Program-made: the position numbers and the translations under genes | Assembly: GCA_016218825.1 (NCBI GenBank) | Contig: JACRCV010000063.1 | Location: 1,070-65,069 of the forward strand | Direction: 5' to 3' | Length of the DNA: 64,000 bases | Source: Deltaproteobacteria bacterium | GTDB lineage: Bacteria > Myxococcota > XYA12-FULL-58-9 | In this document: in pieces, positions 1 to 64,000 of the stretch | Numbering within the stretch: position 1 is the first letter of the stretch | Layout of the letters: each line of letters starts with the position of its first letter | Notes under the pieces: model-generated | The model's database searches: none | What the model saw: the letters and a program-made list of their open reading frames with translations, nothing else | What the model was told of the DNA's origin: nothing

Positions 1-587
1 GCAGCGCGTGGCATGACACCTCTCCCAACTTGAGCGTCCAGCTCCGGGACGTTTGGGGCAACGCTGGCAACGACGTCTGGGCCGTCGGGGGCATGATCCT
101 TCACTGGAACGGCAGCACCTGGACGCCCGCTTCGACCCAGGTCGACTCCTTCTTGTGGAGTGTTTGGGGCGCCGCCGCGAACGACGTCTGGGCCGTGGGC
201 GCGTCCGGCAACGTCGCCCACTTCGGCGGCGGCACCTGGCAGCTGACGACGAGTAGCACCGGCGCCAGCCTCTACGACGTCTGGGGCAGCGCTGCGACCG
301 ATGCGTGGGCGGTGGGGATCAGCGGCACGATCCGACATCTGACGACCGCTGGCTGGCAGGGGTCGCCGGCAGTCGTGATGGCAAGCCTCAACGGGGTCTG
401 GGGCTCGGGCGCGAACGACTTCTGGGCCGTCGGTGACGGCGGCGTCATTCTTCACTGGCAGGGGACGGAGTGGCAGACGTCACGGGGCGTCACCAACCAG
501 CGCCTCGAGGCAGTTCACGGAACCCCGGGCGGGCACCTCTGGGCCGTCGGCGCGATCGGCGCCATTGTTCGGTACAGGGGCCCGTAG
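1..587 (+). CDS. beta-propeller-type repeat protein, C-terminal fragment (5' end outside window)
   Basis: Reading frame is open from the window start to TAG at 585-587 (track ORF 30..587 is the in-window part, starting at TTG). About five ~38-aa repeats carry the motif NDVWAVG...G.I.HW.G..W, typical of bladed propeller repeats. Confidence 0.5.
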   Translation, partial: SAWHDTSPNLSVQLRDVWGNAGNDVWAVGGMILHWNGSTWTPASTQVDSFLWSVWGAAANDVWAVGASGNVAHFGGGTWQLTTSSTGASLYDVWGSAATDAWAVGISGTIRHLTTAGWQGSPAVVMASLNGVWGSGANDFWAVGDGGVILHWQGTEWQTSRGVTNQRLEAVHGTPGGHLWAVGAIGAIVRYRGP

Positions 588-1010
588 GCGGGACGTTGCA
601 CGGGAGTGGGAAGCCGCAGCCGCCGCGGGAGGCGCCGCCTTACTCCGGCGCGATCCACTGATGCGGGCCGACCGAGGGCGGATCGCCCCACCGCAGGCCT
701 TCCCGGTCATGGCCGTATCGAGCGAGACCAAATCGAGCAAGGCCGCGCGAGCAGCGCAGACGGGGGCCGCGAAGCCGACGGTGGCGCGTCAGTCGTAGGC
801 GCCAAGATCGCATGCGGCACTCAACGTCGACCGAGGCACCGCCAGGTCGAAGGCGCCCACGGAGGCGAGGGGTGCCCCCCGAGCAGCGCAGTGCGGCCGA
901 CTCGAGCCGGCAACGTCGCCGCCGATCCCGTCCCGGCCGCACCGGCACCGCGACCGGGCGGCGAGCGAGAAGACGATGAAGGAGATCTGACCGGAACCAG
1001 AGGCAAGATC

Positions 1011-1086
1011 TGGTGAGGGCGGAGGGGATCGAACCCACGACCCGCGGATTAAGAGTCCGCTGCTCTGCCAGCTGAGCTACGCCCCC
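1011..1086 (-). tRNA. tRNA-Lys (anticodon CTT)
   Basis: The reverse complement GGGGGCGTAGCTCAGCTGGCAGAGCAGCGGACTCTTAATCCGCGGGTCGTGGGTTCGATCCCCTCCGCCCTCACCA folds as a cloverleaf. It has a 7-bp acceptor stem, U8 A9, D arm GCTC/GAGC with G18G19, anticodon stem GCGGA/TCCGC with loop CTCTTAA (U33, anticodon CTT, A37), T-loop TTCGATC and an encoded CCA. There is one U-U mismatch in the T stem. Confidence 0.8.
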
Positions 1087-1181
1087 GGCCAGAGGCGCGC
1101 CTTGTATCGAAAGCTCAGTAGAGGGTCAAGAGGTTGTTCGCGTCGGCGCCGCCGTCGACCGCGAGGCCGGCGAGCGCGGCG

Positions 1182-1946
1182 TCAGCGTTTGCGGAAGCGC
1201 AGCAGGCGGTGGAGGTTGTCGCGCTCCCACTCCTTGCAGGCGGCGAAGCCCGGGAAGGTCTGCTCCAGGGCACTGAACTCCGGCGGGTGGACGCGGCGGC
1301 GGGCGCGCCGGCGCTCGGTGCCCAGCACCTCGTGCAGCATCTCGTGAAACACGATCCACGCCACGTACTGCCGCGGCACGAACGGCTGGTCGAGGCAGGG
1401 GTGGACGCGGATGAGGGAGAGGTCGGCGACGTAGCACCCGAGCTGGATGGTGCGCCGATAGCGGCGGCTGCCGCTGTGGCCCCAGGTGATCTGCGCCTGC
1501 GACGCGCCGTGAAAGAACCGGTCGTTGACCTCGGTCCAGATCTCTCGGAGATCGTGACACCGACCCTGTGCCAGCACCGGAGTCGCCGCCGGCCGGCGCT
1601 CGGCGGGCGTTCTGTGATTGGCGATGAAGTCGTCGAGCAGACGCGACGCCCCGGGCTCGTCGTTCAGGTAGCCGGCGATCGCTCTCACCTCCGCCTCGGC
1701 CGCGGCCGCGAACAGCCGATGCAGGCGAAGCTGCAGCACGCCGCGACGCACGCGGCAGGAGACGAAGGTCGAGCGGTTGTCGGTGAAGGTGAGCTTCACG
1801 GGCCTGCCGAGCCGCGCCTGCAGCCAGTCGGTGAACAGCTCCGGGCGGCTCAAGTCGATGCGCGGCACGCTCGCGGCCGGCGAACACGCCGCGGTCGCCG
1901 CGACGGTCTCGACCTTGGACGGTCCCCACAAAGAGAGCTGGTGCAT
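1182..1946 (-). CDS. YgjP/DUF45-family HExxH metal-dependent hydrolase (SprT/WLM-like)
   Basis: C-terminal ...ITWGHSGSRRYRRTIQLGCY...VAWIVFHEMLHE... matches the DUF45 zinc-hydrolase signature (W-G-S core plus HExxH). The track ORF 1182..2243 runs further upstream into low-complexity sequence; I chose the in-frame ATG at 1944-1946 (MHQLSLWG...), giving about 254 aa, typical for the family. Confidence 0.65.
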   Translation of the reverse strand: MHQLSLWGPSKVETVAATAACSPAASVPRIDLSRPELFTDWLQARLGRPVKLTFTDNRSTFVSCRVRRGVLQLRLHRLFAAAAEAEVRAIAGYLNDEPGASRLLDDFIANHRTPAERRPAATPVLAQGRCHDLREIWTEVNDRFFHGASQAQITWGHSGSRRYRRTIQLGCYVADLSLIRVHPCLDQPFVPRQYVAWIVFHEMLHEVLGTERRRARRRVHPPEFSALEQTFPGFAACKEWERDNLHRLLRFRKR

Positions 1947-2097
1947 TGCCGGAGCTGTTCCTAGCACGGCCGTCCGACAGCCCGGAATCGCCCCCTGAAT
2001 CTCGCGGGATTCTTGCGGCGCGGTCCGGCCGCGACTACCATCGCAAGCGACGCGCACGGCTGCGGTGCGACGCGTGCCGGGCGAAGGGTGGTGCTGC

Positions 2098-3159
2098 ATG
2101 GGTTTGAGCCGGGGTGGAGTGGTGGTCGTGTCGCTGTGCGCGGCGCTGGCCGGGTGCCGCAAAGGTGCCGACGAGGCCGCCAAGGACGAAGCCGGGGTCG
2201 AAGACCTGACCATCGTCGTCGAGGCCGACAAGAGCCGCATCATGCAGGAGGAGGAGAAGCTGCAGGCGACGCGCGCCGAGGTCGATCAGGAGCGCGAGCG
2301 CATCGAGAAGGAGCGCGGCGAGCTGGAGAAGAAGCTCGCGACCTTGTCGAAGAAGGACAAGAAGCAGCGCGACAAGCTCGAGGCCGACGAGCAGCGCCTC
2401 GAGGCTGAGGACAAGAAGCTCCGCGACCGCATGAAGAGCTTCGAGACCGAGCGCGCCTCCTTGGAGAGCGACAAGAACAAGCTCTTGGAGCGCATCTCGC
2501 AGATGACGCAGTCGAAGGGCGGTCTGAGCATGGCGCAGCGCGAGGAGATCTTGGTGCGGCGCGAGAAGGAGATCACCAAGCGCGAGGCCAAGGCGGTCGA
2601 GCACGAGAAGGAGATCGGCAAGCTGCAGGCCGACGCGGTGCGCTCGCTGCAGGAGATCAACAAGATCTTGGCCGACCTCCAGGCCGGCGGCGGCGTCCGC
2701 ACCGTGATGGTGCCGGGGCCGGCCGGCGGCGGCTCGGGGTCGTCGGCGTCGGGGCCGAAGGCCACCAAGACCGGGGTGCAGAAGCTGCAGAAGGATCTGA
2801 AGACCAAGATGGACACCAAGGGGATCCTGGTCGCCGACCTGCCGCCGGCGGCGCGCGACCTCGACAAGGGCGCCAAGACCGCGATGAGCGGCAACGACCT
2901 CGACGCGGCGCAGCAGGCGCTCACCGATCTCGGCGCGGTCGTCGACGGCATCAAGGTCGACCACGCCTTCGTGCAGGCGAAGTTCGGCCGGATCAACAAG
3001 TCCTATCCGAAAGAGAAGATCGAGCAGCTCGACGAGAAGAAGCGCAAGCAGGTCTTGTCGCTGCTCGACGAGGTCAGCGACTCGTTCAGCGACGGGCGCT
3101 ACGACCGCGCCAACAAGAAGATCAACCAGCTCTACCGCTTGCTCGAGGGCGGGGAGTAG
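2098..3159 (+). CDS. coiled-coil lipoprotein (hypothetical)
   Basis: ATG at 2098 is followed by signal peptide MGLSRGGVVVVSLCAALAGC with lipobox LAGC. The rest is Lys/Glu/Arg-rich heptad-like sequence (EEEKLQATRAEVDQERERIEKERGELEKKL...). Purine-rich GAAGGGTGG lies upstream. Confidence 0.6.
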   Translation: MGLSRGGVVVVSLCAALAGCRKGADEAAKDEAGVEDLTIVVEADKSRIMQEEEKLQATRAEVDQERERIEKERGELEKKLATLSKKDKKQRDKLEADEQRLEAEDKKLRDRMKSFETERASLESDKNKLLERISQMTQSKGGLSMAQREEILVRREKEITKREAKAVEHEKEIGKLQADAVRSLQEINKILADLQAGGGVRTVMVPGPAGGGSGSSASGPKATKTGVQKLQKDLKTKMDTKGILVADLPPAARDLDKGAKTAMSGNDLDAAQQALTDLGAVVDGIKVDHAFVQAKFGRINKSYPKEKIEQLDEKKRKQVLSLLDEVSDSFSDGRYDRANKKINQLYRLLEGGE

Positions 3160-3164
3160 CGCAG

Positions 3165-3755
3165 GTGCACGAGGTCGACCAGAGCGCGCCGGGCCGGCTC
3201 GCGCCGCAGTTGGTGCGCGTCAGCGTCTACGTGATGCTGTTCGCCAGCGCCGGCGCCGCCTTCTTGCTCGGCGACCGCCTGTGGGCGGCAGCGCGCGGCG
3301 GCACCCTCCCGGTGTGGGTGGCGCTGGTGCCGGTCTCGGCCTTCACCGCGTTCGTCGCGGTCTACACCGTCGATCGCTGGCTCTTGGTGAAGCGCCGCAA
3401 CTACCCGCTCGGGCGCGCATTCTTCCAGGTGGCGCTCGCGATCCTGTTTGCGATCCTCTTGTGGCCGCACCAGGCGTCCGAGATCCAAGAGGCGCGTCGC
3501 GGCGCCGGCGCCGCTGACCCGGTGCTGCGCCTCCTCGATTCCCGAGAGGCCGACGTCCGCGCCGCGATGTGTGAGCTGTTGGCGCTGCGCCGCCAGGTGA
3601 CGGCGCTGCCGCATATCGAGCGCCGCGCCGCCGTCGACGGCACCGCCGCGGTGCGCGCCGCTTGCGGGGCCGCCGCGATCAAGCTCAAGGGCGAGCCCGG
3701 CGGCGGCGACGGGACCGGCGTGAGCGACGCCGAGCGTCCGGCGGATGCTCCGTAG
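3165..3755 (+). CDS. hypothetical membrane protein
   Basis: Track ORF with GTG start 6 nt after the previous stop; three hydrophobic helices (VYVMLFASAGAAFLLG, VWVALVPVSAFTAFVAVYTV, FFQVALAILFAILLW). The start is uncertain (alternative ATG at 3233). Confidence 0.4.
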   Translation: MHEVDQSAPGRLAPQLVRVSVYVMLFASAGAAFLLGDRLWAAARGGTLPVWVALVPVSAFTAFVAVYTVDRWLLVKRRNYPLGRAFFQVALAILFAILLWPHQASEIQEARRGAGAADPVLRLLDSREADVRAAMCELLALRRQVTALPHIERRAAVDGTAAVRAACGAAAIKLKGEPGGGDGTGVSDAERPADAP

Positions 3756-3771
3756 CGGCCGGCCGGCGGCG

Positions 3772-4368
3772 TCAGTGCGCGGTCTCTGAGAACACCTCGG
3801 CGCCGAAGGTCTCGATCGACACCGAGCCGTCGCGCCAGGCGTTCTTGGGCATGCCGGCTTTCATGCAGGTGTGATCGAGGAAGGTCTCGCGGTCCCAGCC
3901 GTACTCGGTCGCGACCTGGGGCAACAGGACGCCGCGGTGGTAGCCGCGTTCGACGGCGATGCCGTGGACCCCGACCTGGATCGACTCCGGGGTCGCCTTT
4001 TGGCAGGGCGTCAGCGCCGAGATCTCGATGACACAGTCACCGAGCTCGGCGGCGGTGACCGCAGGAAAACGCGGGTCGTGGGTCGCGGCGGCGATCGCCA
4101 TCTCTTGCACCGCCTTCCACAGCGGCCGGCTGGCCTCGAAGGTGCCGATGCAGCCCCGTAGCGCCCCGGCGCGGGTGTGCAGGCTCACGAAGCAACCACG
4201 CGGCTCGGTCGTCGCCGCCGGCGGCGGCGTCGACAGCTCAGCGGCGGAGTCGCTCGTGATCCTCGACTGGATGACGGTCCGCGCCCAGGCGAGCAACCAC
4301 TCGCGGGTGGGCAGGTCGAGGGCGGCGCCCGGCCCCTCGTGGGCGGTCGGGCCTTGCCGGGTTTGCAT
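3772..4368 (-). CDS. AMMECR1 domain protein
   Basis: Motifs GCFVSLH...LRGCIGT...HDPRF are the AMMECR1 signature. ATG at 4366-4368 is preceded by AAGGAGG with a 5-nt spacer, so the longer track ORF (to 4584) is over-extended. Confidence 0.75.
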   Translation of the reverse strand: MQTRQGPTAHEGPGAALDLPTREWLLAWARTVIQSRITSDSAAELSTPPPAATTEPRGCFVSLHTRAGALRGCIGTFEASRPLWKAVQEMAIAAATHDPRFPAVTAAELGDCVIEISALTPCQKATPESIQVGVHGIAVERGYHRGVLLPQVATEYGWDRETFLDHTCMKAGMPKNAWRDGSVSIETFGAEVFSETAH

Positions 4369-4531
4369 GCGCGCCTCCTTGCCACATGGGCGTCGACCTC
4401 CGGGATACGCCAACGGCGTTGCGGTCACAAGGGATCGAGATGGTCGGTGCGCCGCGCATCGACCGCGGACGTCGCCGCTCGGCTTGCGGCTGCTTCCGGC
4501 AGCGTGTAGGGGTTCGGTGGCGGGCGATTCG

Positions 4532-5752
4532 ATGAGCGCAACCACAGCCGGCACCAAGATCCTGGTGATCGACGACTCGGCCACCGTGCTCCGGGTCGTC
4601 GACGCGGTGCTCAGCCGCGCCGGCTTCGGCGTCCGCTGCCTCGACTCCGGGCGCGACGCGGTCGAGGTGGCGCGCGCTCTGGCGCCGGCCCTGGTGATCG
4701 TCGACTTCGCGATGCCCGACGTCTCGGGCTACGGCGTCTGCCGGGCGCTGGGGCGCGATCCGGCGACCGACAAGATCCCGATCGTGTTGATGAACACCCG
4801 CGGCGATCCGATCGGCGACCGCTTCGTGCGCGAGATGGGGATCGTCGACCACATCACCAAGCCGTTCGCGCCGGAGGCGCTGCTCGCGGTCATCGAGCAC
4901 GTGCTCGAGAAGGGCCCCGGCGCCAGGGCCACGCCGCGGCCGCCACCACCGCCGCCGTACGCCGTCGAGCCGGTGCCGGTGGCGCCGGTCGTCTCGCGGG
5001 TGGTGCTGCAGGGTGACATGGCCGCGATCCCGGTCGCCGAGGTGTTGCAGCTGTTGGCGCTGCAGCGCCAGACCGGGGTGCTCGGGATCCGGCGGGCCGC
5101 GAGCGAGATCTCGGTCTTCTTGAAGCTCGGCAAGGTCCGCCTGGTCACCGGCACCAACCTGGCGCCGGAGCTCCTGCTCGGCAACATCCTGGTGACCGAG
5201 AAGCTCATCGCCGCCGAAGAGCTGGAGCTGCTGCTCGCCAACCGCCGCGGCACCCGCAAGCTCCTCGGCAGCCAGGTGGTGCAGCTGGGCTACGTGAGCA
5301 GCGAGGGGCTGCACCGCGCCCTCGAGCGGCAATCGACCGAGCTGGTCTACGAGCTGTTGCGCTGGGGCTATGGCCAGTTCGCGTTCGAGGTCCGCGACCA
5401 GCTGCCGGCCGAGGTCTTGGAGTTCGAGCTCGACCTCAGCATCGACGTGCTGTTGATGGAGGGCTTCCGGCGCGTCGACGAGTGGGGCTTGATCGAGAGC
5501 GTCCTCAAGACCTTCGACGTCGTGCCGGCCGTGAACCCGGGCGGCGTCGAGCACCTCGGCCAGCCGGGGTTGGCGCCGGAAGAGCAGGCGGTGTTGGCGG
5601 CGATCGACGGCAAGCGCTCGGTGCACGAGATCATTCGCGAGGTCGGGGTCCCGGCGTTCGAGGTCGCGCGGATCCTCTACCGCCTGGTCTCGGCGCGCGT
5701 CGTCACCCTGCCGCCGGCGCCGCCGCTCTCCGAGCTCGACGGCGTGGTCTGA
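4532..5752 (+). CDS. response regulator, receiver domain plus PATAN/DUF4388 domain
   Basis: N-terminus KILVIDDS...VIVDFAMPDVSGY...TKPF matches REC (phospho-Asp in VIVDF, conserved T and K). A Pro-rich linker follows, then the PATAN motif GDMAAIPVAEVLQLLALQRQTGVLGI. The track ORF 3959..5752 is over-extended antisense into the AMMECR1 gene. Confidence 0.75.
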   Translation: MSATTAGTKILVIDDSATVLRVVDAVLSRAGFGVRCLDSGRDAVEVARALAPALVIVDFAMPDVSGYGVCRALGRDPATDKIPIVLMNTRGDPIGDRFVREMGIVDHITKPFAPEALLAVIEHVLEKGPGARATPRPPPPPPYAVEPVPVAPVVSRVVLQGDMAAIPVAEVLQLLALQRQTGVLGIRRAASEISVFLKLGKVRLVTGTNLAPELLLGNILVTEKLIAAEELELLLANRRGTRKLLGSQVVQLGYVSSEGLHRALERQSTELVYELLRWGYGQFAFEVRDQLPAEVLEFELDLSIDVLLMEGFRRVDEWGLIESVLKTFDVVPAVNPGGVEHLGQPGLAPEEQAVLAAIDGKRSVHEIIREVGVPAFEVARILYRLVSARVVTLPPAPPLSELDGVV

Positions 5753-5842
5753 GCACGTCAAGAGACGGGTGGGGTCCGTGCGCATCAAGACGCACGGCGG
5801 CGGTCTTCCAGCGCCGACACGCACTTGTTAAGCTCACGAAGG

Positions 5843-7816
5843 ATGGTGAGATTCGATCCAAGACGTCTCCCCGCGGCCACCCAAGACCATGGGGCGGACG
5901 GCACGCGCGCCAACGAGAGCTCGGGCCACGACCGGGTGGGCGAGATCCGGACCCAAAGCAGCCGCGAAGCGACGCCAGCAGCGGCGCTCAAGATCCCGGA
6001 GGCGCCGCCCGAACGGCGTTTGTCGGCGACGCTCAGCCTGGACCAGCGGCTCGCGAGCGCCCAGCTCCGCCTGGTCGACGCCCAGGTCTACCTCTCCCAC
6101 TCATTGACGACCGCGCCCTTGGTCGAGGCATCGCCGGCCGCGGAGCAGGGCGCCGCAAAGGTCATGGTCGCGTTGGCCGGGGGGGCGACGCCGAGCGTCG
6201 AGAAACTGGTCGACACCGTCTTTGTCGCGGGCGACGAGCGAGCGCTGTCCCTCCTGTCGCCGGCGTTGTTCGCGCACCGGCGCGCCGCCCTGGAGGACTT
6301 GCCGCCGGGCGCGCCGCGTGACCGCTTTCTTGCCGCGAGCGATGCGTTCATCGAGACCACCTGCGCCGCGATCCTCGCCAAGTTGGCCCCGAGCCGAGCC
6401 GCTCCCGATCGCGCCCGCGCCATGGCCTCGATGCTGGCGGCCTCCCAGACTCTCGACGGCGAGCGCATGCCGGAGACCTACATCGGCGAGGTCCTGTACA
6501 ACTACACCAACGAGCCGGGCTTACCGCGGACGCTCGCCGCCCTCGAGAAGAACCGGGGCGCCGCGATCGGCGTGTCCGGCGCGCTGCTCGATGTGGCCGC
6601 GGCACGCGAAGCCGGGTTGGTGGTGCTGACCGACGTCGTGCCGGCGCTCAAAGATTGGTACCTGCTGACGGTGGCCACCTTGTTGCTGGTCGACGAGAAG
6701 GCGGCGGCGCAGGGGCTCGACGACGTCCGCCGCATGCACGAGGTGAGGGCGCTGCTCCACCCAGCGGCGGCGCGCGGGGAGGCGACGGACGCCGAGCGCG
6801 CTGCGAGCGGACAGGCGCAACGTGCCGCGGCCGACACGGTGGCGGGGTACCTCCGCGGCCTCGGCGTCGCTGAAGAGACGATCGGCCAGCTGCGCCGGGC
6901 GCACGAAAAGGGGTTCGAAAACGGCGAGCCGCCGTCCGGGTGTTGGTTGACGGACCCCAAGGCCGTGGCGCACCTCACCCGCCTCGCCCTCGAAGGCCGG
7001 ATCGTGGCCACGACCACCGACCTCGCAGATCGCGCGCTCGCGCCGCGATTGACGGCGCTCTTCGCCGCGCACGGCACGACCATCGGCACCGTGCATTTGT
7101 CGAATGCCCTGGAATACACGGCGGCCAAGCGCACCGCGGTCGAGTCGATGGCCGGGCTGCCGCACGCGCCAAACGCGATCATCGTGACCTCCGCGGATTA
7201 CGGCTTCGATGCGCTCTTGGGGACGTTCGATCAACCCAAGGCCCAGCCCCTCAAGGACATGCTCGGTGACTCCGGGGTGGCGGCGACGGTCGAGAAGGTG
7301 TGGTTTGAAGCCAACGGCCGCAACCTGTGGAGCACGGCCGCCTTAGAGCTCACGGGCAAGCTGCCCGATCTCAATGCGGAGTTCCCCAAGACCTTCGCAG
7401 CGTTCGAAGCCGCGCGCGACGCGATGGCCCGTGATTTGTTCACCCAGCCGGCCAAGGTAGCTGAGGTCCAGCTCGCGCTCTTGCGGCGGCACGAATCGTG
7501 GCATCTCGCGAAAGAGATCGCGCCGGAAGCGGAGCTCGAAAAGTGCCTGCCGTCCGTCGCCACGACGCTGAAAGAGTTCCGGAGCGCGCCCTCTCGTTTC
7601 GAGGCGGCGTTCTGGACCCACGACCGGCGACGGGCGCTCGTGCGCGAGAAGGCCACCAGCGGGGGCGTCGACCCGGACGTCCTCTTGGGCATGCTCGAGC
7701 CGACGGACGTGATGCGCTTGCCGCCCAGGGCTCTCGCCTTCAAGGCAGCAGACCTCGCCTGGCGGACCACACGGGAGCAAGCCCGGGATGACGCCGCGCG
7801 CGCGGTCAGCGAGTAG
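5843..7816 (+). CDS. hypothetical protein, 657 aa, no recognisable domain
   Basis: Long ORF with high GC3 and coding-like composition; largely alpha-helical Ala/Leu/Arg-rich sequence. Start is uncertain (TTG 5825 or ATG 5843). Confidence 0.5.
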   Translation: MVRFDPRRLPAATQDHGADGTRANESSGHDRVGEIRTQSSREATPAAALKIPEAPPERRLSATLSLDQRLASAQLRLVDAQVYLSHSLTTAPLVEASPAAEQGAAKVMVALAGGATPSVEKLVDTVFVAGDERALSLLSPALFAHRRAALEDLPPGAPRDRFLAASDAFIETTCAAILAKLAPSRAAPDRARAMASMLAASQTLDGERMPETYIGEVLYNYTNEPGLPRTLAALEKNRGAAIGVSGALLDVAAAREAGLVVLTDVVPALKDWYLLTVATLLLVDEKAAAQGLDDVRRMHEVRALLHPAAARGEATDAERAASGQAQRAAADTVAGYLRGLGVAEETIGQLRRAHEKGFENGEPPSGCWLTDPKAVAHLTRLALEGRIVATTTDLADRALAPRLTALFAAHGTTIGTVHLSNALEYTAAKRTAVESMAGLPHAPNAIIVTSADYGFDALLGTFDQPKAQPLKDMLGDSGVAATVEKVWFEANGRNLWSTAALELTGKLPDLNAEFPKTFAAFEAARDAMARDLFTQPAKVAEVQLALLRRHESWHLAKEIAPEAELEKCLPSVATTLKEFRSAPSRFEAAFWTHDRRRALVREKATSGGVDPDVLLGMLEPTDVMRLPPRALAFKAADLAWRTTREQARDDAARAVSE

Positions 7817-7846
7817 AGGTTGATCCTGAGGTTGACGAGGGACCCG

Positions 7847-8182
7847 ATGCACGCCTTCTTCGAGCTCTTGGCAGGCATGGTGAATCACAAGCGCGTGGCG
7901 ACCGGCGCGCGCGAGGGGGCCATCCTCTTCGAGCTCACCGGCCTTCATCCCGAGAGCTTTCGCGTCGAGCTGTCGACGAAGGGCTGCACCACGTCGACCG
8001 GCCATGGGCCAGCGGAGCTGACGGTGTGGGCGAGCCGGAGCCAGCTCGACAAGATGATGTCGCCGGAGGGGCCGATCGGGCCCTTGCGGGTCGCCGGCGA
8101 TCGCTCGCTCTTCGACAGTCTGGCGTCAGTTGCCACGCCCGGGCTCTCGGGGATCTCGGTGCGCCTGCGCGGGGGCACCTGA
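7847..8182 (+). CDS. SCP2 sterol-carrier-like domain protein
   Basis: ILFELTG...FRVEL...PAELTVWASRSQLDKMMSPEGPIGPLRVAGDRSLFDSL resembles the SCP2 fold pattern (...G.l.p..A...GkL.v.Gd..la.kl). ATG at 7847 follows GAGGGA. Confidence 0.45.
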   Translation: MHAFFELLAGMVNHKRVATGAREGAILFELTGLHPESFRVELSTKGCTTSTGHGPAELTVWASRSQLDKMMSPEGPIGPLRVAGDRSLFDSLASVATPGLSGISVRLRGGT

Positions 8183-8277
8183 GCCTCGAGCGGCGTCGCG
8201 CGTCGTCAATCCCGTTTGACCTGCACCTCGCTCGGTCAGTAGGCTGCGAGCGCGGCCTACCCGGCCCCGAGGCGACC

Positions 8278-8967
8278 ATGGCGAACTATGCCGAGCTGTT
8301 GTCCCACGTCAGCATCTTTCAACATCTGGAGCCGGCGGCCCTCGAGCGGTTGGGCTCGCGCCTGAAGGTGGTGCGTTACAACAAGGACAGTCTGATCGTG
8401 TCGCAGTCGGACCCCGGCGACTCGATGTTCATCATCGACCAGGGCCGGGTGAAGGTGGTGCTCTACGGCGACTCGGGGCGCGAGGTCATCCTCTCCATCT
8501 TCCGCTCCGGCGAGTTCTTCGGCGAGATGAGCCTGCTGGACGGCCAGCCGCGCTCCGCGAACGTCCTGGCGCTCGAAGACTCGGCGCTGTTGGTGCTGTC
8601 GCGCGACGACTTCGTCAAGCACCTCGCCGAGTCCCCGAGCACCGCGCTCAACATCCTCGCGGAGATGAGCTCGCGCCTGCGGCGCGCCGACGAGGTCATC
8701 GGCAACCTGGCGCTCCTCGACGTCTACGCCCGCGTCGCCCGCATCCTCGTCGACCTGGCGAAGAACGACGGCGAGTCGACCGACGAAGGCATCGTGATTC
8801 GCGCCCGGCCGACGCAGCAAGACCTGGCGGCGATGATCGGCACCAGCCGCGAGACCGTGTCGCGCGTCCTCTCCGAGTTTCAGCGCCGCGGGCTGTTGTC
8901 GATGCAGGGCAAGAAGATCCTGTTGTCACACGGCTTCGCCGACCAAGAGCTCAGTCACGAGGAGTGA
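8278..8967 (+). CDS. Crp/Fnr-family transcriptional regulator (cNMP-binding plus HTH)
   Basis: FQHLEPAALERLG...GDSMFIIDQGRVKV...FGEMSLLDGQPRSANVLALEDSALL is a cNMP-binding domain. The C-terminal QQDLAAMIGTSRETVSRVLSEF is a Crp-type HTH. ATG at 8278. Confidence 0.85.
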   Translation: MANYAELLSHVSIFQHLEPAALERLGSRLKVVRYNKDSLIVSQSDPGDSMFIIDQGRVKVVLYGDSGREVILSIFRSGEFFGEMSLLDGQPRSANVLALEDSALLVLSRDDFVKHLAESPSTALNILAEMSSRLRRADEVIGNLALLDVYARVARILVDLAKNDGESTDEGIVIRARPTQQDLAAMIGTSRETVSRVLSEFQRRGLLSMQGKKILLSHGFADQELSHEE

Positions 8968-9006
8968 GGCGGCGCACCGGGAAGATCATGCCGAGGCCGG
9001 GCGGCG

Positions 9007-10317
9007 CTACTTCTTCTTGCCGTCTTTGCCCTTTTCCTGGGCCTTGTCGTAGTCCTCGATGAACTTGCGGACCGTGGCGGCGTCAGGCGCCGCGGGCGCG
9101 AGCTTCAGGTAGGTCCGGTAGTGTTGGACTGCCTGTTTGGGTTGGTTGCTCTTGGCGTAGGCGATGCCGAGGCTGCGGTGCGCGTCGGCGTGGCGCGGGT
9201 CGAGCCTGACCGCCTTGGAGAACAGGGTGACGGCGTCCGGGAGCTTCTCGGCCTTGTAGGCCTTGACCCCTTCGACGAAGGCCTCGTTGGCCTTGTCCTG
9301 GTCGCTCTTGCTGACCTTCTGCAGGCTCGGATCGCGGAACCAGCTGAGCACCGTGCTCGGTCCGTAGTACCACAGCACCCCGGCGCCGGCCGCGGCCACG
9401 ATCAACAGCAACCCGGCGATGAGGACCGGCAGCGACATCTTCTTGTGCTGCATGTCGGCCACCATCTGCATCGCGGCGTCGGACTGCAAGAGCGTCGGAT
9501 CTTTGGGCTTCTGCGCCGACGTCAAGGTCGGCAGCCCCAACGCCGGCAGGTCCGAGAGGCCACCGCTCGGCGTCGCGGCCGCCGGTGCCGGCTTCGGTCG
9601 GGTCTTGGGCGGCGGCGGTGGGCGCATCGGCGGCGGCAGCACCGCGCCCGGGCTCGACACCGAGGCGATCGACCACGGCTCCGGGCTCCCGGGGAGGCCC
9701 GACGGCGCCGCGCTCGGCGCCGCGGCCTTGAGGGCGAGCTCGCCGCTCGGGATGCCGCCGGATGCGTCGGGGATCGGCGGCAGCTGGAAATCAGGGAAGC
9801 TCGGCAGCTGCAGGTGCGCCGGCAGGCTCGCGGCCGGCGACGGGCTGCCGCTCGCGGAGGGGGCGGGGGCGCCCTTGGCGAAGTCCGGGAGCGCGAAGTC
9901 AATCGAGGGCAGCTGCAAATGGGCGCCCGGGGCCGGGTCGCTCGAGGCCGCGGCGCTCGGCGGCGTCGGCAGGGTGTGCTCGTCGTCGAGGCCGGTGGGG
10001 GCGGGACCGTCAGGCGGCATCCCGGCGGTCCCGACGCCGGCGGCGTCAGCTTTGGTGTCGTCGTCACTCATGGCGCTTGACCCTTTGCCAAAGGCGGTGT
10101 CCAGCTTCAGCCGGCTTTCTTTGCAGGTGGCGTCCAGGGCCGCCGCGATCCGGGAGCCGGCGGCGAAGACCATCGCCACCGCGCCCTCGATCGGTAGATC
10201 GGCTGTCACCCCACCGTAGTTGATCTGATTGCCACACGTCGGACAGCTTCCCTGGTTCAACACCCCGTCGTCAACATCTGTGAACGACCTCCGGCAACGG
10301 GGACAGTGGACATCCAT
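9007..10317 (-). CDS. zinc-ribbon, Pro-rich, single-TM, TPR-repeat protein
   Basis: MDVHCPRCRR...SCPTCGN is a CPxC/CPxC zinc ribbon. It is followed by ~250 aa of Pro/Ala/Ser low complexity, the TM helix LPVLIAGLLLIVAAAGAGVLWYY, and C-terminal TPR-like repeats (AFVEGVKAYKAEKLPDAVTLFSKAVRLDPRHADAHRSLGIAYAKSNQPKQAVQHYRTYLKLAP). ATG at 10315-10317; the track 887-aa ORF is a run-on into the nuoN region. Confidence 0.6.
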   Translation of the reverse strand: MDVHCPRCRRSFTDVDDGVLNQGSCPTCGNQINYGGVTADLPIEGAVAMVFAAGSRIAAALDATCKESRLKLDTAFGKGSSAMSDDDTKADAAGVGTAGMPPDGPAPTGLDDEHTLPTPPSAAASSDPAPGAHLQLPSIDFALPDFAKGAPAPSASGSPSPAASLPAHLQLPSFPDFQLPPIPDASGGIPSGELALKAAAPSAAPSGLPGSPEPWSIASVSSPGAVLPPPMRPPPPPKTRPKPAPAAATPSGGLSDLPALGLPTLTSAQKPKDPTLLQSDAAMQMVADMQHKKMSLPVLIAGLLLIVAAAGAGVLWYYGPSTVLSWFRDPSLQKVSKSDQDKANEAFVEGVKAYKAEKLPDAVTLFSKAVRLDPRHADAHRSLGIAYAKSNQPKQAVQHYRTYLKLAPAAPDAATVRKFIEDYDKAQEKGKDGKKK

Positions 10318-10343
10318 CGGTCTCGGGCGCTCACGCGCGGCTT

Positions 10344-11843
10344 CTACCCCAGCCAGCCGGTGACGAGGCGTTTGGCGATCGCGAAGTAGGTGTCGGGCAG
10401 CAGGCCGAACACCAGCGTCAAGGCCGCGCACAGCCACAGCCCGGCCGACAACCACGCCGATTCGACCCGCTTCTCCTCGGTGCCCGCGGCGCGCATGTAC
10501 ATGACCACGGTGACCCGGAGGTAGTAGAACGCGCCGATGGCGCTCGCGAGCACCGCGATGATCACCACGCTGGTCCGACCCGCTGCCACCGCCGCCGAGA
10601 ACAACGCCAGCTTGCCGAAGAAGCCCGCGGTCGGCGGGATGCCGGCGAGCGAGAACATGAACAGCGCCATCGCCAGGCCGAACGCCGGGTAACGGTGGCC
10701 GGTCCCGGCCAGGCGCTCGATCGGCAGGTCGGGGCGGCGGTCTTCGCCGCGCTCGAACGCCAACACCACGCCGAAGGCGCCGAGCGTCATCGCGGTGTAG
10801 CCGAACAGGTAGTAGGCGACCGCCTCGACGGCGTAGCTCTTCGGCTCGGCGATGAAGGCCGCGACGCCGACGAGCACGTAGCCGGCGTGGGCGATGCTGG
10901 AGTAGGCCAGCATTCGTTTGATCTGAGTCTGGCGGATCGCCAGCAGGTTGCCGAGCACCATCGTCAGGACGCCCAGCACCTCGAAGATCTGGATCGCGGT
11001 CTCGGTGCCGCGCTCGCCGCCGGCGATCAAGGTCGCGGCGACGAAGCGCAACACGCCGGCGAAGGCCGCCGTTTTGATGCCCACCGCCATGAAGGCGGTC
11101 GACGGCGTCGGCGCGCCCTCGTAGACGTCCGGGGCCCACATGTGGAACGGCACCGCGGCGATCTTGAAGCCCAGGCCGCACAACAACATCGCGACGCCGA
11201 TGAAGCCGGCGACCGAGACCTCGTGGCCCAGGAACGCGGCGCCGAGCGCCTTGAAGGTCAACGCCGGCGTGCCCGAGAGCCGGCCGACCTCGCCGTAGAG
11301 CAACGCGATGCCGAAGAGCGCGAACGCCGACGCGAACGCGCCGTAGACGAAGTACTTCAGCGCCGCCTCCTGCGAGCGCCGCGAGCTGCGCCGATAGCCG
11401 GCGAGCACGTAGACCGCGAGCGACATGGTCTCGATGCCGATGAACAAGGTCAACAGGTCGCCGGCCAGCGCCACCATCAGCATCCCGACCGCGGCGAACA
11501 ACACCAGGCTGAAGAACTCGCCGTGCGACAGGCCGTGCTCTTGCAGGTAGGCGGCGGCGAAGACCACACCGAAGAACGCGCCGCACAAGGAGGTCAGGCC
11601 GAAGAGCACGCCGATGCCGTCGATGACGATGGCGCCGGAGAACAACGTCCGCGTGCCCTCGACGTTCCACAACAGCACGCCGGCGGTGAACAGCCCCACG
11701 AGGCTCAACACCGCGAGGTGGGTGCTCGAGCCCGGCGCCGGGCGCTTGTCGCCGCCGGTCACCGTGAGCAGCAACACCGCGAGCGCGGTCAGCACCAGGA
11801 TCCAGAGCGGCGACAGCCCGCCGAGGTCACCGAGGATGTTCAT
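10344..11843 (-). CDS. nuoN: NADH-quinone oxidoreductase subunit N
   Basis: Polytopic NuoN/ND2-type sequence (FHMWAPDVYEGAPTP, LAYSSIAHAGYVL). The start ATG overlaps the nuoM stop (ATGA). Confidence 0.9.
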   Translation of the reverse strand: MNILGDLGGLSPLWILVLTALAVLLLTVTGGDKRPAPGSSTHLAVLSLVGLFTAGVLLWNVEGTRTLFSGAIVIDGIGVLFGLTSLCGAFFGVVFAAAYLQEHGLSHGEFFSLVLFAAVGMLMVALAGDLLTLFIGIETMSLAVYVLAGYRRSSRRSQEAALKYFVYGAFASAFALFGIALLYGEVGRLSGTPALTFKALGAAFLGHEVSVAGFIGVAMLLCGLGFKIAAVPFHMWAPDVYEGAPTPSTAFMAVGIKTAAFAGVLRFVAATLIAGGERGTETAIQIFEVLGVLTMVLGNLLAIRQTQIKRMLAYSSIAHAGYVLVGVAAFIAEPKSYAVEAVAYYLFGYTAMTLGAFGVVLAFERGEDRRPDLPIERLAGTGHRYPAFGLAMALFMFSLAGIPPTAGFFGKLALFSAAVAAGRTSVVIIAVLASAIGAFYYLRVTVVMYMRAAGTEEKRVESAWLSAGLWLCAALTLVFGLLPDTYFAIAKRLVTGWLG

Positions 11844-13860
11844 GGCCGACCTCCCTTGTCAGCGGCCGGCGCGTCCAGAGCCGGCGTCGGGTTCTTCGCC
11901 CGCATCGGCACCAGCTTCTCGAGCGGCCCCGGCAGCCGGCCGAACTTGCGGTTCCACGGCAGGCGGCGCTCGCCGCTGTTGTCCACCGGCGCGGTCGGCG
12001 GCGACTCGGGCATGACCCCCAAGATCCGGGGCGGCGTGGCTTCGGTGCCGGTGACCGGTGCCGGCGTGACCCCGGGAACCGCCTTCAGGTTGGCGCGGGC
12101 GCGAAACTGCGTGGCGTACGCGGTCGCCGCGGGGTTGATGGTCTCCAGGAACGGCTGCGGGAACACGCCCATCAGCACCGCGACCAGCACCAGGGGGGCG
12201 AGCACCAGGGTCTCGCGCGGGCTCAGGTCGACGAGCTTCTCGTTCTCGGGGTGGGTGAGCGGCCCGAAGAACACCCGCTGGGTGGCGACCAACAGGTACA
12301 CCGCGGCGAAGATCACCCCGGTCGCGGCGATGACCGCGAGCAGCGCGAAGACCTCAGTGAACTTGGCGGTGTCATTCAGAGGCCCGGCCAGCGGTCGAAC
12401 CAAGAGGCCGCCGCCGAAGGTCCCGAGCGGCGGCGCGACGAACAGCAGCGCCAACGCCAGAGCCAGACCGATCGCGGCGACCTTGGTCCACACTTGCTCG
12501 CGCGGCAGGTGGCGGCCGACCGCGGCGGCGATCAGCACCACCGCGAGCAGCGCCACGAGCTCGGCGGCGATGATGCCGGCCCAGGCGAAGTCGCTGGTGA
12601 CGATGTTCAAGGTGGTGCCCTCGCTCTGGAAGGTCCCCATCAGGATCAAGAACTCGCCGACGAAGCCGTTCAGCCCCGGCAGGCCCGCGGAGCTCAAAGC
12701 GATCAGCACGAAGATCGCGGCGTAGCGCGGCATCACCTTCGCGAGGCCGCCGAAGTCGTCGAGCAGCCGGGTGTGGCGGCGCTCGTAGATCACCCCGACC
12801 AACAAGAACAGCGCGCCGGTGGAGATGCCGTGATTCACCATCTGCAAGATGCCGCCCGACAGTCCGGTCACGGTCATCGCCGCGATGCCGAGCATCACGA
12901 AGCCCAAGTGCGACACCGAGGAGAACGCGATCAGGCGCTTGAAGTCGGTCTGCACCATCGACACCAAGGCGCCGTAGATGATGCCGATGACCGCGAGCAG
13001 TCCGAGCGCCGGCATGAAGGACGCCGCGGCCTTGGGGAACAGCCACATCGCGTAGCGCAGGAAGCCGAAGGTGCCGAGCTTCAACAACACCCCGGCCAGG
13101 ATCACCGAGCCGCCGGTGGGCGCCTCGACGTGGGCGTCGGGCAACCAGGTGTGGAACGGGAACATCGGCACCTTGATCGCGAACGCCACCGCGAACGCCA
13201 AGAACAGCCAGATCTCGGCGCCGCCCAGGTCGGTCTGCGGCAGGCGGTTGACGATCTCGGCGAAGCCGAACGACATCCCGCCCTGGGCGCGCACCGCGAA
13301 CACCAGGTAGAGGATCGCGACCAGCATCAACAGCGAGCCGGCCATGGTGTAGAGGAAGAACTTGAGGGCGGCGTAGATCCGCCGTCTCCCGCCCCAGACG
13401 CCGATCAAGAAGTACATCGGCACCAGCATCACTTCCCAGAACACGTAGAACAGGAAGAGGTCGGTCGCGACGAAGGCGCCGAGCATGCCGGTCTGCAGGA
13501 ACAGCAAGCAAACGATGTACTCCCGGGCCCGCTCGGTGACGCTGGAGTAGGTGCTGAGGATGACGATCGGCGCCAAGAACGTGGTGAGCACCACGAGCAG
13601 GACGCTGACGCCGTCGACGCCGACGCTGTAGGAGATGCCGAGGGTCGGCACCCAGGCGACCTCTTCGACGAGCTGCATCGCGGTGGTCGCGGGCACGAAC
13701 AGGTGCCACATCCACAGCGCCAGCACCAAGTCGATGACCGCGACCGCGATCGCGAAGCCGCGCACGCCCGAGTGCTCCTCGCGCGGGAACGCCAACGCCA
13801 GGACGGCGCCGACGAGCGGTAGGAACACGATGAAGGTGAGCAGGTGGCTGGAGATGAAGC

Positions 13861-13864
<4 letters not shown>
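11840..13864 (-). CDS. nuoM: NADH-quinone oxidoreductase subunit M (with C-terminal Pro-rich extension)
   Basis: NuoM/ND4 motifs (FPFHTWLPDAHVEAPT, LIAFSSVSHLGFV). ATG at 13862-13864 overlaps the nuoL stop TGA; about 674 aa including a ~90-aa low-complexity tail. Confidence 0.9.
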
Positions 13865-15939
<2,075 letters not shown>

Positions 15940-16043
15940 GGACACACCTGCCCGCGTGGTGGGAGGTCGGGCGGCGCCGGCGTCTCGTGACCGAACAAAA
16001 CCGCGCGCCGGCCGCCCCTTCCCGAGTGGCGACTGTCTAGGGC

Positions 16044-16805
16044 TCACCCTCGGGTGGAGTCAAGCCGCGCGGGCGGCGCCGCGGTCGGCGCACCCGCCTC
16101 CTTGGCGGCCGCCTCCCGCGCCAGCTTCTCGCGTCGCTTTGCCGCCGCTTCCTGACCCAGCGCCGCTTCGATCGGGTCGTGCTCGGCTTCGAGCGCGGCG
16201 AGGGCCCGTTCGATTCTGAGGCGCAAGGTCTCCAGATCTTCTCCCGGCGCCGCCTCGATGGGCGCGCCGAAGTAGAAGTCGACGCGGGTGAACGGCTTCG
16301 GGACCTGAAACCGGTCCCAGGCGCGCGCGAAGACGTAGCGTCGTCTCGCGACCGGGACGGCGGTGACCACCGCGGCGCCGGTCTCGAGCGCCAGCCTGGC
16401 GATGCCGCGGCTCACAGTGCCGCGCGGCCCGCGTGGGCCGTCCACCGCCCGATAGGCTGGCCGGCCGTTCTGGACGTGGCGAATGAGCTTGTCGAGCGCC
16501 TCTTTGCCGCCTTTGTCGCGGCCCCGGTCGCGCGACGAGCCCCGGACCACCACCACCCGGCTCACGAGGAGGCTCGGCACCAGCAGGTCACCGTCGACGG
16601 AGCGCGACACCATCGCGCCGGTGCCGGGCTCGGCGGCGAGCACCGCGGCGAGCTGGTGGCCGTGGAGGATGGCGTAGGCGTAGGGTTTGCGCGCGCTCTG
16701 CAGCGCCGGGCGCGGGTCGGCGTGGAAGCGGGCGCGGCAGCTCAGGCGCAAGAGCAGCACCACGAGGGCGGCGAGCCAGGCGGCGACGAAGCGCAACACG
16801 GCCAT
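16044..16805 (-). CDS. DUF374 / lysophospholipid-acyltransferase-like protein
   Basis: N-terminal TM, then PYAYAILHGHQL...VVRGSSRDRGRDKGGKEALD..., resembling the DUF374 (LPLAT superfamily) pattern. Lies 12 bp downstream of the PLP-enzyme gene. Confidence 0.5.
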   Translation of the reverse strand: MAVLRFVAAWLAALVVLLLRLSCRARFHADPRPALQSARKPYAYAILHGHQLAAVLAAEPGTGAMVSRSVDGDLLVPSLLVSRVVVVRGSSRDRGRDKGGKEALDKLIRHVQNGRPAYRAVDGPRGPRGTVSRGIARLALETGAAVVTAVPVARRRYVFARAWDRFQVPKPFTRVDFYFGAPIEAAPGEDLETLRLRIERALAALEAEHDPIEAALGQEAAAKRREKLAREAAAKEAGAPTAAPPARLDSTRG

Positions 16806-16817
16806 GCGGGCGTTCGC

Positions 16818-18020
16818 TCACGCCAAGAGCTTGCAGCGCTGCAGGCTCTTCTCCAGGCGGGTGAGGGTCCGGCCGATGTCGTCGTCGAGGCCGACCGAGA
16901 AGCGGATCAAGCCGTCGGAGAGGCCCATCGCCGCCTTCTCCGCCGGTGGGATCTCGGACGAGGTGCTGCTGCCGGGCGCCGAGAACAAGGTCTTGAAGTA
17001 GCCCAGGCTCACCGCCAGGTAGCCCACCAGCTCCTCCTGCATCACCCGCATCAGCTCGCGGGCGGTCGTCGCCTCGCTGACGTCCAGGGTCATCATGCCG
17101 CCGTAGCCGATCCCCGCGTGCTTCAAGCGGGAAAAGAGGGCGTGCTGCGGGTGGTCGGCGAGCCCGGGGTAGTGAACCCGGAGGCCGCGGCCCTTGAGCC
17201 AGGTGGCGAGCGCCAGGGCGTTGTCGGAGTGCTTGCGCATCCGGACGTGCAGCGAGTGCAGGTTCTTCAGCAGGCTCGCGGCGCGCAACGAATCGAGCAC
17301 CGGGCCGAAGAGCATGCAGGCGCCGGAGTTGACGTCGGTGAGCTCACGGACGAGCTCGGTGGTGCTGCAGATACAGCCGGCGACCGCGTCGGCGGTGCCG
17401 TTCGCGAACTTGGTGAGCGAGTAGACCACGACGTCGGCGCCGAGCTTGGCCGGGGAGATGATCATCGGCGTGAAGGTGTTGTCGACGACGAGCTTCAGGC
17501 CGTGGGCGCGCGCGAAGCTCGCGAGCGCCGGGATGTCCGCGATCTCCAAGAGCGGGTTCGACTCGGTCTCGGCATAGAGCACCCGGGTCTTCGGGGTCAC
17601 GGCTTTCGTCAGGGCGTCGAGGTTGGTGATGTCGACGAAGCGGGTGGTGATGCCGAGGCGCGGCAGCAGGTTCTTGAACAGCGCGTAGGTGCCGCCGTAG
17701 ATCGTCCGCCCCGAGACGATCTCGTCGCCGGTGGCGCACAGCTGCAAGATGGTCGAGGCGATGGCGCTCATCCCCGAGGCGGTCACCTGCGCCATCTCGG
17801 TGCCTTCCATCGCCGCGAGCGCCTGCGACAGGTAGCGGTTGATCGGGTTCCAGTGGCGCGAGTACAGGAAGCAGCCCTCGATCTCGTGCTCGAAGGCCTC
17901 CTCCATCCGCTGCGGCGACAAGAAAGTATAGGTGACGCTGTCGGTGACCGACGGGTTGACGTCGCCGAACTCTCCGAAGACCAGGAGATCCTGGATGGCG
18001 CTGGCGGGATTGAATGACAT
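16818..18020 (-). CDS. Cys/Met-metabolism PLP-dependent enzyme (cystathionine gamma-synthase / methionine gamma-lyase family, divergent)
   Basis: Family fold with PLP-lysine context YSLTKFANGTAD, plus ...ETESNPLLEIADI... and ...NRYLSQALAAMEGTE.... ATG at 18018-18020 (MSFNPASAIQD). Confidence 0.75.
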   Translation of the reverse strand: MSFNPASAIQDLLVFGEFGDVNPSVTDSVTYTFLSPQRMEEAFEHEIEGCFLYSRHWNPINRYLSQALAAMEGTEMAQVTASGMSAIASTILQLCATGDEIVSGRTIYGGTYALFKNLLPRLGITTRFVDITNLDALTKAVTPKTRVLYAETESNPLLEIADIPALASFARAHGLKLVVDNTFTPMIISPAKLGADVVVYSLTKFANGTADAVAGCICSTTELVRELTDVNSGACMLFGPVLDSLRAASLLKNLHSLHVRMRKHSDNALALATWLKGRGLRVHYPGLADHPQHALFSRLKHAGIGYGGMMTLDVSEATTARELMRVMQEELVGYLAVSLGYFKTLFSAPGSSTSSEIPPAEKAAMGLSDGLIRFSVGLDDDIGRTLTRLEKSLQRCKLLA

Positions 18021-18112
18021 GGGCGTTGGGCCTCCGCGCGTAACCAACCGCCGCCGCTCGCCGCTGTCAACCACCCATTGCGATCGGCTTTGTCGAGATC
18101 TAAGGTCGCCGC

Positions 18113-18526
18113 ATGAGCGCCACCATCTTCTCCAAGATCATCGCCGGCGAGATCCCCTGTCACCGCGTGTTCGAGAACGCGCACGTGCTGGCGTTCCTCG
18201 ACATCGCGCCGCTCGCCCGCGGCCACACCCTCGTGGTGCCGAAGGAGCCGGCGCCAACGCTCGCGCAGCTCTCCGACGAGGCGGCGGCCGAGATCGGCAG
18301 GGCGCTGCCGCGGATCTGTCGCGCGGTCGTCGCCGCGACCGGGGCCGCGGCCTACAACGTGCTGCAGAACAACGGTGCCATCGCCCACCAGGCGATCTTC
18401 CACGTCCACTTCCACATCATCCCCAAGTACGACGACGGCACCGGGCTCGAGCTCGGCTGGCCGGCGCGCTCGCTGGAGACGGCCGCGGCGACCGCGTTGG
18501 CGGCGAAGATCCGGGCGGCGGTCTGA
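18113..18526 (+). CDS. HIT-family (histidine triad) protein
   Basis: Histidine triad HVHFHIIP and nucleotide-binding N-terminus FSKIIAGEIPCHRVFENAHVLAFLDI. Confidence 0.85.
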   Translation: MSATIFSKIIAGEIPCHRVFENAHVLAFLDIAPLARGHTLVVPKEPAPTLAQLSDEAAAEIGRALPRICRAVVAATGAAAYNVLQNNGAIAHQAIFHVHFHIIPKYDDGTGLELGWPARSLETAAATALAAKIRAAV

Positions 18527-18712
18527 GCGGGGCGCGTTACCGTTCACGGGGGACCGCCCGCCGCGAGAAGATCCTTGGCGAAAACAAGGCGTTGTGGCGC
18601 GGCTCTGCGTCCCCCGTGAGCCCCACGCTCAGGACCGGCAAAGCCGGATCCTTCGCGTCTACGGCCAGTTACGAGAGCCATCGTGATGACCCCGTGAACG
18701 CTTGCCGGGGCG

Positions 18713-19210
18713 CTACTTGCCGCTCACGCCGGGGGCGACGGTGAAGCGCTGACGGAAGGCGTCGGCGAGCACCGCGCCGCTCTCGGTCGCGGCGCCGGCG
18801 GCGACGACCAGGGTGTAGTCGGCGGGCGCGAGCGGTTGGTCGGGGCGAAACGCCAGCACCGTGCTGCTGCTGTCCCACGCCAGCGCGCCGCCGACATAGC
18901 CGTCCCGGGTATAGAGCGCGAACGCGTCGCCGGCCGCGTCGCTCATCGGGACCGAGAACACGACCTTGACGACCACGTCGGGGCGCGCCGCGCTGCCGTC
19001 GGTCGGCAGCGCCTTCATCACCGTCGGCGTCAGGGCCTCGCCGTGTTCTTGGACGGCGCCGCGCGTCGGTACGCGGCTCAGCTCGGCACCGCAGCTCGAC
19101 GCCACGAGGGCGTAGAGGGCGGCGCCGACCAGGGTGCCCCAGACCTGGATGAGGGTTCTCTCCCGAGCGGTGTTCTCGGTCAGCCACGCGGTTCGTTCAG
19201 TTGCCATCAC
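18713..19210 (-). CDS. lipoprotein with Ig-like (Big_5/SbsA-type) domain
   Basis: Signal plus lipobox LVASSCG, then PDVVVKVVFSVPM...YTLVVAAGAATESGAVL, resembling a bacterial Ig-like domain. Confidence 0.45.
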   Translation of the reverse strand: MMATERTAWLTENTARERTLIQVWGTLVGAALYALVASSCGAELSRVPTRGAVQEHGEALTPTVMKALPTDGSAARPDVVVKVVFSVPMSDAAGDAFALYTRDGYVGGALAWDSSSTVLAFRPDQPLAPADYTLVVAAGAATESGAVLADAFRQRFTVAPGVSGK

Positions 19211-19311
19211 CTTTAGCAGTAACGCCGCGATCGTGGGTCGTCAAAAAACCGGCGGCGCGCCGGCGTCGTCAGGAGGCGCGTTGACGAAGAATGCCGGCGG
19301 CGGCCCCGGGG

Positions 19312-20535
19312 TCAGGCGTCGTTGGGCTCCGCATCGACCTCGGAGGGGCCGTCGCAGGTGAGGGTGACGTGGGTGATCTCCGCCGGCTCGCAAAGCCGCA
19401 TCGGCGGGCCCCAGTAGCCGGTGCCGCGCGACACGTAGATCCAGGTCTTGCTCTGATGGAGGTGCAGCCCTTCCATATAAGGCTGGGTGAGGGCGACGAG
19501 GTAGCCGAACGGCCAGATCTGACCGCCGTGGGTGTGACCGGAGAGCATCAGCCCGACCCCGTGCCGGGCGGCGGCGTGCACCTCCTTTGGCTGGTGCGCG
19601 AGGAGCACTACCTCGCGGCCGGGATCGACGCCCGCCATCGCGCGCTCGACGTCGGCGCCGTGACCCGGGGTCATCGTCTGGCGCGCGGCGCTGGAGTCGT
19701 CGACGCCGGCCAGCTCGAAGCTGTCCGCCCGGTCGCCGATGACGACGCGCTCGTTGCGGAGCACGCGGATGCCGAGCGTCGGCAGGTGGGCGAGCCACGC
19801 CCCGACGCCGGAGTAGTACTCGTGGTTGCCGGTCACGAAGTAGACCCCGTGGCGCGCCACCAGCGCTCCGAGCGGCGCCACCGTGTCTTTCAGCTCTTCG
19901 GCGCTGCCGTCCACGAGGTCGCCGGTGATCACCACCAGATCCGGGTGCAGGGCGTTGGTCTGCCGCACCACCTCGTTGACGAAGCGCAAGCCGACGGTCT
20001 CGCCGACGTGCAGGTCGGTGAGCTGCACCAGCCGGAAGCCGTCGAGCGCCTGCGGCAGGCGGCTGAGCGCCACCCGCACCCGGCGTACCCTCGGGGTGCG
20101 CAGCGCCGCACCGACCGCGATCCCCGAGAGCCCGAGGGTGCCGGCGAGGGCGCTGCCGGCGAGCAGGCGGGCGAAGAACGCCCGGCGCGACGGGTCGCTC
20201 AGGTCCTGGTCGTAGAGCAGACGGGCGGTGAGGGTGCCGGCGGCGCGCACGAAGTCCCCGGCGACCAGGAGCACGAAGAGCAGGAACATCGCGCCCATCC
20301 ACAGGAACGCCGGCCAGCTGACGAGCTCGCGCCACGGCGACGACAGGACCCGCCCCAAGATCATCGCCAACGGCAACGACAGCGCCAGCACGACCAGGAT
20401 GGTGGTCGTGCCGAGCCGCCACTCGCGGCTGAGCGCCAGATCGCGCACCAGGCGCAGGTAGAAGTAGTAGTGCAGCCCGCCGATGATCGACAGCGCCACG
20501 CCGATTAAGAGCACGAAGCCGAGCACCCGCATCAT
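19312..20535 (-). CDS. membrane-anchored metallophosphoesterase (calcineurin-like)
   Basis: N-terminal TM helices, then phosphoesterase motifs LTDLHVG, ITGDLVD, GNHEY and GHTHGG. Start taken at MM (20530-20535). Confidence 0.75.
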   Translation of the reverse strand: MMRVLGFVLLIGVALSIIGGLHYYFYLRLVRDLALSREWRLGTTTILVVLALSLPLAMILGRVLSSPWRELVSWPAFLWMGAMFLLFVLLVAGDFVRAAGTLTARLLYDQDLSDPSRRAFFARLLAGSALAGTLGLSGIAVGAALRTPRVRRVRVALSRLPQALDGFRLVQLTDLHVGETVGLRFVNEVVRQTNALHPDLVVITGDLVDGSAEELKDTVAPLGALVARHGVYFVTGNHEYYSGVGAWLAHLPTLGIRVLRNERVVIGDRADSFELAGVDDSSAARQTMTPGHGADVERAMAGVDPGREVVLLAHQPKEVHAAARHGVGLMLSGHTHGGQIWPFGYLVALTQPYMEGLHLHQSKTWIYVSRGTGYWGPPMRLCEPAEITHVTLTCDGPSEVDAEPNDA

Positions 20536-20625
20536 GCCGCTATGCGAGGGGCGAACCCCGGCCATCGCCACGATCCAGCGAGCGCCCGGCCCGGCGAGTC
20601 GAATCCAATCTTCGACGGTGTCATC

Positions 20626-21369
20626 TCAACGCGCCGGCTCGTCGTCCATGAACGCGAGCGCCTGCCGCAGGCGGGTGACGCAGTCGCCGATGCCTTTCAC
20701 GTAGCGCGCCAGCCGACCGTCATCGGCCGCGGCCTCGCGCAGGGATCGTGTTGCCGTCTGCATCTCGGCGACGTGGGGGCCGATCGCGGCGGCGAACGGA
20801 CCGAACACCTTTCTGACAGTAGGGTGCTCGGGCTTGATGTCGCTGAAGTGCGGCATCGCGACCGGCGGCGGGGCGGCGGCGCTCGCGTCCCCTTTGGGCT
20901 CGCTGTGGCGCTCGAAGGTCTGCAGCACGCTCTCGATGGTGCCGCACAGGCGGATCAAGGTCTGCGCGTGCCGAGCGCTCGGGGCGTCATCGCCGGCCCG
21001 GGCGGCGACGCAGTCGGCGAACGCGACGATTGGCGTCATCGGGTTTCTGACCTCGTGACAGATCGCCGCGACCACGTAGGCCGGGGTGACGCCGTCGGCG
21101 CCGGGCACGAAGCCGGTGCCGAGGGTCAACGGCGAGTCGGCGGCGAGCAGCTTCGGCGCGGCGTTGGCGGGCGCGAGCTTCCGGTCGGTTTGGGTGAAAG
21201 CGGCGATGCCCTTGCGATCGAGCGCCTCGGCGTCGACGACCACCGGCGCCGTGCCCCGCTTCTCGGTCTCAGCGGCGCCACCCGGGGTCAGGGGCCTCTT
21301 GACGTGCTTGGCGACCTCTGGGCGCTCGGTGTTCGCGAGCTTCGAGGCTTTCAGGAGGTCATCGGCCAT
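20626..21369 (-). CDS. orphan HisKA (DHp) domain protein without recognisable ATPase domain
   Basis: H-box AAICHEVRNPMTPIVAFADC. The ~100-aa N-terminus is low complexity, and the C-terminus lacks N/G1/G2 boxes. GAGGA precedes the ATG at 21369. Confidence 0.5.
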   Translation of the reverse strand: MADDLLKASKLANTERPEVAKHVKRPLTPGGAAETEKRGTAPVVVDAEALDRKGIAAFTQTDRKLAPANAAPKLLAADSPLTLGTGFVPGADGVTPAYVVAAICHEVRNPMTPIVAFADCVAARAGDDAPSARHAQTLIRLCGTIESVLQTFERHSEPKGDASAAAPPPVAMPHFSDIKPEHPTVRKVFGPFAAAIGPHVAEMQTATRSLREAAADDGRLARYVKGIGDCVTRLRQALAFMDDEPAR

Positions 21370-21485
21370 CGGCGCAGTCCTCGAGGGTGTAGGCGAAGGC
21401 TACCAGGCGCCCGAGCGTTGTCAACGCCCGCGGCGCGGACGCGCCGCCTGGTGCCGGGGCGCGCCAGCGGATACTCTGGCTTGGA

Positions 21486-24221
21486 ATGCGGTGGGACCGG
21501 CGGGCATGGCTGCTCTTGGGTCTGGGGACGGCGCTCGGCTGCGCGGTCGACCTCGCCATGCCTGCGGGCTCGCGCGTTACCTGTCGCGCGGTCGCGGATT
21601 GCCCCGCGGCGACGGTCTGCGGCCCGCAGGGGCTCTGTGTTGACCCGCGCGCGCCGTCGGCGACGCTCGTGCCGGGGTTCCAGATCCAACCGCAGAGTGG
21701 CCTCGTCACCAGCGAGAGCGGCGGGGCGGACTCGTTCACCGTGGCGCTGACGGCGGCCCCCACGGCGACGGTGAGCCTGAGCCTCGAAGCCGCCAACCCC
21801 GACGAGACGCTGGTGACCCCGAGCTTCCTCGTCTTCGGCCCCGCCGACTGGGACCGGCCGCAGCGGGTCACCGTGACCGGCGTCCTCGATTGCCTGGCCG
21901 ACGGCGACCACCCATTCTCGATCGTCATTCCGGCGGCGCGCTCGGGGGATCCCGCCTACGACGGCCTCGAGGTCCCCGACGTGCAGGGGACGAACCGGGG
22001 CGACCGCGAGGCGCGCATCGTCGTCAGTCCGACCACGGGTCTCATCACCAACGAGAGCGGCAGCCGCGCCTTCTTCAGCGTCGTGCTCGCCTGCCCGACG
22101 CGAGGCACGGCGGAGCTGAGTCTCGCCTCCTCCGACGAGACCGAGGGCCGCCTCGAGGGGAGCGGCATCCTGACGTTCAATGAAGCGACCTGGAGCACGG
22201 CGCAGACGGTCACCGTGCTCGGCCAGTCGGACTGCGCGCCTGACGGCGACGTGGTCTTTGCGATCACCGGCACCACGAGCAGCGTCGACGACGACGCCTA
22301 CGACGGGCTCGAAGTGCCCCAGGTGACGCTCACCAACGAGGATCAATACGCCGCCGGTGTCCTGGTCTCGCCGATCGCCGGCCTGTCGGTGAGAGAGGAC
22401 GGCGGCCGCGCCTCCTTCGTCGTGGCCTTGACCTGCGCGCCGACTGCCGATGTGCGCCTGGGACTGTGGAGCAGTGACGAGACCGAGGCGACGGTCTCTC
22501 CGAGCTACGTGATGTTCACGCCAGCGGATTGGCGAGAGCCGCGACTCCTGGTGGTCACCGGGGTTGCGGACTGCGAGCGCGATGGTGACCGCTCACTGAG
22601 CATCCTGACCGGGACGATGGCGAGCGCGGACCTCGACTATGATGGCCTCCCGGTCGACGACGTCGAGGTGGTGACCCTGGACACGCTCGAGGCCGGCATG
22701 TCGATCTCCCCGGACAACGGCGCCACCTCCGAGAGCGGGACGTTGGCCACCTTCTCGCTGACCCTGACCTGCGCGCCGCTCGCCGACGTGGCGGTGCCGC
22801 TCGCGATCGACGACCCGAGCGAAGGGGATCTGAGCCCGAGCGTGCTGACCTTCACGCCCGACAACTGGTACGTGCCGCAGGGGATCACGATCAATGGTGT
22901 CGACGACGCGCTCGACGACGGCGACCAGTCCTACGTGCTGCTCGTCCAACCGGCGACCAGCACCGACCTGAGCTACGCCGACTTCGACGGACCGGACGCG
23001 AGTCTCATCAACACCGACGACGACGGCGCCGGCTTCGTGGTGACGCCCATCGGGCCCTTCGTACCGTCGACCACCATCCTCAGATCCACCGAGGCCGGCC
23101 AGAGCCCCACCTTCACCGTCAGGCTCACCGCTCAACCCGCAGCCGCCGTCACGATCCCCCTGAGCAGCACTGTCCCGACTGAAGCCACCCCGAGCCCGTC
23201 CAGTCTCGTGTTCGACGGCCTCAACTGGCAGAGCGCCCAGACCGTCACCCTGAGTCCAGTCAACGACAACGTGGACGACGGTGACATCAGCTACACCATC
23301 AATCTCGCGCCCGCGGTCTCGGCCGATCCGGCCTACGACTCCCTCGATCCGGTCGACGTTCTCGCCAGCAACCAGGACAACGACACCGCGGAGCTGTACT
23401 CCACGCCGACCACCGGAAACCGCCTGTACACCAACGCCTCGGGCACGACGGCCACCTTTCGGGTGTGGCTGGGCACCGCGCCGACCGCCGACGTCACCGT
23501 CGCGGTCTCGTCCGACCACCCCGACGAGGCCACCGCCTCGGTGACAGAGCTCGTCTTCACGCCGACCGCCTATGGCAACCAAACGGTGACGGTTACCGGC
23601 CGCGCCCTCGGTCCCGTCGACGGCTGGCAGGACTACTTGATCAACGTCGGCCCCGCGGTGAGCGCCGACCCCAAGTATGCAGGTCAGGTCACCTGGGCGC
23701 TCGGGTACAACCTCGACGCCGGTGTCAAGCGCATCTTCATGACGGCGGTGACCGTGAGCTCGCGGCTCGGCCAGGCGACGAACGGCGACCCGAGTCACGC
23801 CGATGCGATCTGCGAAGCGGACGTCAAGCCGACCGCCGGCACGTACAAGGCGTTGATCGCCGAGTGCGCCGACGGCAACCAGGCGCACGAGCGCGTCGCG
23901 ATGCCGCAGGCCCCGTGCCTGACGCAGAAGAACTGGGTGCTCCGCCCCAATTGGGGTTACGCGCTCCCGGACGGCACGACGGCGTTTGCCCGGACCAACG
24001 CGAACGCCAACTGGCAGAGCGCCCTGGTGGCGACGCTACAGCCACAGACCACCAACTACTGGACCGGCTTGGACCCGGATTTCACCTTGGGCACGAGCTG
24101 CTCCGGCTGGACCACGACCTCGGGCTCGGCCGATATCGGTCGGGGCGGCGCCGGCTGGACCTCGGCGGGCCCGCTCAACTGCAATTCTCTGACCGCCCAC
24201 CTGCTGTGCGTGGAGCAATGA
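21486..24221 (+). CDS. large surface lipoprotein A: Cys-knot N-terminus, six ~115-aa Calx-beta/cadherin-like beta-sandwich repeats, DUF1554-like C-terminal domain
   Basis: Lipoprotein signal LGTALGC; CxxxxDCPxxxVCxxxGxCVDPR motif; repeats of pattern ...TSESG...F.V.LT..PTA.V...L.S.D..E..V.P..L.F....W..PQ.VTV.G..D...DGD......S.D..YDGL...DV...N.D; C-terminal 166 aa (GVKRIFMTAVTVSSRLGQ...YKALIAEC...NWVLRPNWGY...YWTGLD...CSGWT...LLCVEQ). DUF1554-like assignment is from memory of the family (PF07588), not a search. Confidence 0.7.
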   Translation: MRWDRRAWLLLGLGTALGCAVDLAMPAGSRVTCRAVADCPAATVCGPQGLCVDPRAPSATLVPGFQIQPQSGLVTSESGGADSFTVALTAAPTATVSLSLEAANPDETLVTPSFLVFGPADWDRPQRVTVTGVLDCLADGDHPFSIVIPAARSGDPAYDGLEVPDVQGTNRGDREARIVVSPTTGLITNESGSRAFFSVVLACPTRGTAELSLASSDETEGRLEGSGILTFNEATWSTAQTVTVLGQSDCAPDGDVVFAITGTTSSVDDDAYDGLEVPQVTLTNEDQYAAGVLVSPIAGLSVREDGGRASFVVALTCAPTADVRLGLWSSDETEATVSPSYVMFTPADWREPRLLVVTGVADCERDGDRSLSILTGTMASADLDYDGLPVDDVEVVTLDTLEAGMSISPDNGATSESGTLATFSLTLTCAPLADVAVPLAIDDPSEGDLSPSVLTFTPDNWYVPQGITINGVDDALDDGDQSYVLLVQPATSTDLSYADFDGPDASLINTDDDGAGFVVTPIGPFVPSTTILRSTEAGQSPTFTVRLTAQPAAAVTIPLSSTVPTEATPSPSSLVFDGLNWQSAQTVTLSPVNDNVDDGDISYTINLAPAVSADPAYDSLDPVDVLASNQDNDTAELYSTPTTGNRLYTNASGTTATFRVWLGTAPTADVTVAVSSDHPDEATASVTELVFTPTAYGNQTVTVTGRALGPVDGWQDYLINVGPAVSADPKYAGQVTWALGYNLDAGVKRIFMTAVTVSSRLGQATNGDPSHADAICEADVKPTAGTYKALIAECADGNQAHERVAMPQAPCLTQKNWVLRPNWGYALPDGTTAFARTNANANWQSALVATLQPQTTNYWTGLDPDFTLGTSCSGWTTTSGSADIGRGGAGWTSAGPLNCNSLTAHLLCVEQ

Positions 24222-26980
24222 CGCTGCACCCGCAGGCGCGCGCCTGGTCACCGCTGTTGTCGGTCGGGCTGGTCGTCGCTGCTTCGTGTGGCGTCGAGCT
24301 CGGCGTACCCGCGGACGCCAATGTCCGCTGCACCGGCGCCGCCGAGTGTCCGAAGGGCATGGTGTGCAATCCCCGGGGCGCCTGCGTCGACCCGAGGTCG
24401 CCGCTGGCGACTCTGCCGCCGGCCGCGGTGCTGGTGTCGCCGGCCGACGGGCTCGTGACCAGCGAGAGCGGCGCCGCCAGCGCGTTCACCGTCGTGCTCA
24501 CGGCCCCACCGACGGCGGACGTCACTGTTCGATTGGCCTCGGACTCCCCGGCCGAGGCCAGGGTCGAGCCGGAGGCCCTGGTGTTCACGGCGAGCGACTG
24601 GGATTCCCCGAAGCGCGCGTTGGTCCTCGGAGTCCTCGACTGCGCCGCCGACGGCGACGTGGCCTTCACCATCGTCACCTCCGCCGCCGCCTCCGGTGAT
24701 CCCGACTACGACGGCCTCGAGGTGCAGGACGTCGGCGGCACCAACCTCGGCGACCGGGCGGCCGGCGTGCTCGTGACCCCCACGACCGGCCTCGTGACCG
24801 ACGAGGACGGGGCCGCTGCGACCTTCTCGATGGCGCTCGCCTGCCCGCCGGCGGGCCTGGTCGAGGTGACCGTGGCCGCGAGCGACGACAGTGAGGGCCG
24901 GGTCGACGGCACCGGCCTCGTGGTGTTCGGCGAGCAGAACTGGGACATCGCCCAGACCGTGTCGGTCCGCGGCCAACGCGACTGTGCTGCCGACGGCGAC
25001 ATCAGCTACGAGGTGATCAGCACCGTCATCGCCGGCGACGACCCCACGTACGACGCGATCCCGGTGCCGGCCGTGGCGGTCTCGAATGGCGACCGCAGCG
25101 CCGCCGGGGTCGAGGTGACGCCGGCCGCTGGGCTCGAGGTGCGCGAGGATGCGGGGCTCGACACCTTCGTCGTCGCGCTCACCTGTCCGCCCGCAGCCGA
25201 CGTCACCATCGACCTCGAGAGTGAGGACCTCACCGAGCTGCAGGTTTCGCCGGCGAGCCTGCGCTTCACGCCGTCCGATTGGCAGCTCGCCCGCCTCGTC
25301 GCGGTCACCGGCGTTCCCGACTGCGAGGCCGACGGCGATCGGACCGTGAACATCCTGACCGGCGCCGCCGCGAGCTCCGATCCGAGCTACGACGGGTATG
25401 ACGCGCCCGACATCCAGGTGACCACCCTCGACGTGCTCGAGCCCGGCGTCATCGTGACGGTGTCGCCGCCCTCAGGCCTGGAGATCTTCGAGGGGTCGCT
25501 CGGCGCCTTCTCTGTGACGCTTGCCTGCGCTCCCGATGCCACAGTCACGATCGGCCTCGTGACCTCCGACGCCGGCGAAGGCATCGTCGCTCCGGCGTCG
25601 TTGGAGTTCACGCCGGAAGACTGGTTCGTGCCGCAGGGCGCGGTCGTCACCGGGCAGACTGACGGCCTCCTCGACGGCGACGTCGCTTTTGAAGTGTTGG
25701 TCGAGCCCGCGCTGAGCGCCGATCCCGACTACCAGGGGGTCGATGGTCCGGACGTGACCGTGACTACTCACGACGCTGACGCCCCGGGTTTCATCGTCAC
25801 GCCCACCGGCGGTGTCACCTCGACCGAATCGACCAGCGACCCTGATCCGACCTTCACGGTCGTCTTGACCGCCGCTCCCGTTGCCGACGTGACGCTCACC
25901 CTGACGAGCAGCGACTCCAGCGAGGGGAGGCCGACACCCACCAGCCTCACCTTCACCGCCGGCAACTGGCAATCGCCCCAGACCGTCGCCGTCCAGGGCC
26001 AGGACGACGCGGTCGACGACGGCCCCATCGACTACTCGATCATCCTGTCGACAGCGACGTCGGCGGATCTCAACTACGACGGCCTCGACCCGGTGGATGT
26101 GGCGTGCCGCAACAGCGACAATGACACCGCCTCCATTCGCACCTACCAGCTGATGGCCAACCAACTGAAGGTCGAGTACACCGGGGCGACGGCTGTCACG
26201 TTCTACGTCGAGATGTCCAGTGAGCCGACGGCCGACGTTCACGTGCCGATCGTCGTCGACAAGCCGAACGAGGCCCAAGTGGATCAGCCGGAGTTGGTCT
26301 TTACCGCCGCCAACTGGGCCAGCGACCAGCCGGTGGCGGTCACCGGCCGGAATCTCGGTCCCATCGACGGCTGGGACTACTTCACCGTCCTGATCGGTCC
26401 AGCGACGAGCGTCGATCCGGTTTACGACGGCATGACCGGGATCCCATCCAGGCCGGGAGCCAATCGCGACAGCGGCGCCAAACGCTTGTTCGTCACCGGC
26501 GCCATCGTTGACGGCCGTTTGGGCCAGGGCGCGGACGCGAGCCCTGCGCACGCCGACGCCCTGTGCAACGCGGACGCTCTCAAGCCGTCGACCGGCACTT
26601 ACAAGGCGCTCATCGGCGAGTGTGTCAACGGCGCGACCGCCGGGGAGAGGGTCGCGGTGGGGAACGCGGTCTGTCCGGTGCAGAAGAACTGGGTGCTGCG
26701 CAGCAACTGGGGCTACACCCAGGCCAACGGCACGATGCCTTACGCCAGAACCGACGCCCAGGGGCTCTTCCTCGCCCCACTCACGGACAACAGCGGCTTG
26801 ATGGACTACTTCTGGAGCGGGCTCAACTCCGACTGGACGCCGAGCGCCGATTGCAGCCACTGGGGCAGCACCACCGGGTCTGGCGCGGTCGGCGGTTACA
26901 CCGCCTGGTGGACCTTGCCGCTCGGGTCGGAGCAACAGGACTGCGGCGCCATGCGCCGTTTGTTCTGCGTCGAGCAATAG
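24218..26980 (+). CDS. large surface lipoprotein B (tandem paralogue of A)
   Basis: ATG at 24218 overlaps the stop of A (ATGA). Signal AASCG, the same Cys-knot motif, seven repeats, and a near-identical C-terminal domain (GAKRLFVTGAIVDGRLGQ...YKALIGEC...NWVLRSNWGY...LFCVEQ). Aligns with A along its whole length. Confidence 0.7.
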   Translation: MTLHPQARAWSPLLSVGLVVAASCGVELGVPADANVRCTGAAECPKGMVCNPRGACVDPRSPLATLPPAAVLVSPADGLVTSESGAASAFTVVLTAPPTADVTVRLASDSPAEARVEPEALVFTASDWDSPKRALVLGVLDCAADGDVAFTIVTSAAASGDPDYDGLEVQDVGGTNLGDRAAGVLVTPTTGLVTDEDGAAATFSMALACPPAGLVEVTVAASDDSEGRVDGTGLVVFGEQNWDIAQTVSVRGQRDCAADGDISYEVISTVIAGDDPTYDAIPVPAVAVSNGDRSAAGVEVTPAAGLEVREDAGLDTFVVALTCPPAADVTIDLESEDLTELQVSPASLRFTPSDWQLARLVAVTGVPDCEADGDRTVNILTGAAASSDPSYDGYDAPDIQVTTLDVLEPGVIVTVSPPSGLEIFEGSLGAFSVTLACAPDATVTIGLVTSDAGEGIVAPASLEFTPEDWFVPQGAVVTGQTDGLLDGDVAFEVLVEPALSADPDYQGVDGPDVTVTTHDADAPGFIVTPTGGVTSTESTSDPDPTFTVVLTAAPVADVTLTLTSSDSSEGRPTPTSLTFTAGNWQSPQTVAVQGQDDAVDDGPIDYSIILSTATSADLNYDGLDPVDVACRNSDNDTASIRTYQLMANQLKVEYTGATAVTFYVEMSSEPTADVHVPIVVDKPNEAQVDQPELVFTAANWASDQPVAVTGRNLGPIDGWDYFTVLIGPATSVDPVYDGMTGIPSRPGANRDSGAKRLFVTGAIVDGRLGQGADASPAHADALCNADALKPSTGTYKALIGECVNGATAGERVAVGNAVCPVQKNWVLRSNWGYTQANGTMPYARTDAQGLFLAPLTDNSGLMDYFWSGLNSDWTPSADCSHWGSTTGSGAVGGYTAWWTLPLGSEQQDCGAMRRLFCVEQ

Positions 26981-27156
26981 CGCAAAGGTGGAGCGCGCCG
27001 CACACCGCCGCTCGCCCTTACGAGGACGACGGCCCGGTCGTGCTCTTGCTCAACGAGCTCATCGCCCGAAAGCCCTGGGAGTTCTCCGCCGAGCCCCCGC
27101 ACCAGCGCCGGCAACCTCGCGACGTGAGGCAAGGATGCCTCGGAGGGCGCCTTCCC

Positions 27157-27775
27157 TCACGGGCTCGTGCAGCCGGTCACGTCAAAACTGCAAGTCGCCC
27201 GGCACGACAGCGCGCCGCTCGAGTAACCGAGTGTCACGCAGGTGGCGCCGTCGAGGTCGCTGCCGTCGCACTGCTCGCGCTGTTGTGCGTTGCCGTTGCC
27301 GCAGGTTGGCATCGGGCCCGTGCACGAGCTGAGGTCGAACGCGGCACACGTGGGCAGGCACGAGACGGCTTCGCTGCCGCTGTAGTCAAAGGCCGTGCAT
27401 GTCAGACTGCCGCGAAGGTCGGCGCCGTCACACGGCTCGGCGCCTTGCGCGACACCGTCACCGCAACCGGCGGCAGGAAGCGGGTCGCCCGTCTGTGGAT
27501 CATCAACGACCCCGTCGCCCATTAGGTCGGGGCGGAGGTCGCCCGTCTCACAGAATCCACGAAAACAGACCTGACCTTGGCCACAGTCCGGCTGAGCGAC
27601 GCATGGCGTGAGGCAGCGGTCATCGACGCAACGCTGGTCCGAGGCACATGCCGGCTCGCAGGAGCCGCCTCGGCACGTCGAGAGCGTGCTGAGCGCGAAG
27701 CCCAGCAGCAACAAGCCTGCCCCTGCCCCTGCCTCTGCCCGGCCAGCCGGGCGCCCGGCGCCAGCGCCTGCGGCC

Positions 27776-27789
<14 letters not shown>
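27157..27789 (-). CDS. secreted Myxococcus-type cysteine-rich repeat protein (TIGR02232-like)
   Basis: Signal peptide LLLLGFALSTLSTC, then repeats CGDGVAQGAEPCDGADL...C, CGNGNAQQREQCDGSDLDGATC. The start overlaps the end of the sigma54 activator gene by 14 nt. Confidence 0.55.
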
Positions 27790-29131
<1,342 letters not shown>

Positions 29132-29515
29132 GCGGACAATTTAGGCGACCGCCGCGGGCGGCGCAACGCAGTGCCGCGCTCGGCATGAGCGCCCGCATGA
29201 ACGCCGCGATGTCCTGCTTGGAGACCGTCGGCGCGTGCCGATGCGTGCCTCCTCGAGGAGCATGGCGACCCGGTTTTGCGGCAGCTTGCGTGAGCCGAGG
29301 TCGTCGGTCGTTGTCATGGTCGCGAGCGGAACATATCAGGATGCGCGGGCCTGGCCGCAAGCAGCGACTACGGTCGCTTGCGACGCTCGACCCCCGGGGG
29401 CGCTGACGCGGCTCTGAGGTTCGGGCGCCTCAGCGCCTGACCCACGCTGAGTCAACGCCGCCTCAGGTCACGAGAATTTCCCGTGGGATATCGGCCCACG
29501 CCGCGCAGGATTTGT

Positions 29516-29531
29516 CGGCACGCTGCTTGCT
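29516..29531 (+). promoter_or_regulatory. candidate sigma54 (-24/-12) promoter
   Basis: cGGCACGctgcTTGCt against consensus TGGCACG-N4-TTGCW. It lies 33 nt upstream of the ATG at 29564, placing the TSS near 29542, and is divergent from the FHA-sigma54 activator gene. Confidence 0.5.
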
Positions 29532-29563
29532 TGGTGTGCTCGCAACCACCAAGGAGGCTCTTC

Positions 29564-30256
29564 ATGAAGCGATTCGGCGCACTGTTGGCGATCAGTTGGT
29601 TGATGGGAGCTTGCGGTTCGATCGGCGAGATCGGCTCGGACGACTGGATGAAGGGCTTCGACGACGCACAGAAGGTCGTTGCGGGCCTGGGCGGCAACGG
29701 CGCACCATCGGGCGCGCATTTCAACCTCAACATGATCGGCGTGCCGAAAGACAAGAGCGCCGACATGACCGGGAGCCAGGGTCACAGGATGTTCCTGCCG
29801 TTGTGGGGCAGCGCCAAGATCATGCTCAAGGAAGGCCCGTTCCAGGTGCTCGACGCCAACGGCACCGATGGCACCGCCCAGTTCCAGTTGCCCTCGCCCG
29901 ACCCGGAGAACGACGGCATCACCGAGTACTCCGTGTTCGCTCGTGCTCTGGGTACGCCGGGCGGCTCGGCCACGATGACGACGTGTCTGGAGGACGCGAC
30001 CACCTTGGAGGAGTATTGCAGCATCTATCAGACGGTCCAGGTCCGCTCGACCGGCGGCAGCAAGTTCACCAACGTCTCCCGCGAGCTTCTCTACGTCTAC
30101 GCCGACATCAACGCCGACGGCACGATCGAGCGCGTACCGCTGTTCGCCGACGCTCTTGGCCCGGATGTGCAGGAGATCTACTACTGGCAGTATGACAACA
30201 GCGGGCTCAAGCTCATGCAACTCAGGTTCTATGAGGTTCCGACCAACGTCAACTGA
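29564..30256 (+). CDS. hypothetical lipoprotein (sigma54-promoter-associated)
   Basis: AAGGAGG 6 nt upstream of the ATG; signal plus lipobox LMGACGS. No recognisable domain. Confidence 0.6.
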   Translation: MKRFGALLAISWLMGACGSIGEIGSDDWMKGFDDAQKVVAGLGGNGAPSGAHFNLNMIGVPKDKSADMTGSQGHRMFLPLWGSAKIMLKEGPFQVLDANGTDGTAQFQLPSPDPENDGITEYSVFARALGTPGGSATMTTCLEDATTLEEYCSIYQTVQVRSTGGSKFTNVSRELLYVYADINADGTIERVPLFADALGPDVQEIYYWQYDNSGLKLMQLRFYEVPTNVN

Positions 30257-30420
30257 TTCCCGCCCCGGTCACGCCTGAGCCGGGCTCGGCTCGCGCTCAT
30301 CTCTCGTCCATGTCGGGGCAGAGCCTGGCGGTCGCTCGCACACGATCCCGGTTTCGTACCCACTCCGACCCCGTCATTCCACATCGCCGCCGCCCCCAAA
30401 GCCCGATAGACTGCCGGGTC

Positions 30421-31968
30421 ATGGGGACCGGTCTTCGGGAGAGCTTGAGACTGAGGCGGCCGGCGCTGGTGTTGGCGGTGGTCGGCGGCTGCCTCATCTT
30501 TCTCGGCTTCTGCGGCTGCGACCAGTTCTACCTCGAGTGGGTGGCGCTGGTGCCGGTGCTCTGGGCGCTCGACGACGACAGTCTGAGTCACAAGGAGGCG
30601 ATCGGCATCGCCTGGTTGTTCGGCTTTGTGGCGCACCTCGGGGCCTACACCTGGATCACCGGGATGTTGATGGACTTCGGCTACCTGCCGTGGCCGCTCG
30701 CGATCTTGGTGTACGCGCTGTTGTGTCTGGCGCAGAGCGTGTTGTTCGCGGTCTGGGGCTACGGGGTCTGGCGGTTGAAGGTCGGCCACCGCGTGTCGAT
30801 GGTGTGGTCGACGCCGGTGATGATGGTGATCGCCGAGTGGCTGGTGCCGCAGCTGTTCCCGTCGTATCTGGCGAACTCGCAGTACCGCCAGATCTACTTC
30901 ATCCAGAGCGCCGAGATCTGGGGGCCGCTCGGGCTGACCTTCATCCTGACGATGTTCTCGGGGTTGGTCTACGAGACCTTGGCGTGGCGCTGCCGCCGTC
31001 GGGGGCGGGCGCCGGTCTTCGCCGCCGCGGTCTTCTTGGGGCTGTTCGCCGCCAACCTCGCGTACGGCTACGTCGCGGTCGCCAACATCGACGACACCGT
31101 GGCGCACACCGACACCCGCCTGAAGGTCGGCATCGTCCAGGTGAACATGGGGATCTACGAGAAGGACGACAACCCGGCCGAGGGGACGCGCCGGCACCGG
31201 GAGCAGAGCCTCGAGCTCGAGGCGCAGAAGGTCGACCTGATCGTTTGGCCGGAGTCGGGCTACAACTACGGTATCGCCGACAGCACCAAGAACGTCGCGC
31301 GTCAGGTGTTGGGGCCGGTCACCACGCCGCTGATCTTCGGCGCGGTGCGGATCGCGAACGGGCCGAAGGGCCGCGAGCCTTACAACTCGGCCTTCCTGGT
31401 CGACGGCGACGGCACGGTGCTCGGCACCTACGACAAGACCTACCTGCTGGCGTTCGGCGAGTACCTGCCGTTCGGGGACTGGCTGCCGATCCTCTATCGA
31501 TGGTCGCCACACACCAGTCACTTCCGGCGCGGCACCCACACCAAGCCGTTGACGTTGAACGGCGTCAGCTACGGCCTCTTGATCTGCTACGAGGACATCC
31601 TCCCGGGGTTCGTGCGCCAGGTGATGGACCACGAGCCGCAGGTGCTGGTGAACGTCACCAACGACGCCTGGTTCGGGAAGAGCCGCGAGCCGCGGATCCA
31701 CTTGGCGCTGGCGCTGTTTCGCGCCGTCGAGCATCGGCGTTTTCTGGTGCGCGCCACCAACACCGGCATCAGCGCCTTCGTCGACCCGGTCGGTCGCATC
31801 TTGTCCGAGACCCCGATCTTCGCCCGCGCCAACCTCGTCGAGACCATCACGCCGCTCTCGGGGCGCACGCTCTACGCGTCGTATGGCGATTGGGTCGCGG
31901 TGCTCTCTGTCGCGCTGCTCATGTGGTGGGCGCGCCAGGTGGTGGTGCGGCGGCTGCGGCGCGGCTGA
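30421..31968 (+). CDS. lnt: apolipoprotein N-acyltransferase
   Basis: Multi-TM N-terminal domain plus a C-N hydrolase domain with catalytic Glu-Lys-Cys context (VWPESGY ... LICYEDIL); 515 aa. Confidence 0.85.
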   Translation: MGTGLRESLRLRRPALVLAVVGGCLIFLGFCGCDQFYLEWVALVPVLWALDDDSLSHKEAIGIAWLFGFVAHLGAYTWITGMLMDFGYLPWPLAILVYALLCLAQSVLFAVWGYGVWRLKVGHRVSMVWSTPVMMVIAEWLVPQLFPSYLANSQYRQIYFIQSAEIWGPLGLTFILTMFSGLVYETLAWRCRRRGRAPVFAAAVFLGLFAANLAYGYVAVANIDDTVAHTDTRLKVGIVQVNMGIYEKDDNPAEGTRRHREQSLELEAQKVDLIVWPESGYNYGIADSTKNVARQVLGPVTTPLIFGAVRIANGPKGREPYNSAFLVDGDGTVLGTYDKTYLLAFGEYLPFGDWLPILYRWSPHTSHFRRGTHTKPLTLNGVSYGLLICYEDILPGFVRQVMDHEPQVLVNVTNDAWFGKSREPRIHLALALFRAVEHRRFLVRATNTGISAFVDPVGRILSETPIFARANLVETITPLSGRTLYASYGDWVAVLSVALLMWWARQVVVRRLRRG

Positions 31969-32043
31969 CGCGAAAGATTTTCCAGCCAAACGCGCCGGCC
32001 CCGCTGTAGGTCCAGCGTACGACCCGAACCCGAGGAGACTGCA

Positions 32044-32778
32044 ATGAAGAAAGAGATCTTCCTCTCTTGTTGGATCAGTGTCGTCGCCGGTGGCTGTCTG
32101 TCGTTGCAGGGCAACGTCGAGGATGGCGCCAGCACCGAGCCGACGCCGATGTTCTTGCACGCTCTCGAGCTCGAGCCGGGCTGCTACGTCACGCCCCCGG
32201 TGGCCGCCGCCGACCCGTCGGCAACGCCGGACATGTTGAGCGCGGCCCGCCAGATGCAGGATCTGAACGTGCAGTACAACGCCCAGTTCGTGGCGCTGGT
32301 GGTCGAGCGGGTGCTCGAAGACGCTTCGGCGCCGGCGTGGTCGTTCACCTATGAGATGCCCGGGCCGATCACCATGGTCCAGTCCGTCGAGCCGACCCGG
32401 CGCGAGCCCGAGGCGAGCGAGTTCGTGCTCACCACGACGCGGAAGGGCTTCGAGCAGGTCGATCCGAGCGGCCTGCAACAGTATGTCGAGCGCACCATGG
32501 TCGCCCGCGGCCACGCGGATCTGCACCAGTCGACGCTCGACCTCGAGGGCACCTCGTATCGCTGGAACGACAACAGCTTCGAGGTCCGCTACCTGGGCAT
32601 CAGCCGCAGCGTCGGCGACGACGGCCAGCCGACCTGGCGCCAGGCGCTGTTGAGCTTCCTGCGCGGCTGCGACCCGGTGACCGGCGTGAGCTTCGAGGCC
32701 ACCGCCTCGACCGAGTTGCGCTGCTGGAGTCGCGACCGCCAGCCGGTGTCGTGCATCGGCCTGGATCTCTGGCGGTAG
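32044..32778 (+). CDS. hypothetical lipoprotein
   Basis: GAGGAG RBS; signal plus lipobox SVVAGGC. Confidence 0.55.
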   Translation: MKKEIFLSCWISVVAGGCLSLQGNVEDGASTEPTPMFLHALELEPGCYVTPPVAAADPSATPDMLSAARQMQDLNVQYNAQFVALVVERVLEDASAPAWSFTYEMPGPITMVQSVEPTRREPEASEFVLTTTRKGFEQVDPSGLQQYVERTMVARGHADLHQSTLDLEGTSYRWNDNSFEVRYLGISRSVGDDGQPTWRQALLSFLRGCDPVTGVSFEATASTELRCWSRDRQPVSCIGLDLWR

Positions 32779-32852
32779 GCTCTCGCGCCCGTCCGGCCGG
32801 CATTGCCTCCGTCCCGAGTTGCGTGCAGATTCGGGAAAACTCGGGAGCGCCC

Positions 32853-33560
32853 ATGCCCGCCATCGTCAGCCTGTCGAACGTCGCCAAGGACTACCCGCTC
32901 GGAAAGACCGTGGTGCGCGCCCTGCGCGGCGTCAGCCTGGCGATCGAGAAGGGCGAGTTCGTCGCCATCGCCGGCCCGTCGGGGAGCGGCAAGACCACGC
33001 TCTTGAACCTCATCGGCTGCGTCGACGTGCCGAGCTCCGGCGAGGTGACGATCGACGGCCGCTCGACCTCGGCGTTGCACGACCGCGAGCTGACGAACCT
33101 CCGCCTGCACTCGCTGGGCTTCATCTTCCAGACCTTCAACCTGGTGGCGGTGTTGAACCTCTATCAGAACGTCGAGTTCCCGCTGCTGTTGAAGGGGCAT
33201 CACACCGCCGCCGAGCGCAAGAAGAAGGTCGAGGCGATGATCGACAAGGTCGGGCTGACGCCGCAGATCGGGCAACGGCCGAACGAGCTCTCCGGCGGCC
33301 AGCGGCAGCGGGTGGCAATCGCCAGGGCGCTGGTCACCGAGCCCAAGATCGTGCTCGCCGACGAGCCCACCGCGAACCTCGACTCGGTGACCGGGCAGAA
33401 CATCATCGATCTGATGAAGGCCCTGAACGACACCTTGACCACGACCTTCATCTTCTCGACCCACGACCAACGGGTGATATCGCACGCCCGCCGCGTGATT
33501 CGCCTCGTCGACGGGGTGGTGGAAGACGGCGCCGCCCAGGCCCGCGGTGCAGGAGGCTGA
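32853..33560 (+). CDS. ABC transporter ATP-binding protein (LolD/MacB-type)
   Basis: Walker A GPSGSGKTT, Q-loop, signature LSGGQRQRVAIARAL, Walker B ILADEPT and H-loop FSTHD. Confidence 0.9.
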   Translation: MPAIVSLSNVAKDYPLGKTVVRALRGVSLAIEKGEFVAIAGPSGSGKTTLLNLIGCVDVPSSGEVTIDGRSTSALHDRELTNLRLHSLGFIFQTFNLVAVLNLYQNVEFPLLLKGHHTAAERKKKVEAMIDKVGLTPQIGQRPNELSGGQRQRVAIARALVTEPKIVLADEPTANLDSVTGQNIIDLMKALNDTLTTTFIFSTHDQRVISHARRVIRLVDGVVEDGAAQARGAGG

Positions 33561-33561
33561 G

Positions 33562-35649
33562 ATGCGGGGCTCGATGTCTCTCGTCCTGGTGCGCACCGCG
33601 CTCAGGAACCTGGTGGCGCACAAGGCCAAGACCTCGATCGTCGGCTCGATCATCTTCTTCGGCAGCTTCCTCGTGGTCTTCGGCACCGCGCTCTTGGACA
33701 GCATCGACCGCGGCATGTCGGGGAGCATCACCGAGAGCTTGGCGGGGCACCTCCAGATCTACGCCAAGGACGCCCGCGACAAGCTGCAGCTCTTCGGCGG
33801 CGGCTTCATGGGCGGCGACGACTTCGGCGCCATCCGCGACTTCAAGCCGGTGCGCGAGATCCTCGAGGCGCTCCCCGAGGTCAAGGCGGTGGTGCCGCTC
33901 GGGCTGCAGATGGTGACGGTGATGGGCGGCAACGAGATCGACCAGACGCTCGAGGAGCTGCGCCAGGCGGTGAAGAGCGGCGACGACGACAAGATCCACA
34001 GCCTGGCGGTGAAGCTGCGCGCGATGGCCGACGACCTGCTCCCCGACCTCGAGCGCCGGCGGCACATCGCCCGCGACAAGGCCGAGATCGAAAACCAGCT
34101 CCGAGACCTGGCGCGCGTCCGCAGCGACGCGTTCTGGGCCGAGCTCGCGAAGGACCCCGAGCGCGGTCTCACCTTCCTCGAGGCGCACGTGGCGCCGCTG
34201 GTGTTGGACGGCCGCTTCCTCTACTTCCGCAACGTCGCGACCGACCTGACGCGCTTCCCGCGGCTCTTCGACCGCTTCGAGCTCGTGGACGGCCAGATGG
34301 TGCCGCCGGGCGAGCCCGGGATCCTGCTCGCGAAGCGAACCTACGAGACCTGGGTCAAGAACCCGGTGGCGCGCGATCTCGACAAGATCTACCAGGGCCT
34401 GACGACCCAGAACCTGAGCATCGCCACCGCCACCGAGCTCGCCGACGCCGCCCGCCGCCTGCCGCGCCAGTACCGCCGCATCAGCTTCCAGCTCGCGGTC
34501 GAGGACGCGCGCACGGTCGAGCGCGAGCTGCGCCGCCTGCTCCCTGAGAGCACGGGCGATCTAGGGGCGCTGTTGCAGGACTTCTTGCGGGTCGACGACG
34601 ACAACGCCGTCGGCCGCTACCGGTTCTTCTACGACGTCATCGCGCCGCGTCTGCCGCTCTACACCGTGCCGGTCGGCTCGGACGTGATCTTGCGCGCGGT
34701 CACCAAGACCGGCTACTTCAAGGCGGCGAAGGTCAAGGTCTGGGGCACGTTCCGCTTCAAGGGTCTCGAAGACTCGGACCTGGCGGGCGCCAGCAACCTG
34801 ATCGACCTGCTGACCTTCCGCGAGCTCTACGGCATCATGACCGACGACAAGCAACGCGAGCTCCAGGGCATCCGCGACGCGGTCGGGGTCAAGGACGTGG
34901 CGCGCGAGGACGCCGAGGCCGCGCTCTTCGGTGGCGACGCCAGGCCCTCCAGTGCGGACGCGACCCCGGGGACGCTCGGGGCGATCGACGCCGTCGCCGA
35001 GATCGCGGCGGCCAAAGCCCCGGCGCCGGCCGTCACCTTCACGCCCGAGGAGGTGGACAACGGTTTGACGATCAGCGCCGCGGTGATCCTCAAAGACCCG
35101 AGCCGGCTGCACCAGGGGCTCGCCGCGGTGCAACGGGCGATCGACGCCGCCAACCTCAACCTGCAGGTGGTGGACTGGCAGACCGCGGCCGGCATCCCCG
35201 GGCAGCTGGTCACGGTGATGCGCCTGGTGCTCTACCTCGCGATCTTCATCATCTTCCTGGTGGCGCTGGTGATCATCAACAACGCGATGCTGATGGCGAT
35301 GGTGGAGCGCATCGGCGAGATCGGCACGATGCGGGCGATCGGCGCCCAGCGCTCGCTGGTGATGTGGATGTTCATCGTCGAGATCTTGACGCTCGGGGCG
35401 ATCGCCGGCACCGCCGGGGCGCTCGCGGCGTTGGCGGTGGTCTCCTGGCTCGGCCACGTCGGCATCCCGGCGCCGAACGACCAGCTGCAGTTCCTGTTCT
35501 CCGGACCGCGCCTGTACCCCGCCGCCGGGCTCGAGAACCTCCTGCTCGGCTGCGCCTCGGTGTGCCTCGTCAGCCTGGGCTCGACGCTCTACCCGGCGCG
35601 GATGGCGACCCGGGTGCAGCCGGTGGTCGCGATGCAGGCGAAGGAGTGA
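33562..35649 (+). CDS. FtsX-family ABC permease with ~500-aa periplasmic domain (LolC/E- or MacB-like)
   Basis: AGGAGG precedes the ATG; N-terminal TM, large extracytoplasmic domain, and a C-terminal 3-TM FtsX module (ERIGEIGTMRAIGAQ...). 695 aa. Confidence 0.8.
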   Translation: MRGSMSLVLVRTALRNLVAHKAKTSIVGSIIFFGSFLVVFGTALLDSIDRGMSGSITESLAGHLQIYAKDARDKLQLFGGGFMGGDDFGAIRDFKPVREILEALPEVKAVVPLGLQMVTVMGGNEIDQTLEELRQAVKSGDDDKIHSLAVKLRAMADDLLPDLERRRHIARDKAEIENQLRDLARVRSDAFWAELAKDPERGLTFLEAHVAPLVLDGRFLYFRNVATDLTRFPRLFDRFELVDGQMVPPGEPGILLAKRTYETWVKNPVARDLDKIYQGLTTQNLSIATATELADAARRLPRQYRRISFQLAVEDARTVERELRRLLPESTGDLGALLQDFLRVDDDNAVGRYRFFYDVIAPRLPLYTVPVGSDVILRAVTKTGYFKAAKVKVWGTFRFKGLEDSDLAGASNLIDLLTFRELYGIMTDDKQRELQGIRDAVGVKDVAREDAEAALFGGDARPSSADATPGTLGAIDAVAEIAAAKAPAPAVTFTPEEVDNGLTISAAVILKDPSRLHQGLAAVQRAIDAANLNLQVVDWQTAAGIPGQLVTVMRLVLYLAIFIIFLVALVIINNAMLMAMVERIGEIGTMRAIGAQRSLVMWMFIVEILTLGAIAGTAGALAALAVVSWLGHVGIPAPNDQLQFLFSGPRLYPAAGLENLLLGCASVCLVSLGSTLYPARMATRVQPVVAMQAKE

Positions 35650-35654
35650 GAGCC

Positions 35655-36998
35655 GTGCGCATGCTGTTGTTCGTCGCCTTCCGGAACCTGCTGCAGTCGC
35701 GGCGGCGCTCGCTGCTCCTCGGCGTCGCGCTCGGTATGGTGTCGCTGCTGTTGGTGCTGATGCTGGCGCTGAGCCAAGGGCTGCACGACAACATCTTCGA
35801 GAGCGCCATGGTGTTGTCCTCCGGCCACGTGAACATCGGCGGCTTCTACAAGGCCAAGCCCCAGGACGCGTTTCCGCTGGTGACCGACTGCAAGAAGATC
35901 CGCAAGCTGGTCCACGACGAGGTCAAAGGCGTCGCCCGCATCATCGACCGCGGCCGCGGTTGGGCCAAGCTCATCAGCGAGAGCTCGAGCATGCAGACCG
36001 GGATCCACGGCATCGACGTCGACGAAGAGGCGGCGCTCCTGGCGACGCTGCAACCCGCCCTGGAGCGGGAGTACGTCGACGGCGGGCGCGCCGTGGTGCT
36101 CGGAGATCTGAAGCGCCTGCGAGAGCCGAACACCCTGATGTTGTTTGCCGGGCAGGCGAAGCGGCTGCGGGTCGGGGTCGGCGACTCGTTGACGCTGACC
36201 GCCGAGAGCTTCGGCGGGGTCACCAACACCGTCGACCTGCAGATCGTCGCGGTGATGAAGGACGTCGGCTTCATGTCGAATTGGAGCGTGTTCGTCCCGA
36301 AGAAGGTGTTGACCGAGCTCTACCAGCTCGCCGACGACACCACCGGCTGGATCCTCTTGTACCTCGACAATCTCGACGAGCGCGCCGCGGTGATCACCCG
36401 GCTGCGCGCGGTGCTGACGCAGGCGGGCTACACCTTCATGGAGCCGGAGTCGAATCCGTTCTGGATGAAGTTCGAGACCGTCGCCGGCGAGGACTGGGTG
36501 GGACAGAAGATCGACCTCACCACCTGGGAGGACGAGACCTCGTTCTTGAAGTTCGTCACCCAGGCGCTCGACTCGATCTCGTTCTTCCTGATCGCGATCC
36601 TCCTGGTGATCATCGTCATCGGCATCATGAACGCGATGTGGATCGCGGTGCGCGAGCGCACCCAGGAGATCGGCACCCTGCGCGCCATCGGCATGCAGCG
36701 ACGGCGGGTGTGGGTGCTCTTCGAGCTCGAGGCGATGCTGCTCGGACTCGCCGCGACCACCGTCGGCACCGTCGCCGGCGTCCTGCTGGCGCGCGCCGTC
36801 AACGGCCTCGAGATCGAGGTGGGGATCGAGGCGCTGCGCGTGATCTTGATGAGCGACACCTTGCGCCTGAGCGTCACCTTCGGGCAGCTCGTCGGCCCGA
36901 TCATCGTATTTACCCTGGTCGCGATGTTGGCGGCGCTCTGGCCCGCGGTGCGCGCGTCGCGCCTGCCGCCGGTCACCGCGATCCAACGTCTGCTGTGA
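35655..36998 (+). CDS. second FtsX-family ABC permease (paralogue)
   Basis: AAGGAG upstream with GTG (35655) or ATG (35661) start; N-terminal TM, ~270-aa periplasmic domain, C-terminal FtsX module (RTQEIGTLRAIGMQ...). Confidence 0.8.
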   Translation: MRMLLFVAFRNLLQSRRRSLLLGVALGMVSLLLVLMLALSQGLHDNIFESAMVLSSGHVNIGGFYKAKPQDAFPLVTDCKKIRKLVHDEVKGVARIIDRGRGWAKLISESSSMQTGIHGIDVDEEAALLATLQPALEREYVDGGRAVVLGDLKRLREPNTLMLFAGQAKRLRVGVGDSLTLTAESFGGVTNTVDLQIVAVMKDVGFMSNWSVFVPKKVLTELYQLADDTTGWILLYLDNLDERAAVITRLRAVLTQAGYTFMEPESNPFWMKFETVAGEDWVGQKIDLTTWEDETSFLKFVTQALDSISFFLIAILLVIIVIGIMNAMWIAVRERTQEIGTLRAIGMQRRRVWVLFELEAMLLGLAATTVGTVAGVLLARAVNGLEIEVGIEALRVILMSDTLRLSVTFGQLVGPIIVFTLVAMLAALWPAVRASRLPPVTAIQRLL

Positions 36999-37005
36999 GG
37001 CGTCG

Positions 37006-37779
37006 ATGCTGCGAACCGCGCTGGTCTGCTCTTTGATGGCGTCGGCCCCGGGCCTGGCGCGGGCGGCGTTGTCGGACGCCGAGATGCTCGAGGTCCTGAA
37101 GACCATCGACGTCCGGCAGCGCAACTCCGGCGACTACAAGACCCTGGTCTACATCGAGCAGAAGGAGCGCGACAAGAGCGACCTGCTCTACGAGGCCGTG
37201 GTCTACAGGCGCGACGAGAACGACCAGCTGGTGATCTTGTTCACCAAGCCGAAGGCCGAGGCCGGCAAGGGCTACCTGCGCATCGACAAGAGCCTGTTCC
37301 TCTACGACCCGGCGGTCGGCAAGTGGGAGCGACGCACCGAGCGCGAGCGCATCGGCGGCACCAGCTCGCAGCGCGCCGACTTCGACGAATCCCGGCTCGC
37401 CGAGGAGTACACCCCGACCTACGTCGGTGAGGAGAAGCTCGGGGTCTACACCGTGCACCACCTGCTGTTGAAGATGAAGGAGGGCGCCGACGTCGCCTAT
37501 CCGATCACCCACCTGTGGGTCGACGCCGCCACCCACAACGTCCTGAAGCGGACGGAGATGGCGCTGTCGGGTCGGTTGATGCGCACCGTGTATTACCCGC
37601 AGTGGAACAAGGTCTGGAGCGAGAGCAAGAAGGACAGCGTCTACTACCCCAAGGAGATCCGGGTCTTCGACGAGGTCGAGAAGGGCAACCGCACCACCGT
37701 CGTGCTGCGCGAGATCGATCTGAGAAGCCTCGACCCCAACATCTTCACCAAGGCCTGGGTCGAGAGCCGCAGCCGATGA
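37006..37779 (+). CDS. LolA-like outer-membrane lipoprotein-sorting family protein
   Basis: Signal peptide, then a ~230-aa sequence resembling the LolA_like / lipoprotein-sorting fold family (YKTLVYIEQKER...LRIDKSLFLYDP...WVDAATHNVLKRTEM). Assigned from sequence pattern and the ABC context. Confidence 0.55.
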   Translation: MLRTALVCSLMASAPGLARAALSDAEMLEVLKTIDVRQRNSGDYKTLVYIEQKERDKSDLLYEAVVYRRDENDQLVILFTKPKAEAGKGYLRIDKSLFLYDPAVGKWERRTERERIGGTSSQRADFDESRLAEEYTPTYVGEEKLGVYTVHHLLLKMKEGADVAYPITHLWVDAATHNVLKRTEMALSGRLMRTVYYPQWNKVWSESKKDSVYYPKEIRVFDEVEKGNRTTVVLREIDLRSLDPNIFTKAWVESRSR

Positions 37780-39272
37780 GGCGCGCCGCTCTTCGGACCG
37801 GGCTCGCGGCGCTCGCGAGCCTGGTGTGGGCGCCGGCAGCGTTGGCCCAAGATCTGACCGCACCGCCAACCGACGACGAGCGCGCCCGCGAGGCCGAGCT
37901 CTTCGGCGCGCCGAGCGCCCCAACCCCGGACCAAGGCGCCGCGCCCGAGGGCGACAGCGACCAGAAGCCGGTCGTGGAAGCGCCCGTGGCGCCCGTGGCG
38001 CCCGTGGCGCCAGCGGCGCAGCCGACGCCGCCGGCGTCGAACACCGAAGAGCGAATGGCCGCGGCGCTCGTGAGCCACGACGCCACGACCGCGCTCGGTG
38101 GCCTGTTGTACTTGCGGTTGGACTACAACGCCCTCGAGCACGGCAAGCCGAAGACCTTCCTGGTCTCGAGCCCGAGCCTCTTCGACGTCTACCTCGACGC
38201 CCGGCCCAGCGAGCACGTGCGCGGCTACGTGCGCGGCCGGTTGAAGCACGACGCCACCGTGACCTCGGGGTCGACCGATGCGTTCGGCAACGTGCGGCAG
38301 GGGAGCACGGTGCTGCTCGACCAGCTGTGGCTCAAGTTCGACGTCGGCGATCGCGTCTGGGTCACCGCGGGGCGGCAGGCGATCCGCTGGGGCTCGGGGC
38401 GTTTTTGGAACCCGACCGACTTCATGAACCAGCAGGTGCGCGATCCGCTCGCGGTCTTCGACGAGCGCGAAGGCGTCACCCTGGTGAAGGTTCATTTGCC
38501 GATCGAGGCGCTCGGCTGGAACTTCTACGCCCTCGGCAACTTCGAGCGGGCCGATCGGCCCGACGAGGTCGGCGGCGGCTTGCGCGCCGAGCTGTTGTTC
38601 GAGTCGATCAACACCGAGCTCGCGCTCTCGGCGGCGAAGACCAGCCACGGCCCGACCCAGTTGGGCGCCGAGGTCTCGGCGGGGGTCGGGCTCGTCGACC
38701 TGCGCGCCGAGGCCGGGCTCCAGAAAGGGGTCAGGAGCCCGTTCTATCGCGGTGAGCTCGACCCGGCGCGGCTCGTGATCCCCGAGCCCTACAGCCGCGA
38801 CGGCGATTGGCTGCTGCAGGCGACCGCCGGCGCCGAGCTGGCGCTCAAGTACTCGGACGAGGACAACGTCACCGTGGGTGCCGAGGCGTTCTACAACGGC
38901 GCCGGTTACGCCGACGCCGAGCTCTATCCCTGGCTGTTCGCGAACCAGCGCTACACCCCGCTCTACGCCGGCCGGCGCTACGCCGCGCTCTACGCGCTGT
39001 TGATGGCGCCGGGCAGCTGGAACGACACCACGTTCATCTTGAGCGGCATCGGCAACCTCTCCGACCGGTCGTACCTCGCGCGTCTCGACTACCGGGTGCG
39101 GGTCTTGACCTACCTCGACGTGAACCTCTACGGCGCCTACCACTTCGGGCAAGTCGGCGAGCTGCATTACAGCTACGCGCTCGAGCCTTTGCCGGTGGAC
39201 GGCCTGCGAAACGGCATCGTGATCGTGGCGCCCCGCTTCGACGTCGGCGTCGGGTTGCGGGCGGCGTTTTGA
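37776..39272 (+). CDS. outer-membrane beta-barrel protein (hypothetical)
   Basis: ATG overlaps the stop of the LolA-like gene (ATGA); signal peptide ALASLVWAPAALAQD; alternating amphipathic beta-strand pattern; C-terminal ...VGVGLRAAF aromatic terminus typical of OMPs. Confidence 0.5.
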   Translation: MRRAALRTGLAALASLVWAPAALAQDLTAPPTDDERAREAELFGAPSAPTPDQGAAPEGDSDQKPVVEAPVAPVAPVAPAAQPTPPASNTEERMAAALVSHDATTALGGLLYLRLDYNALEHGKPKTFLVSSPSLFDVYLDARPSEHVRGYVRGRLKHDATVTSGSTDAFGNVRQGSTVLLDQLWLKFDVGDRVWVTAGRQAIRWGSGRFWNPTDFMNQQVRDPLAVFDEREGVTLVKVHLPIEALGWNFYALGNFERADRPDEVGGGLRAELLFESINTELALSAAKTSHGPTQLGAEVSAGVGLVDLRAEAGLQKGVRSPFYRGELDPARLVIPEPYSRDGDWLLQATAGAELALKYSDEDNVTVGAEAFYNGAGYADAELYPWLFANQRYTPLYAGRRYAALYALLMAPGSWNDTTFILSGIGNLSDRSYLARLDYRVRVLTYLDVNLYGAYHFGQVGELHYSYALEPLPVDGLRNGIVIVAPRFDVGVGLRAAF

Positions 39273-39306
39273 GGGGCGCGCCGGTCGATGCTGACGCCGG
39301 CTCGCG

Positions 39307-40827
39307 TCAACGCTTCGCGCTGTCGGTGGTCGCCGGGGCCTCGGCGCCGCGGTTGCCCCGCCCTGTGATCACCAGCCCCCCGATCCCGAGCGCGACGAAC
39401 AGCAGCGCCTGCACCAGCGTCTTCGGCTGCATCGGCGTGGCGGTGACCGCCAGCAGTACGAAGCCGAGCCCCGCGGCCAACAGCACACCGTAGATCGTGG
39501 TCATGATGGTGCGCGCCTTGCGGCGGGTGCCGTCGGTGTCGGTGCCGAGGAAGCGGGCGAAGGCGTAGAGACCGAGCGCCGCGCCGACGTCGAGGACGGC
39601 GAAGGCGCCCCAGAACCACGCGATCGTCCCGCCGGCGTCGGCGGCGCCGACCAATGGCTTCAGCACCGCCTTGTACGCCAGCGCGCCGATGTTGGAGCCG
39701 AGCAGGGCCCCGAACACCCCGTAGAGGAAGGCGTAGCCCATGTACACCGCCTTGCGATCTGCGGGCGCGATCAGGCCGACCAAGGAGATGTACTTGGGGT
39801 GCGCGGTCATCTCGCCGATCGAGAACACCGTGATGCCGAGGATGAAGATCCAGGGATTCTGCGAGCTCGCGAGCAGCAAGAAGCCGACGGCGCCGATGCC
39901 CATCCCGGTGATCATCGTCGTCAGCGCCGGGCGGTCCTTGACGAGCCGGCTCACCAGGAACTGCAGCAGGATGATGGTGAGGGCGTTGATCGTGGTGACG
40001 TGCTCGGCGTCGAATTGGAAGGTGGCGCCGATGCCGAGGGTCGCGAGCCCGCCGTTCACCACGGCGTCCACCGGGCCTTTGGCGACGAAGTCGTCGAGGT
40101 ACCAGAGCACCGTGGAGAAGTTCTGGAAGTAGAGGATCCAGAAACCCGAGTACACGACGATCATCAGCATGAAGCGCGCGTCGCCGAGCACCTCGGCCGC
40201 GCCCAACAGCGACTGCGACAGGGTCTTCTTGGACGCCGGCTTCGGGGGCTCGCGATACAAGAGCAGCGTCGGCAGGATCATGGCGCCGGTGTAGACGGCC
40301 GACGCGGTGAACACCGCTTGCCAGGAGATCCCCTTGAGCCACGACACCACCAGGGGGGCGATGAGCGCGCCGAGGTTGATGGTCCAGTAGAAGATCGCGA
40401 AGCCGAACGACGAGGTGCGCTCGTCGGTGCTGCGGGCGATGGTCCCGGAGATGATCGGCTTGAAGAGGCCGGCGCCCACCGCCATCACGAACAGGCAACC
40501 GAACACCAGCAGGTAGCTGTGCGCCCGGCCGGACGCGAAGTAGCCGACGGCCAACAGCGCGAAGGCTACGAGCAGCATGCGCCGGTAGCCGTAGCGATCC
40601 GCGAGGGCGCCGCCGAGGATCGGGATCACGTAGACCGCCGCGAAGATCGAGCCCTGCAGAAAGCCGACCGCCTGCGGATCGAAGCCGAGCCCGCCCTTCG
40701 TCACCTCGGCGGTGAGGTACACCGCGAGCACCGAGTTGAGGCCGTAGTACGCGGCGCGCTCGAAGAGCTCCATCACGTTGACGACCCAGAAGACAAACGG
40801 AAAGTCGCGCAAGCGGACGCTGCCCAT
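39307..40827 (-). CDS. POT-family (proton-dependent oligopeptide) MFS transporter
   Basis: ERAAYYGLNSVLAVYLT and GGALADRYGYRRML match the PTR2 signatures; 12 or more TM helices. Confidence 0.85.
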   Translation of the reverse strand: MGSVRLRDFPFVFWVVNVMELFERAAYYGLNSVLAVYLTAEVTKGGLGFDPQAVGFLQGSIFAAVYVIPILGGALADRYGYRRMLLVAFALLAVGYFASGRAHSYLLVFGCLFVMAVGAGLFKPIISGTIARSTDERTSSFGFAIFYWTINLGALIAPLVVSWLKGISWQAVFTASAVYTGAMILPTLLLYREPPKPASKKTLSQSLLGAAEVLGDARFMLMIVVYSGFWILYFQNFSTVLWYLDDFVAKGPVDAVVNGGLATLGIGATFQFDAEHVTTINALTIILLQFLVSRLVKDRPALTTMITGMGIGAVGFLLLASSQNPWIFILGITVFSIGEMTAHPKYISLVGLIAPADRKAVYMGYAFLYGVFGALLGSNIGALAYKAVLKPLVGAADAGGTIAWFWGAFAVLDVGAALGLYAFARFLGTDTDGTRRKARTIMTTIYGVLLAAGLGFVLLAVTATPMQPKTLVQALLFVALGIGGLVITGRGNRGAEAPATTDSAKR

Positions 40828-40850
40828 GCATCACCTCGGGTGAGCGACCC

Positions 40851-41684
40851 CTAGAGCACAGGTGGCGAGGCCGCGGCAAACAGCGCCCGGCGCTCGTCGA
40901 CCCGGCCCACCGCGAGCAGGATGCCGAAGATGATCGCCTCCGGCCGCGGCGGACAGCCGGGGATGAAGACGTCGACCGGCAGGGCCTCGGCGACGCCGCC
41001 GGCGCTCGCGTAGCTTTGCCCCGCGATGCCGCCGGAGCAGGCGCAGGCGCCGACCGCGATCACCAAGCGCGGCTCGGGGACCGCCTCGTAGGTTCGGCGC
41101 ACCGCGGTCGCGAGGTTGCGGGTCACGGGCCCGGTGACCATCAGGCCGTCGGCGTGACGCGGCGAGGCGACGAAGTCGACGCCGAGGCGCCGGACGTCAT
41201 AGACCGGATTCAACAGCGCCGTCAGCTCCCAGTCGCAGGCGTTGCACGAGCCCGAATCGAGGTGGCGCAACGCGAGCGACCGGCCGAGCACGCGTCGGAT
41301 CTGTCCTGCGACCTGCCCGGCGGCCGGCGGCGCCGTGGCCGCGGTGGCTCGGCCGTCGGCGTCGCTCGCCACCTGGAGCATCAGGCTTTCGCGTCGTCGA
41401 GACGCGAGCTCGACCTGGCGACCGAGCTCGACGCCGCGATCCGGCGCGCCCTCGGCACAGCGGCCGCAGAACACGCACCGCCCGAGGTCGATGCTGTAGG
41501 CCGCCGTCGATCCGCCGCCGATCGCGCCCGTCGGACACACCGAAGGCGACGGCAGCAGGTCAACCTGGGCGCCCGGCCGGACCTCGGGAGCGCCGCGAAA
41601 GCGCTCGGGGGGCTTCGCGGGCGTCGCCGGATAGGCGGAGGTCACGACGCCGGTGCGCAAGCTGTTGAGGATGGCGGTCAGCAT
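40851..41684 (-). CDS. fused HycF-like ferredoxin / HycG-NuoB-like [NiFe]-hydrogenase small subunit
   Basis: N-terminal CPTGAI...CVFCGRCAEGAP is one 4Fe-4S motif with the partner motif degenerate. The C-terminal ...GSCNACDWE...VGACACSGG...PGCPP matches the NuoB/HycG cluster-binding pattern. AAGGAGG precedes the ATG at 41682-41684. Confidence 0.7.
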   Translation of the reverse strand: MLTAILNSLRTGVVTSAYPATPAKPPERFRGAPEVRPGAQVDLLPSPSVCPTGAIGGGSTAAYSIDLGRCVFCGRCAEGAPDRGVELGRQVELASRRRESLMLQVASDADGRATAATAPPAAGQVAGQIRRVLGRSLALRHLDSGSCNACDWELTALLNPVYDVRRLGVDFVASPRHADGLMVTGPVTRNLATAVRRTYEAVPEPRLVIAVGACACSGGIAGQSYASAGGVAEALPVDVFIPGCPPRPEAIIFGILLAVGRVDERRALFAAASPPVL

Positions 41685-41706
41685 GCAGAGCCCTCCTTGT
41701 GGGTTC

Positions 41707-43329
41707 TCACCGGTCGGTGCACGAGTAACAGAGCTCGAAGCTCTTATTGACGAGCGGAAAATCGGGAATGATGGAGGTCTGGGCCGCGAGGGGTACCGCC
41801 GGCCAGTTGGCGTAGCTCGCCGAGCGCAGGTGGTAGCGGTCGATGCGGCCGGCAGCGTCGGCGCGCAGCCAGTGGATCGCGGCGCCGCGCGGCGACTCGA
41901 TCGCGCTGATGCCGATCCCCCCCGCCGGCAGCTCCTCGGGCATCGGGGCGCAGATCGGGCCCGGCGGCACGTCCGCGAGCATCGCCTGCAGCAGCCGGAT
42001 CGACTCCCGCGCCTCGGCGACGCGCACGTTGAGGCGGGCGTGAACGTCGCCGTCGGTATCGGTCGCCACCGCCACCGCCAACCCGGTCGCGCTCCCATAC
42101 GCCGCGTGCGGGTGGTCGCGCCGCGCATCGCGGTTGACGTCGCTGGCGCGCGCCGCCACGCCGGTCACGCCGAGGGCGATGGCGTGCTCCCGCGCCAACA
42201 CCCCGGTGGTATCGAGGCGGTCGACGACCGACGGGTTGTTCTCGATGCGCGCCACCAGGCTCGTGAGCCCGGCCGCGGTCGCCGGCAACAGCGCGTCGAT
42301 GCCGCGGCCCGAATCGGCGGTCAGATCGAGGCGCGCGCCGCCCGGCGTCACCAGGCCGCGCAAGAAGCGGTTCCCGGCCAGGCGCTCGGCCACCTGCTGC
42401 ACCGCCTCCTTCAGCCGCAGGCCGGCGGAGGTGCCATAGTGGTAGCTGGCGCCGGCGGCGATGTTGCCGATGTCGCCCAGGTGGTTGTAGAGCCGCTCGA
42501 GCTCGAGCGCGAGGCTCCGCAGCACCCGTGCCCGGCGCGGCACCTCGACCCCGGCGACCTGCTCGACGGCCTCGCAGAAGCCGAGCGCGTGCGACACCGA
42601 GCACACGCCGCACATCCGCTCGGCGATGTAGAACGCATCGCCGAGCGTGCGCCCCTCGATGCGTTTCTCCAGCCCGCGGTGGGTGTAGAACAGCCGCGCC
42701 TCGAGGTGGAGCACGCCCTCGCCGACGGTGCTGAAGCGGAAGTGTCCGGGCTCGATGATGCCGGCGTGGATCGGGCCCACCGGGACCTCGAGCACGCCTT
42801 CGCCCTCCACCCGCAGATGCGGGAGCTCCTCGCTCGGCTCTACGGCAGGGCGCTCGCGGGCGTCGAAGTCCTTGCGCAGCGGATAGCGGCCCTTCGGCCA
42901 GCCGTCGTGAACCACCAGCGACCGCGGGTCCGGGTGATCGGTGAACACGATCCCCAACAGGTCTTGCGCCTCGCGCTCGTGCCAATTCGCCGCCGGCACC
43001 CGGTCGGAGATGGACGGCAGCGCCGGGCGCGCCGGGTCGAGCGCCGCCACCAGCGTCACGAAGAGGTCGGGGAGCGCCCCCGGGCCGGTGGCCGGCTCGA
43101 AGACGTAGCGAACCTTGAGATCCCTCTCGGCGGTCGCGCGCTCATCGGTCGCCACCAGCGTCGCCAGGCTCAAGCCGGCGGCACCCAGGTCGGCGGTCGC
43201 CTGCTGCACGTCGGCGGCGCGATGCAGGCGCAACGTCAGATCTTGGCGGCGCGGCCCGGGCTCGAAGGTCGCCAAAGCGCCGACCTTCGCCTCGAGCTCG
43301 CGCGCCAGTGTTTGGGTCGCCTCAGCCAA
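41707..43329 (-). CDS. group 4 [NiFe]-hydrogenase large subunit (NuoC-NuoD fusion, HycE/HyfG-like)
   Basis: PVGPIHAGIIEPGHFRF...THRGLEK, N-terminal Ni-ligand motif RMCGVCSVSH and C-terminal motif ELCYSCTDR with no C-terminal extension. The TTG start overlaps the end of the upstream gene by 8 nt. Confidence 0.8.
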   Translation of the reverse strand: MAEATQTLARELEAKVGALATFEPGPRRQDLTLRLHRAADVQQATADLGAAGLSLATLVATDERATAERDLKVRYVFEPATGPGALPDLFVTLVAALDPARPALPSISDRVPAANWHEREAQDLLGIVFTDHPDPRSLVVHDGWPKGRYPLRKDFDARERPAVEPSEELPHLRVEGEGVLEVPVGPIHAGIIEPGHFRFSTVGEGVLHLEARLFYTHRGLEKRIEGRTLGDAFYIAERMCGVCSVSHALGFCEAVEQVAGVEVPRRARVLRSLALELERLYNHLGDIGNIAAGASYHYGTSAGLRLKEAVQQVAERLAGNRFLRGLVTPGGARLDLTADSGRGIDALLPATAAGLTSLVARIENNPSVVDRLDTTGVLAREHAIALGVTGVAARASDVNRDARRDHPHAAYGSATGLAVAVATDTDGDVHARLNVRVAEARESIRLLQAMLADVPPGPICAPMPEELPAGGIGISAIESPRGAAIHWLRADAAGRIDRYHLRSASYANWPAVPLAAQTSIIPDFPLVNKSFELCYSCTDR

Positions 43330-44794
43330 GGATGATCTCCGTGGCGCGCATCAGCACCTGGTCGAACACCGCCGGGATGGCGAGCCCGAAGAGCACCATC
43401 ACCGCCACCAAGAGCAGCATGCCGAAGAGCGGCAGCCGCGCCTCCGGCCCTCGGTCAGCGCTCGGGCCGGCGACGCCGAAGGCCATTTGCCCCACGTGGT
43501 GGATGAGCCCGGCGAAGATGATCACCACCATCACCAGAAAGACCGCGACCGTCAGGTAGCGACCGGCCGCGAGCCCGGCGCTGATGATCAACAGCTCGCT
43601 GATGAAGATCGAGAACGGCGGCGTGCCGGCCAACGAGAACGCGCCCATCATCAGCAGGGTCGCGGCCCAGGGCGCGATGCCCAAGAAGCCGCGGATGATC
43701 CGCATGTCACGGGTGCCGTAGCGGCCGATCACGTCGCCGGCGATCAAGAACACCAGGGCCTTGGTGACCCCGTGGTTGATCACGTGCAGCAGGGCGCCGT
43801 AGGTCCCGACCCGACCGCCGAAGCCGAGGCCGAGCGCGATGATGCCGACGTGCTCGACGCTGTGGTAGCCGAGGAGGCGCTTCAGGTCGTGCTGCACCAG
43901 GATGAAGGGGGTCGCGACGACCACCGACACCAGGCCAAAGAGGAGCAGCAGGCCTTCGCTGAGCTCGGGGCCGCAGGCGCCGCGCGCGATGGTGTGAAAG
44001 CGAATGATCCCGAACAACGCACACTTGATGAGGGCGCCCGACAACAGCGCCGACACCGGCGTCGGCGCCTGGCTGTGGGCATCGGGGAGCCACAGGTGCA
44101 CCGGGGCGAGGCCGGCCTTGGTGCCGTAGCCCACGATCACGAAGATGAAGCCGATGCGGATGATCCCGGGGTCGAGGCGGCTCGAGATCGCGGCGATGCT
44201 CGACCAGTTCATCGCACCGGCAAACACGTCGCCCTGGGCGTGCGCCGCGGCGCCGTACACCAACACCGTGCCGAACAGGCCGAAGGAGATGCCGATGGTG
44301 GTGACGATGATGTACTTCCACGCCGCCTCGAGGCCGAGCTTGTCGCCGTGGAAACCGACGAGCAGGGCCGAGGTGATCGTCGTGCCCTCCATCGCGATCC
44401 ACAAGATCCCGAGGTTGTCGGCGAGCACGGTGACCACCATCGTCGCGATGAAGCCGTGGACCAGCGCGTAGTAGTAGTGCAGGCGGTCGGCGCGCATGTG
44501 GCCGCGGGCGAGCTCGGCGCGCATGAAGCCGCCGCTGGCGATCGACACCGCCACCGCCAACAGACCGACGAGCAGCAGGAACACCACCGCGACGGCGTCG
44601 GCGCGAAAGGTGCCGAGCGCGCTCACCGGGCCGACGGTCGCGACCTCGAAGGCGATCGCCAGCCCCAAGACGAGAACCGCCAAGGCGCTCGTGAGATCCA
44701 GCGCCGCGAGCAGGCGTCGGTCGCGGCCGAGCAACATCACCAGGCCAAAGACGGCGGGGACGGCGGGGCAGAGCCAGAGGAGGTTCGAGGTCAT
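43322..44794 (-). CDS. NuoM/N-like antiporter-type membrane subunit (HyfF/HycC-like)
   Basis: WLPDAHSQAPTPVSALLSGALIK and LLGYHSVEHVGIIALG; about 14 TM helices; ATG 2 nt after the upstream stop. Confidence 0.75.
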   Translation of the reverse strand: MTSNLLWLCPAVPAVFGLVMLLGRDRRLLAALDLTSALAVLVLGLAIAFEVATVGPVSALGTFRADAVAVVFLLLVGLLAVAVSIASGGFMRAELARGHMRADRLHYYYALVHGFIATMVVTVLADNLGILWIAMEGTTITSALLVGFHGDKLGLEAAWKYIIVTTIGISFGLFGTVLVYGAAAHAQGDVFAGAMNWSSIAAISSRLDPGIIRIGFIFVIVGYGTKAGLAPVHLWLPDAHSQAPTPVSALLSGALIKCALFGIIRFHTIARGACGPELSEGLLLLFGLVSVVVATPFILVQHDLKRLLGYHSVEHVGIIALGLGFGGRVGTYGALLHVINHGVTKALVFLIAGDVIGRYGTRDMRIIRGFLGIAPWAATLLMMGAFSLAGTPPFSIFISELLIISAGLAAGRYLTVAVFLVMVVIIFAGLIHHVGQMAFGVAGPSADRGPEARLPLFGMLLLVAVMVLFGLAIPAVFDQVLMRATEIILG

Positions 44795-44796
44795 CG

Positions 44797-45453
44797 TCAG
44801 CCCTTGAGGCTCTCGAGATCGGCGATGTCGGCGTCGACGCTCGAGCGCACCCGCAACAACAGGATCCCCATCACCAGCGCGCCCAAGACCACGTCGAGGA
44901 TGACGCCGATCTCGATGATCAGCGGCATCCCCTGGCTGATCGCCATCGCCGTGAAGAAGATGCCGTTCTCCGAGGCGAACAGGCCGACCATCTGCACCAA
45001 CGCCTTGCGGCGCGAGGCCATCACCAGCACGCCGATGAGCGTCAGGGCGATGCCCACCGGCAACGCGTTGCCGGTGATGGTCTGGCGCACCGGGCCGAGC
45101 GACGCCGCGAGGTGGAACGCCAGCACCACGATGCCGGCGGCGAACGCCAGCGTGACGTTGATCGGGATCACCGCCTCGATGTCGCGCCGGATCTGGATGC
45201 GGCGGATCACCCAGAGCAACAACCAGGGGAGGAGGACGCCCTTGGCGACGATGGTGATGCCGGCGATGATCCACAGATCGACGTTGCCGGTCGCGGCGGC
45301 GAGGACCGCGCCGGCGATCCCGAGGAAGACCGCCTGCACCGCCACCGCGTAGATCGCCCGATACAGCTGGCCGGCGGCGAGGATGAGCAGGGTGGTGAAG
45401 AGCAACAACGCCCCGAGGACGTCGATGAGGCGGGTGGCCAGCTCGACGCTCAT
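44797..45453 (-). CDS. small membrane subunit (HyfE-like)
   Basis: 218-aa polytopic protein. Its position and size match hydrogenase-4 component E. The track 940-aa ORF is a run-on; the real ATG is at 45451-45453. Confidence 0.55.
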   Translation of the reverse strand: MSVELATRLIDVLGALLLFTTLLILAAGQLYRAIYAVAVQAVFLGIAGAVLAAATGNVDLWIIAGITIVAKGVLLPWLLLWVIRRIQIRRDIEAVIPINVTLAFAAGIVVLAFHLAASLGPVRQTITGNALPVGIALTLIGVLVMASRRKALVQMVGLFASENGIFFTAMAISQGMPLIIEIGVILDVVLGALVMGILLLRVRSSVDADIADLESLKG

Positions 45454-46400
45454 AGGATCCTCAGCGCCAGCGCCAGGAAGGCGCACACCAGGCCCAGGCC
45501 CAAGAACTGCGGCACCCGGAAGAAGCGCAGCTTGGCGTACGACGACTCGACGACGCCGAGGAAGGTGGCGAGCACCAGCACCTTGGCGGTGAAGGCCGCG
45601 AGCGCCAGCGCCACCGCTCCCGGCTCGGCGCTCGGCATCAGCCCAAAGGGAAAGAACAGCGCCGCGACCAGGGACAAGATCACGAGCTGCTTGGTGTGGG
45701 TCGCGAGCACGATGCACGCCAGGCCGGGGCCGGAGTGCTCGAGCAGCATGCCCTCGTGGAGCATCGTCAGCTCGAGATGGGTGTCGGGGTTGTCCACCGG
45801 GATCCGTCCGGTCTCGGCGAGGGTCAGCACCAGCATCGCGAACAGCGCCAGGAGGTCCGGCGCCTGCCACGCCAGCGCCGCGAGCGTCTGGCGCCGCAGG
45901 GCGAGATCTCCGAGGTCGGTGCTCCCGCCCGCGACCGCCACCGAGAACACCGCCAACATCAGCCCCGGCTCGACCAACAGACCGATGGTCATCTCGCGCG
46001 ACGCCCCCATGCCGCCGAAGGCGCCGCCGGCGTCGAGCGCGCCGATCGCACACAGGAAGCGCGCCAGCGCCAAGAGCGCCAACAGCAGGATGGCGTCGCC
46101 GAGCGGCAGCAGCGCGGCGCCCGCGGGCGCCCACAGCACCGGCAGCATGAAAGTGGTGGCCAGGGTCGCCGCCAACACCAGGACCGGCACGACGCGGAAG
46201 AAGGGGCTCGCGGAGTCGCTCTCGACCGTGCCCTTCTTCAACAGCTTGGCCAGATCGCGGTACGGCTGCCAGACGCTCGCGCCCTGCCGGCACTGCAGGC
46301 GCGCCTTGAGCTTCTGGATGAAGCCGGTGACGAACGGCGCGCACACGGCGAGCAGGGCTGCCTGGAGCACGACGCGTCCGAGGTGGGTGGCGATCTCCAT
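45450..46400 (-). CDS. NuoH-like membrane subunit (HycD/HyfC-like)
   Basis: Polytopic, with ...GRIPVDNPDTHLELTMLHEGMLLEHSG... typical of NuoH/HycD; ATGA overlap with the downstream gene. Confidence 0.75.
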   Translation of the reverse strand: MEIATHLGRVVLQAALLAVCAPFVTGFIQKLKARLQCRQGASVWQPYRDLAKLLKKGTVESDSASPFFRVVPVLVLAATLATTFMLPVLWAPAGAALLPLGDAILLLALLALARFLCAIGALDAGGAFGGMGASREMTIGLLVEPGLMLAVFSVAVAGGSTDLGDLALRRQTLAALAWQAPDLLALFAMLVLTLAETGRIPVDNPDTHLELTMLHEGMLLEHSGPGLACIVLATHTKQLVILSLVAALFFPFGLMPSAEPGAVALALAAFTAKVLVLATFLGVVESSYAKLRFFRVPQFLGLGLVCAFLALALRIL

Positions 46401-46403
46401 GAC

Positions 46404-48404
46404 TCAGGTCTTTGCGAACAGCAGCAGCGCGACCACCAAGGTTCCGAGCACGAAGGCGATATAGCCGTGGATCCGGCCGGTGCTGTAGGCGCGAACGCCC
46501 TCGGCCGCCGTGGTGATCCAATGCTTGAGTCGCGCGTAGAGCACGGTCTCCGCGAGGTCGACCACTTCGCCGCTGTAGCGCAGGCGGTGGATGACGTACG
46601 GCGACGTTCCGGTTTCTCTCGCCACTTGCCGTCGCGGGCGATAGATCGCGGCGAAGATCAGGCGCAGCGGCTTCGCGAACGCGGTGGCGGTGTAGTCGAA
46701 GCGGGGCGTCGGGGCCATGCCGCAGGTCCAGGTCGGCGCCCGCCGCAGCGGCGCTCGACGCGGCCAGCCGCGGAGAATCCAGGCCGCGGCGACGAGCACC
46801 GCGAACAACGCGGCCACCGCCGTCACCGAGATCGAGGTCGGGGCGTGGCCGAGCGGGCCGGCACCCGCAGAGAGAACCAACGGTCCGTGCGCGGTGACCA
46901 CGGCGCTGGCGCCGACGCCGCCCAAGAGCTCGAGCGTCGGTCGATCGAGCAGGCGCATCGCGTAGCCCGGCACCAACCCGAGCACCAGGCAAAGCACCGC
47001 GAGCAGCGTCATCCCGGCGAGCATCGGCGCCGGGGACTCGGCGGCCTGCTCGGCGTGTGTCGATCGCGGCCGGCCGAAGAAGGTGACGCCGAACGCCTTG
47101 GCAAAGCAGGCAGCCGCGAGGCCCCCCGTCAACGCGAGCATCGCGGTGGCGACGCCGGCGAGTAGCCCCGAGGCGCCGCCCAGCCGGGCGCCGCCGAGCA
47201 GCAGGGCCTGGAAGGTCATCCACTCGCTGACGAAGCCGTTGAGCGGTGGCAACGCCGAGATCGCGACCGCGCCGAGCAAGAACAGCCACGCGGTCCAGGG
47301 CATGCGCCGCGCCAAGCCGCCGAGCTCTTCGATGTTGCGGACCCCGGTGCCGCGGATGACGCTGCCCGCACCCAAGAACAACAGCCCCTTGAACGCCGCG
47401 TGGTTCAAGGTGTGCAGCAGCGCCGCCGCCAGCGCCAGGGTCGCGAGGTCGCGGCCGGCGCGGTCGCCGCACAGGAGCATCGCGACGCCGGCGCCGATGA
47501 GGATGATGCCGACGTTCTCGACGCTGTGAAACGCCAGCAGGCGCTTCAGATCGTGCTGCTGCAGCGCCAACAGCACGCCGATCACCGCCGACACCGTCCC
47601 GAGGAAGAGCACCGTCCAACCCCAGGAGGCGGGCAGCGCGCCGCCGGCCGGCGCGAGGATGTCGAAGCCGAAACGGAAGATGCCGTAGATCGCGACCTTC
47701 AGCATGACGCCCGACATCAGCGCCGAGGCGTGGCTCGGCGCCGCCGGGTGGGCCTTGGGCAGCCAGACGTGCAGCGGCACGATGCCGGCCTTGGCGCCGA
47801 ACCCGGCGAGGGCGAGCATGAAGAAGGTCGTGCGCGTCGGGCCGTCGAGGGTACGTGCCGCGGCGCGCAGCGCGTCAAAGTCGAAGGCCCGGGCGTGCTC
47901 TTTGAGCCCGAGAAACACCACGAGGAGGGCCGCGGTCCCGGCGTGCGCCATCACCAGGTACAACAGGCCCGCCCGGGTGTTCTCCGGGTTCTTGACGTCG
48001 CAGACGACGAGGAGGTAGCTCGCGAGCGTCATCCCCTCCCAGGCCAGCAGGAAGGTGAGGCCGTCGCCGGCACAACAGACGAGCGCCATGCAACCGACGA
48101 ATACGCCGAGGGCGAGGGTTTGCACCACCGGCGCCGGCGCGTGCGCGCCCAGATACGCCGGGCCGTAGACGGCGGCGGCCACCGTGATCAGGGTGACGAC
48201 CAGGAGGAAGAACGCCGACAGGCCGTCCACCGAGAGCGACAGCACCGCGAACGGAAACACGGGCGGCAGGTCGACTCGCGGCCGTGGCGCCGCCTGGCCC
48301 AAGAGCAGCGACAGCGCGAACGCGGCGCCGGCGAGGGCCGCGGCGAGGATCAGGAGATGTCCGGCTAAGACCGCGGCGCGTGTCAGCGACCAACGACCGT
48401 CCAT
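46404..48404 (-). CDS. NuoL-like antiporter-type membrane subunit (HyfB/HycC-like)
   Basis: HVWLPKAHPAAPSHASALMSGVMLK and LAFHSVENVGIILIG. ATG at 48402-48404 (alternative TTG at 48443); stop 3 nt before the next gene. Confidence 0.75.
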   Translation of the reverse strand: MDGRWSLTRAAVLAGHLLILAAALAGAAFALSLLLGQAAPRPRVDLPPVFPFAVLSLSVDGLSAFFLLVVTLITVAAAVYGPAYLGAHAPAPVVQTLALGVFVGCMALVCCAGDGLTFLLAWEGMTLASYLLVVCDVKNPENTRAGLLYLVMAHAGTAALLVVFLGLKEHARAFDFDALRAAARTLDGPTRTTFFMLALAGFGAKAGIVPLHVWLPKAHPAAPSHASALMSGVMLKVAIYGIFRFGFDILAPAGGALPASWGWTVLFLGTVSAVIGVLLALQQHDLKRLLAFHSVENVGIILIGAGVAMLLCGDRAGRDLATLALAAALLHTLNHAAFKGLLFLGAGSVIRGTGVRNIEELGGLARRMPWTAWLFLLGAVAISALPPLNGFVSEWMTFQALLLGGARLGGASGLLAGVATAMLALTGGLAAACFAKAFGVTFFGRPRSTHAEQAAESPAPMLAGMTLLAVLCLVLGLVPGYAMRLLDRPTLELLGGVGASAVVTAHGPLVLSAGAGPLGHAPTSISVTAVAALFAVLVAAAWILRGWPRRAPLRRAPTWTCGMAPTPRFDYTATAFAKPLRLIFAAIYRPRRQVARETGTSPYVIHRLRYSGEVVDLAETVLYARLKHWITTAAEGVRAYSTGRIHGYIAFVLGTLVVALLLFAKT

Positions 48405-48473
48405 GGCGGCGCGGATGGTACTCCTTCCGGCCGGTGAGTCCAACCACGACGGCGCGAAGGTCGACCGCCGCGC

Positions 48474-50351
48474 CTACAGCGCTTCGAGCGTGGCGCGCTC
48501 GGCGTCGGTGTAGCCGAGCCCCTTCCAGTCGAGCACCGACCGCGGCCCGTGACAGCGCTCGCAGCTCAGGGCGCCGTCCTTGCGGATCGCGTGACTGATC
48601 TCCATCGACGCGTCGGCGGGGATGTAGCGCGGCTCGACTCTCTCGAGGGCCCGGACGTCGTCGTACGCCGCGGTGTCCCAGCGCGGCATCTCCATGTACG
48701 AGACGAACTCGTCCATCAGATAGACCTTGAACATCAGGCCGTAGAGCATCGCCATCATCGGCTTCTGAACCTCGGCCTGCGCCGCGGCGTCGGGCTTGCC
48801 GGCCGCGAGATAGACCGGCAGGTTGTAGGGCACGAACATGCCGCCGAACGGGCCCATGTTCTGCAAGTCGATGTGCTGCTTGCCGTTGTACACCTTGAAC
48901 GGATACAGCTTCGACGGCTTCAGGCCCGCGATCGGGCGCATCTTGGCGTCGTACCACGCGGCGTAGTCGAAGGTCTGATACTCCGGCCAGACGTGCTGCG
49001 GGCGGTAGAAGCGGTACAGCCTCTGGCCGTTGGGGTTGTCGCCTATCGGGTTGCCGAGGAAGGTCGCGTCGCCGGTCCACCAGGCATAGGTGATCCCCTT
49101 GCCGGGCTCGGTGTCCTTGACGGTGTCGGTGTAGATGTGGAGGCCGGCGGCCTCTTCGTACTCGGTCTGCGAGAAGTCGCGCATCGTCGTCGAATCGGGG
49201 TGCAACGACGGGATGTGGCAGGTCTGGCAGGCGAGACGCCGGCCGTGGTCGTTGAGCGCCTGCGCCTGCGCCATGCTCTCGTGCGGCGCCGCGCCGTGAC
49301 AGCTCTCGCACGCCACCTCGACCCCCGGCAGGTCGTTCGCCATCAGGGTGGTGGTGTGCGTGCCCCTGGGGATGTAGTGCCCCTCGGTCAGGTGACACTC
49401 GGTGCAATTCATTCCCTGCGCCGCGTGCACGTCCCAGGAGGGCGAGTAGGGCGTGCCGCGCTTGCTGCCGGGGTGCAGCACCCGCGGTCGGCTGTGGCCG
49501 ACGTTCTGCAGGCTCTGCATGTACGAGCCGGCCGTGGGGTCGACGTAGACGTCGCCGCCCATGTTGTGCTGGTGGCAGCGCAGGCAGGTCTGGGCGGTGG
49601 TGCGGGTGACCGAGAGCACCGCGGCCAGCGACCGGTCCTGGTCCCAGCGCTTGCGGCCGTCGGCGTCGGTCACCACCTGCTTCTTGTTCATGTCGTAGGC
49701 CTGCGCGTGGCAAATGAGGCAGTCGATGGCGTTGGCCTCGGCTTCGAGGGTCCGATAGCCGGGCATCAATTCGCCCAGCGGCGCCTGGTACTGGCCGCCG
49801 ACGTGACACTGGCCACAACCCTCCGACAGGGTCCGGCCGTCTTTGAGCTCCACGGTCTCGGCCCAGGCGGTGAACGCGAACGAGCCGGGTTTCGGGCACG
49901 GGCGATCGATCTTGCCCATCGGAAAATCGTCGGCGAGCACGCCGTTGAAGCCCCACACGTTCGGGTGCGCGGTCGAGAAGAACCGGTAGTGGACGCTGGT
50001 GGTCACGTTCTCCATCAGGTCGACCTGCTTCTCCTTGCCGCTCTTCGCGTCTTTGACCTTGATCTCTCGGTGGCAACCGACGCAGGTCTCGGGCCCGGAA
50101 AACGACGTCAGCCCCGCCTTGGCGAACAGGTCGACGTGCTTGAGCTTCACGCCCGGGAGCTCGGCCTCGAGCGCCGCGGCCACGGCCGCGAGCTTGGCGG
50201 CGTCGAAGGTGAGGACCGGGAGCGCGACCGCCGCCGGGCGGCTTTGCGCCGGCAGCATCATGTTGATGATGTGCGGCCAGAATCGATACAGGCCGAGCGC
50301 CAGGGCGACGATGAGGGCAGCGACGCCGGCGACGCGGTTGGGCTTGGTCAT
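48474..50351 (-). CDS. membrane-anchored octaheme c-type cytochrome
   Basis: Eight CxxCH motifs (CVGCH, CGQCH, CLICH, CLRCH, CTECH, CESCH, CQTCH, CERCH); N-terminal signal-anchor VAGVAALIVALALGLY. The stop is 30 bp (or 69 bp with the alternative start) upstream of the first hydrogenase membrane subunit gene. Confidence 0.8.
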   Translation of the reverse strand: MTKPNRVAGVAALIVALALGLYRFWPHIINMMLPAQSRPAAVALPVLTFDAAKLAAVAAALEAELPGVKLKHVDLFAKAGLTSFSGPETCVGCHREIKVKDAKSGKEKQVDLMENVTTSVHYRFFSTAHPNVWGFNGVLADDFPMGKIDRPCPKPGSFAFTAWAETVELKDGRTLSEGCGQCHVGGQYQAPLGELMPGYRTLEAEANAIDCLICHAQAYDMNKKQVVTDADGRKRWDQDRSLAAVLSVTRTTAQTCLRCHQHNMGGDVYVDPTAGSYMQSLQNVGHSRPRVLHPGSKRGTPYSPSWDVHAAQGMNCTECHLTEGHYIPRGTHTTTLMANDLPGVEVACESCHGAAPHESMAQAQALNDHGRRLACQTCHIPSLHPDSTTMRDFSQTEYEEAAGLHIYTDTVKDTEPGKGITYAWWTGDATFLGNPIGDNPNGQRLYRFYRPQHVWPEYQTFDYAAWYDAKMRPIAGLKPSKLYPFKVYNGKQHIDLQNMGPFGGMFVPYNLPVYLAAGKPDAAAQAEVQKPMMAMLYGLMFKVYLMDEFVSYMEMPRWDTAAYDDVRALERVEPRYIPADASMEISHAIRKDGALSCERCHGPRSVLDWKGLGYTDAERATLEAL

Positions 50352-50566
50352 CGCAGACTCCGGGAGGGCGCGGGGTGTTGAGCCGGCCCGGATCAGGGGT
50401 GGGGAGATCCCACCGCAGAGCATAGAGCCACCAGCCTTCGAGAACGGTGCAGGCGCTCGCGGCGCGCCGCTGGCGGTCCCTTCAGGCGGTGCATACCCTA
50501 GCGGCGTGAGAACCGGGCTCGCGGGCGTTTGCGCCTGCTACGCCGGTGATTTCATAGGGAGGCGCT

Positions 50567-50950
50567 ATGGCGACCTTGGCCGAACAATCCTGTCAACCTT
50601 GCCGCGGCGGCGTGCCGCCGTTGTCTGCAGATCTGGCGCGGGCGCTCACGACCGAGCTCGCCGGCTGGACGATCATCGACGGTCACTTGACGAAGCCCTA
50701 TGACTTCATCGACTTCGCCGAGTCGCTCGCCTTCGTCGATCGGGTCGGCGAGCTCGCCGAGTACGAAGGCCACCACCCCGACATCTACCTGACCTGGGGG
50801 CGGGTGCGCATCGAGCTCTGGACCCACAAGGTGAACGGGCTGACGACCAACGACTTCATCATGGCCGCGAAGATCGACCGGATGTTGCAGCGGAGCATCC
50901 GCGTTCCGCCGTCGACCGTGGATCAGCCCGGGACGACCGCGCACCCGTAG
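50567..50950 (+). CDS. pterin-4a-carbinolamine dehydratase (PCD/DCoH)
   Basis: [EDKH]x3GHHPx5,6[YW]x9Hx8D signature: EYEGHHPDIYLTWGRVRIELWTH...D; GGGAGG RBS. Confidence 0.8.
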   Translation: MATLAEQSCQPCRGGVPPLSADLARALTTELAGWTIIDGHLTKPYDFIDFAESLAFVDRVGELAEYEGHHPDIYLTWGRVRIELWTHKVNGLTTNDFIMAAKIDRMLQRSIRVPPSTVDQPGTTAHP

Positions 50951-53900
50951 ACGACGACCGGCACCACCCCGCCCTCCTTGAGGGTCTCGCACGGGGCGCC
51001 GAAGACGTCGATGCGGTTGCCACCCGGGTCGTAGATCCAGTTCACCCAGCGGTCGACGCGTTGCAGCGTCGGCGGCCCCGAGGCGTTCGGGGTCTCGAGG
51101 TAGAGGTAGATCTTGTCGATGTCGGCCCTGACCGGCAGCGGGCCCAGCGGCAACGAGCAGCCGCGCACCTGCTTGACGATCGCGGCGAGCGCCGCCTTCA
51201 GCTCGTCGAGCTGCTGGGTGTCGTAGTAGCAAGTCGAGGCGCTGGCGGCGCAGTTGGCGTCCGTGAGGCCGGGGCAGAGCCCGGCGCTGGTGCGGCCGTG
51301 GACCGCGTGGCAGTTCAAGTTGCCGCTGGTCGCGGTGAAGTTGAAGGCGACGACGTAGGTCTTGATGCGCGGCGTGCCGGCGTACAGCTGGTCGAGGGCG
51401 TGGTTCACCTTGCAGGCGTACTGGGTCGCGATACAGTCACGGCAGGCCTGTGCCTGGCAGTTGCCGACGCCGCCGTCGCACATCGGGCAGGCCGCGTTGG
51501 TGCAGGTCCCCGAGTTGCAGTCGTTGCTGCTACAGCTGGTGTCGCACGGCGCGCAGGTGGCGCTGACGCAGTCGCCGGGCAGCGCGCAGGTCTTGCCGCC
51601 GCCGCACGCCGGACAGCTGCCGCCGCAGTCGACGTCGGTCTCCGAGCCGTTTAGCAGGCCGTCCTTGCACTGCGGTGTGGCGCAGACGCCGGCCGGCGCG
51701 CCGTTGCAGAAGGCGCTGGTGCAGTCGCCGTCCGCGGTGCAGGTCTTGCCGTCGACGCACGGGCCGCAGGCGGAGCCGCCGCAGTCGGCGTCGGTCTCGA
51801 GGCCGTCCTTGCCGCCGTTGTTGCAGGTCCCGATCCGGCAGATGCCCGCCTGGCACGCGCTCGAGGTGCAGTCGGCGTCGTCGGCGCAACCCTTGGTGTC
51901 GGCGCAGTTCGCGGCGCAGCTGCTGCCGCCGCAGTCGACGTCGGTCTCGGAGCCGTTCTTGATGCCGTCGCCGCAGGCGGGGACCAGGCAGCGCAACAAT
52001 TGGCAGTTGCCGCTGGCGCAGTCGGCGCCGGTGGTGCAGCTCGCGCCGTCGGCGCATGGCCCGCAGGCACCGCCGCAGTCGACGTCGGTCTCCGAGCCGT
52101 TCTGGCCGGCGTCGCCGCAGGTCGCGGCGCGACACATCCCGGTGCGACAGATGTTGTGCTCGCAGTCGTTCGCCGTCAGGCACAGGCCGCCGTCGATGCA
52201 CGGCGCGCAGGTGCCGCCGCAGTCGACGTCGCTCTCGTCGCCGTTCTTCGTCGTGTCGGTGCAGGGCGGCCGGCAGACCTTCTGCGTCGCCGGGTCGACG
52301 TCGCCGATCGCCTCGCCGTCGGTCACCAGGAGGACGGCGTTCTGGGTCGCGGGGTCGTCGAGGCCGGCGGCGAACAGGTCGGCGCCGATGGCGCGCAGGG
52401 TCTGCCCGGTCGGGGTGCCGCCGCCGGGCATCGTCGGCACGAGCGCGGCGCCGATGGCCGCTTGCTGGTTGGCCGCGACCCTGACGTCGATGGCGCCGGC
52501 GTTGTTGTTCGAGCGATCACTGCACGAGTACCAGTTGCAGTCGGTGACGCAGGTCTCGGTGCCGGTCGGGTGCGGGAACAGCGCCAGGCCGAAGTTGGCG
52601 TTGCCGGCCTGATCGGCGATGACGTCGGTGACCGCCTGCACCGCCTGCTCCCAGCGGCTCGTGGTCTCGCCGTGGCCGCCGGTGTTGCAGTCCGGGGTCT
52701 GGCTGGTGCAGATCGCGGTCTGGCTGCCGGGGCACTCCAAGGTGAAGGGGGCGCTGGCGCCGGTGCAGGTCGGGGAGCCGCCGCCGCTGCAGCCGACCGT
52801 GCCGTCCGAGCACCGCGGCGTTCCGGTGGTGCTGCACGAGGGCACGCCGGCGATGCAATAGGGCGCGCGGCCGGAGTTGGCGTCGGCGCAGGTGATGGTG
52901 ATCGTCGGATCGGAGCACGAGTAGCCGCAGCAACCGGCGAGGGATTCGCCGGCGCCGCAGATCTGCATGCTCGCCGACCGATCCAGCGCCACCAGGATGT
53001 TGGGCGGCGCCAGGTCGCCGGCCGACAGCCGGGCCATCGTGCACTCCGGCACCGGCTCGCATTGCCACTGGACGTTGCAGGTCTCGCCGACCGCGCAGTC
53101 GGCGGCGGTCGCGCAGCCGCCGGCCGGCAGACAGGCGCCGGTAGCGCTGCACTTCCCGGTCGCGCCGCACCCGGTCGTGGCGCACGCTTCGCTCGTGACG
53201 CAGTGATGGCTGTCGTCGCAGGTGAACGTCCCGGTCGGGCAGTCGGCCGCCGTCACGCAGGTGAGCGGCGTGATGCAGGAGCAGGTCCCGGGCGTGCTGC
53301 AGCCGGCGTCATAGAAACAGCGTTGACCCAACGGGCAGCAATCGGTCGAGGATGCGGAGTCGCAGCACGAGTACTCGGTGGCGTTACAGCCGGTGTACTT
53401 GAGGTCGTTGGTGACGCAGAGCGTGCCCGAGACCACGCAGTCCGGCGCGTTGCAGCTGTGTCCCGGCGCGCAGTCCGCGTCGAGGTTGCAGGTGCCGGCG
53501 GTGATGCACTCGGAGGTCGCGCTGCAGATCTCACCCACCGGATCCGGGCAGTCAGCCCGCACCAGACAGGTGTTCTCGTCGATGCAGATGCCGGCCGTCG
53601 AGCACACCTTCGGCGGCGTCGTGCCCGTCGGACAATCAGGCGTGGTGTCGCAGCCCGGCGGCGCCAAGCAGTTGCCGGCGGTGCTGCAGAACTTGCCCGG
53701 TTTGCAGTCGGTCGGCATCGTGCACGTCAGCCTCTCGGAGCAGGTGCCGGCCGGGCAGGCGTAGCCTTGGCCGTACTCGACCGCCTGTTCGACGCTGCAG
53801 TCCTCGTCGACCGCGCATTGCCCGGTCGCGCGGCAGGTCAGGGCGGTGTCGCAATACTGGTTCGGATCGCAGTCGGTGTCGGCGCCGCACTTGCCGATGA

Positions 53901-54645
53901 TCACGCAGATCCACGCGTCGCTGCAGTACTGGCCGTCGGGACAGGCGCCGGTCGGGTGGTCCTGCGAGCAGGGAAGCGGCACGCAGCCGGTGGCCTCGCA
54001 GACCTGATCCTCCGGGCAGGCGCCCGGGATCCCGGGGCGGCACTGGATGGTCTTGCAGGTCCCGCTGGTCGCGTCGCACGCCTGACCAGATGGGCATTGG
54101 CCGGCCGGGTTCGCGCGGCTGCACGGGGTATCGATCGGAATGCAGCGGCCCTCGAAGCAGGTCAATCCCGGGTCACACCAGCCGCCGGGGTGCTCGGGAG
54201 AGCATGGGTAGCGGTTCGGCACGCAATGGCCGCCGATGCAGACCTCGCCGTGGTCGCACCACCCGTCGGGGCGCGCCGGCGAGCATGCCGTGGACGGGTC
54301 CGTGGTGCACTTACCGTCGGCGTCGCAGCCCTGGTCGGGCGGGCATACGCACCAGTCGGGGTTCGGCTCTTTGCACCCGGTCGCCGCGCAGCAGGCGGCA
54401 GCATCGACGCAGAAGCACACGCCCCCGGCGCACAGGCGGCCGCGGGCGCAGTCGCCATCCGGTTGGTCTTTCGAGCACGGTCCCGGCGAGGGGACGCACT
54501 CGCCGAGGGTGGTGTCGCAGACCCAGTCGATGCCGCACTCGGAGGAGGAGGTGCAGGGCACGGCGTGCCGGGGCTCTTGAATGACCAGCAGCCCCGAGCA
54601 CCCAGGGGTGACGAGCACGAGCAACGAAGCCAAGCGCAGGTTCAT
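50923..54645 (-). CDS. very large Cys-rich lipoprotein with vWA domain and DVDCGGxCxxC repeats
   Basis: Signal plus lipobox VTPGCSG. The N-terminal half is ~12 PxGxCxxGxxC modules. vWA MIDAS sequence ILVALDRSASM ... LLVTDGEA follows. Six DVDCGG[ST]CxxC repeats and a ~180-aa C-terminal domain complete the protein. Confidence 0.7.
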   Translation of the reverse strand: MNLRLASLLVLVTPGCSGLLVIQEPRHAVPCTSSSECGIDWVCDTTLGECVPSPGPCSKDQPDGDCARGRLCAGGVCFCVDAAACCAATGCKEPNPDWCVCPPDQGCDADGKCTTDPSTACSPARPDGWCDHGEVCIGGHCVPNRYPCSPEHPGGWCDPGLTCFEGRCIPIDTPCSRANPAGQCPSGQACDATSGTCKTIQCRPGIPGACPEDQVCEATGCVPLPCSQDHPTGACPDGQYCSDAWICVIIGKCGADTDCDPNQYCDTALTCRATGQCAVDEDCSVEQAVEYGQGYACPAGTCSERLTCTMPTDCKPGKFCSTAGNCLAPPGCDTTPDCPTGTTPPKVCSTAGICIDENTCLVRADCPDPVGEICSATSECITAGTCNLDADCAPGHSCNAPDCVVSGTLCVTNDLKYTGCNATEYSCCDSASSTDCCPLGQRCFYDAGCSTPGTCSCITPLTCVTAADCPTGTFTCDDSHHCVTSEACATTGCGATGKCSATGACLPAGGCATAADCAVGETCNVQWQCEPVPECTMARLSAGDLAPPNILVALDRSASMQICGAGESLAGCCGYSCSDPTITITCADANSGRAPYCIAGVPSCSTTGTPRCSDGTVGCSGGGSPTCTGASAPFTLECPGSQTAICTSQTPDCNTGGHGETTSRWEQAVQAVTDVIADQAGNANFGLALFPHPTGTETCVTDCNWYSCSDRSNNNAGAIDVRVAANQQAAIGAALVPTMPGGGTPTGQTLRAIGADLFAAGLDDPATQNAVLLVTDGEAIGDVDPATQKVCRPPCTDTTKNGDESDVDCGGTCAPCIDGGLCLTANDCEHNICRTGMCRAATCGDAGQNGSETDVDCGGACGPCADGASCTTGADCASGNCQLLRCLVPACGDGIKNGSETDVDCGGSSCAANCADTKGCADDADCTSSACQAGICRIGTCNNGGKDGLETDADCGGSACGPCVDGKTCTADGDCTSAFCNGAPAGVCATPQCKDGLLNGSETDVDCGGSCPACGGGKTCALPGDCVSATCAPCDTSCSSNDCNSGTCTNAACPMCDGGVGNCQAQACRDCIATQYACKVNHALDQLYAGTPRIKTYVVAFNFTATSGNLNCHAVHGRTSAGLCPGLTDANCAASASTCYYDTQQLDELKAALAAIVKQVRGCSLPLGPLPVRADIDKIYLYLETPNASGPPTLQRVDRWVNWIYDPGGNRIDVFGAPCETLKEGGVVPVVVYGCAVVPG

Positions 54646-54714
54646 CGGTTTCTCCGCGGCTCGCGCGCGGTCCTACGCGGGACCGCCGCGGCGAGGCACG
54701 CAATCACTGAGCAC

Positions 54715-57700
54715 TCAGAATAGCACGCACTCGCCGCCGACGCATTTCAACGGCGAGCAACAATCAGGGTGGTCGACACATTCGGTGCACTGGTTGTTGA
54801 TGCAGGCCTGGTTGTTGCAATCACGGCAGCCGTTGCACTGCTTGCACAACGAGGTGTTGAAGGCGCAGCCCGCGGTGCAGCTGAGGGTGCCGCCGCCCGG
54901 GTAGCCGAGGTCGGTGCACTGCTTGTTGTTGAGGTTCGGCGCCGCCGGGGGGGTGCCGAGGCCGCCTGGATCGCAGACCTCGCCGGGGTCGATGACGCCG
55001 TCGCCGCAGCTCGTGGCGCTGCCGCACGCCGAGGTGTCGAAGGTGCAGTCGGCGTTGCAGCTCAAGCCGGTGCCGGTCAGGCCGAGGGTCACGCAGGTCT
55101 GGCCGTTGAGGTTCGTCAGGTCGCACTCCTCGGGCGGCGTCCGCCCGGCGTCGATGCGGCCGTCGCCGCAGCGCCGGCAGCCGCCGGGGTTGAAGCTGCA
55201 GTCCCCGAAGCAGGCGAGGGTCCCGCCCCAGTACGGGCTGCCGCTCGTGTAGGTGCTGCAGGTCTTGCCGCCCAAGTCCGGGGGCGGGACGTTGTCGGTG
55301 GTGTCGCCCGGGTCACAGCTCTCGGTGGCGTCGAGGGTGCCGTCGCCGCAACGATAGCAGGCGGTGAGGTCGAGGGCGCAGGCCGAGGTGCAGGCGATGT
55401 CACCGCCGTCGTAGCCGGCGGTGCTGCAGCTCTGGCCGCCGAACGCCGGTGCCGGGTTGCCGTCGGTGATGTCGCCCGGGTCGCAGATCTCGGGGGCCTG
55501 GATCAGCCCGTCGCCGCACGAGCGACAGCCGGAGTAGTTCAGCGTGCAGCTCGTGGTGCAGACCACCGTCCCCTGATCCGGGCAGGCGGCGCCGTTCAGC
55601 CGGTTGCCGTCACACTCCTCGCCTGCCTCGAGGATGTTGTTGCCGCAGCGGGTGCAGCCGGAGGTGTCGGGGGTGCAGTCGGCGTCGCACACCGTGATGG
55701 TGCCGCCGGTGAAGCCGAGATCCTGGCAGGTGATGGTGATCGGCGCCGGCGGCGGCGTGCCGCTCGGGTCGCCGGGATCACAGAGCTCGAGGGTGTCGAG
55801 CAGCCCGTCGCCGCAAGACGGCGGCAGCGTGCAGTCGTTGTCGAAGGTGCAGTCGCTGTTGCAGCTCAACCCTGGGCCGGGAACGAAGCCCAAGGTCTCG
55901 CAGGTCGCGCCGCCGAGGTCGGCGGCGTCGCACTGCTCGCCCGGCTCCCGGGCGTCGTTACCGCAGCGGGCGCAGAGGCTCAGATCGAAGGCGCAGGTGG
56001 CGCCGCACGCGAGCGTGCCGCCGTCGAAGGGCGGCGTCGTCTGGCCCGGGAGGGTGGGCGAGTTGCAGGTCTGGCCGGCGAGGTTGTTGCCGTCGCACGC
56101 TTCGCCGCTCTCCAACAGGTAGTTGCCGCAGCGGGTGCAGCCGGAGGTGTCGTAGCTGCAGTTCGGTTGGCAGTGCACGGCGCCGGCGGTGAAGCCGAGG
56201 CTGGCGCAGTCGACGCCGGCCGGGAGCAGATCGTCCGCGGGGTCGGTGGTCGCCGGATCGCAGAGCTCGGCCGGGTCGAGCACGGCGTCACCGCAGCGGT
56301 AGCAGGCGAGCAGCCGCTGGCAGAGACCGTTGCAGCTCACCGTGCCGCCGTCGTAGCCCAGCGTCTGGCAGGTGACCCCGTTCAGGGCGCTGCCGTCACA
56401 CTGCTCGGCGGCCTCGATGACGCCGTTGCCGCAGCTGTAACAGCGCGTGGTGTCGTAGGTGCAGCTGGCGGCGAAGCAGTACAGGTCGCCGCCGGTGTAG
56501 CCGAGCGTCGTGCAGCCGTCGGCGCCGCCCACCTGCCCCGCGCCCTCGCAGTCCTCGCCGCCGTTGACCAGGCCGTCGCCGCACTCGTAGCAGCCGCTGT
56601 CGTCGACCTTGCAGTTGTTGGCCGGCGTCGGGTCGTCCATCACGCACACCAGGCTGCCGCCGGCAAACCCCCGGCTGACGCAGGTCTCGGCGCCAAAGAC
56701 CGTTCCGTCACATTGCTCGCCGGCGTCGAGCTGGCCGTTGCCGCACGGCGGCGGGCAGTAGTCGCCGGCTTTGACGACGCCGGTGTCGAAGTGAATGCGC
56801 GCCGGTTGGGTGATCGAGAAGTTCTTGGCAAACAGGCCGCCGTAGATGTCGAGATCTTGGGTGATGCTAGCTAGCGCATTCGGGGCGTAGATGTTGGACG
56901 CGATGTAGGACGGCTGGACTAGATCGACCACGGTGCCGGCGACGTACAGGCGAGTGCGCGAGGTGAAGGCCGGCGAGCCGATGCGCATTCCGGCGTTTAC
57001 GTAGAAGCTGCCGAGGACGAAGATGTCGAGCTCGGCCGCCGCATCGAGCGTGATCTGCACAGAGCCAGCTTGGATGTTGCCGCCGATGAACAGCGCCGCG
57101 CGGCCGTGGACCACGATCGTCGCCGGTTGCGCGATCTGAGTGAGGTAGTAGTACCCACAGTCCAGGTCCAGACGGCCGCCGGTGATCTGGAAGACGTCGG
57201 GGTCGAGCTGGATGGACGCGTTGTCGTTGTTCCCCGCCGGGCAGGTAGCGTAGGTCGCGCCGGTACAGCGATGCGCACTTATGATGGCCGCGACGTCGAT
57301 CAACTGGCCGGCTGAACAGTCGCACGCGTCTGGGACCGTAAGTCCGGGCGTGGGCACCTTCGCGCCGGTGAACCCGACCGAGCCCCAGTTGGCGCAGTAG
57401 ATCGTGCCCTCCACGACCCCGCTCCCGGTGCCGGAGCCCACCACAAAGAGGTTCTTGTTGCACTCGAGGCCGCCGCCGCCGCCAATGGCAAGGTTGCCGC
57501 CGATGCGCACGTCACCATCGACGAAGAGCTTCTTGGCGTCACTGGTGACGTTGCCCCACGGAGTGATGCCGTCGACGCCGGTCTTGTTCGCCGTCCACAC
57601 TGTTCCAAACACGTTGCCATCGATACCGGAGGTGCCAAATGTTGCGTAGCCGTTGGCCCCGAGGCCGGCTCCGGTACCGCCCTTGCAGGTGCTGCCTGGA

Positions 57701-60700
57701 CATTGCAGGTCGTTCATGCACGCGGCGGCGTTGTTGACACACCTGGGAGCCGCGTACGGAGCGATGGAGCTGTTGAAGCCGTCGGTGAGGATACCTTGCT
57801 GCATCTTGGAAACGTCATGGCACGCACAGAGAGCCCAGCGGAAGGTGACCGCCGCCAGGTCGCCGGCGCACTCGAGCGCGCCGCCCAGGCCCGTGGAGAT
57901 CGCCGGACCGCCGCCGACGCACTTGGCCGGGGCCGGCCCTACCGGCTTGATGGCGTTGCTGCAGGTGCCGTCGATGCACGCGAAGCCCGACGAGCACAGG
58001 GTGCCGCAGTTGGCGCCGCCGGTGGCGCCGCAGTGGGCGCTGTCGGTCTTGGGGTCGACGCACAGGTGGGCGCTGGTGCAGGCGACGAGCGGCGCCGCGC
58101 ACTGGGTGCTCGTCACACACTTGCCGCCGTAGCAGACGTCGGTGCCGCCACAGGCGGTGCCGCAGGCGCCGCAGTTCAACGGGTCGACCGTCAGGTTCTT
58201 GCAGGCGCCGCTGCAGTCGGTGAGGAAGGTCGGGCAGGCGCAGGCGCCGTCGACGCAGGTCTGGCCGCCCGGGCAGGCGCCGCAGTTCAGGCACAAGTCG
58301 GTGTCGAAGGACAAGCAGTCCTCGGCGCACGACAGCTCGCCGCCGTCGAAGTAGTTGGACGGCGCCACCGCGATCAGATCGGTGCAGCGCTTGCCGTCGA
58401 GGTTCTGGCCGTCGCAGAGCTCGCCGCGCGCGGTCTCGACCGTGCCGTTGCCGCAGGTGTGGCAGCCCGACTCGTCGAAGCCCAGGCAGTTGGCGCTGCA
58501 GGCGCCGAGCACGCCGCCGGTGTAGCCCTTGCCGATCGACAGACAGGTGGCGCCGGCGGTGTCGAGGCCGTCGCAGGCTTCGGCGCCCTCTCTGACGCCG
58601 TTGCCGCAGCCGGCGCACGCCGACTTGTCGAAGGCGCTGCAGTCGAGCGTGCAGGCGAGCCCCGGCCCAAAGAGCGGCGGGAACGAGGCGCAGCTCTGGC
58701 CCTTGAGGTCGGGAGTGGGCGTGCCGGTCACGGGGTTGCCGGGGTCACAGGCCTCGGTCGGCTGCGCGCTGCCGTCGCCGCAGCCGCCGGTGCAGGCCGT
58801 CGTGAGGTAGCCGCTGCATGACGGATTGCACTGCAGGGTGCCGCCGGTGAAGCCGAACTGGCTGCAGCCGGCGCCCCCCAGGGCGGTGCCGTCGCAGCGC
58901 TCGCCGTTGTCGATGCGGTCGTTGCCGCAGCCGACGCACGCCGAGGTGTCAAAGGCGGTGCAGTCGCTGTCGCACTGCAGCACACCGTTCAACAGCGGCG
59001 GGAAGTCGGTGCAGTCGGGCGGTGGCGACAGGCCTTGGGTCGGGTCGAGGTCGAGCCCGTCGCAGAATTCGCCGTAGATCCCGGTGGCGTTCTCGGCCCA
59101 GACGCCGTCGCCGCAGGCGGGCCGCGTGCAGCGCGTCGTGCAGTTGCCGAGGTCGTCGTTGGCGGCGCCGAGATCACACACCTCGGTCCAAGGCGCCGCC
59201 GCCAGATCGCTCACGAACCCGTCGCCGCACCCCGGGCGCTTGCAGTTGTCGCGGCAGCTGTCGTTGTCGACGCCGTTGGCGTCGTCGCACTGCTCGCCAT
59301 TGGCCCACTGCACCACGCCATCGGCACAGCGCGGCCCGAGGCCGCTGCAGCCGACGTTACAGTGACCGTAAGTGCCGTTCGTGGTGCTGCCTTCGTCGCA
59401 GACCTCGCTGCCGCCCGGCAGCCCGTCACCACAATAGAGGGCAAAGCCGGAGCACAGGGCGTTGCAGTGCGCTGCCGGCGCGTAGGCGTCGCTGTTGGCC
59501 GCCCCGTCGTCACAGGCTTCGCTGCCGCCCGGCAGCCCGTCACCGCAGTAGAGGGCAAAGCCGGAGCACGAGGCGTTGCAGTGCCGGGTCGCGGCGTAGG
59601 CGTCGCTGTTGGCGGCGCCGTCGTCGCAGGCTTCGCTGCCGCCCGGCAGCCCGTCACCGCAGTAGAGGGCAAAGCCGGAGCACGAGATATTGCAGTGCCG
59701 AGTCGCGGCGTAGGCGTCGCTGTTGGCGGCGCCGTCGTCACAGGCTTCGCTGCCGCCCGGCAGCCCGTCACCGCAGTAGAGGGCAAAGCCGGTGCACGAG
59801 GCGTTGCAGTGTTGGGTCGCGGCGTAGGCGTCGCTGTTGGCGGCGCCTTCGTCACAGGTCTCGCTGCCCCCCGGGAGCCCGTCGCCGCAGTAGAGCGCGT
59901 AGCCCGAGCACGCGGTGTTGCAGTGTCTGCTCGCGGCGTAGGCGTCGCTGTTGGCCGCCCCGTCGTCACAGGTCTCGCTGCCCCCCGGGAGGCCATCGCC
60001 GCAGTAGAGCGCGTAGCCCGAGCACGAGGTGTTGCAGTGTCTGCTCGCGGCGTAGGTGTCGCTGTTGGCCGCCCCGTCGTCACAGGCTTCGCTGCCGCCC
60101 GGCAGCCCGTCACCGCAGTAGAGGGCAAGGCCGGAGCACGAGGCGTTGCAGTGCTGGGTCGCGGCGTAGGCGTCGCTGTTCGCGGCCCCTTCGTCACAGG
60201 CTTCGCTGCCGCCCGGGAGCCCGTCACCGCAGTAGAGGGCAAAGCCGGTGCACGAGGCGTTGCAGTGTCTGGTCGCCGAGTAGGTGTCGCTGTTCGCGGC
60301 CCCTTCGTCACAGGTCTCGTGATAGGTGGTCGCGGCGCTCGCCACCAGGCCGTCGCCGCAGCTGGGGCGGGTGCAGTCGTCGCGGCAGTCGTCGTCGTCG
60401 ACGAGGTTGCCGTCGTCGCACTGCTCGGTGCCGTTCGGCGTCCCGTCGCCGCAGCGGTAGCAGGCGCTGGTGTCGAAGGTGCAGCCGCCGCTGCAGCCGA
60501 GGTTGCCGCCCGCGAAGCCGAGGGTTACGCAGGTCTGGCTCTTCTTGTCGTCGGCGTCGCACTGCTCCGGGCCGGTGGCGACGCCGTCGCCGCAGCGCGC
60601 GCCGGTCACGCAGTCGGTGGTGACGAAGGCGTCGCAGGTCGGCGCGCAGTCGAGCACGCCGCCGCCTTCGAAGCCGAGGCCGCGGCAGGTGTTGGCCTTC

Positions 60701-61770
60701 AGATCGTCGCCGTCGCACACCTCGCCGCCGGTCGCGGCGCCGTCACCACAGCGGCTGCAGAGGGCGGTGTCGAAGGCGCAGCCCTCAGTGCAGCCGAGGA
60801 CGCCGGTGGTAAAGCCCAGGCCGGCGCAGGTCTGATTCGCCAGATCACCGCCGTCACACGCCTCCGGCCCGGCGCGGACGTTGTCGCCGCAGGTCGTCGC
60901 AGTCTGGCAGCCCAGCGTGTCGTACGTGCAGTCGCCGGCGCAGGCGATCAGGCCGCCGTCGTAGCCGAGCGTCTCGCAGGTCTCGTTGCCGAGGGCGGCG
61001 CCGTCGCAGGCCTCGCCGCCGTCGACGACGGTGTTGCCGCAATACGCCGAGACTACACAGAGGCCGGTGTCGTAGCCCGTGCAATCCGGCTTGCAGCGCA
61101 AGCTGCCGCTGTCGTAGCCGAGCGCCACGCAGGTCTTCGAGGCGAGATCGCCGCCGTCGCAGATCTCCGGCCCGGCGCGCACCCCGTCGCCGCAGGTCGC
61201 CGCGGTGGTGCAGGCGGTGGTGACGAAGTCGGTGCAGTCGCCGTTGCAGGCCAGCGCGCCGCCGTCGTAGCCGAGCGTCTCGCAGGTCTCGGTGTTGAGG
61301 TCGGTGCCGTCACACCTCTCCGGCCCCTCGGTCAGGGCGTCGCCGCAGTGCGCCGCGGTCAGACAACCGGTCGTGCTCCACCCGTCGCAGGTGGCGTTGC
61401 AGGCGAGGCTGCCGCCGCCCTCGAAGCCGAGGCTGATGCAGCTGTGGCCGCCGGTCGCCGCCTGGTCGCACAGCTCCGGACCCTCGACGACGCCGTTGCC
61501 GCAGCTCTGCCACTGTTGGCAATGGCCGGCGGTGCAGATGCCGCTTTCGCAGTCGGTCGCGGTGGTGCACTCGTCTCCGAGCTGACACGCGCCACAGCTG
61601 CCGCCGCAGTCGACGCCGGTCTCGGCGCCGTCTTTGACGCGGTTCGCGCAGTCGCCCGCGGTCGGGTCGCCGGCGGGTTGTTCGAAGATCACCTTGCCGC
61701 TGCAGGCACCGAGGACGAAGAGCGCGCCGAGCGCACCGACCGAACACAGGGGGTTGGCTGTCAGAGTCAT
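54715..61770 (-). CDS. giant (2351 aa) extracellular Cys-rich repeat lipoprotein with central beta-helix-like module
   Basis: ATG at 61768-61770 with lipoprotein signal VLGACSG. More than 25 TIGR02232-type repeats (CGDGxxxxxExCDG...C). Nine to ten near-identical 37-aa repeats (GDGLPGGSEACDDGAANSDAYAATRHCNASCSGFALYC). A ~380-aa Gly/Val/Ile-rich central region follows (LFVDGDVRIGGNLAIGGGG...). Cys-dense C-terminus. Confidence 0.7.
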   Translation of the reverse strand: MTLTANPLCSVGALGALFVLGACSGKVIFEQPAGDPTAGDCANRVKDGAETGVDCGGSCGACQLGDECTTATDCESGICTAGHCQQWQSCGNGVVEGPELCDQAATGGHSCISLGFEGGGSLACNATCDGWSTTGCLTAAHCGDALTEGPERCDGTDLNTETCETLGYDGGALACNGDCTDFVTTACTTAATCGDGVRAGPEICDGGDLASKTCVALGYDSGSLRCKPDCTGYDTGLCVVSAYCGNTVVDGGEACDGAALGNETCETLGYDGGLIACAGDCTYDTLGCQTATTCGDNVRAGPEACDGGDLANQTCAGLGFTTGVLGCTEGCAFDTALCSRCGDGAATGGEVCDGDDLKANTCRGLGFEGGGVLDCAPTCDAFVTTDCVTGARCGDGVATGPEQCDADDKKSQTCVTLGFAGGNLGCSGGCTFDTSACYRCGDGTPNGTEQCDDGNLVDDDDCRDDCTRPSCGDGLVASAATTYHETCDEGAANSDTYSATRHCNASCTGFALYCGDGLPGGSEACDEGAANSDAYAATQHCNASCSGLALYCGDGLPGGSEACDDGAANSDTYAASRHCNTSCSGYALYCGDGLPGGSETCDDGAANSDAYAASRHCNTACSGYALYCGDGLPGGSETCDEGAANSDAYAATQHCNASCTGFALYCGDGLPGGSEACDDGAANSDAYAATRHCNISCSGFALYCGDGLPGGSEACDDGAANSDAYAATRHCNASCSGFALYCGDGLPGGSEACDDGAANSDAYAPAAHCNALCSGFALYCGDGLPGGSEVCDEGSTTNGTYGHCNVGCSGLGPRCADGVVQWANGEQCDDANGVDNDSCRDNCKRPGCGDGFVSDLAAAPWTEVCDLGAANDDLGNCTTRCTRPACGDGVWAENATGIYGEFCDGLDLDPTQGLSPPPDCTDFPPLLNGVLQCDSDCTAFDTSACVGCGNDRIDNGERCDGTALGGAGCSQFGFTGGTLQCNPSCSGYLTTACTGGCGDGSAQPTEACDPGNPVTGTPTPDLKGQSCASFPPLFGPGLACTLDCSAFDKSACAGCGNGVREGAEACDGLDTAGATCLSIGKGYTGGVLGACSANCLGFDESGCHTCGNGTVETARGELCDGQNLDGKRCTDLIAVAPSNYFDGGELSCAEDCLSFDTDLCLNCGACPGGQTCVDGACACPTFLTDCSGACKNLTVDPLNCGACGTACGGTDVCYGGKCVTSTQCAAPLVACTSAHLCVDPKTDSAHCGATGGANCGTLCSSGFACIDGTCSNAIKPVGPAPAKCVGGGPAISTGLGGALECAGDLAAVTFRWALCACHDVSKMQQGILTDGFNSSIAPYAAPRCVNNAAACMNDLQCPGSTCKGGTGAGLGANGYATFGTSGIDGNVFGTVWTANKTGVDGITPWGNVTSDAKKLFVDGDVRIGGNLAIGGGGGLECNKNLFVVGSGTGSGVVEGTIYCANWGSVGFTGAKVPTPGLTVPDACDCSAGQLIDVAAIISAHRCTGATYATCPAGNNDNASIQLDPDVFQITGGRLDLDCGYYYLTQIAQPATIVVHGRAALFIGGNIQAGSVQITLDAAAELDIFVLGSFYVNAGMRIGSPAFTSRTRLYVAGTVVDLVQPSYIASNIYAPNALASITQDLDIYGGLFAKNFSITQPARIHFDTGVVKAGDYCPPPCGNGQLDAGEQCDGTVFGAETCVSRGFAGGSLVCVMDDPTPANNCKVDDSGCYECGDGLVNGGEDCEGAGQVGGADGCTTLGYTGGDLYCFAASCTYDTTRCYSCGNGVIEAAEQCDGSALNGVTCQTLGYDGGTVSCNGLCQRLLACYRCGDAVLDPAELCDPATTDPADDLLPAGVDCASLGFTAGAVHCQPNCSYDTSGCTRCGNYLLESGEACDGNNLAGQTCNSPTLPGQTTPPFDGGTLACGATCAFDLSLCARCGNDAREPGEQCDAADLGGATCETLGFVPGPGLSCNSDCTFDNDCTLPPSCGDGLLDTLELCDPGDPSGTPPPAPITITCQDLGFTGGTITVCDADCTPDTSGCTRCGNNILEAGEECDGNRLNGAACPDQGTVVCTTSCTLNYSGCRSCGDGLIQAPEICDPGDITDGNPAPAFGGQSCSTAGYDGGDIACTSACALDLTACYRCGDGTLDATESCDPGDTTDNVPPPDLGGKTCSTYTSGSPYWGGTLACFGDCSFNPGGCRRCGDGRIDAGRTPPEECDLTNLNGQTCVTLGLTGTGLSCNADCTFDTSACGSATSCGDGVIDPGEVCDPGGLGTPPAAPNLNNKQCTDLGYPGGGTLSCTAGCAFNTSLCKQCNGCRDCNNQACINNQCTECVDHPDCCSPLKCVGGECVLF
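59400..60310. repeat. 111-bp in-frame tandem repeat array (~8 copies, >85% identity) inside the giant CDS
   Basis: The unit gctgccgcccggcagcccgtcaccgcagtagagggcaaagccggagcacgaggcgttgcagtg... recurs with period 111 at 59407, 59518, 59629, 59740, 59851, 59962, 60073 and 60184. Confidence 0.8.
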
Positions 61771-62111
61771 TTGACGAACCTCTCGAGGACCGTGGGTTGC
61801 CACGAAGCGTATCACGCGGGCACTCCCTTGGCCGACAATTCTGCCACCTTGCTCCCGTCGAGGCCCCAACCCGGCTAGTCCGCGGGCGACCGGGCGCGGA
61901 TACGTCCGCCGCGCCGCCCCGACTCCAAAGGCGCGCCAGGTCGTTTGCAGGACGATTCGTCCACGCCGCAGGCCGCGAGAGGCTGCGCCGTCCACTGCTC
62001 GCCCGCGGCCCGACCAGGTCTCTGGTATGATCCAGGGACTTGGACACGCAGGGCCGCGACCGGCACCGGCACGATGTCTGCAACGTCGGACCGGCAACGA
62101 GAGGTCTCCCG

Positions 62112-64000
62112 ATGACGAGACGATGGAGGCGACAGGTCTCAGGCACGGCGGCGCGACGGCGCTCTGCGGTCCTCCTCATAGTGACCGTCGGGGCAGTCGG
62201 CTGCGGCCACGACCCGCTGCACGGCCCCTGCGACGGCTTCACCGACGACGATCACGACCGCCACTTCGCCCCCGCGTCTTGCACCAGCGCGAGCACCCAA
62301 TGCCTCTGCGACGACTGCGTCGACAACGACGCCACGGTCTACGCGGGCGCGACGGAGCTCTGCGACGGCAAAGACAACAATTGCGACGCGCTAACGGACG
62401 AGGGCTTCCGGGTCGGCAGGCTCTGCGGTGTCGCCGGCGGTGGTTGTGGACGCAACGTCTGTGGCGCTGACGGCGCCGCGGTCTGCAGCCCCACGAATGA
62501 CCTGCCGTCGCCCGAGGTCTGCGACGATCAGGACAACGATTGTGACGTCGAGATCGATGAGGGCTTTGGTGTCGGCGCGCTGTGTTCGGCGGGCGAAGGC
62601 GCGTGCCTGAACGACGGCGCGATGCGCTGCACCGCGGACGGGACCGGCGTCGAGTGCAGCGCGGTCGCCACGGATCCCGCGGTCCTCTGCGCCGGGAAAT
62701 GCGGCGGTCCGGATAACTGTGGCGGCGTGTGTCTCGGTAGCTGCGCCGAGGGCTGCTGCGATCCGTCAGCCTTTACCTGCGTACCCTTCGCGGCGCAATC
62801 GAACGCGCTCTGCGGCGACACTGGCGCGATGTGTGACACCTGCGTGGCGCCCGCCGTCTGCGAGCCGAGCCTGCACGCCTGCTTCTGCGAGCCCCAATGC
62901 GCCGGCAGGTGCAGCGGCGACGACGACCAGTGCGGCAGCACCTGCACCGCGAGTGACTGCGCCGGCTGCTGCGCCGGCTTGACCTGCCGGCTTGGGGCGG
63001 TGTGCGATTCGGAGATCGCGAGGTTCGCAAGCGACTTCGTAAGCCTCTCATGGGAGGCCGACCTCGACGGGCTCGCGGAGATCCCGGCCGAGGACATCTA
63101 CGGCGCGGCGCTCTACATCGCCGGCCGGCGGATCGCGCTCGTGGACCACTTGCTGTCGCGCAAGGGCGAGCAGGGCTTCGTCGACCCGCAGTCCGGCGTG
63201 ACTCGGACCTGGAGCGGCTCGGGATGCGCCGCGGACGTGCCCTTGGACTCGACGCTGGCGGACTTTCACCGCTGCACGCTCGGGCTCTGGGTCGGCCCGC
63301 CGGCCCACTATCTGATGCGCAGTGACCGGAGCCGCGCGTCGATCGACGGTGACGCGTTGGTGAACGCGGTCGCCTGGGAGGAGCGGGTCGAGGGCTACTA
63401 CTGCCCGGGCAATCCGAGCTACAGCTGCGCCAGCAGCGGCGCGTTCGGCCTCGGGCTCACCTGGGGCGATCCGCGGCGGGTGGCGTCGGCCAACCCGTTT
63501 TGGATCTGGGCGAGCGACAGCTACTTCGAGCTGAACTCGTACTACACCATCTGTGGCAACAACGACGCTCGCGCGGCGGCCCTTGGCGGCTGGGGCGAGT
63601 CGTCGCTCGTGGCGTTTTCGTGCGCCCCCGATCCGACGCCGGGACCGAACCAGGGCAAGCCGAGCCCGTGGGCCGTGGCGATCGCCGACACCGTGAACGG
63701 CTTCGACATCGCCCGCGGCGGTGACGCGACCCACCCCATTTACCTGAGCTTCGGCGACGGCCCGACGATGAAGGTGCTCATCGACGAGGCCGGGGAGGGC
63801 TTTCCGACCTCGCAGACCCTGCCGGCGGGCACCAAGCTCGTGACGATGCCGGCGACGAGCGCCACCCACCACGCGCGGGCTGCCGGCAACCCGTTGCTGG
63901 CGCCGATGGTGATCCACAAGTACGCCGCCGCGGGTAACTACACGATCATCACCGCGGGCCGCGTCGCCGCGACCGGTCTCCCCGAGCTCGGCCTGCTCAC
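62112..64000 (+). CDS. lipoprotein with MopE-like CxDGxDNDCD putative metal-binding repeats (3' end outside window)
   Basis: My own translation of the frame from ATG 62112 is open to the window end (not in the track because it has no stop). Signal plus lipobox TVGAVGCG. Repeats CDGKDNNCDALTDEGF and CDDQDNDCDVEIDEGF. A Cys-dense region is followed by a Cys-poor C-terminal domain. Confidence 0.65.
   Translation, partial: MTRRWRRQVSGTAARRRSAVLLIVTVGAVGCGHDPLHGPCDGFTDDDHDRHFAPASCTSASTQCLCDDCVDNDATVYAGATELCDGKDNNCDALTDEGFRVGRLCGVAGGGCGRNVCGADGAAVCSPTNDLPSPEVCDDQDNDCDVEIDEGFGVGALCSAGEGACLNDGAMRCTADGTGVECSAVATDPAVLCAGKCGGPDNCGGVCLGSCAEGCCDPSAFTCVPFAAQSNALCGDTGAMCDTCVAPAVCEPSLHACFCEPQCAGRCSGDDDQCGSTCTASDCAGCCAGLTCRLGAVCDSEIARFASDFVSLSWEADLDGLAEIPAEDIYGAALYIAGRRIALVDHLLSRKGEQGFVDPQSGVTRTWSGSGCAADVPLDSTLADFHRCTLGLWVGPPAHYLMRSDRSRASIDGDALVNAVAWEERVEGYYCPGNPSYSCASSGAFGLGLTWGDPRRVASANPFWIWASDSYFELNSYYTICGNNDARAAALGGWGESSLVAFSCAPDPTPGPNQGKPSPWAVAIADTVNGFDIARGGDATHPIYLSFGDGPTMKVLIDEAGEGFPTSQTLPAGTKLVTMPATSATHHARAAGNPLLAPMVIHKYAAAGNYTIITAGRVAATGLPELGLL

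Follow-up and report, generated by a model that had tools for sequence, protein, structure and literature searches.

In the literature consulted, each characterized type VII ABC system works with a dedicated periplasmic partner, be it EnvC, LolA, MacA or TesA (PMC12646458). In Borrelia burgdorferi, the genes BBJ23-BBJ29 encode a MacB-like type VII ABC system, a LolA-like protein and an Omp85 barrel (PMC13078400). Export of an envelope component has been proposed for the DUF1302/DUF1329/RND(COG1033)/BNR module, present in Pseudomonas and Shewanella among others (bioRxiv 072470). Elsewhere, genes of the PF17131 family accompany those for MMPL transporters and are controlled by TetR (PMC10434189), and LolA-like proteins have been proposed as carriers of aryl-polyene lipids (bioRxiv 2020.12.19.423268). 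Here we describe a gene cassette from a window of 64,000 nucleotides (contig JACRCV010000063.1 of a deltaproteobacterial genome assembly), part of which had been read as a second Lol-type pathway next to lnt. A literature search returned no paper on this cassette and no experiment on any of its members.

A five-gene cassette conserved across Myxococcota

Genes were called by third-position GC, with family searches as confirmation. The gene inventory of the original prediction is borne out by both: seven genes, all on the + strand (Table 1). The 244-aa product of the second gene, a predicted lipoprotein, had no match in the family searches. The cassette genes are closely spaced, and the last two do share the predicted ATGA, a stop/start overlap at positions 37776-37779 through which translation of the barrel gene is probably coupled to that of the carrier gene.

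Table 1. Features of the locus, with positions in the window
Feature	Positions	Strand	Basis or remarks
lnt	30421-31968	+	TIGR00546 263 bits (cut-off 132.9); LNT_N and CN_hydrolase domains
Lipoprotein gene, 244 aa	32044-32778	+	N-terminal signal and lipobox-like site ...VVAGGC
ABC ATPase, 235 aa	32853-33560	+	PF00005 115 bits; single nucleotide-binding subunit in the cassette
FtsX-type permease 1, 695 aa	33562-35649	+	C-terminal FtsX domain (Pfam)
FtsX-type permease 2, 445 aa	35661-36998	+	PF02687 69 bits; PF12704 MacB_PCD 36 bits
LolA-superfamily carrier, 257 aa	37006-37779	+	PF17131 LolA_like 115.6 bits (cut-off 30)
Outer-membrane beta-barrel, 498 aa	37776-39272	+	AF2 model, ~18 strands
Motif REDAEAALFGG, permease 1 residues 448-458	34903-34935	+	Orthologue alignment
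Motif REAELFG, barrel residues 38-44	37887-37907	+	Orthologue alignment
Most conserved barrel stretch, residues 197-233	38364-38474	+	...GRQxIRWGSGRFWNPTDF...

The true unit consists of the last five genes only, those for the ATPase, the two permeases, the carrier and the barrel (positions 32853-39272). Among the related Myxococcota/Bradymonadales loci with enough upstream DNA, 55 in number, all five genes were found in 54, and 52 have the whole set in the same order. The arrangement from ATPase to barrel is far beyond chance. The carrier gene stands immediately 5' of the barrel gene in 66 of 68 related loci. In contrast, the linkage of lnt to the cassette, on which the earlier reading had built, finds no support on comparison: lnt lies close to the cassette in one of 80 related loci, on the opposite strand and ~6 kb downstream, and none of the 80 contains a homologue of the lipoprotein gene. 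The lnt gene beside the cassette in the window thus appears to be an unrelated housekeeping gene, placed there by coincidence.

At 23 of 50 loci the cassette is directly preceded by a co-oriented MarR gene. In Vulgatibacter incomptus, a cultured organism with the cassette at about 3.038-3.044 Mb of CP012332, the upstream MarR gene is divergent; the cassette of the window has none. The flanks of the related loci show neither biosynthetic nor catabolic genes as conserved neighbors of the cassette. Moreover, genes for an HlyD/MacA membrane-fusion adaptor or a TolC-family protein are absent from the cassette and do not recur in its flanks.

The cassette proteins

The ATPase has intact Walker A (GPSGSGKT), LSGGQ, Walker B (IVLADE) and H-loop sequences. 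Its top NCBIfam model is LolD (TIGR02211), at 228.5 bits and thus under the cut-off of 307.75, with the DevA, MacB and FtsE models scoring just below. Identity is 42% to E. coli LolD, and the median identity to orthologues is 68% (55 loci).

As predicted, this single ATPase is encoded with two different FtsX permeases. These had been called paralogous, which holds for their membrane parts at the C-terminus (34% identical over 119 aa) and fails for the periplasmic domains, which are unrelated to each other. The large sizes given for those domains (~500 and ~270 aa) were close: ~510 aa in permease 1, between TM1 (residues 26-44) and TM2 (555-573), and ~268 aa in permease 2, where a MacB_PCD-type domain separates TM1 (18-36) from TM2 (305-323). 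Identity to LolC/E, at 22-25%, is confined to TM2-4, and against the lolCE model (TIGR02212, cut-off 362 bits) permease 1 scores 48 and permease 2 scores 70.7 bits.

Pfam recognizes permease 1 in its FtsX domain only. In the AF2 model (pLDDT 86.4), TM1 is part of a helix spanning residues 21-61, TM2-4 occupy residues 545-683, and the periplasmic part (~62-544) carries two large helical insertions (125-213 and 258-363) and a disordered stretch (457-487). The top Foldseek match is LolE (9rlc_E, E 1.8e-13), and the target-normalized TM-score against LolC (9rld_C) is 0.74; MacB, the efflux-type relative raised as a counter-reading in the original prediction, comes behind these two, followed by YtrF, HrtB and YbbP. 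All of these solved relatives are type VII ABC proteins that work at the periplasmic side. At the level of fold, the comparison favors the original prediction over its MacB counter-reading. For permease 1 there is an alternative start, a GTG at 33547; the public annotation begins at 33562.

The LolA-like periplasmic protein was correctly recognized. It belongs to PF17131, also listed as TP_0789-like, and its profile matches PDB entry 3buu over residues 26-254 (E 9e-14); this sole solved sequence relative was deposited as "LolA superfamily protein" NE2245. A Pfam search gave no match to LolA, and with E. coli LolA the hhalign probability is 1.65%, that is, no detectable sequence relation. The signal peptide of the carrier ends in ...ARA, and its orthologues have SPase-I type signals, with no lipobox in 32 of 33. 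Because these are ordinary signal peptides, the carrier is predicted to be a soluble periplasmic protein. It ranks with the best-conserved parts of the cassette (median identity 66%, 70 loci).

The outer-membrane barrel, too, was rightly called: the protein starts with a signal peptide and ends in Phe (...RAAF), and its AF2 model (pLDDT 86.3) has about 18 strands between residues 105 and 497. It has no match in Pfam, NCBIfam or PDB sequences, and its family, which comprises 1905 clusters at 50% identity (E<=1e-3), is unnamed. The top Foldseek matches, AlgE, OccAB1 and general porins, are generic (E ~4e-10, TM ~0.5). Weak matches of family members are to Porin_O_P (11 of 40), DUF1302 (6 of 40) and Alginate_exp (3 of 40); the window barrel itself has no DUF1302 match. 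Within the most conserved stretch, residues T197, G199, Q201, G206, F210, W211, N212, P213, D215, F216, L225, D229, R231 and G233 are invariant. It is modeled as coil (pLDDT 86-95) between strands 194-201 and 234-243, and may form a lumen or constriction loop.

A shared motif and a proposed export relay

Among the cassette proteins, the linear motif R-[DE]-x-A-E-x-x-[LM]-F-G occurs only in a periplasmic loop of permease 1 and in the N-terminal tail of the barrel. In permease 1 it marks the start of the disordered loop and, across almost all of 41 orthologues, occupies a single alignment column, with F456 invariant. In the barrel it lies in a disordered periplasmic tail, where all of 40 orthologues keep F43 and G44 and up to five copies occur per protein, all ahead of the barrel body. 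Counted as the core pattern [ED][AEDSQ]x[LIMFV]FG, the motif has 53 matches in permease 1 (56 loci) and 114 in the barrel tail (80 loci). There are none in the barrel body among 40 aligned members and none in the ATPase, permease 2 or the carrier, against nine background matches in flanking ORFs that total 186,034 residues. We propose that the motif may be a common docking site for the carrier on permease 1 and the barrel.

Taken together, we think it rather likely that the cassette is a separate, uncharacterized trans-envelope export relay on the Lol principle, with a cargo that is hydrophobic and probably not a classical lipoprotein. A type VII (MacB/Lol/FtsX-fold) ABC complex of two ATPase subunits, one permease 1 and one permease 2 would extract a hydrophobic or amphiphilic cargo from the outer leaflet of the inner membrane by ATP-driven mechanotransmission and pass it to the soluble LolA-fold carrier. 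The carrier would then deliver it to the dedicated 18-strand barrel, which would insert or release it, and the motif on the permease 1 loop and the barrel tail would recruit the carrier at donor and acceptor, respectively. As cargo we consider a conserved, lipid-like or otherwise hydrophobic molecule most likely, rather than bulk triacylated lipoproteins. The latter are disfavored because the lnt and lipoprotein genes do not accompany the cassette in other genomes, because MarR genes stand upstream of so many of the loci, including the divergent one of V. incomptus, because PF17131 genes elsewhere accompany TetR-controlled MMPL transporters (PMC10434189), and because LolA-like proteins have been put forward as aryl-polyene lipid carriers (bioRxiv 2020.12.19.423268). 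Indeed, the original prediction had itself suspected a cargo other than classical lipoproteins, which fits a context of upstream MarR genes and of MMPL/RND exporters as partners of PF17131 proteins.

Were the cassette a true second Lol pathway, the ABC complex would extract some of the mature triacylated lipoproteins, the LolA-fold protein would ferry them, and the barrel would replace LolB, possibly with Slam-type flipping to the surface. We regard this as unlikely. The Borrelia cluster was proposed, computationally, to move lipoproteins (PMC13078400), and in this metagenome-assembled genome lnt and a lipoprotein gene do lie immediately upstream. The Lol-like build and folds that had suggested such a pathway are also real: one ATPase for a permease heterodimer, in the manner of LolCDE, LolD as the highest-scoring ATPase model, a carrier of LolA-superfamily fold, and a permease 1 with lipoprotein-bound LolE and LolC as its nearest solved folds. 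Membership was overstated, however, as every Lol equivalog threshold (LolD, LolC/E and LolA) is missed by a wide margin. The carrier has no detectable sequence relation to E. coli LolA, the two upstream genes are not conserved with the cassette, regulation by MarR would be unusual for housekeeping lipoprotein sorting, and PF17131 relatives are paired with MMPL exporters.

Aromatic or lipophilic compounds are frequent effectors of MarR-type regulators, a response that would also suit uptake of hydrophobic nutrients, in which the barrel would admit the substrate, the carrier would cross the periplasm with it and the ABC complex would insert or import it. Some barrel family members weakly resemble substrate channels of the DUF1302, OprP and AlgE types, and DUF1302/DUF1329 pairs turn up in fatty-ester fitness screens and hydrocarbon-degradation clusters. 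Uptake is nevertheless improbable: catabolic genes are not conserved beside the cassette, the DUF1302 similarity is marginal and does not extend to the window barrel, and no importer was found among the solved type VII ABC relatives (PMC12646458).

FtsEX-EnvC and YbbAP-TesA are type VII ABC systems that regulate or feed periplasmic partners with no duct export (PMC12646458), and the cassette could likewise encode a mechanotransmission switch instead of a transporter, its ABC complex doing no more than activate or position a periplasmic partner, either the LolA-fold protein or, through its tail, the barrel, which might for instance be gated in this way. The motif common to the barrel tail and permease 1 would permit direct contact between the two, and LolC/E lack any equivalent of the large helical insertions of permease 1. 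We consider such a switch very improbable, given that the strict pairing of the carrier and barrel genes and their translational coupling suggest a stoichiometric hand-off pair. Moreover, in characterized members the LolA-superfamily fold is that of a carrier of hydrophobic ligands. Finally, a pump of the MacAB-TolC type, for efflux of drugs or peptides, might be suggested by the MacB_PCD domain of permease 2, the presence of MacB among the structural matches of permease 1 and the MarR genes, classic regulators of efflux. Such a pump is highly improbable, as adaptor and TolC genes are absent from the cassette and not recurrent in its flanks, the ATPase is separate whereas that of MacB is fused to the permease, and a porin-like barrel stands in the outer membrane where the pump would have its TolC duct.

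Comparison with known systems

The export relay that we favor shares with LolCDE-LolA-LolB of E. coli the single ATPase gene with two unlike FtsX-fold permeases, the soluble LolA-superfamily carrier, the donor-carrier-acceptor logic and, in permease 1, a fold nearest to LolE/LolC. In contrast, the cassette proteins miss all curated LolD, LolC/E and LolA models, the periplasmic domain of permease 1 is far longer and carries helical insertions, the putative acceptor is an integral barrel where that of Lol is the lipoprotein LolB, and the cassette is unlinked to lipoprotein maturation genes across genomes. The Borrelia BBJ23-BBJ29 system is likewise known from computation alone (PMC13078400). It has a homodimeric permease, a barrel of Omp85/BamA-TamA type and extra chaperone genes, whereas the cassette has heterodimeric permeases, a porin/AlgE-like barrel and the shared linear motif.

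In the DUF1302/DUF1329 module, too, an exporter of the inner membrane and a LolA/LolB-like protein go with an outer-membrane barrel, and DUF1302 is weakly matched by a few members of the cassette barrel family. However, that module is powered by an RND/MMPL transporter and the cassette by an ABC complex, its carrier is DUF1329 instead of PF17131, and the resemblance to DUF1302 is marginal (best E 1e-3, and not for the window barrel). The PF17131-MMPL-TetR operons of Porphyromonas and Prevotella have the same carrier family, an inner-membrane exporter and a small-molecule-type repressor, but the carrier there is partnered by an MMPL transporter, and the ABC ATPases are separate (PMC10434189). 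TP0789 of T. pallidum is of the same family and is a predicted lipoprotein (PMC5015957), in contrast to the presumably soluble cassette carriers; an equivalent barrel is described neither there nor for the operons. With MacAB-TolC the cassette shares the type VII ABC fold and the MacB_PCD domain of permease 2, and in place of a MacA adaptor, TolC and a fused nucleotide-binding domain it has a soluble carrier and a porin-like barrel. Conserved across Myxococcota, the cassette is Lol-like in build yet distinct from the lipoprotein-sorting Lol pathway.

Gene content and the conserved unit

The G+C content of the window is about 70%, and genes were therefore called by third-position GC, with family searches as a check. 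Together they recover seven plus-strand genes where the original prediction had placed them, and the ATGA overlap of the carrier and barrel genes is real. The stretches WPES, YDKTYL and LICYED are visible in the lnt translation, and we take the Glu-Lys-Cys triad of Lnt to lie in them.

Positions of the genes and features discussed (those with a locus number lie in related genome loci, all others in the window)
Feature	Position	Strand	Description
lnt	30421-31968	+	TIGR00546, 263.3 bits (cut-off 132.9); LNT_N (PF20154), CN_hydrolase (PF00795)
244-aa protein	32044-32778	+	signal sequence, ...VVAGGC lipobox-like site; matches no family
ABC ATPase	32853-33560	+	catalytic motifs intact
Permease 1	33562-35649	+	FtsX-type, 695 aa
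Permease 1, first helical insertion	33934-34200		residues ~125-213
Permease 2	35661-36998	+	FtsX-type, 445 aa
Carrier	37006-37779	+	PF17131 (LolA_like / TP_0789-like), 115.6 bits over residues 72-253 (gathering threshold 30 bits)
Barrel protein	37776-39272	+	498 aa; matches no family
Complex-I/Mrp-like module	10344-15945	-
Complex-I/Mrp-like module	40851-48404	-
Tandem paralogue	21486-24221	+	911 aa; C-terminal DUF1554, rest unannotated
Tandem paralogue	24218-26980	+	920 aa; C-terminal DUF1554, rest unannotated
FHA-domain sigma-54 activator	27776-29131	-	FHA, Sigma54_activat, HTH_8
Multihaem cytochrome	48474-50351	-	625 aa; MtrC/MtrF-like domains, cytochrome c7/c3-type motifs
Very large ORF	50923-54645	-	1240 aa; no Pfam match
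Very large ORF	54715-61770	-	about 2351 aa
Variant cassette	L030:4953-11467		permease 1-permease 2-carrier segment inverted
Variant cassette	L034:2048-11473		~2.7-kb insertion separating ATPase from permease 1
Variant	L077:5700-11236		carrier and barrel pair without ABC genes, beside ImuA/ImuB-like genes (by eye only)
MarR-domain gene, Vulgatibacter incomptus	L081:3838-4935		365 aa, divergent

A scan with one genome per species found 350 relatives, of which the best 80 loci were fetched and searched by tblastn with the window proteins. Among the 55 loci with enough upstream DNA, the series ATPase-permease 1-permease 2-carrier-barrel is complete and collinear in 52, and all five genes are present in 54; the exceptions are one internal inversion, one insertion and one locus that lacks the ABC genes. 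The carrier gene lies immediately 5' of the barrel gene in 66 of 68 loci. Even at E 0.1, lnt was near the cassette in only one of the 80 loci (L060, on the opposite strand and ~6 kb downstream), and no homologue of the 244-aa lipoprotein gene was found in any of them. On these synteny counts the functional unit is 32853-39272, and the adjacency of lnt is peculiar to the source genome. The tie to lnt in the second Lol-type pathway that had been proposed is thus not supported, and linkage of the cassette to lnt and the lipoprotein gene is rejected; adjacency in one genome does not equal functional linkage. A promoter and terminator scan of 29-40 kb gave no promoter-like sites, and terminator-like sites near chance expectation.

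When all flanking ORFs of the 80 loci were clustered, the sole recurrent neighbor was a MarR-family gene (~150 aa), co-oriented and directly 5' of the ATPase gene in 23/50 loci (L008, L020, L023, L025, L031, L033, L035-L037, L039, L043, L044, L047-L051, L053, L059, L063, L068, L069, L071). Vulgatibacter incomptus has a divergent MarR-domain gene instead. The closest relatives of the window (L001-L005) are without the MarR gene, and neither tblastn nor a profile search of the six-frame translations detected one in the window. Among the clustered flanking ORFs there is no recurrent biosynthetic or catabolic family, and when 30 other proteins of the window were searched with Pfam, none proved to be Lol-related. 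Directly upstream of the ATPase in L004 and L005 is a minus-strand, divergent ORF of ~300-355 aa, which has a beta-strand-like pattern, ends in an aromatic residue and may encode another outer-membrane protein. In the window, a sigma-54 activator gene precedes the lnt side and runs divergently from it; L013, L014, L026, L030 and L081 also have sigma-54 activator genes, a few kb past the downstream end of the cassette and in no fixed position.

Elsewhere in the window, the region is flanked by two separate complex-I/Mrp-like membrane modules. One has three Proton_antipo_M subunits in succession. The other, which resembles an energy-converting hydrogenase or formate-hydrogenlyase-type complex, contains a NuoB-like subunit, a fused 30-kDa/49-kDa/[NiFe]-hydrogenase-large-subunit-like protein, two Proton_antipo_M subunits, a NuoH-like subunit and a 218-aa protein without family match; the multihaem cytochrome gene adjoins it. 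The window also holds two tandem paralogues with a stop/start overlap, and two very large ORFs.

The ABC transporter and its carrier

The best curated model for the ATPase is that of LolD (TIGR02211), but its 228.5 bits fall under the 307.75 cut-off, so the protein does not score as a LolD equivalog; DevA, MacB and FtsE score close by (212.6, 203 and 201 bits). Identity to E. coli LolD is 42%. Against the LolC/LolE model (TIGR02212, cut-off 362 bits), permeases 1 and 2 reach 47.7 and 70.7 bits, in the C-terminal TM region only. Their identity to E. coli LolC/E (22 to 25%) is likewise limited to TM2-4, as are the alignments to the solved YtrF, LolE, LolF, LolC, MacB and FtsX.

The two permeases are different 4-TM FtsX-fold proteins that share one ATPase, a pair kept in 52/55 loci, and their resemblance is confined to the C-terminal membrane portion (34% identity over 119 aa). 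Each has an FtsX C-terminal domain and four TM segments, the first two separated by a large periplasmic domain; with the separate MacB/LolD-type NBD, this is the makeup of a type VII ABC transporter (MacB/FtsX fold). Hydropathy and an AF2 model give periplasmic domains of ~510 aa in permease 1 and ~268 aa in permease 2, in agreement with the sizes originally estimated. The AF2 model of permease 1 (pLDDT 86.4) has the 4-TM type VII architecture, and its periplasmic domain, which has no consistent Pfam match in 41 orthologues, has two large helical insertions (~125-213, ~258-363) and, at 457-487, a loop that is disordered. In Foldseek, LolE (9rlc_E, E 1.8e-13) and LolC (9rld_C, TM 0.74 normalised to LolC) rank above MacB, YtrF, HrtB and YbbP; the TM bundle and the Porter/Sabre periplasmic core superimpose on LolC/LolE, which leaves about 300 extra residues uncovered. 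The first helical insertion gives non-significant matches to apolipoprotein A-I/A-IV profiles (E 0.3 to 0.85), which may reflect only amphipathic-helix composition.

The carrier is among the most conserved components of the cassette (median identity 66%), and all 120 of the 120 homologues among the matches listed carry PF17131. Because its orthologues have ordinary signal peptides without a lipobox (32/33), the carrier is predicted to be a soluble periplasmic protein. Its sole solved sequence relative is 3buu, 'LolA superfamily protein NE2245' (profile E 9e-14, residues 26-254), and it is through this structure that the LolA-like character ascribed to it appears to hold. No sequence kinship to E. 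coli LolA was detected: hhalign with the orthologue profile gives a probability of 1.65% and BLASTP no similarity, and there is no match to the LolA family PF03548 at E≤0.01. The carrier has many invariant Arg, Glu and Asp residues (e.g., in the KWERRTERERIGGT stretch), which may mark a head-group site. A literature search found nothing on the function of PF17131 or TP0789, and no paper describing the cassette.

The barrel and a motif shared with permease 1

The barrel protein has many homologues, all of them unnamed 'hypothetical proteins', mostly from Myxococcota MAGs but also from Vulgatibacter incomptus and Bradymonadales. Its family is large: a profile search of 1.84 billion cluster representatives gives 1905 clusters at E≤1e-3, and with the stricter limit of E≤1e-30 still 582. 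Its AF2 model (pLDDT 86.3) has ~18 strands in residues 105-497, and Foldseek matches it to AlgE, OccAB1/OprD-type channels and general porins at TM ~0.5, not to TolC. Weak Pfam matches among 40 family members are to Porin_O_P (11/40), Alginate_exp (3/40) and DUF1302 (PF06980; 6/40, best E 1e-3), the last of which does not match the window barrel. The best-conserved stretch, GRQxIRWGSGRFWNPTDF (residues 197-233), is a confidently modeled non-strand segment flanked by two strands, and may be a loop that lies in the lumen or forms a constriction. Some homologues are longer (proteins P0028, P0377, P0382, P0394, P0400 and P0433); P0028 carries cytochrome c domains (PF13442, PF00034), and several others have 190 to 250 additional N-terminal residues ahead of the family-profile region.

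The first ~100 residues of the barrel comprise a signal peptide and then a Pro/Ala/Glu-rich disordered tail (pLDDT 34 to 55), in which R-[ED]-x-x-[LIMF]-F-G occurs up to five times; the window copy is REAELFG, residues 38-44. In permease 1 a corresponding R-x-D-A-E-x-x-[LM]-F-G falls in a single alignment column (REDAEAALFGG, 448-458 in the window, with F456 invariant), exactly at the start of the disordered periplasmic loop. Counted with the core pattern [ED][AEDSQ]x[LIMFV]FG, the barrel has 114 matches over the 80 loci, with at least one copy in 71, and among 40 aligned members the first 150 residues account for 66 matches and the rest of the barrel for 0. Permease 1 has 53 matches in 56 loci. 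The ATPase, permease 2 and the carrier have none, and the flanking ORFs (186,034 residues) have nine. A motif that is confined to the donor in the inner membrane and the acceptor in the outer membrane, and that lies in flexible segments of both, is what a common docking site for a shuttling carrier would look like. Alternatively, the barrel tail, which in extended form could reach across much of the periplasm, might touch the inner-membrane complex directly. The docking-site idea is directly testable, the same short peptide being present on donor and acceptor.

Proposed transport model, cargo, and known systems

The cassette probably has a Lol-like relay architecture, which is the best-supported reading. 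The ATPase would power the heterodimeric type VII permease through mechanotransmission; hydrophobic cargo would leave the outer leaflet of the inner membrane for the soluble LolA-fold carrier, which would then hand it to the dedicated barrel. We infer the cargo, the direction of transport and the role of the motif. Each characterized type VII system has a dedicated periplasmic partner, EnvC, LolA, MacA or TesA (PMC12646458), a rule that the relay fits, as it does the absence of a MacA-type adaptor or TolC. That absence also makes MacAB-type efflux very improbable: neither a MacA/HlyD adaptor nor a TolC-family gene is among the five cassette genes or their window neighbors, neither recurs in the flanks of the 80 loci, and the barrel resembles porin/AlgE-type proteins rather than TolC. 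An uptake route and a regulatory switch are also very unlikely.

Whether the relay would carry lipoproteins is another matter. The fold match of permease 1 to LolE/LolC and an analogous computational proposal for Borrelia BBJ23-29 (PMC13078400) point that way, but the cassette has no conserved link to lnt or to any other lipoprotein gene, a MarR gene often precedes it, PF17131 genes elsewhere pair with TetR-controlled MMPL exporters (PMC10434189), and LolA-like proteins have been proposed as aryl-polyene lipid carriers. Lipoprotein cargo, at least in bulk, is therefore unlikely. A broader proposal, less probable than the relay architecture itself and less likely than not, is that the heterodimeric type VII ABC extractor, the soluble LolA-fold carrier and the new barrel family might form a phylum-wide Lol-like pathway of Myxococcota and Bradymonadales, moving one conserved non-lipoprotein outer-membrane lipid or lipophilic molecule, with carrier docking and hand-off governed by the short helical LFG motif, which the donor permease shares with the periplasm-spanning tail of the acceptor, where it is repeated up to five times. 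If so, it would be a new answer to how cargo is received at the outer membrane in bacteria without LolB.

The passage of hydrophobic molecules through the aqueous periplasm, and their reception at the outer membrane in the many bacteria that lack LolB, are only partly understood. The cassette is a compact system of five genes, to each of which a clear structural role can be given. Its barrel belongs to a large family of about 1900 sequence clusters that has no family name, and the cassette is present in a cultured host, Vulgatibacter incomptus (CP012332). Were the cargo a lipid or a surface lipoprotein class, the system would be a new branch beside the Lol, Lpt and Mla envelope routes. The label 'lipoprotein release system', routine in databases, would be corrected as well: the names 'lipoprotein release system permease' and 'outer membrane lipoprotein-sorting protein' are, for these proteins, inherited labels.

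LolCDE extracts triacylated lipoproteins, and the LolC hook recruits LolA. The cassette is like LolCDE-LolA in working principle, but because every sequence-based test of Lol membership failed, it should not be filed there. Its nearest analogues, which include the PF17131-MMPL operons and the DUF1302/DUF1329/RND module (bioRxiv 072470), are all uncharacterized or only proposed. Another of them, the BBJ cluster of Borrelia, combines an Omp85 barrel with a homodimeric permease, whereas the permease of the cassette is heterodimeric. The relay principle is known; not so the way in which the genes are combined, the barrel family, the outsized domain of the permease or the motif that permease 1 and barrel share.

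Follow-up and report, generated by a model that had tools for sequence, protein, structure and literature searches.

A predicted Hyf-like group-4 [NiFe]-hydrogenase operon beside a most likely unrelated octaheme cytochrome c gene

Introduction

The group-4 [NiFe]-hydrogenases closest to the locus described here are hydrogenase-4/FHL-2 (HyfABCDEFGHI) and hydrogenase-3/FHL-1 (HycBCDEFG; PDB ID 7Z0S) of Escherichia coli, HydDB group 4a, which have orthologous subunit types. A Hyf-like hydrogenase of Sulfurospirillum spp. is encoded by a cluster independent of formate dehydrogenase (FDH) and has been proposed to take its electrons from reduced ferredoxin and to evolve H2 (PMC6242987). HydDB group 4f contains the putative "Ehf" hydrogenases, which are encoded by six- or seven-gene ehfA-F clusters, e.g., in Methylocystis (10.1101/2025.08.29.672306); Desulfitobacterium hafniense ACL22288-93 is a further example (PMC9888536). 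Group 4f has been reported from Lentisphaerae among other phyla, and some of its published sequences lack the Ni ligands (10.1101/328856). Among the multihaem cytochromes related to octaheme tetrathionate reductase (OTR), synteny separates MmcA from OTR, since mmcA always belongs to the Rnf operon whereas otr lies outside it (10.1101/2023.04.20.537704).

Here we analysed a 64-kb stretch of DNA (hereafter the window) in which a first-pass annotation had noted an octaheme cytochrome c gene directly behind which a Hyf-like hydrogenase cluster begins. Its headline reading made the cytochrome a partner of the hydrogenase, with "simply two adjacent operons" as the fallback. Our best explanation, with a probability of roughly 0.78, is an autonomous hydrogenase operon and an independent neighbouring cytochrome gene.

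Results

Gene layout of the locus

Seven co-oriented genes occupy positions 50351..40851 on the minus strand, and the coordinates and gene contents of this cluster all held when they were re-derived. The features of the locus are as follows.

50567..50950, plus strand: pterin-4a-carbinolamine dehydratase gene, divergent neighbour (Pfam Pterin_4a, E 7e-29)
50351..48474, minus strand: octaheme cytochrome c gene, first of the seven; 625 aa, membrane-anchored
48443..48415, minus strand: promoter-like element TTGGAC-N17-TACCAT inside the cytochrome-hyfB spacer, 10 nt before the hyfB ATG
48404..46404, minus strand: HyfB-like antiporter-type membrane subunit, gene 1 of the hydrogenase operon; 666 aa
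46400..45450, minus strand: HyfC/HycD (NuoH-like) membrane subunit; 316 aa
45453..44797, minus strand: HyfE-like small membrane subunit; 218 aa
44794..43322, minus strand: HyfF-like antiporter-type membrane subunit; 490 aa
43329..41707, minus strand: [NiFe] large subunit, a NuoC-NuoD-type fusion like HycE/HyfG; 540 aa
41684..40851, minus strand: fused electron-transfer and small subunit; 277 aa
40827..39307, minus strand: MFS/POT-family transporter gene, co-oriented downstream neighbour (Pfam MFS_1 and PTR2)

In gene order, successive hydrogenase genes are separated by 3, -4, 2, -8 and 22 nt. The cytochrome gene precedes hyfB by 69 nt, confirming that a 625-aa membrane-anchored octaheme cytochrome is encoded directly upstream on the same strand. 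However, the MFS/POT transporter gene also lies only 23 nt from the stop of the small-subunit gene, so tight co-oriented spacing is not specific to the cytochrome. No homologue of this transporter was found in any related hydrogenase locus, i.e., the neighbour is not conserved beside the module. Because the Pterin_4a gene is divergent, the cytochrome gene heads its own minus-strand unit.

Subunits of the hydrogenase

The profile-HMM check that had been suggested for the subunits gave Pfam/NCBIfam assignments for every one of them. The HyfB-like protein matched Pfam Proton_antipo_M (E 2e-54) and NCBIfam NF005086 "hydrogenase 4 subunit B" (644 bits) and is 39% identical to E. coli HyfB. The HyfC/NuoH-like protein matched Pfam NADHdh (E 4e-40) and shares 36% identity with HycD and HyfC of E. 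coli. The HyfE-like protein matched NCBIfam NF008556 "hydrogenase 4 membrane subunit" along its full length (E 3.9e-21; 25% identity to E. coli HyfE), and the HyfF-like protein matched NCBIfam "hydrogenase 4 subunit F" (479 bits; 42% identity to E. coli HyfF). Two Proton_antipo_M proteins were found by Pfam in the cluster, alongside NADHdh; as in group-4 enzymes, NuoH-like and NuoL/M/N-like membrane subunits are encoded with the catalytic subunits. All six hydrogenase ORFs are intact, and GC3 in the four large ones that were measured is of the coding type (0.91-0.95).

The large subunit contains the Pfam domains Complex1_30kDa, Complex1_49kDa and NiFeSe_Hases and matches E. coli HycE in the FHL structure (7Z0S chain E, E 5e-80). 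In this alignment, RMCGVCSVSH falls on HycE RVCGICGFAH and ELCYSCTDR on HycE DPCYSCTDR, placing the N- and C-terminal Ni-binding CxxC pairs at the Ni-ligand positions and bearing out the earlier statement that both pairs are intact. The HydDB L1 motif for group 4 is C[GS][ILV]C[AGNS]xxH; for L2 we used [DE][PL]Cx[AGST]Cx[DE][RL]. Both CxxC motifs are kept in 120/120 large-subunit homologues. The window protein ends in ...CYSCTDR without a C-terminal extension, whereas E. coli HycE and HyfG run on past CTDR; in all 120 homologues, zero residues follow the C-terminal motif. Termination at CTDR means that cleavage of the HycI/HyfK type is not needed.

The last gene encodes a HyfH/HycF-HyfI/HycG fusion, with BLASTP matches to HycF, HycG and HyfI. 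It had been called a small subunit, which is correct for the NuoB-like part but not as a separate subunit, because the first ~104 residues are HycF/HyfH-like. Residues 1-104 matched NCBIfam "formate hydrogenlyase complex iron-sulfur subunit" (E 1.2e-16) and correspond to a HycF/HyfH-like ferredoxin domain in which one [4Fe-4S] site of two is kept. Residues ~130-265 form a HycG/HyfI/NuoB-like domain (Pfam Oxidored_q6, E 1.4e-30; also the NCBIfam NuoB family) with intact proximal-cluster cysteines, and the segments CNAC...GAC...GCPP are conserved across relatives in the small-subunit alignment. The single-cluster cysteine pattern is shared by the small subunits of all 16 legible relatives aligned. 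HyfH-HyfI-type fusions are common, making up 62 of the best 150 50%-cluster representatives, and 24 of the 62 have one CxxCxxC like the window protein. Judged from these alignments, the distal cluster has been lost cleanly throughout the family and not through decay.

As had been stated earlier, neither the cluster nor the rest of the 64-kb window contains a gene for FDH, HyfA/HycB or CODH. The window also yielded no genes for Hyp maturation factors, a maturation protease, ferredoxin or PFOR, and an FdhF-type formate dehydrogenase and a HycB/HyfA connector are also missing from the gene lists of related loci. Lacking FDH, HyfA/HycB and a large-subunit extension, the enzyme is not a formate hydrogenlyase; the missing FDH is not unusual, because FDH-independent Hyf enzymes have been described (PMC6242987). 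On sequence grounds, the six-gene cluster encodes a Hyf-like group-4 [NiFe]-hydrogenase and not an Ehr complex. The enzyme is FDH-independent and probably ferredoxin-coupled, belonging to a self-contained, widespread Hyf type.

Conservation of the six-gene module

The six-gene order is kept in ~22 loci whose large subunits are 65-77% identical to that of the window, from Myxococcales, Lentisphaerae, Planctomycetia, Isosphaerales, Tepidisphaerales and Vicinamibacteria; one Lentisphaerae large subunit is 75% identical. None of these loci contains a homologue of the cytochrome. ORFs with at least two CxxCH motifs were absent from their 10-kb flanks, except for a five-haem ORF 8 kb downstream of the module in one locus (L022). 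The genes upstream of hyfB differ by lineage and include MurJ, PfkB, TPR, nitroreductase, CBM and acetyl-CoA hydrolase genes, among others. The closest genomes in this comparison are at 77% (large subunit) or 67% (cytochrome) identity. Since the module is complete and conserved without the cytochrome, it is most likely autonomous.

The spacer between the cytochrome gene and hyfB

A consensus promoter and terminator scan of the 69-nt spacer called nothing, and the promoter-like element surfaced only through comparison with relatives. An architecture of CT[GT][GT]AC-N17-TA..AT, 10-13 nt before the ATG, was found in 6-7 related loci. The promoter-like pattern occurs once in the 64-kb window, with 0.03 occurrences expected, and the pattern derived from the relatives only, minus its first base, again had its sole match in the window at 48443..48415. 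The element agrees with the sigma-70 consensus at 8/12 positions and, from this comparative evidence, appears to be the hyfB operon's own promoter. No terminator hairpin follows the cytochrome stop, where the folding energy is like that of shuffled sequence (z -0.17), and transcription may read through from the cytochrome gene into hyfB. A terminator or a separate transcription start had been named as evidence against a joint unit: the terminator was not found, whereas the conserved promoter-like element is a comparative prediction of the separate start. Neither the cytochrome nor the hyfB upstream region contains an FNR/CRP-type box (TTGAT-N4-ATCAA, up to three mismatches). A GGAG in the spacer was rejected as a Shine-Dalgarno sequence because it lies 16-18 nt from the ATG, too far, with no alternative in-frame start between.

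The octaheme cytochrome

The cytochrome carries a transmembrane helix at its N-terminus and eight CxxCH motifs, located at residues 90, 179, 211, 256, 316, 348, 375 and 597. It matched NCBIfam TIGR04315 with E 7e-27 and 94.5 bits, below the family cut-off of 375, and TIGR04314 weakly (E 1.5e-13). Its sole sequence match in the PDB was 1SP3 (phmmer E 4.5e-11; profile E 4.1e-18). An AlphaFold model based on a 45-sequence alignment reached a mean pLDDT of 77.6, compared with only 35.7 in a single-sequence attempt, and 1SP3 was also its sole significant fold match (Foldseek E 4.9e-14, probability 1.00, 501 aligned columns). The protein thus has the eight c-type haem sites and the sequence and fold similarity to 1SP3 that characterise the OTR family, and the sequence and model together predict a membrane-anchored member of the OTR fold family, on a distant branch outside the Shewanella-type subfamily. 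The N-terminal region, in which the lysine ligand of catalytic haem 2 was sought, gave no alignment with 1SP3; the segment RPCPKPGSF (C152, K154), which is invariant and lies 25 residues before haem motif 2, is no more than a candidate. OTR family members are periplasmic reductases, and the window cytochrome plausibly acts as one on nitrite, hydroxylamine or sulfur oxyanions.

In the loci of seven full-length homologues (62-67% identical), the cytochrome gene is solitary, with no hydrogenase gene nearby; gene lists showed unrelated neighbours in five of the seven. A scan of metagenome contigs with the cytochrome gave four loci, one with a full-length homologue and three at 29-30% identity.

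Discussion

Proposed function of the locus

We propose that the products of the six-gene operon at 48404..40851 form a minimal energy-converting [NiFe]-hydrogenase of the Hyf type that is autonomous. Its electrons would come from a low-potential donor in the cytoplasm, most likely reduced ferredoxin, and would first reach the single [4Fe-4S] cluster of the HyfH-like domain, which by homology with complex I NuoI/Nqo9 would be the N6b equivalent, beside the proximal one. From there they would move to the proximal [4Fe-4S] cluster in the NuoB-like domain and then into the large subunit, at whose NiFe site protons would be reduced to H2 on the cytoplasmic side, probably reversibly. The HyfC/HyfE/HyfB/HyfF membrane arm would couple this reaction to H+ or Na+ translocation. 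The large subunit would be synthesised without an extension and skip the HycI/HyfK-type endopeptidase step. With a promoter only 10 nt ahead of the hyfB start codon, the mRNA would have almost no leader. The cytochrome gene would be independent of the operon and adjacent to it by chance in this genome.

Alternative readings

The idea that the cytochrome is the hydrogenase's partner is not supported by the comparison, because the adjacency recurs in none of the ~22 hydrogenase loci and in none of the seven cytochrome loci and a promoter-like element lies between the genes. The fallback of two adjacent operons fits best, given the absence of conserved synteny, the varied hyfB neighbours and the spacer element; the cytochrome gene is most likely an unrelated neighbour. 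Co-expression without physical coupling is rather unlikely. The two genes could share a transcript or an anaerobic regulon without direct electron exchange, both serving low-oxygen metabolism with the periplasmic reductase and proton reduction as separate electron sinks. The shared strand, the 69-nt gap and the lack of a terminator-like structure are consistent with it, and transcripts of the unit headed by the cytochrome gene could enter hyfB. However, the same lack of adjacency in both sets of related loci argues against co-expression, as do the retained hyfB-proximal promoter-like element and the FNR-type box missing from both upstream regions. A partnership analogous to MmcA-Rnf is very improbable; in it, the OTR-related cytochrome would dock on the membrane arm and connect the cytoplasmic hydrogenase with electron carriers in the periplasm or outside the cell. 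In its favour, the cytochrome is membrane-anchored, encoded immediately upstream of hyfB and weakly similar to the MmcA-side family TIGR04314. Against it, no redox cofactor is known to us in the membrane arm of either solved group-4 complex, FHL (7Z0S) or Mbh (6CFW), so no transmembrane electron path is known. Nothing in the Pfam and NCBIfam assignments of the hydrogenase subunits suggests such a path, the complete module is conserved without any cytochrome, and by the synteny criterion of 10.1101/2023.04.20.537704 the window cytochrome resembles otr. There is likewise very little chance of a recent recruitment in this single uncultured myxobacterial lineage, in which an OTR-type cytochrome, co-transcribed by read-through, acts with the hydrogenase, possibly as an MmcA-like conduit to periplasmic acceptors.

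That the cluster is a non-hydrogenase Ehr complex, a complex-I-like relic or an inactive pseudo-operon is largely refuted and extremely unlikely. The window does lack hyp genes and a maturation protease, and the HyfH-like domain has lost one of its FeS clusters. However, this loss is clean and conserved in the family, the six ORFs are intact with coding-type GC3, the proximal-cluster cysteines are present, and the four Ni-ligand cysteines are in place and invariant in 120 homologues; we rejected this reading on the conservation of the Ni and FeS ligands. The first-pass annotation had likewise favoured a genuine hydrogenase, and the canonical, conserved positions of the four Ni-ligand cysteines uphold that view.

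Significance

A cytochrome partnership, if true, would change the view of how group-4 hydrogenases connect to respiratory chains, and a recruitment would make this the first multihaem-linked group-4 hydrogenase. The main value of the analysis is corrective: at this locus, gene adjacency alone is misleading. It also points to a compact, FDH-less six-gene Hyf-type hydrogenase that is widespread in soil and sediment MAGs of Myxococcota, Planctomycetota, Lentisphaerota and Acidobacteriota; its HyfH and HyfI are fused into one single-cluster subunit, and its large subunit needs no protease. This type may be relevant to H2 turnover in these largely aerobic host lineages.

Comparison with known systems

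The cytochrome shares eight CxxCH haems and the C-terminal haem-8 segment ...LDW..LGY with Shewanella oneidensis OTR (1SP3), to which it is ~20% identical, but it exceeds OTR by ~180 aa and has insertions as well as a membrane anchor at the N-terminus. As in MmcA-Rnf of Methanosarcina acetivorans, the genes of an ion pump that faces the cytoplasm and is linked to ferredoxin are directly preceded by an OTR-related multihaem cytochrome gene. However, synteny of mmcA with rnf holds throughout its clade, whereas the cytochrome-hyf adjacency was seen only in the window contig, and Rnf has membrane-spanning flavins, whereas group-4 hydrogenase membrane arms have no known cofactors.

The hydrogenase operon has the gene order of E. 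coli Hyf (HyfB, C, E, F, G, H, I), and each of its subunits is 25-43% identical to E. coli Hyf/Hyc counterparts. It shares with them the NuoC-NuoD-fused large subunit, identical Ni-ligand positions and the NuoB-like small subunit. Unlike the E. coli systems, it lacks HyfA/HycB, HyfD, FdhF, FocB, HyfR and HyfJ, its HyfH and HyfI are fused with one of the two HyfH clusters lost, and its large subunit has no C-terminal extension for a protease to remove. The Sulfurospirillum locus, which we liken to it by description, consists of ten locus tags (SMUL_2383-2392) compared with six genes in the window, and its hosts are Epsilonproteobacteria, unlike that of the window. The 4f Ehf clusters, for which published descriptions are loose, resemble the window operon circumstantially, again by description, both being six-gene, FDH-less, membrane-bound, uncharacterised group-4 systems. 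Lentisphaerae relatives are found on both sides, and the window family keeps its Ni ligands, unlike some 4f sequences.

Gene content of the locus

Seven minus-strand genes, all co-oriented, occupy positions 50351-40851 of the window, whose G+C content is about 70%. Genes were called from third-position GC analysis and ORF reading, and every assignment is backed by both Pfam and NCBIfam. The gene list and coordinates of the first-pass annotation proved right.

Genes of the cytochrome-hydrogenase locus
50351..48474, minus strand, cytochrome c, 625 aa
48404..46404, minus strand, HyfB-like, 666 aa
46400..45450, minus strand, HyfC/NuoH-like, 316 aa
45453..44797, minus strand, HyfE-like, 218 aa
44794..43322, minus strand, HyfF-like, 490 aa
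43329..41707, minus strand, large subunit, 540 aa
41684..40851, minus strand, small subunit, 277 aa

The gaps inside the hydrogenase set are 3, -4, 2, -8 and 22 nt, and 69 nt separate the cytochrome gene from hyfB. An MFS/POT gene lies 23 nt downstream of the small-subunit gene, likewise close and likewise not conserved beside the module in relatives; the close spacing is simply the general packing of this genome. A divergently transcribed pterin-4a-carbinolamine dehydratase gene is the immediate upstream neighbour of the cytochrome gene, which heads its own unit. The dehydratase gene (plus strand) is convergent with a gene for a 1240-aa protein (minus strand), and their 3' ends overlap by 28 nt at 50923-50950.

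The hydrogenase subunits

Of all PDB entries, the formate hydrogenlyase structure 7Z0S gives the large subunit its best match, with E. coli HycE (E 5e-80). In this alignment, the N-terminal motif RMCGVCSVSH falls on HycE RVCGICGFAH and the C-terminal motif ELCYSCTDR on DPCYSCTDR, and both Ni motifs are kept in 120/120 of the closest database homologues. The Ni-ligand cysteines are therefore intact, as had been claimed from the sequence; judged by these motifs the protein is a genuine [NiFe] large subunit, and an Ehr or complex-I relic was rejected on the same grounds. The large subunit and all 120 homologues terminate exactly at ...C..C.DR. E. coli HycE and HyfG run on past CTDR, and this tail of about 32 residues is removed by HycI. 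Because the protein here ends without a tail, the HycI-type protease that the first-pass annotation had proposed to look for is not expected. No hyp genes were found in the 64-kb window.

The small-subunit gene had been recognized correctly, but its fusion with a HycF/HyfH-like domain had been missed: residues 1-104 resemble HycF/HyfH (33% identity to HycF; NCBIfam E 1.2e-16), and residues ~130-265 match HycG/HyfI/NuoB. In the HycF-like part, ferredoxin motif 1 has lost its first three cysteines and retains its fourth (CPTGA); motif 2 has lost its fourth cysteine and retains its CxxCGxC. The wiring of these cysteines is standard for 2x[4Fe-4S] ferredoxin folds and for the complex I subunit NuoI/Nqo9. 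Given this established wiring, the HycF-like part is predicted to keep exactly one [4Fe-4S] cluster, which we take to be the N6b equivalent beside the proximal cluster; the distal cluster has presumably been deleted. The same cysteine pattern occurs in 16/16 legible relatives aligned, among them a Terriglobia homologue of 44% identity.

When 1.84 billion representatives were searched exhaustively, 62 of the best 150 clusters proved to have fused small subunits, 24 of these with one CxxCxxC like the window protein and 11 with two full motifs. By this survey the HycF-HycG-type fusion is a common architecture. Fused types among the small-subunit representatives (P0241-P0390) have none, one or two of the ferredoxin motifs intact, which suggests that the electron-input wire has been shortened repeatedly in this hydrogenase lineage.

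The module is conserved without the cytochrome

Many large-subunit homologues share 65-77% identity, and the same six-gene order was found in about 22 loci, from MAGs of Myxococcales, Lentisphaerae, Planctomycetia, Isosphaerales, Tepidisphaerales and Vicinamibacteria. None of these loci carries a cytochrome homologue, and their 10-kb flanks contain no ORF with at least two CxxCH motifs, with one exception: a single locus has a five-haem ORF, 8 kb downstream. The upstream neighbour of hyfB differs from lineage to lineage: acetyl-CoA hydrolase, an unknown 532-aa protein, MurJ, PfkB kinase, tagaturonate epimerase, TPR proteins, a nitroreductase, and BNR and CBM proteins were all seen. The subunit set and metal-ligand patterns are thus shown by the comparison, as is the autonomy of the module. 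Conversely, the cytochrome homologues are solitary in 7/7 loci examined, in unrelated contexts, with a hydrogenase nearby in none of the seven. The octaheme cytochrome had been proposed as a partner of the hydrogenase; with this adjacency absent from both sets of loci, the comparison does not support such a partnership. Moreover, the solved group-4 complexes 7Z0S and 6CFW are not known to have any membrane-arm cofactor through which electrons could reach the periplasm.

Other arrangements were seen among more distant relatives. Three Acidobacteriota loci (L031, L032 and L034; 45-48% identical) have a NuoB-like small-subunit gene upstream of hyfB, not after the large subunit, an order shared with the Mycobacterium tuberculosis Rv0082-Rv0087 cluster; no HyfE match was found in them. 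A large second set (L037-L076; Planctomycetota, Verrucomicrobiota, Gammaproteobacteria and others) has 33-37% identical large subunits and differs from the six-gene module in its order, NuoH-like, small, large and then antiporter-like genes. This set probably represents a further subgroup, of group-4 or Ehr type.

Transcription of the hydrogenase genes

Alignment of the relatives' DNA upstream of hyfB revealed a conserved CT[GT][GT]AC-N17-TA[CGA][CGA]AT, 10-13 nt before the ATG (-35/-10-like elements in L013, L014, L019, L022, L023, L025 and L026). The window copy, TTGGAC-N17-TACCAT at 48443..48415 (minus strand), lies within the 69-bp spacer and is the only match in the 64-kb window, where chance alone would give 0.03; a pattern built from the relatives alone, with the first base omitted, also matches only there. 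The element fits the sigma-70 consensus at 8/12 positions, and a generic promoter scan did not call it. We infer that it is the hydrogenase operon's own sigma-70-type promoter, and its position suggests that Hyf-type operons of this kind may be expressed from near-leaderless mRNAs. A GGAG before hyfB was rejected as a Shine-Dalgarno sequence, being too far from the ATG. Neither scanning nor folding detected a terminator-like hairpin in the spacer; therefore, read-through from the cytochrome gene could occur. A search for FNR-type boxes upstream of the cytochrome gene and of hyfB gave no match. A Crp/Fnr-family regulator (cNMP_binding + HTH_Crp_2) is encoded at 7792-8967 (plus strand), about 40 kb from the hydrogenase.

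The octaheme cytochrome

Besides its eight CxxCH motifs, the cytochrome carries a transmembrane helix at the N-terminus. Its family is well conserved (about 625-630 aa, 60-67% identity), with members in Zixibacteria, Calditrichia, Bacteroidetes, Spirochaetota, KSB1 and others. In the PDB, the cytochrome has one sequence relative only, the octaheme tetrathionate reductase (OTR) of Shewanella, 1SP3 (E 4.5e-11; profile E 4.1e-18). When the cytochrome is modelled by AlphaFold from 45 homologues (mean pLDDT 77.6, pTM 0.80), 1SP3 is again the sole significant match by fold (Foldseek E 4.9e-14 over 501 aligned columns). Because its score is far under the TIGR04315 cut-off, the cytochrome belongs, on sequence and predicted fold, to a membrane-anchored and distant branch of the OTR family.

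The OTR enzymes reduce tetrathionate, nitrite and hydroxylamine in the periplasm. Several family members are annotated 'nitrite reductase' by NCBI, and the invariant segment RPCPKPGSF before haem motif 2 may be the source of the catalytic lysine. An ECF sigma factor gene adjoins the homologue in two contexts and an ArsR-type regulator in two; two have ScdA/DUF1858/hemerythrin/Crp genes nearby. Near two distant homologues, ScdA_N/DUF1858, DUF438-hemerythrin-PAS and Crp-family genes occur at L083 15229-16170 and L084 10741-14113; these gene types are linked to nitric-oxide or nitrosative stress, a hint that the family might act on nitrogen oxides. MmcA, an OTR-related multihaem cytochrome of Methanosarcina acetivorans, has been told apart from OTR on the ground that its synteny is universally conserved (10.1101/2023.04.20.537704). 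Judged in this way, the cytochrome here behaves as an OTR does.

Other genes in the window

Further features of the window
within 10344-16047, minus strand, NuoL-like, 732 aa, Proton_antipo_N+M
about 13861..11840, minus strand, NuoM-like ORF, read by eye
within 10344-16047, minus strand, NuoN-like, 504 aa
21393-24221 and 23285-26980, plus strand, two adjacent long ORFs, each with C-terminal DUF1554
27776-29140, minus strand, sigma-54 activator with FHA and Yop-YscD domains
50923-54645, minus strand, cysteine-rich protein 1, 1240 aa, no Pfam match
54715-62097, minus strand, cysteine-rich protein 2, about 2460 aa
62031-63998, plus strand, cysteine-rich protein 3, >650 aa, MopE-type metal-binding motif

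The three complex-I antiporter-type genes at 10344-16047 lie in a row with no other nuo genes adjoining, and genes for a DUF374 protein and a Cys/Met PLP enzyme are found upstream; the trio resembles either a nuo cluster that has been split or an antiporter module of its own. The three cysteine-rich proteins are very large, with repeated Cys-rich modules, and by our reading are typical of myxobacterial secreted proteins.

Proposed function and comparison with known systems

The subunit homologies support reading the six genes as a hydrogenase, for which we infer the electron donor, reaction direction and ion pumping as follows. A low-potential donor, reduced ferredoxin or similar, would reduce the retained HyfH-like [4Fe-4S] cluster, from which electrons would pass through the proximal [4Fe-4S] cluster to the NiFe site for cytoplasmic proton reduction to H2. 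HyfC/E/B/F would couple this reaction, probably reversible, to cation translocation.

E. coli Hyf is the nearest system subunit for subunit (HyfB 39%, HyfF 42%, HyfI 43% and HycE 35% identical to the module's subunits). Unlike E. coli Hyf, however, the module has no HyfA/HycB, HyfD or any formate dehydrogenase (FDH), and it is therefore not a formate hydrogenlyase. The locus adds one more case to a known type, and the module is a candidate for either group 4a or group 4f. Sulfurospirillum has ferredoxin-fed Hyf enzymes that are independent of FDH (PMC6242987). Reports of 'group 4f' clusters with six genes and no FDH come from Methylocystis (10.1101/2025.08.29.672306) and Desulfitobacterium (PMC9888536), and group 4f hydrogenases have been reported from candidate phyla, where they group with Lentisphaerae sequences (10.1101/328856).

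Follow-up and report, generated by a model that had tools for sequence, protein, structure and literature searches.

In an uncultured, myxobacterium-like organism, a pair of adjacent genes near the end of the analysed DNA (a stretch of 64,000 nucleotides, here called the window) encodes two very Cys-rich lipoproteins, a giant of 2351 aa and a vWA protein of 1240 aa, which would reside in the outer membrane and work together as a surface adhesin, a reading to which we assign a probability of about 0.5. Among the roles that a first-pass annotation had proposed for this region, that of an adhesin is the best supported, because the vWA module is homologous to CglB, the substratum adhesin of Myxococcus xanthus gliding motility (PMC9946355).

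Three intact genes of the region code for Cys-rich proteins, each with a lipoprotein-type signal peptide. Cys accounts for 12.7% of the vWA protein (157 residues), 10.5% of the giant (248 residues) and 7.5% of the third protein (47 residues), compared with 0-2.6% in another 18 ORFs from the window; the three Cys-rich ORFs initially annotated are real. None contains frameshifts or internal stops. GC3 lies at 0.88-0.90 for the third gene and the giant (0.90 in the latter); the ORF of the vWA protein fell outside the GC-by-codon-position filter. Giant and vWA protein match exactly the GenBank entries MBI5509463.1 and MBI5509462.1, respectively, both labelled "hypothetical protein" of a "Deltaproteobacteria bacterium" MAG, and carry net charges of about -208 and -80. 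Once the Cys residues of signal peptide and lipobox are subtracted, the mature proteins hold even numbers of Cys (246 in the giant and 156 in the vWA protein), which together with the overall Cys content favors the proposal of disulfide-rich proteins, although disulfide formation itself would have to be presumed. Pfam and NCBIfam profile searches of the three proteins detect no enzymatic domain, and the two flanking intergenic regions yielded neither a sigma-70-type promoter nor an intrinsic terminator. The repeat families had been named rightly (TIGR02232, the MopE motif, and a vWA domain with DVDCGG repeats), whereas DUF4215 (PF13948), also suggested, stays below threshold with 19.8 versus 27 bits. 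In addition, the description as three very large proteins suits giant and vWA protein but not the third, the full-length homolog of which has 597 aa. Their secretion or lipidation agrees with the signal peptides; location of the pair on the outer surface is presumed, and sequence does not allow one to predict whether a lipoprotein is surface-exposed.

The gene of the giant (54715..61770, minus strand, as are all its parts below) starts at a Met upstream of which the open frame continues for another 109 codons. Its translation begins with a signal peptide and lipobox (MTLTANPLCSVGALGALFVLGAC/SGK; 61702..61770), and most family members display a lipobox-like motif near their N-terminus as well. 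A single DCGG-type 8-Cys module (aa 40-88; 61507..61653) comes next and is 44-52% identical to five copies in the vWA protein, this uncatalogued module thus being common to both partners. It is followed by an N-terminal array of TIGR02232-type repeats (aa 90-1160; 58291..61503; 117 bits versus a cut-off of 20.8), consisting of 12 units with six Cys (about 50 aa each) and 12 with four Cys (31-43 aa); eight of the latter, each of 38 aa, are encoded by a tandem DNA array (59393..60314) in which Tandem Repeats Finder recognizes 8.1 copies of 114 bp with 89% matching. Stig1-like CxxCG Cys-rich modules (aa 1161-1272; 57955..58290), scoring 47.9 bits with NF041328 (cut-off 100) and modeled by AF2 with a pLDDT mostly above 88, lead over to the core (aa 1273-1672; 56755..57954). 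Behind the core, unit census and family comparison define a C-terminal array of another 12 six-Cys repeats of about 50 aa (aa 1676-2305; 54856..56745), and the protein ends in a Cys knot (54718..54855), C.SC.DC.NQAC..G.C..C....DCCSPL.C..G.C, which is conserved at the C-termini of 27 family members. Altogether, the core is flanked on either side by TIGR02232-type units that start with CG[DN]G-type heads, 36 in total, and these repeats, with 13-15% Asp plus Glu versus 3% Lys plus Arg, make up 75% of the giant.

The core, a mid-protein part overlooked in the first-pass annotation, defines the family to which the giant belongs and is predicted to form a β-solenoid; its AF2 model is confident (pLDDT 86.4, pTM 0.89) and consists nearly entirely of β-strand. 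DUF7305 (PF23981) matches aa 1518-1663 (56782-57219) with 52.6 bits versus a gathering score of 27. In a fold search the best matches, none of them significant (best E=1.4e-3, TM<=0.28), were ice-binding-type β-helices, the ComZ pilin, and tapirin adhesins, and a comparison of the core with PDB sequences gave nothing meaningful. Several polar residues of the core, i.e., NDN, an Arg, and the His and Asp of an IHYD motif (HxD), vary little or not at all among 57 family members; the site they mark could serve catalysis instead of binding. Literature searches found no papers on DUF7305 or TIGR02232.

Relatives of the core form 757 clusters at 50% identity of uncharacterised, Myxococcota-type lipoproteins, and all 68 genome loci found belong to Myxococcota, Bradymonadales, or "Bdellovibrionales" MAGs; loci were scanned with a 7-sequence alignment as query, the 57-sequence alignment being too diverse. 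The members scanned present their parts in the order lipobox, Stig1-like modules, core of about 400 aa, and C-terminal Cys knot. All 10 relatives scanned match the DUF7305 profile (nine above the gathering score), and five of the 10 match Pfam Stig1, three of these above the gathering score. The giant holds every part of this Stig1-DUF7305-knot family in the same order, but typical members comprise only 400-650 aa. Whereas in small members the knot follows directly after the core, 12 repeats are placed in between in the giant, and another 24 repeats precede its Stig1-like modules and core. Such repeat arrays are common only to the closest relatives (P0020, P0021, P0022, P0025, P0027, and the giants of loci L001, L007, and L012), and across the subclade of the giant the cores are 37-48% identical. 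The giant is an expanded member of the Stig1-DUF7305-knot lipoprotein family.

The gene of the vWA protein (50923..54645, minus strand, as are its parts) begins 69 bp downstream of the giant gene. A lipobox-like motif (GC/SG) is kept in six homologs, in which nearly every Cys of the N-terminal Cys-rich stalk (aa 19-535; 53041..54591; with 83 Cys and unmatched in Pfam and NCBIfam) is invariant too. The vWA fold opens with a segment (aa 540-792; 52270..53028) that contains DRSASM, a Cys-rich insert of about 100 aa, TPT, and LVTDGE. Its MIDAS residues (D555-R-S557-A-S559, T744-P-T746, and D776) are invariant in the six homologs, as are the motifs DRSxSM, TPT, and LVTDGE. Directly after the strand of the MIDAS Asp, five DVDCGG-type 8-Cys modules (aa 806-1010) and a Cys-rich tail (together aa 793-1074; 51424..52269) interrupt the fold, without a Pfam match at E<=10. 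The end of the vWA fold and a C-terminal β-sandwich (aa 1075-1240; 50926..51423) were assigned from the CglB profile via a paralog at locus L007 and from the order of secondary structure elements in the AF2 model.

In the native sequence, Pfam vWA profiles give no match or only 14.8 bits (full length and aa 540-800), and the domain proposed initially reaches the cut-offs only once the Cys-rich inserts are deleted (27.5 versus 27 bits for VWA_2, PF13519, and 24.1 versus 23.8 bits for VWA, PF00092). These inserts comprise about 400 aa and lie immediately behind DxSxS and immediately behind the MIDAS Asp; the natural L007 paralog lacks the DCGG array and most of the inserts. As a practical warning, a vWA domain split by large insertions escapes standard profile searches. 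Likewise, the native protein does not match the CglB profile NF033757, whereas the spliced protein does (E=1.7e-12, 47.1 bits), and the L007 paralog aligns with profile positions 31-387 of 402 (E=4.4e-16, 58.9 bits), both far below the equivalog cut-off of 200. The module of vWA domain and β-sandwich is thus homologous to CglB but well short of the score expected of an ortholog. For the vWA region, an AF2 model obtained from a 7-sequence alignment with a pLDDT of only 50.5 shows the order β1, insert, α, β, β, α, α, β4, insert, α, β, α, β, which fits the alternating β/α, Rossmann-like vWA fold. With this poor model a fold search returned nothing below E=0.06, the spliced domain gave nothing meaningful against PDB sequences, and jackhmmer searches with the vWA module drifted into Cys-rich repeats.

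Giant and vWA genes occur together in five of the eight loci that hold a vWA homolog (the window, L001, L007, L012, and L074), and the order of giant, then vWA homolog, is the same in the four other loci. At L001, a giant of 3181 aa is followed by a vWA homolog of 1327 aa, and at L074 the two genes are separated by a gap of 18 bp. For three vWA homologs (on the contig of P0004, at L075, and at L076), the position directly upstream is not occupied by a giant. About 55 small core-family loci lack a vWA neighbor, and the partnership is specific to this subclade; a general association of small DUF7305 lipoproteins with vWA proteins was considered and rejected, as only L054 and perhaps L002 among about 60 loci would conform to it. 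The two genes are best treated as one two-gene unit. In the window, a gene for pterin-4a-carbinolamine dehydratase (50567-50950; Pfam 100 bits), convergent with the pair, lies between the pair and a cytochrome operon. Co-transcription of the pair with the downstream cytochrome and hydrogenase-like genes was rejected for this reason. No glt or agl genes were encountered among the window ORFs scanned.

The first-pass annotation had joined all three genes, as coding for Cys-rich surface proteins, into a single island with a shared function, in which the third, a probable lipoprotein with MopE motif cut by the window end (62112..63998, plus strand; about 660 aa), would take part in a common matrix or adhesin scaffold. 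Its Cys content and probable lipidation fit this idea, as does its divergent orientation from the giant gene with a common intergenic region of 341 bp. However, a homolog of the third protein is absent from all 76 loci with giant or vWA relatives, a molybdopterin oxidoreductase gene stands upstream of the giant at L001, and MopE-motif proteins are a very broad family in which the motif is combined with many other domains. A single three-gene unit is hence improbable, only giant and vWA protein recurring together, and the MopE-motif gene is an unrelated neighbor outside the conserved pair. PF11617, which had been expected in the third protein, does match it (aa 68-97, 33.5 bits versus a gathering score of 27), in only two stretches, and its C-terminal part gave nothing meaningful against PDB sequences. 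The Pfam name of PF11617, "putative metal-binding motif", and a multihaem cytochrome gene about 500 bp downstream of the pair on the same strand could suggest metal binding or sequestration by the Cys-rich proteins, which might also assist extracellular electron transfer by the neighboring complex of multihaem cytochrome and hydrogenase-like proteins. Against this stand the mere two MopE motifs, the low His content of the giant (0.9%), the absence of CxxCH, Cys residues that are even-numbered, invariant, and apparently all paired as expected for disulfides, the convergent gene parting the pair from the cytochrome operon, and the lack of cytochrome genes at the other loci with the pair. We consider the metal sequestration proposed earlier extremely unlikely, and the PF11617 match in itself says nothing about copper binding as in MopE.

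Other explanations concern the pair itself. It might constitute a structural, Ca2+-binding scaffold of matrix or envelope without a specific ligand, its acidic repeats building an extracellular lattice and its vWA domain serving self-assembly. The composition of the repeats, which the TIGR02232 description calls a "cysteine-rich acidic repeat", would suit such a role, and in many systems it is vWA domains through which multiprotein complexes assemble. Lipid anchors and one copy of each head domain point to a tethered adhesin more than to a lattice, however, and the closest characterised relative, CglB, is an adhesin, which makes the scaffold rather unlikely. Alternatively, the core of the giant could be an enzyme, for example a β-helix degrading glycans or matrix, with the repeats as spacers and the vWA protein as substrate-binding partner. 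Many β-helix proteins are polysaccharide lyases or hydrolases, and the conserved polar residues of the core would be in agreement with an active site; yet no enzymatic family is matched and no lyase or hydrolase but ice-binding-type β-helices, pilin, tapirins, and other adhesins head the fold matches, so that we regard an enzymatic core as improbable as well. Finally, the pair might act as polymorphic, TraA-like receptors of cell-cell recognition whose Cys-rich stalks present a variable head; cell-cell recognition in general had been put forward in the initial annotation. TraA (PMC3325183) shares the outline of surface anchor, Cys-rich stalk, and head domain. Orthologs differ greatly in their number of repeats (the L001 giant has about 30 DCGG modules, the giant of the window one), and the tandem DNA array could vary in length. 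But TIGR04201, PA14, and MYXO-CTERM, all present in TraA (PMC3325183), match none of the three window proteins at E<=0.01, and the heads are conserved, as is evident from the core identities, rather than hypervariable. Recognition of this kind is thus very unlikely.

For the integrin-like adhesin pair that we favor, each protein would carry a binding head on rigid, acidic, disulfide-stapled repeat modules, the head of the giant being the β-solenoid of about 400 aa with DUF7305. In the established topology of vWA domains, the loops after DxSxS and after the MIDAS Asp sit on the MIDAS face. Since the Cys-rich insertions of the vWA protein occur right there, they would crown, tune, or mask the ligand site. 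Giant and vWA protein may interact physically, and the adhesive function would be exerted jointly. A tentative and more specific proposal, which we consider possible without favoring it, is that the pair represents an undescribed two-subunit, integrin-like adhesin of uncultured Myxococcota, composed of a CglB-homologous MIDAS head crowned by MIDAS-loop Cys-knot modules, which would resemble the specificity-determining loop of β-integrins or form a built-in mask, and of a β-solenoid giant, both on long disulfide-stapled stalks, with DCGG as a new mobile block shuffled between partner genes. CglB and CglD show that myxobacteria grip surfaces with integrin-like vWA lipoproteins, and the present locus suggests a CglB-type head rebuilt far larger, with a Cys-rich stalk, modules on the ligand face, and a dedicated β-solenoid partner. 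If confirmed, this would add to the integrin-like adhesins known from bacteria and provide a first functional handle on the Stig1-DUF7305-knot family as well as on the DCGG module.

Both CglB and CglD are lipoprotein adhesins that are exposed on the surface, depend on their MIDAS, and are stabilised by disulfides (PMC9946355; bioRxiv 10.1101/2023.10.19.562135). CglB and the vWA protein have in common an N-terminal lipobox, a vWA domain with MIDAS of the type DxSxS...T...D, a small β-sandwich or jellyroll, and richness in Cys, although the disulfides established in CglB would only be expected in the vWA protein. The latter is three times as long (1240 versus 416 aa), contains 157 instead of 17 Cys and, unlike CglB, possesses a Cys-rich N-terminal stalk of 517 aa and about 400 aa of Cys-rich modules in the loops of its vWA domain. 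The vWA protein is not known to dock on GltABCHK and is paired with the β-solenoid giant instead. CglD resembles it as a large (1130 aa) surface lipoprotein of M. xanthus in which a vWA domain with MIDAS is joined to an EGF-like, Cys-rich stalk (bioRxiv 10.1101/2023.10.19.562135). CglD, which is β-integrin-like (NF033765), also has Ca2+-binding repeats and disulfide stabilisation; it differs in its Cys content (4.1% versus 12.7%) and in its repeats, TSP3/EGF-like in CglD, DCGG and unclassified modules in the vWA protein. The profile NF033765 does not match the vWA protein significantly, and only a neighbor at L002 gives a weak match (E=0.0074). TraA, the outer-membrane-exchange receptor with TIGR04201 repeats, is likewise a myxobacteria-specific surface protein with a head on a long stalk of Cys-rich tandem repeats (PMC3325183). 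In contrast, the giant employs TIGR02232 repeats and an N-terminal lipid instead of a MYXO-CTERM anchor, and the heads of giant and vWA protein are not PA14 as in TraA. The best fold matches of the giant core, tapirins and the ComZ pilin, are non-significant, and the giant lacks a pilin N-terminus. With fibrillar adhesins the pair shares the layout of anchor, repeated stalk, and adhesive head, but stalks that are Ig-like there would be built from Cys-knot modules here.

The segment 50923-64000 of the window, whose overall G+C content is about 70%, is occupied by three long ORFs in which neither frameshifts nor internal stops are found. The vWA protein (1240 aa; 50923-54645, minus strand) and the giant (2351 aa; open frame 54715-62097, minus strand, likely start Met at 61770) are exact matches to MBI5509462.1 and MBI5509463.1 in GenBank, respectively, both annotated as 'hypothetical protein' of a 'Deltaproteobacteria bacterium' MAG, and each is the sole member of its own 90%-identity cluster. 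The third gene begins at 62112 on the plus strand and continues past the window end, 629 aa being visible. Cys accounts for 12.7% of the vWA protein, 10.5% of the giant and 7.5% of the third protein, versus 0-2.6% in the 18 other ORFs of the window. Intact frames, Cys content and the two exact GenBank matches therefore confirm the three long Cys-rich ORFs proposed in the first-pass annotation. The giant and the third gene have GC3 values of 0.88-0.90; the composition filter did not retain the vWA ORF. In all three proteins, a lipobox-like Cys ends a hydrophobic N-terminal stretch. Once Cys of the signal peptide and the lipobox are removed, mature vWA protein and giant have even Cys totals (156 and 246), and their net charges are about -80 and -208. 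Another large probable lipoprotein (21393-24221, plus strand; about 910 aa, with about seven tandem repeats of about 100 aa and a C-terminal DUF1554) contains only 1.8% Cys and is therefore not counted among the Cys-rich set. Genes for lipoprotein maturation and sorting, i.e., the apolipoprotein N-acyltransferase Lnt, a LolC/E-like FtsX-type permease and a LolA-like protein (30235-37779, plus strand), are located 15-25 kb from the giant lipoproteins.

The TIGR02232 repeats noted earlier in the giant are well supported (117 bits, cut-off 20.8), whereas DUF4215, at 19.8 bits, stays below its cut-off of 27. A DUF7305 match (52.6 bits), overlooked in the first-pass annotation, lies in the central 400 aa (aa 1273-1672), which form the core of the giant. 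Among 1.84 billion cluster representatives, 757 relatives of this core are found at E<=1e-3, mostly in proteins of 400-650 aa that consist of a lipobox, Stig1-like CxxCG modules, the core of about 400 aa and, at the C-terminus, a knot of about 40 aa (C.SC.DC.NQAC..G.CG.C....DCCAPL.C..G.C). A scan of this family with one genome per species gives 68 loci, all from Myxococcota, Bradymonadales or 'Bdellovibrionales' MAGs. The giant retains every one of these parts in unchanged order and adds repeat arrays at two sites: one DCGG module, an 8-Cys DVDCGG-type repeat, plus 24 TIGR02232-type units ahead of the Stig1-like region, and 12 further units between core and knot. Two thirds of the 36 units (24) have six Cys in about 50 aa (CG[DN]G.....E.CDG..L.G..C..LG[FY].GG.L.C...C.[FY]D...C) and the other 12 have four Cys in 31-43 aa; eight four-Cys units are encoded by a tandem DNA array of 114 bp x 8.1 (89% matches). 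Such arrays are confined to the closest core relatives (P0020, P0021, P0022, P0025, P0027 and the giants of loci L001, L007 and L012). AlphaFold2 models aa 1161-1675 as nearly all beta-strand with good confidence (pLDDT 86.4, pTM 0.89; 57-sequence alignment). Foldseek finds no match in the PDB below E=1e-3, the best weak ones being DUF3494 ice-binding beta-helices, ComZ pilin and tapirin adhesins (TM<=0.28), so that the core is predicted to be a beta-solenoid without a close solved relative or a detectable enzymatic family. In a subclade of the family with many Stig1-like repeats (1000-1300 aa), a gene encoding about 330 aa is conserved directly upstream (L044 6636-7718, L047 111-1169, L050 6357-7718, L064 7167-8270, L066 7193-8263); its product has a signal peptide, lacks a Pfam match and looks like an outer-membrane beta-barrel.

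The vWA domain proposed for the 1240-aa protein escapes the vWA profiles in the native sequence and emerges on deletion of the inserts: aa 540-563, 660-700, 715-792 and 1075-1165, when joined, score 27.5 bits with VWA_2 and 24.1 bits with VWA, both just at gathering scores. A search of 5.8 billion cluster representatives yields just six near-full-length homologs, and in these the MIDAS residues DRSxSM, TPT and LVTDGE are invariant, as is nearly every Cys. An N-terminal Cys-rich region (517 aa, 83 Cys) is followed by the vWA segments, which are split by an insert of about 100 aa right behind DRSASM and another of about 280 aa right behind LVTDGE, the latter comprising five DCGG modules, without a Pfam match at E<=10, and a Cys-rich tail. 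In the vWA topology, the beta1-alpha1 and beta4-alpha5 loops carry MIDAS residues; both inserts would be placed in these loops and hence on the ligand face. Owing to an alignment of only 7 sequences, the AlphaFold2 model of aa 530-1240 is poor (pLDDT 50.5) and a fold search with it uninformative, the order of its secondary-structure elements fitting a vWA fold and then a beta-sandwich.

With the profile NF033757 ('adventurous gliding motility lipoprotein CglB'), the insert-deleted sequence gives E=1.7e-12 (47 bits). At L007, a vWA paralog of 878 aa (545-3178, minus strand), located 4.6 kb upstream of the giant of that locus, has the N-terminal Cys-rich stalk, whereas the DCGG array and most of the inserts are missing; it is thus the window protein 'spliced' by nature. 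Its aa 527-864 align with positions 31-387 of 402 of the CglB profile (E=4.4e-16, 58.9 bits), so that homology of the vWA-plus-beta-sandwich module extends over essentially all of CglB. As both scores are far under the ortholog cut-off of 200, the window protein is not CglB itself.

Giant and vWA genes are separated by 69 bp. The very next gene after the vWA stop, encoding a pterin-4a-carbinolamine dehydratase (50567-50950, plus strand; Pfam 100 bits), is convergent with the vWA gene, the two 3' ends overlapping by 28 bp, so that the pair seems to be a unit of its own, not co-transcribed with the cytochrome and hydrogenase-like genes further on. Those genes (40851-50423, minus strand) encode a 649-aa multihaem c-type cytochrome with an MtrC/MtrF-like domain (94 bits to the octahaem tetrathionate-reductase family), followed by NuoL/M-like, NuoH-like, fused NuoC/D plus NiFe-hydrogenase large-subunit segment and NuoB-like products, and appear to specify a cytochrome-coupled membrane complex of the group-4 hydrogenase- or Mrp-like kind. 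A second set of Proton_antipo_M subunit genes (NuoL/M/N- or Mrp-type) lies at 10344-16059 (minus strand), apart from the 41-48 kb cluster.

The order giant-then-vWA is found in four other loci: L001 (3181 and 1327 aa), L007 (1386 and about 1227 aa), L012 (1394 and about 1212 aa) and L074, where an upstream ORF ending in six-Cys repeats and the knot stops 18 bp ahead of the vWA gene. At three vWA homologs (P0004 contig, L075, L076) no giant is immediately upstream. Both partners share the DCGG module, the lone copy of the giant being 44-52% identical to the five of the vWA protein, and the L001 giant has about 30. Among about 60 small core-family loci scanned, a MIDAS vWA lipoprotein directly follows the core-family gene at L054 alone (E=2.6e-8 with a profile of the insert-free vWA-plus-sandwich columns of the present vWA family), L002 may have a degenerate one, and the remainder have no vWA neighbour. 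In these small versions (L054 9503-13647, L002 3336-6397), a DUF7305 lipoprotein of about 500-580 aa precedes a vWA lipoprotein of about 420-470 aa with a similar C-terminal beta-sandwich; L054 retains an intact MIDAS, that of L002 is degenerate, and the L002 pair has almost identical signal peptides. A DUF7790 gene (5753-7816, plus strand) has a counterpart directly upstream of, and divergent from, P0004 on an unrelated JGI metagenome contig, which may be coincidence. Similarly, the architecture of the NtrC-type FHA-sigma54 activator (27776-29140, minus strand) is also found immediately ahead of a small DUF7305 gene on the unrelated JGI contig of P0019; as such regulators are common in Myxococcota, this may be meaningless.

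The MopE motif proposed for the third protein is confirmed (PF11617, 33.5 bits versus 27), in two copies; the protein also has another Cys-rich stretch and, at its C-terminus, an unclassified domain of about 350 aa without a match in Pfam, NCBIfam or PDB. Extrapolating from a full-length homolog of 597 aa, which shares 35% identity with 96% of the visible sequence, the complete protein would have about 660 aa. P0168, a 425-aa MopE-motif paralog outside the window on the same contig of 67,214 bp, is almost identical to it over about 130 aa near the N-terminus and divergent elsewhere, suggesting recent duplication or gene conversion.

The best-supported reading of the observed gene integrity, domain content, MIDAS and Cys conservation, pair recurrence and CglB homology is that the pair is co-transcribed and constitutes a surface adhesin akin to CglB and CglD. 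Each partner would present a binding head, the beta-solenoid in the giant and the MIDAS vWA domain in the vWA protein, atop a rigid, acidic, disulfide-stapled stalk. Both lipoproteins are probably situated in the outer membrane at the cell surface, their Cys presumably form disulfides, and giant and vWA protein would interact physically; adhesion is the function that we infer for this pair of an uncultured organism. Alternatively, the pair might serve as a Ca2+-binding matrix scaffold that lacks a specific ligand. In view of its invariant NDN, Arg and His/Asp residues, the core could conceivably be an enzymatic beta-helix, but no enzymatic family is detectable. Other readings considered are that the proteins sequester metals or that they are linked to the cytochrome nearby; the convergent dehydratase gene between the pair and the cytochrome genes argues against the latter. 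The three-gene island of the first-pass annotation does not hold, since the third protein has no homolog in 76 related loci, and its gene is a neighbour outside the conserved module.

Recognition of the TraA type is a further alternative, but the repeats of TraA belong to TIGR04201, a different family from the TIGR02232 units of the giant. Cys-rich vWA lipoprotein adhesins are already known in Myxococcus. Pfam, NCBIfam and the papers searched contain no description of the DCGG module, of a CglB-type head interrupted by Cys-knot modules or of its dedicated partnership with an expanded lipoprotein of the DUF7305 beta-solenoid type. [quoted passage not shown] CglB, a surface-exposed outer-membrane lipoprotein of 416 aa, contains 17 Cys and joins a vWA domain bearing a MIDAS to a small beta-jellyroll; its MIDAS residue D56 is needed for gliding (PMC9946355). 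In comparison with CglB, the window vWA protein adds the 517-aa Cys-rich N-terminal region and the inserts of about 100 and 280 aa.
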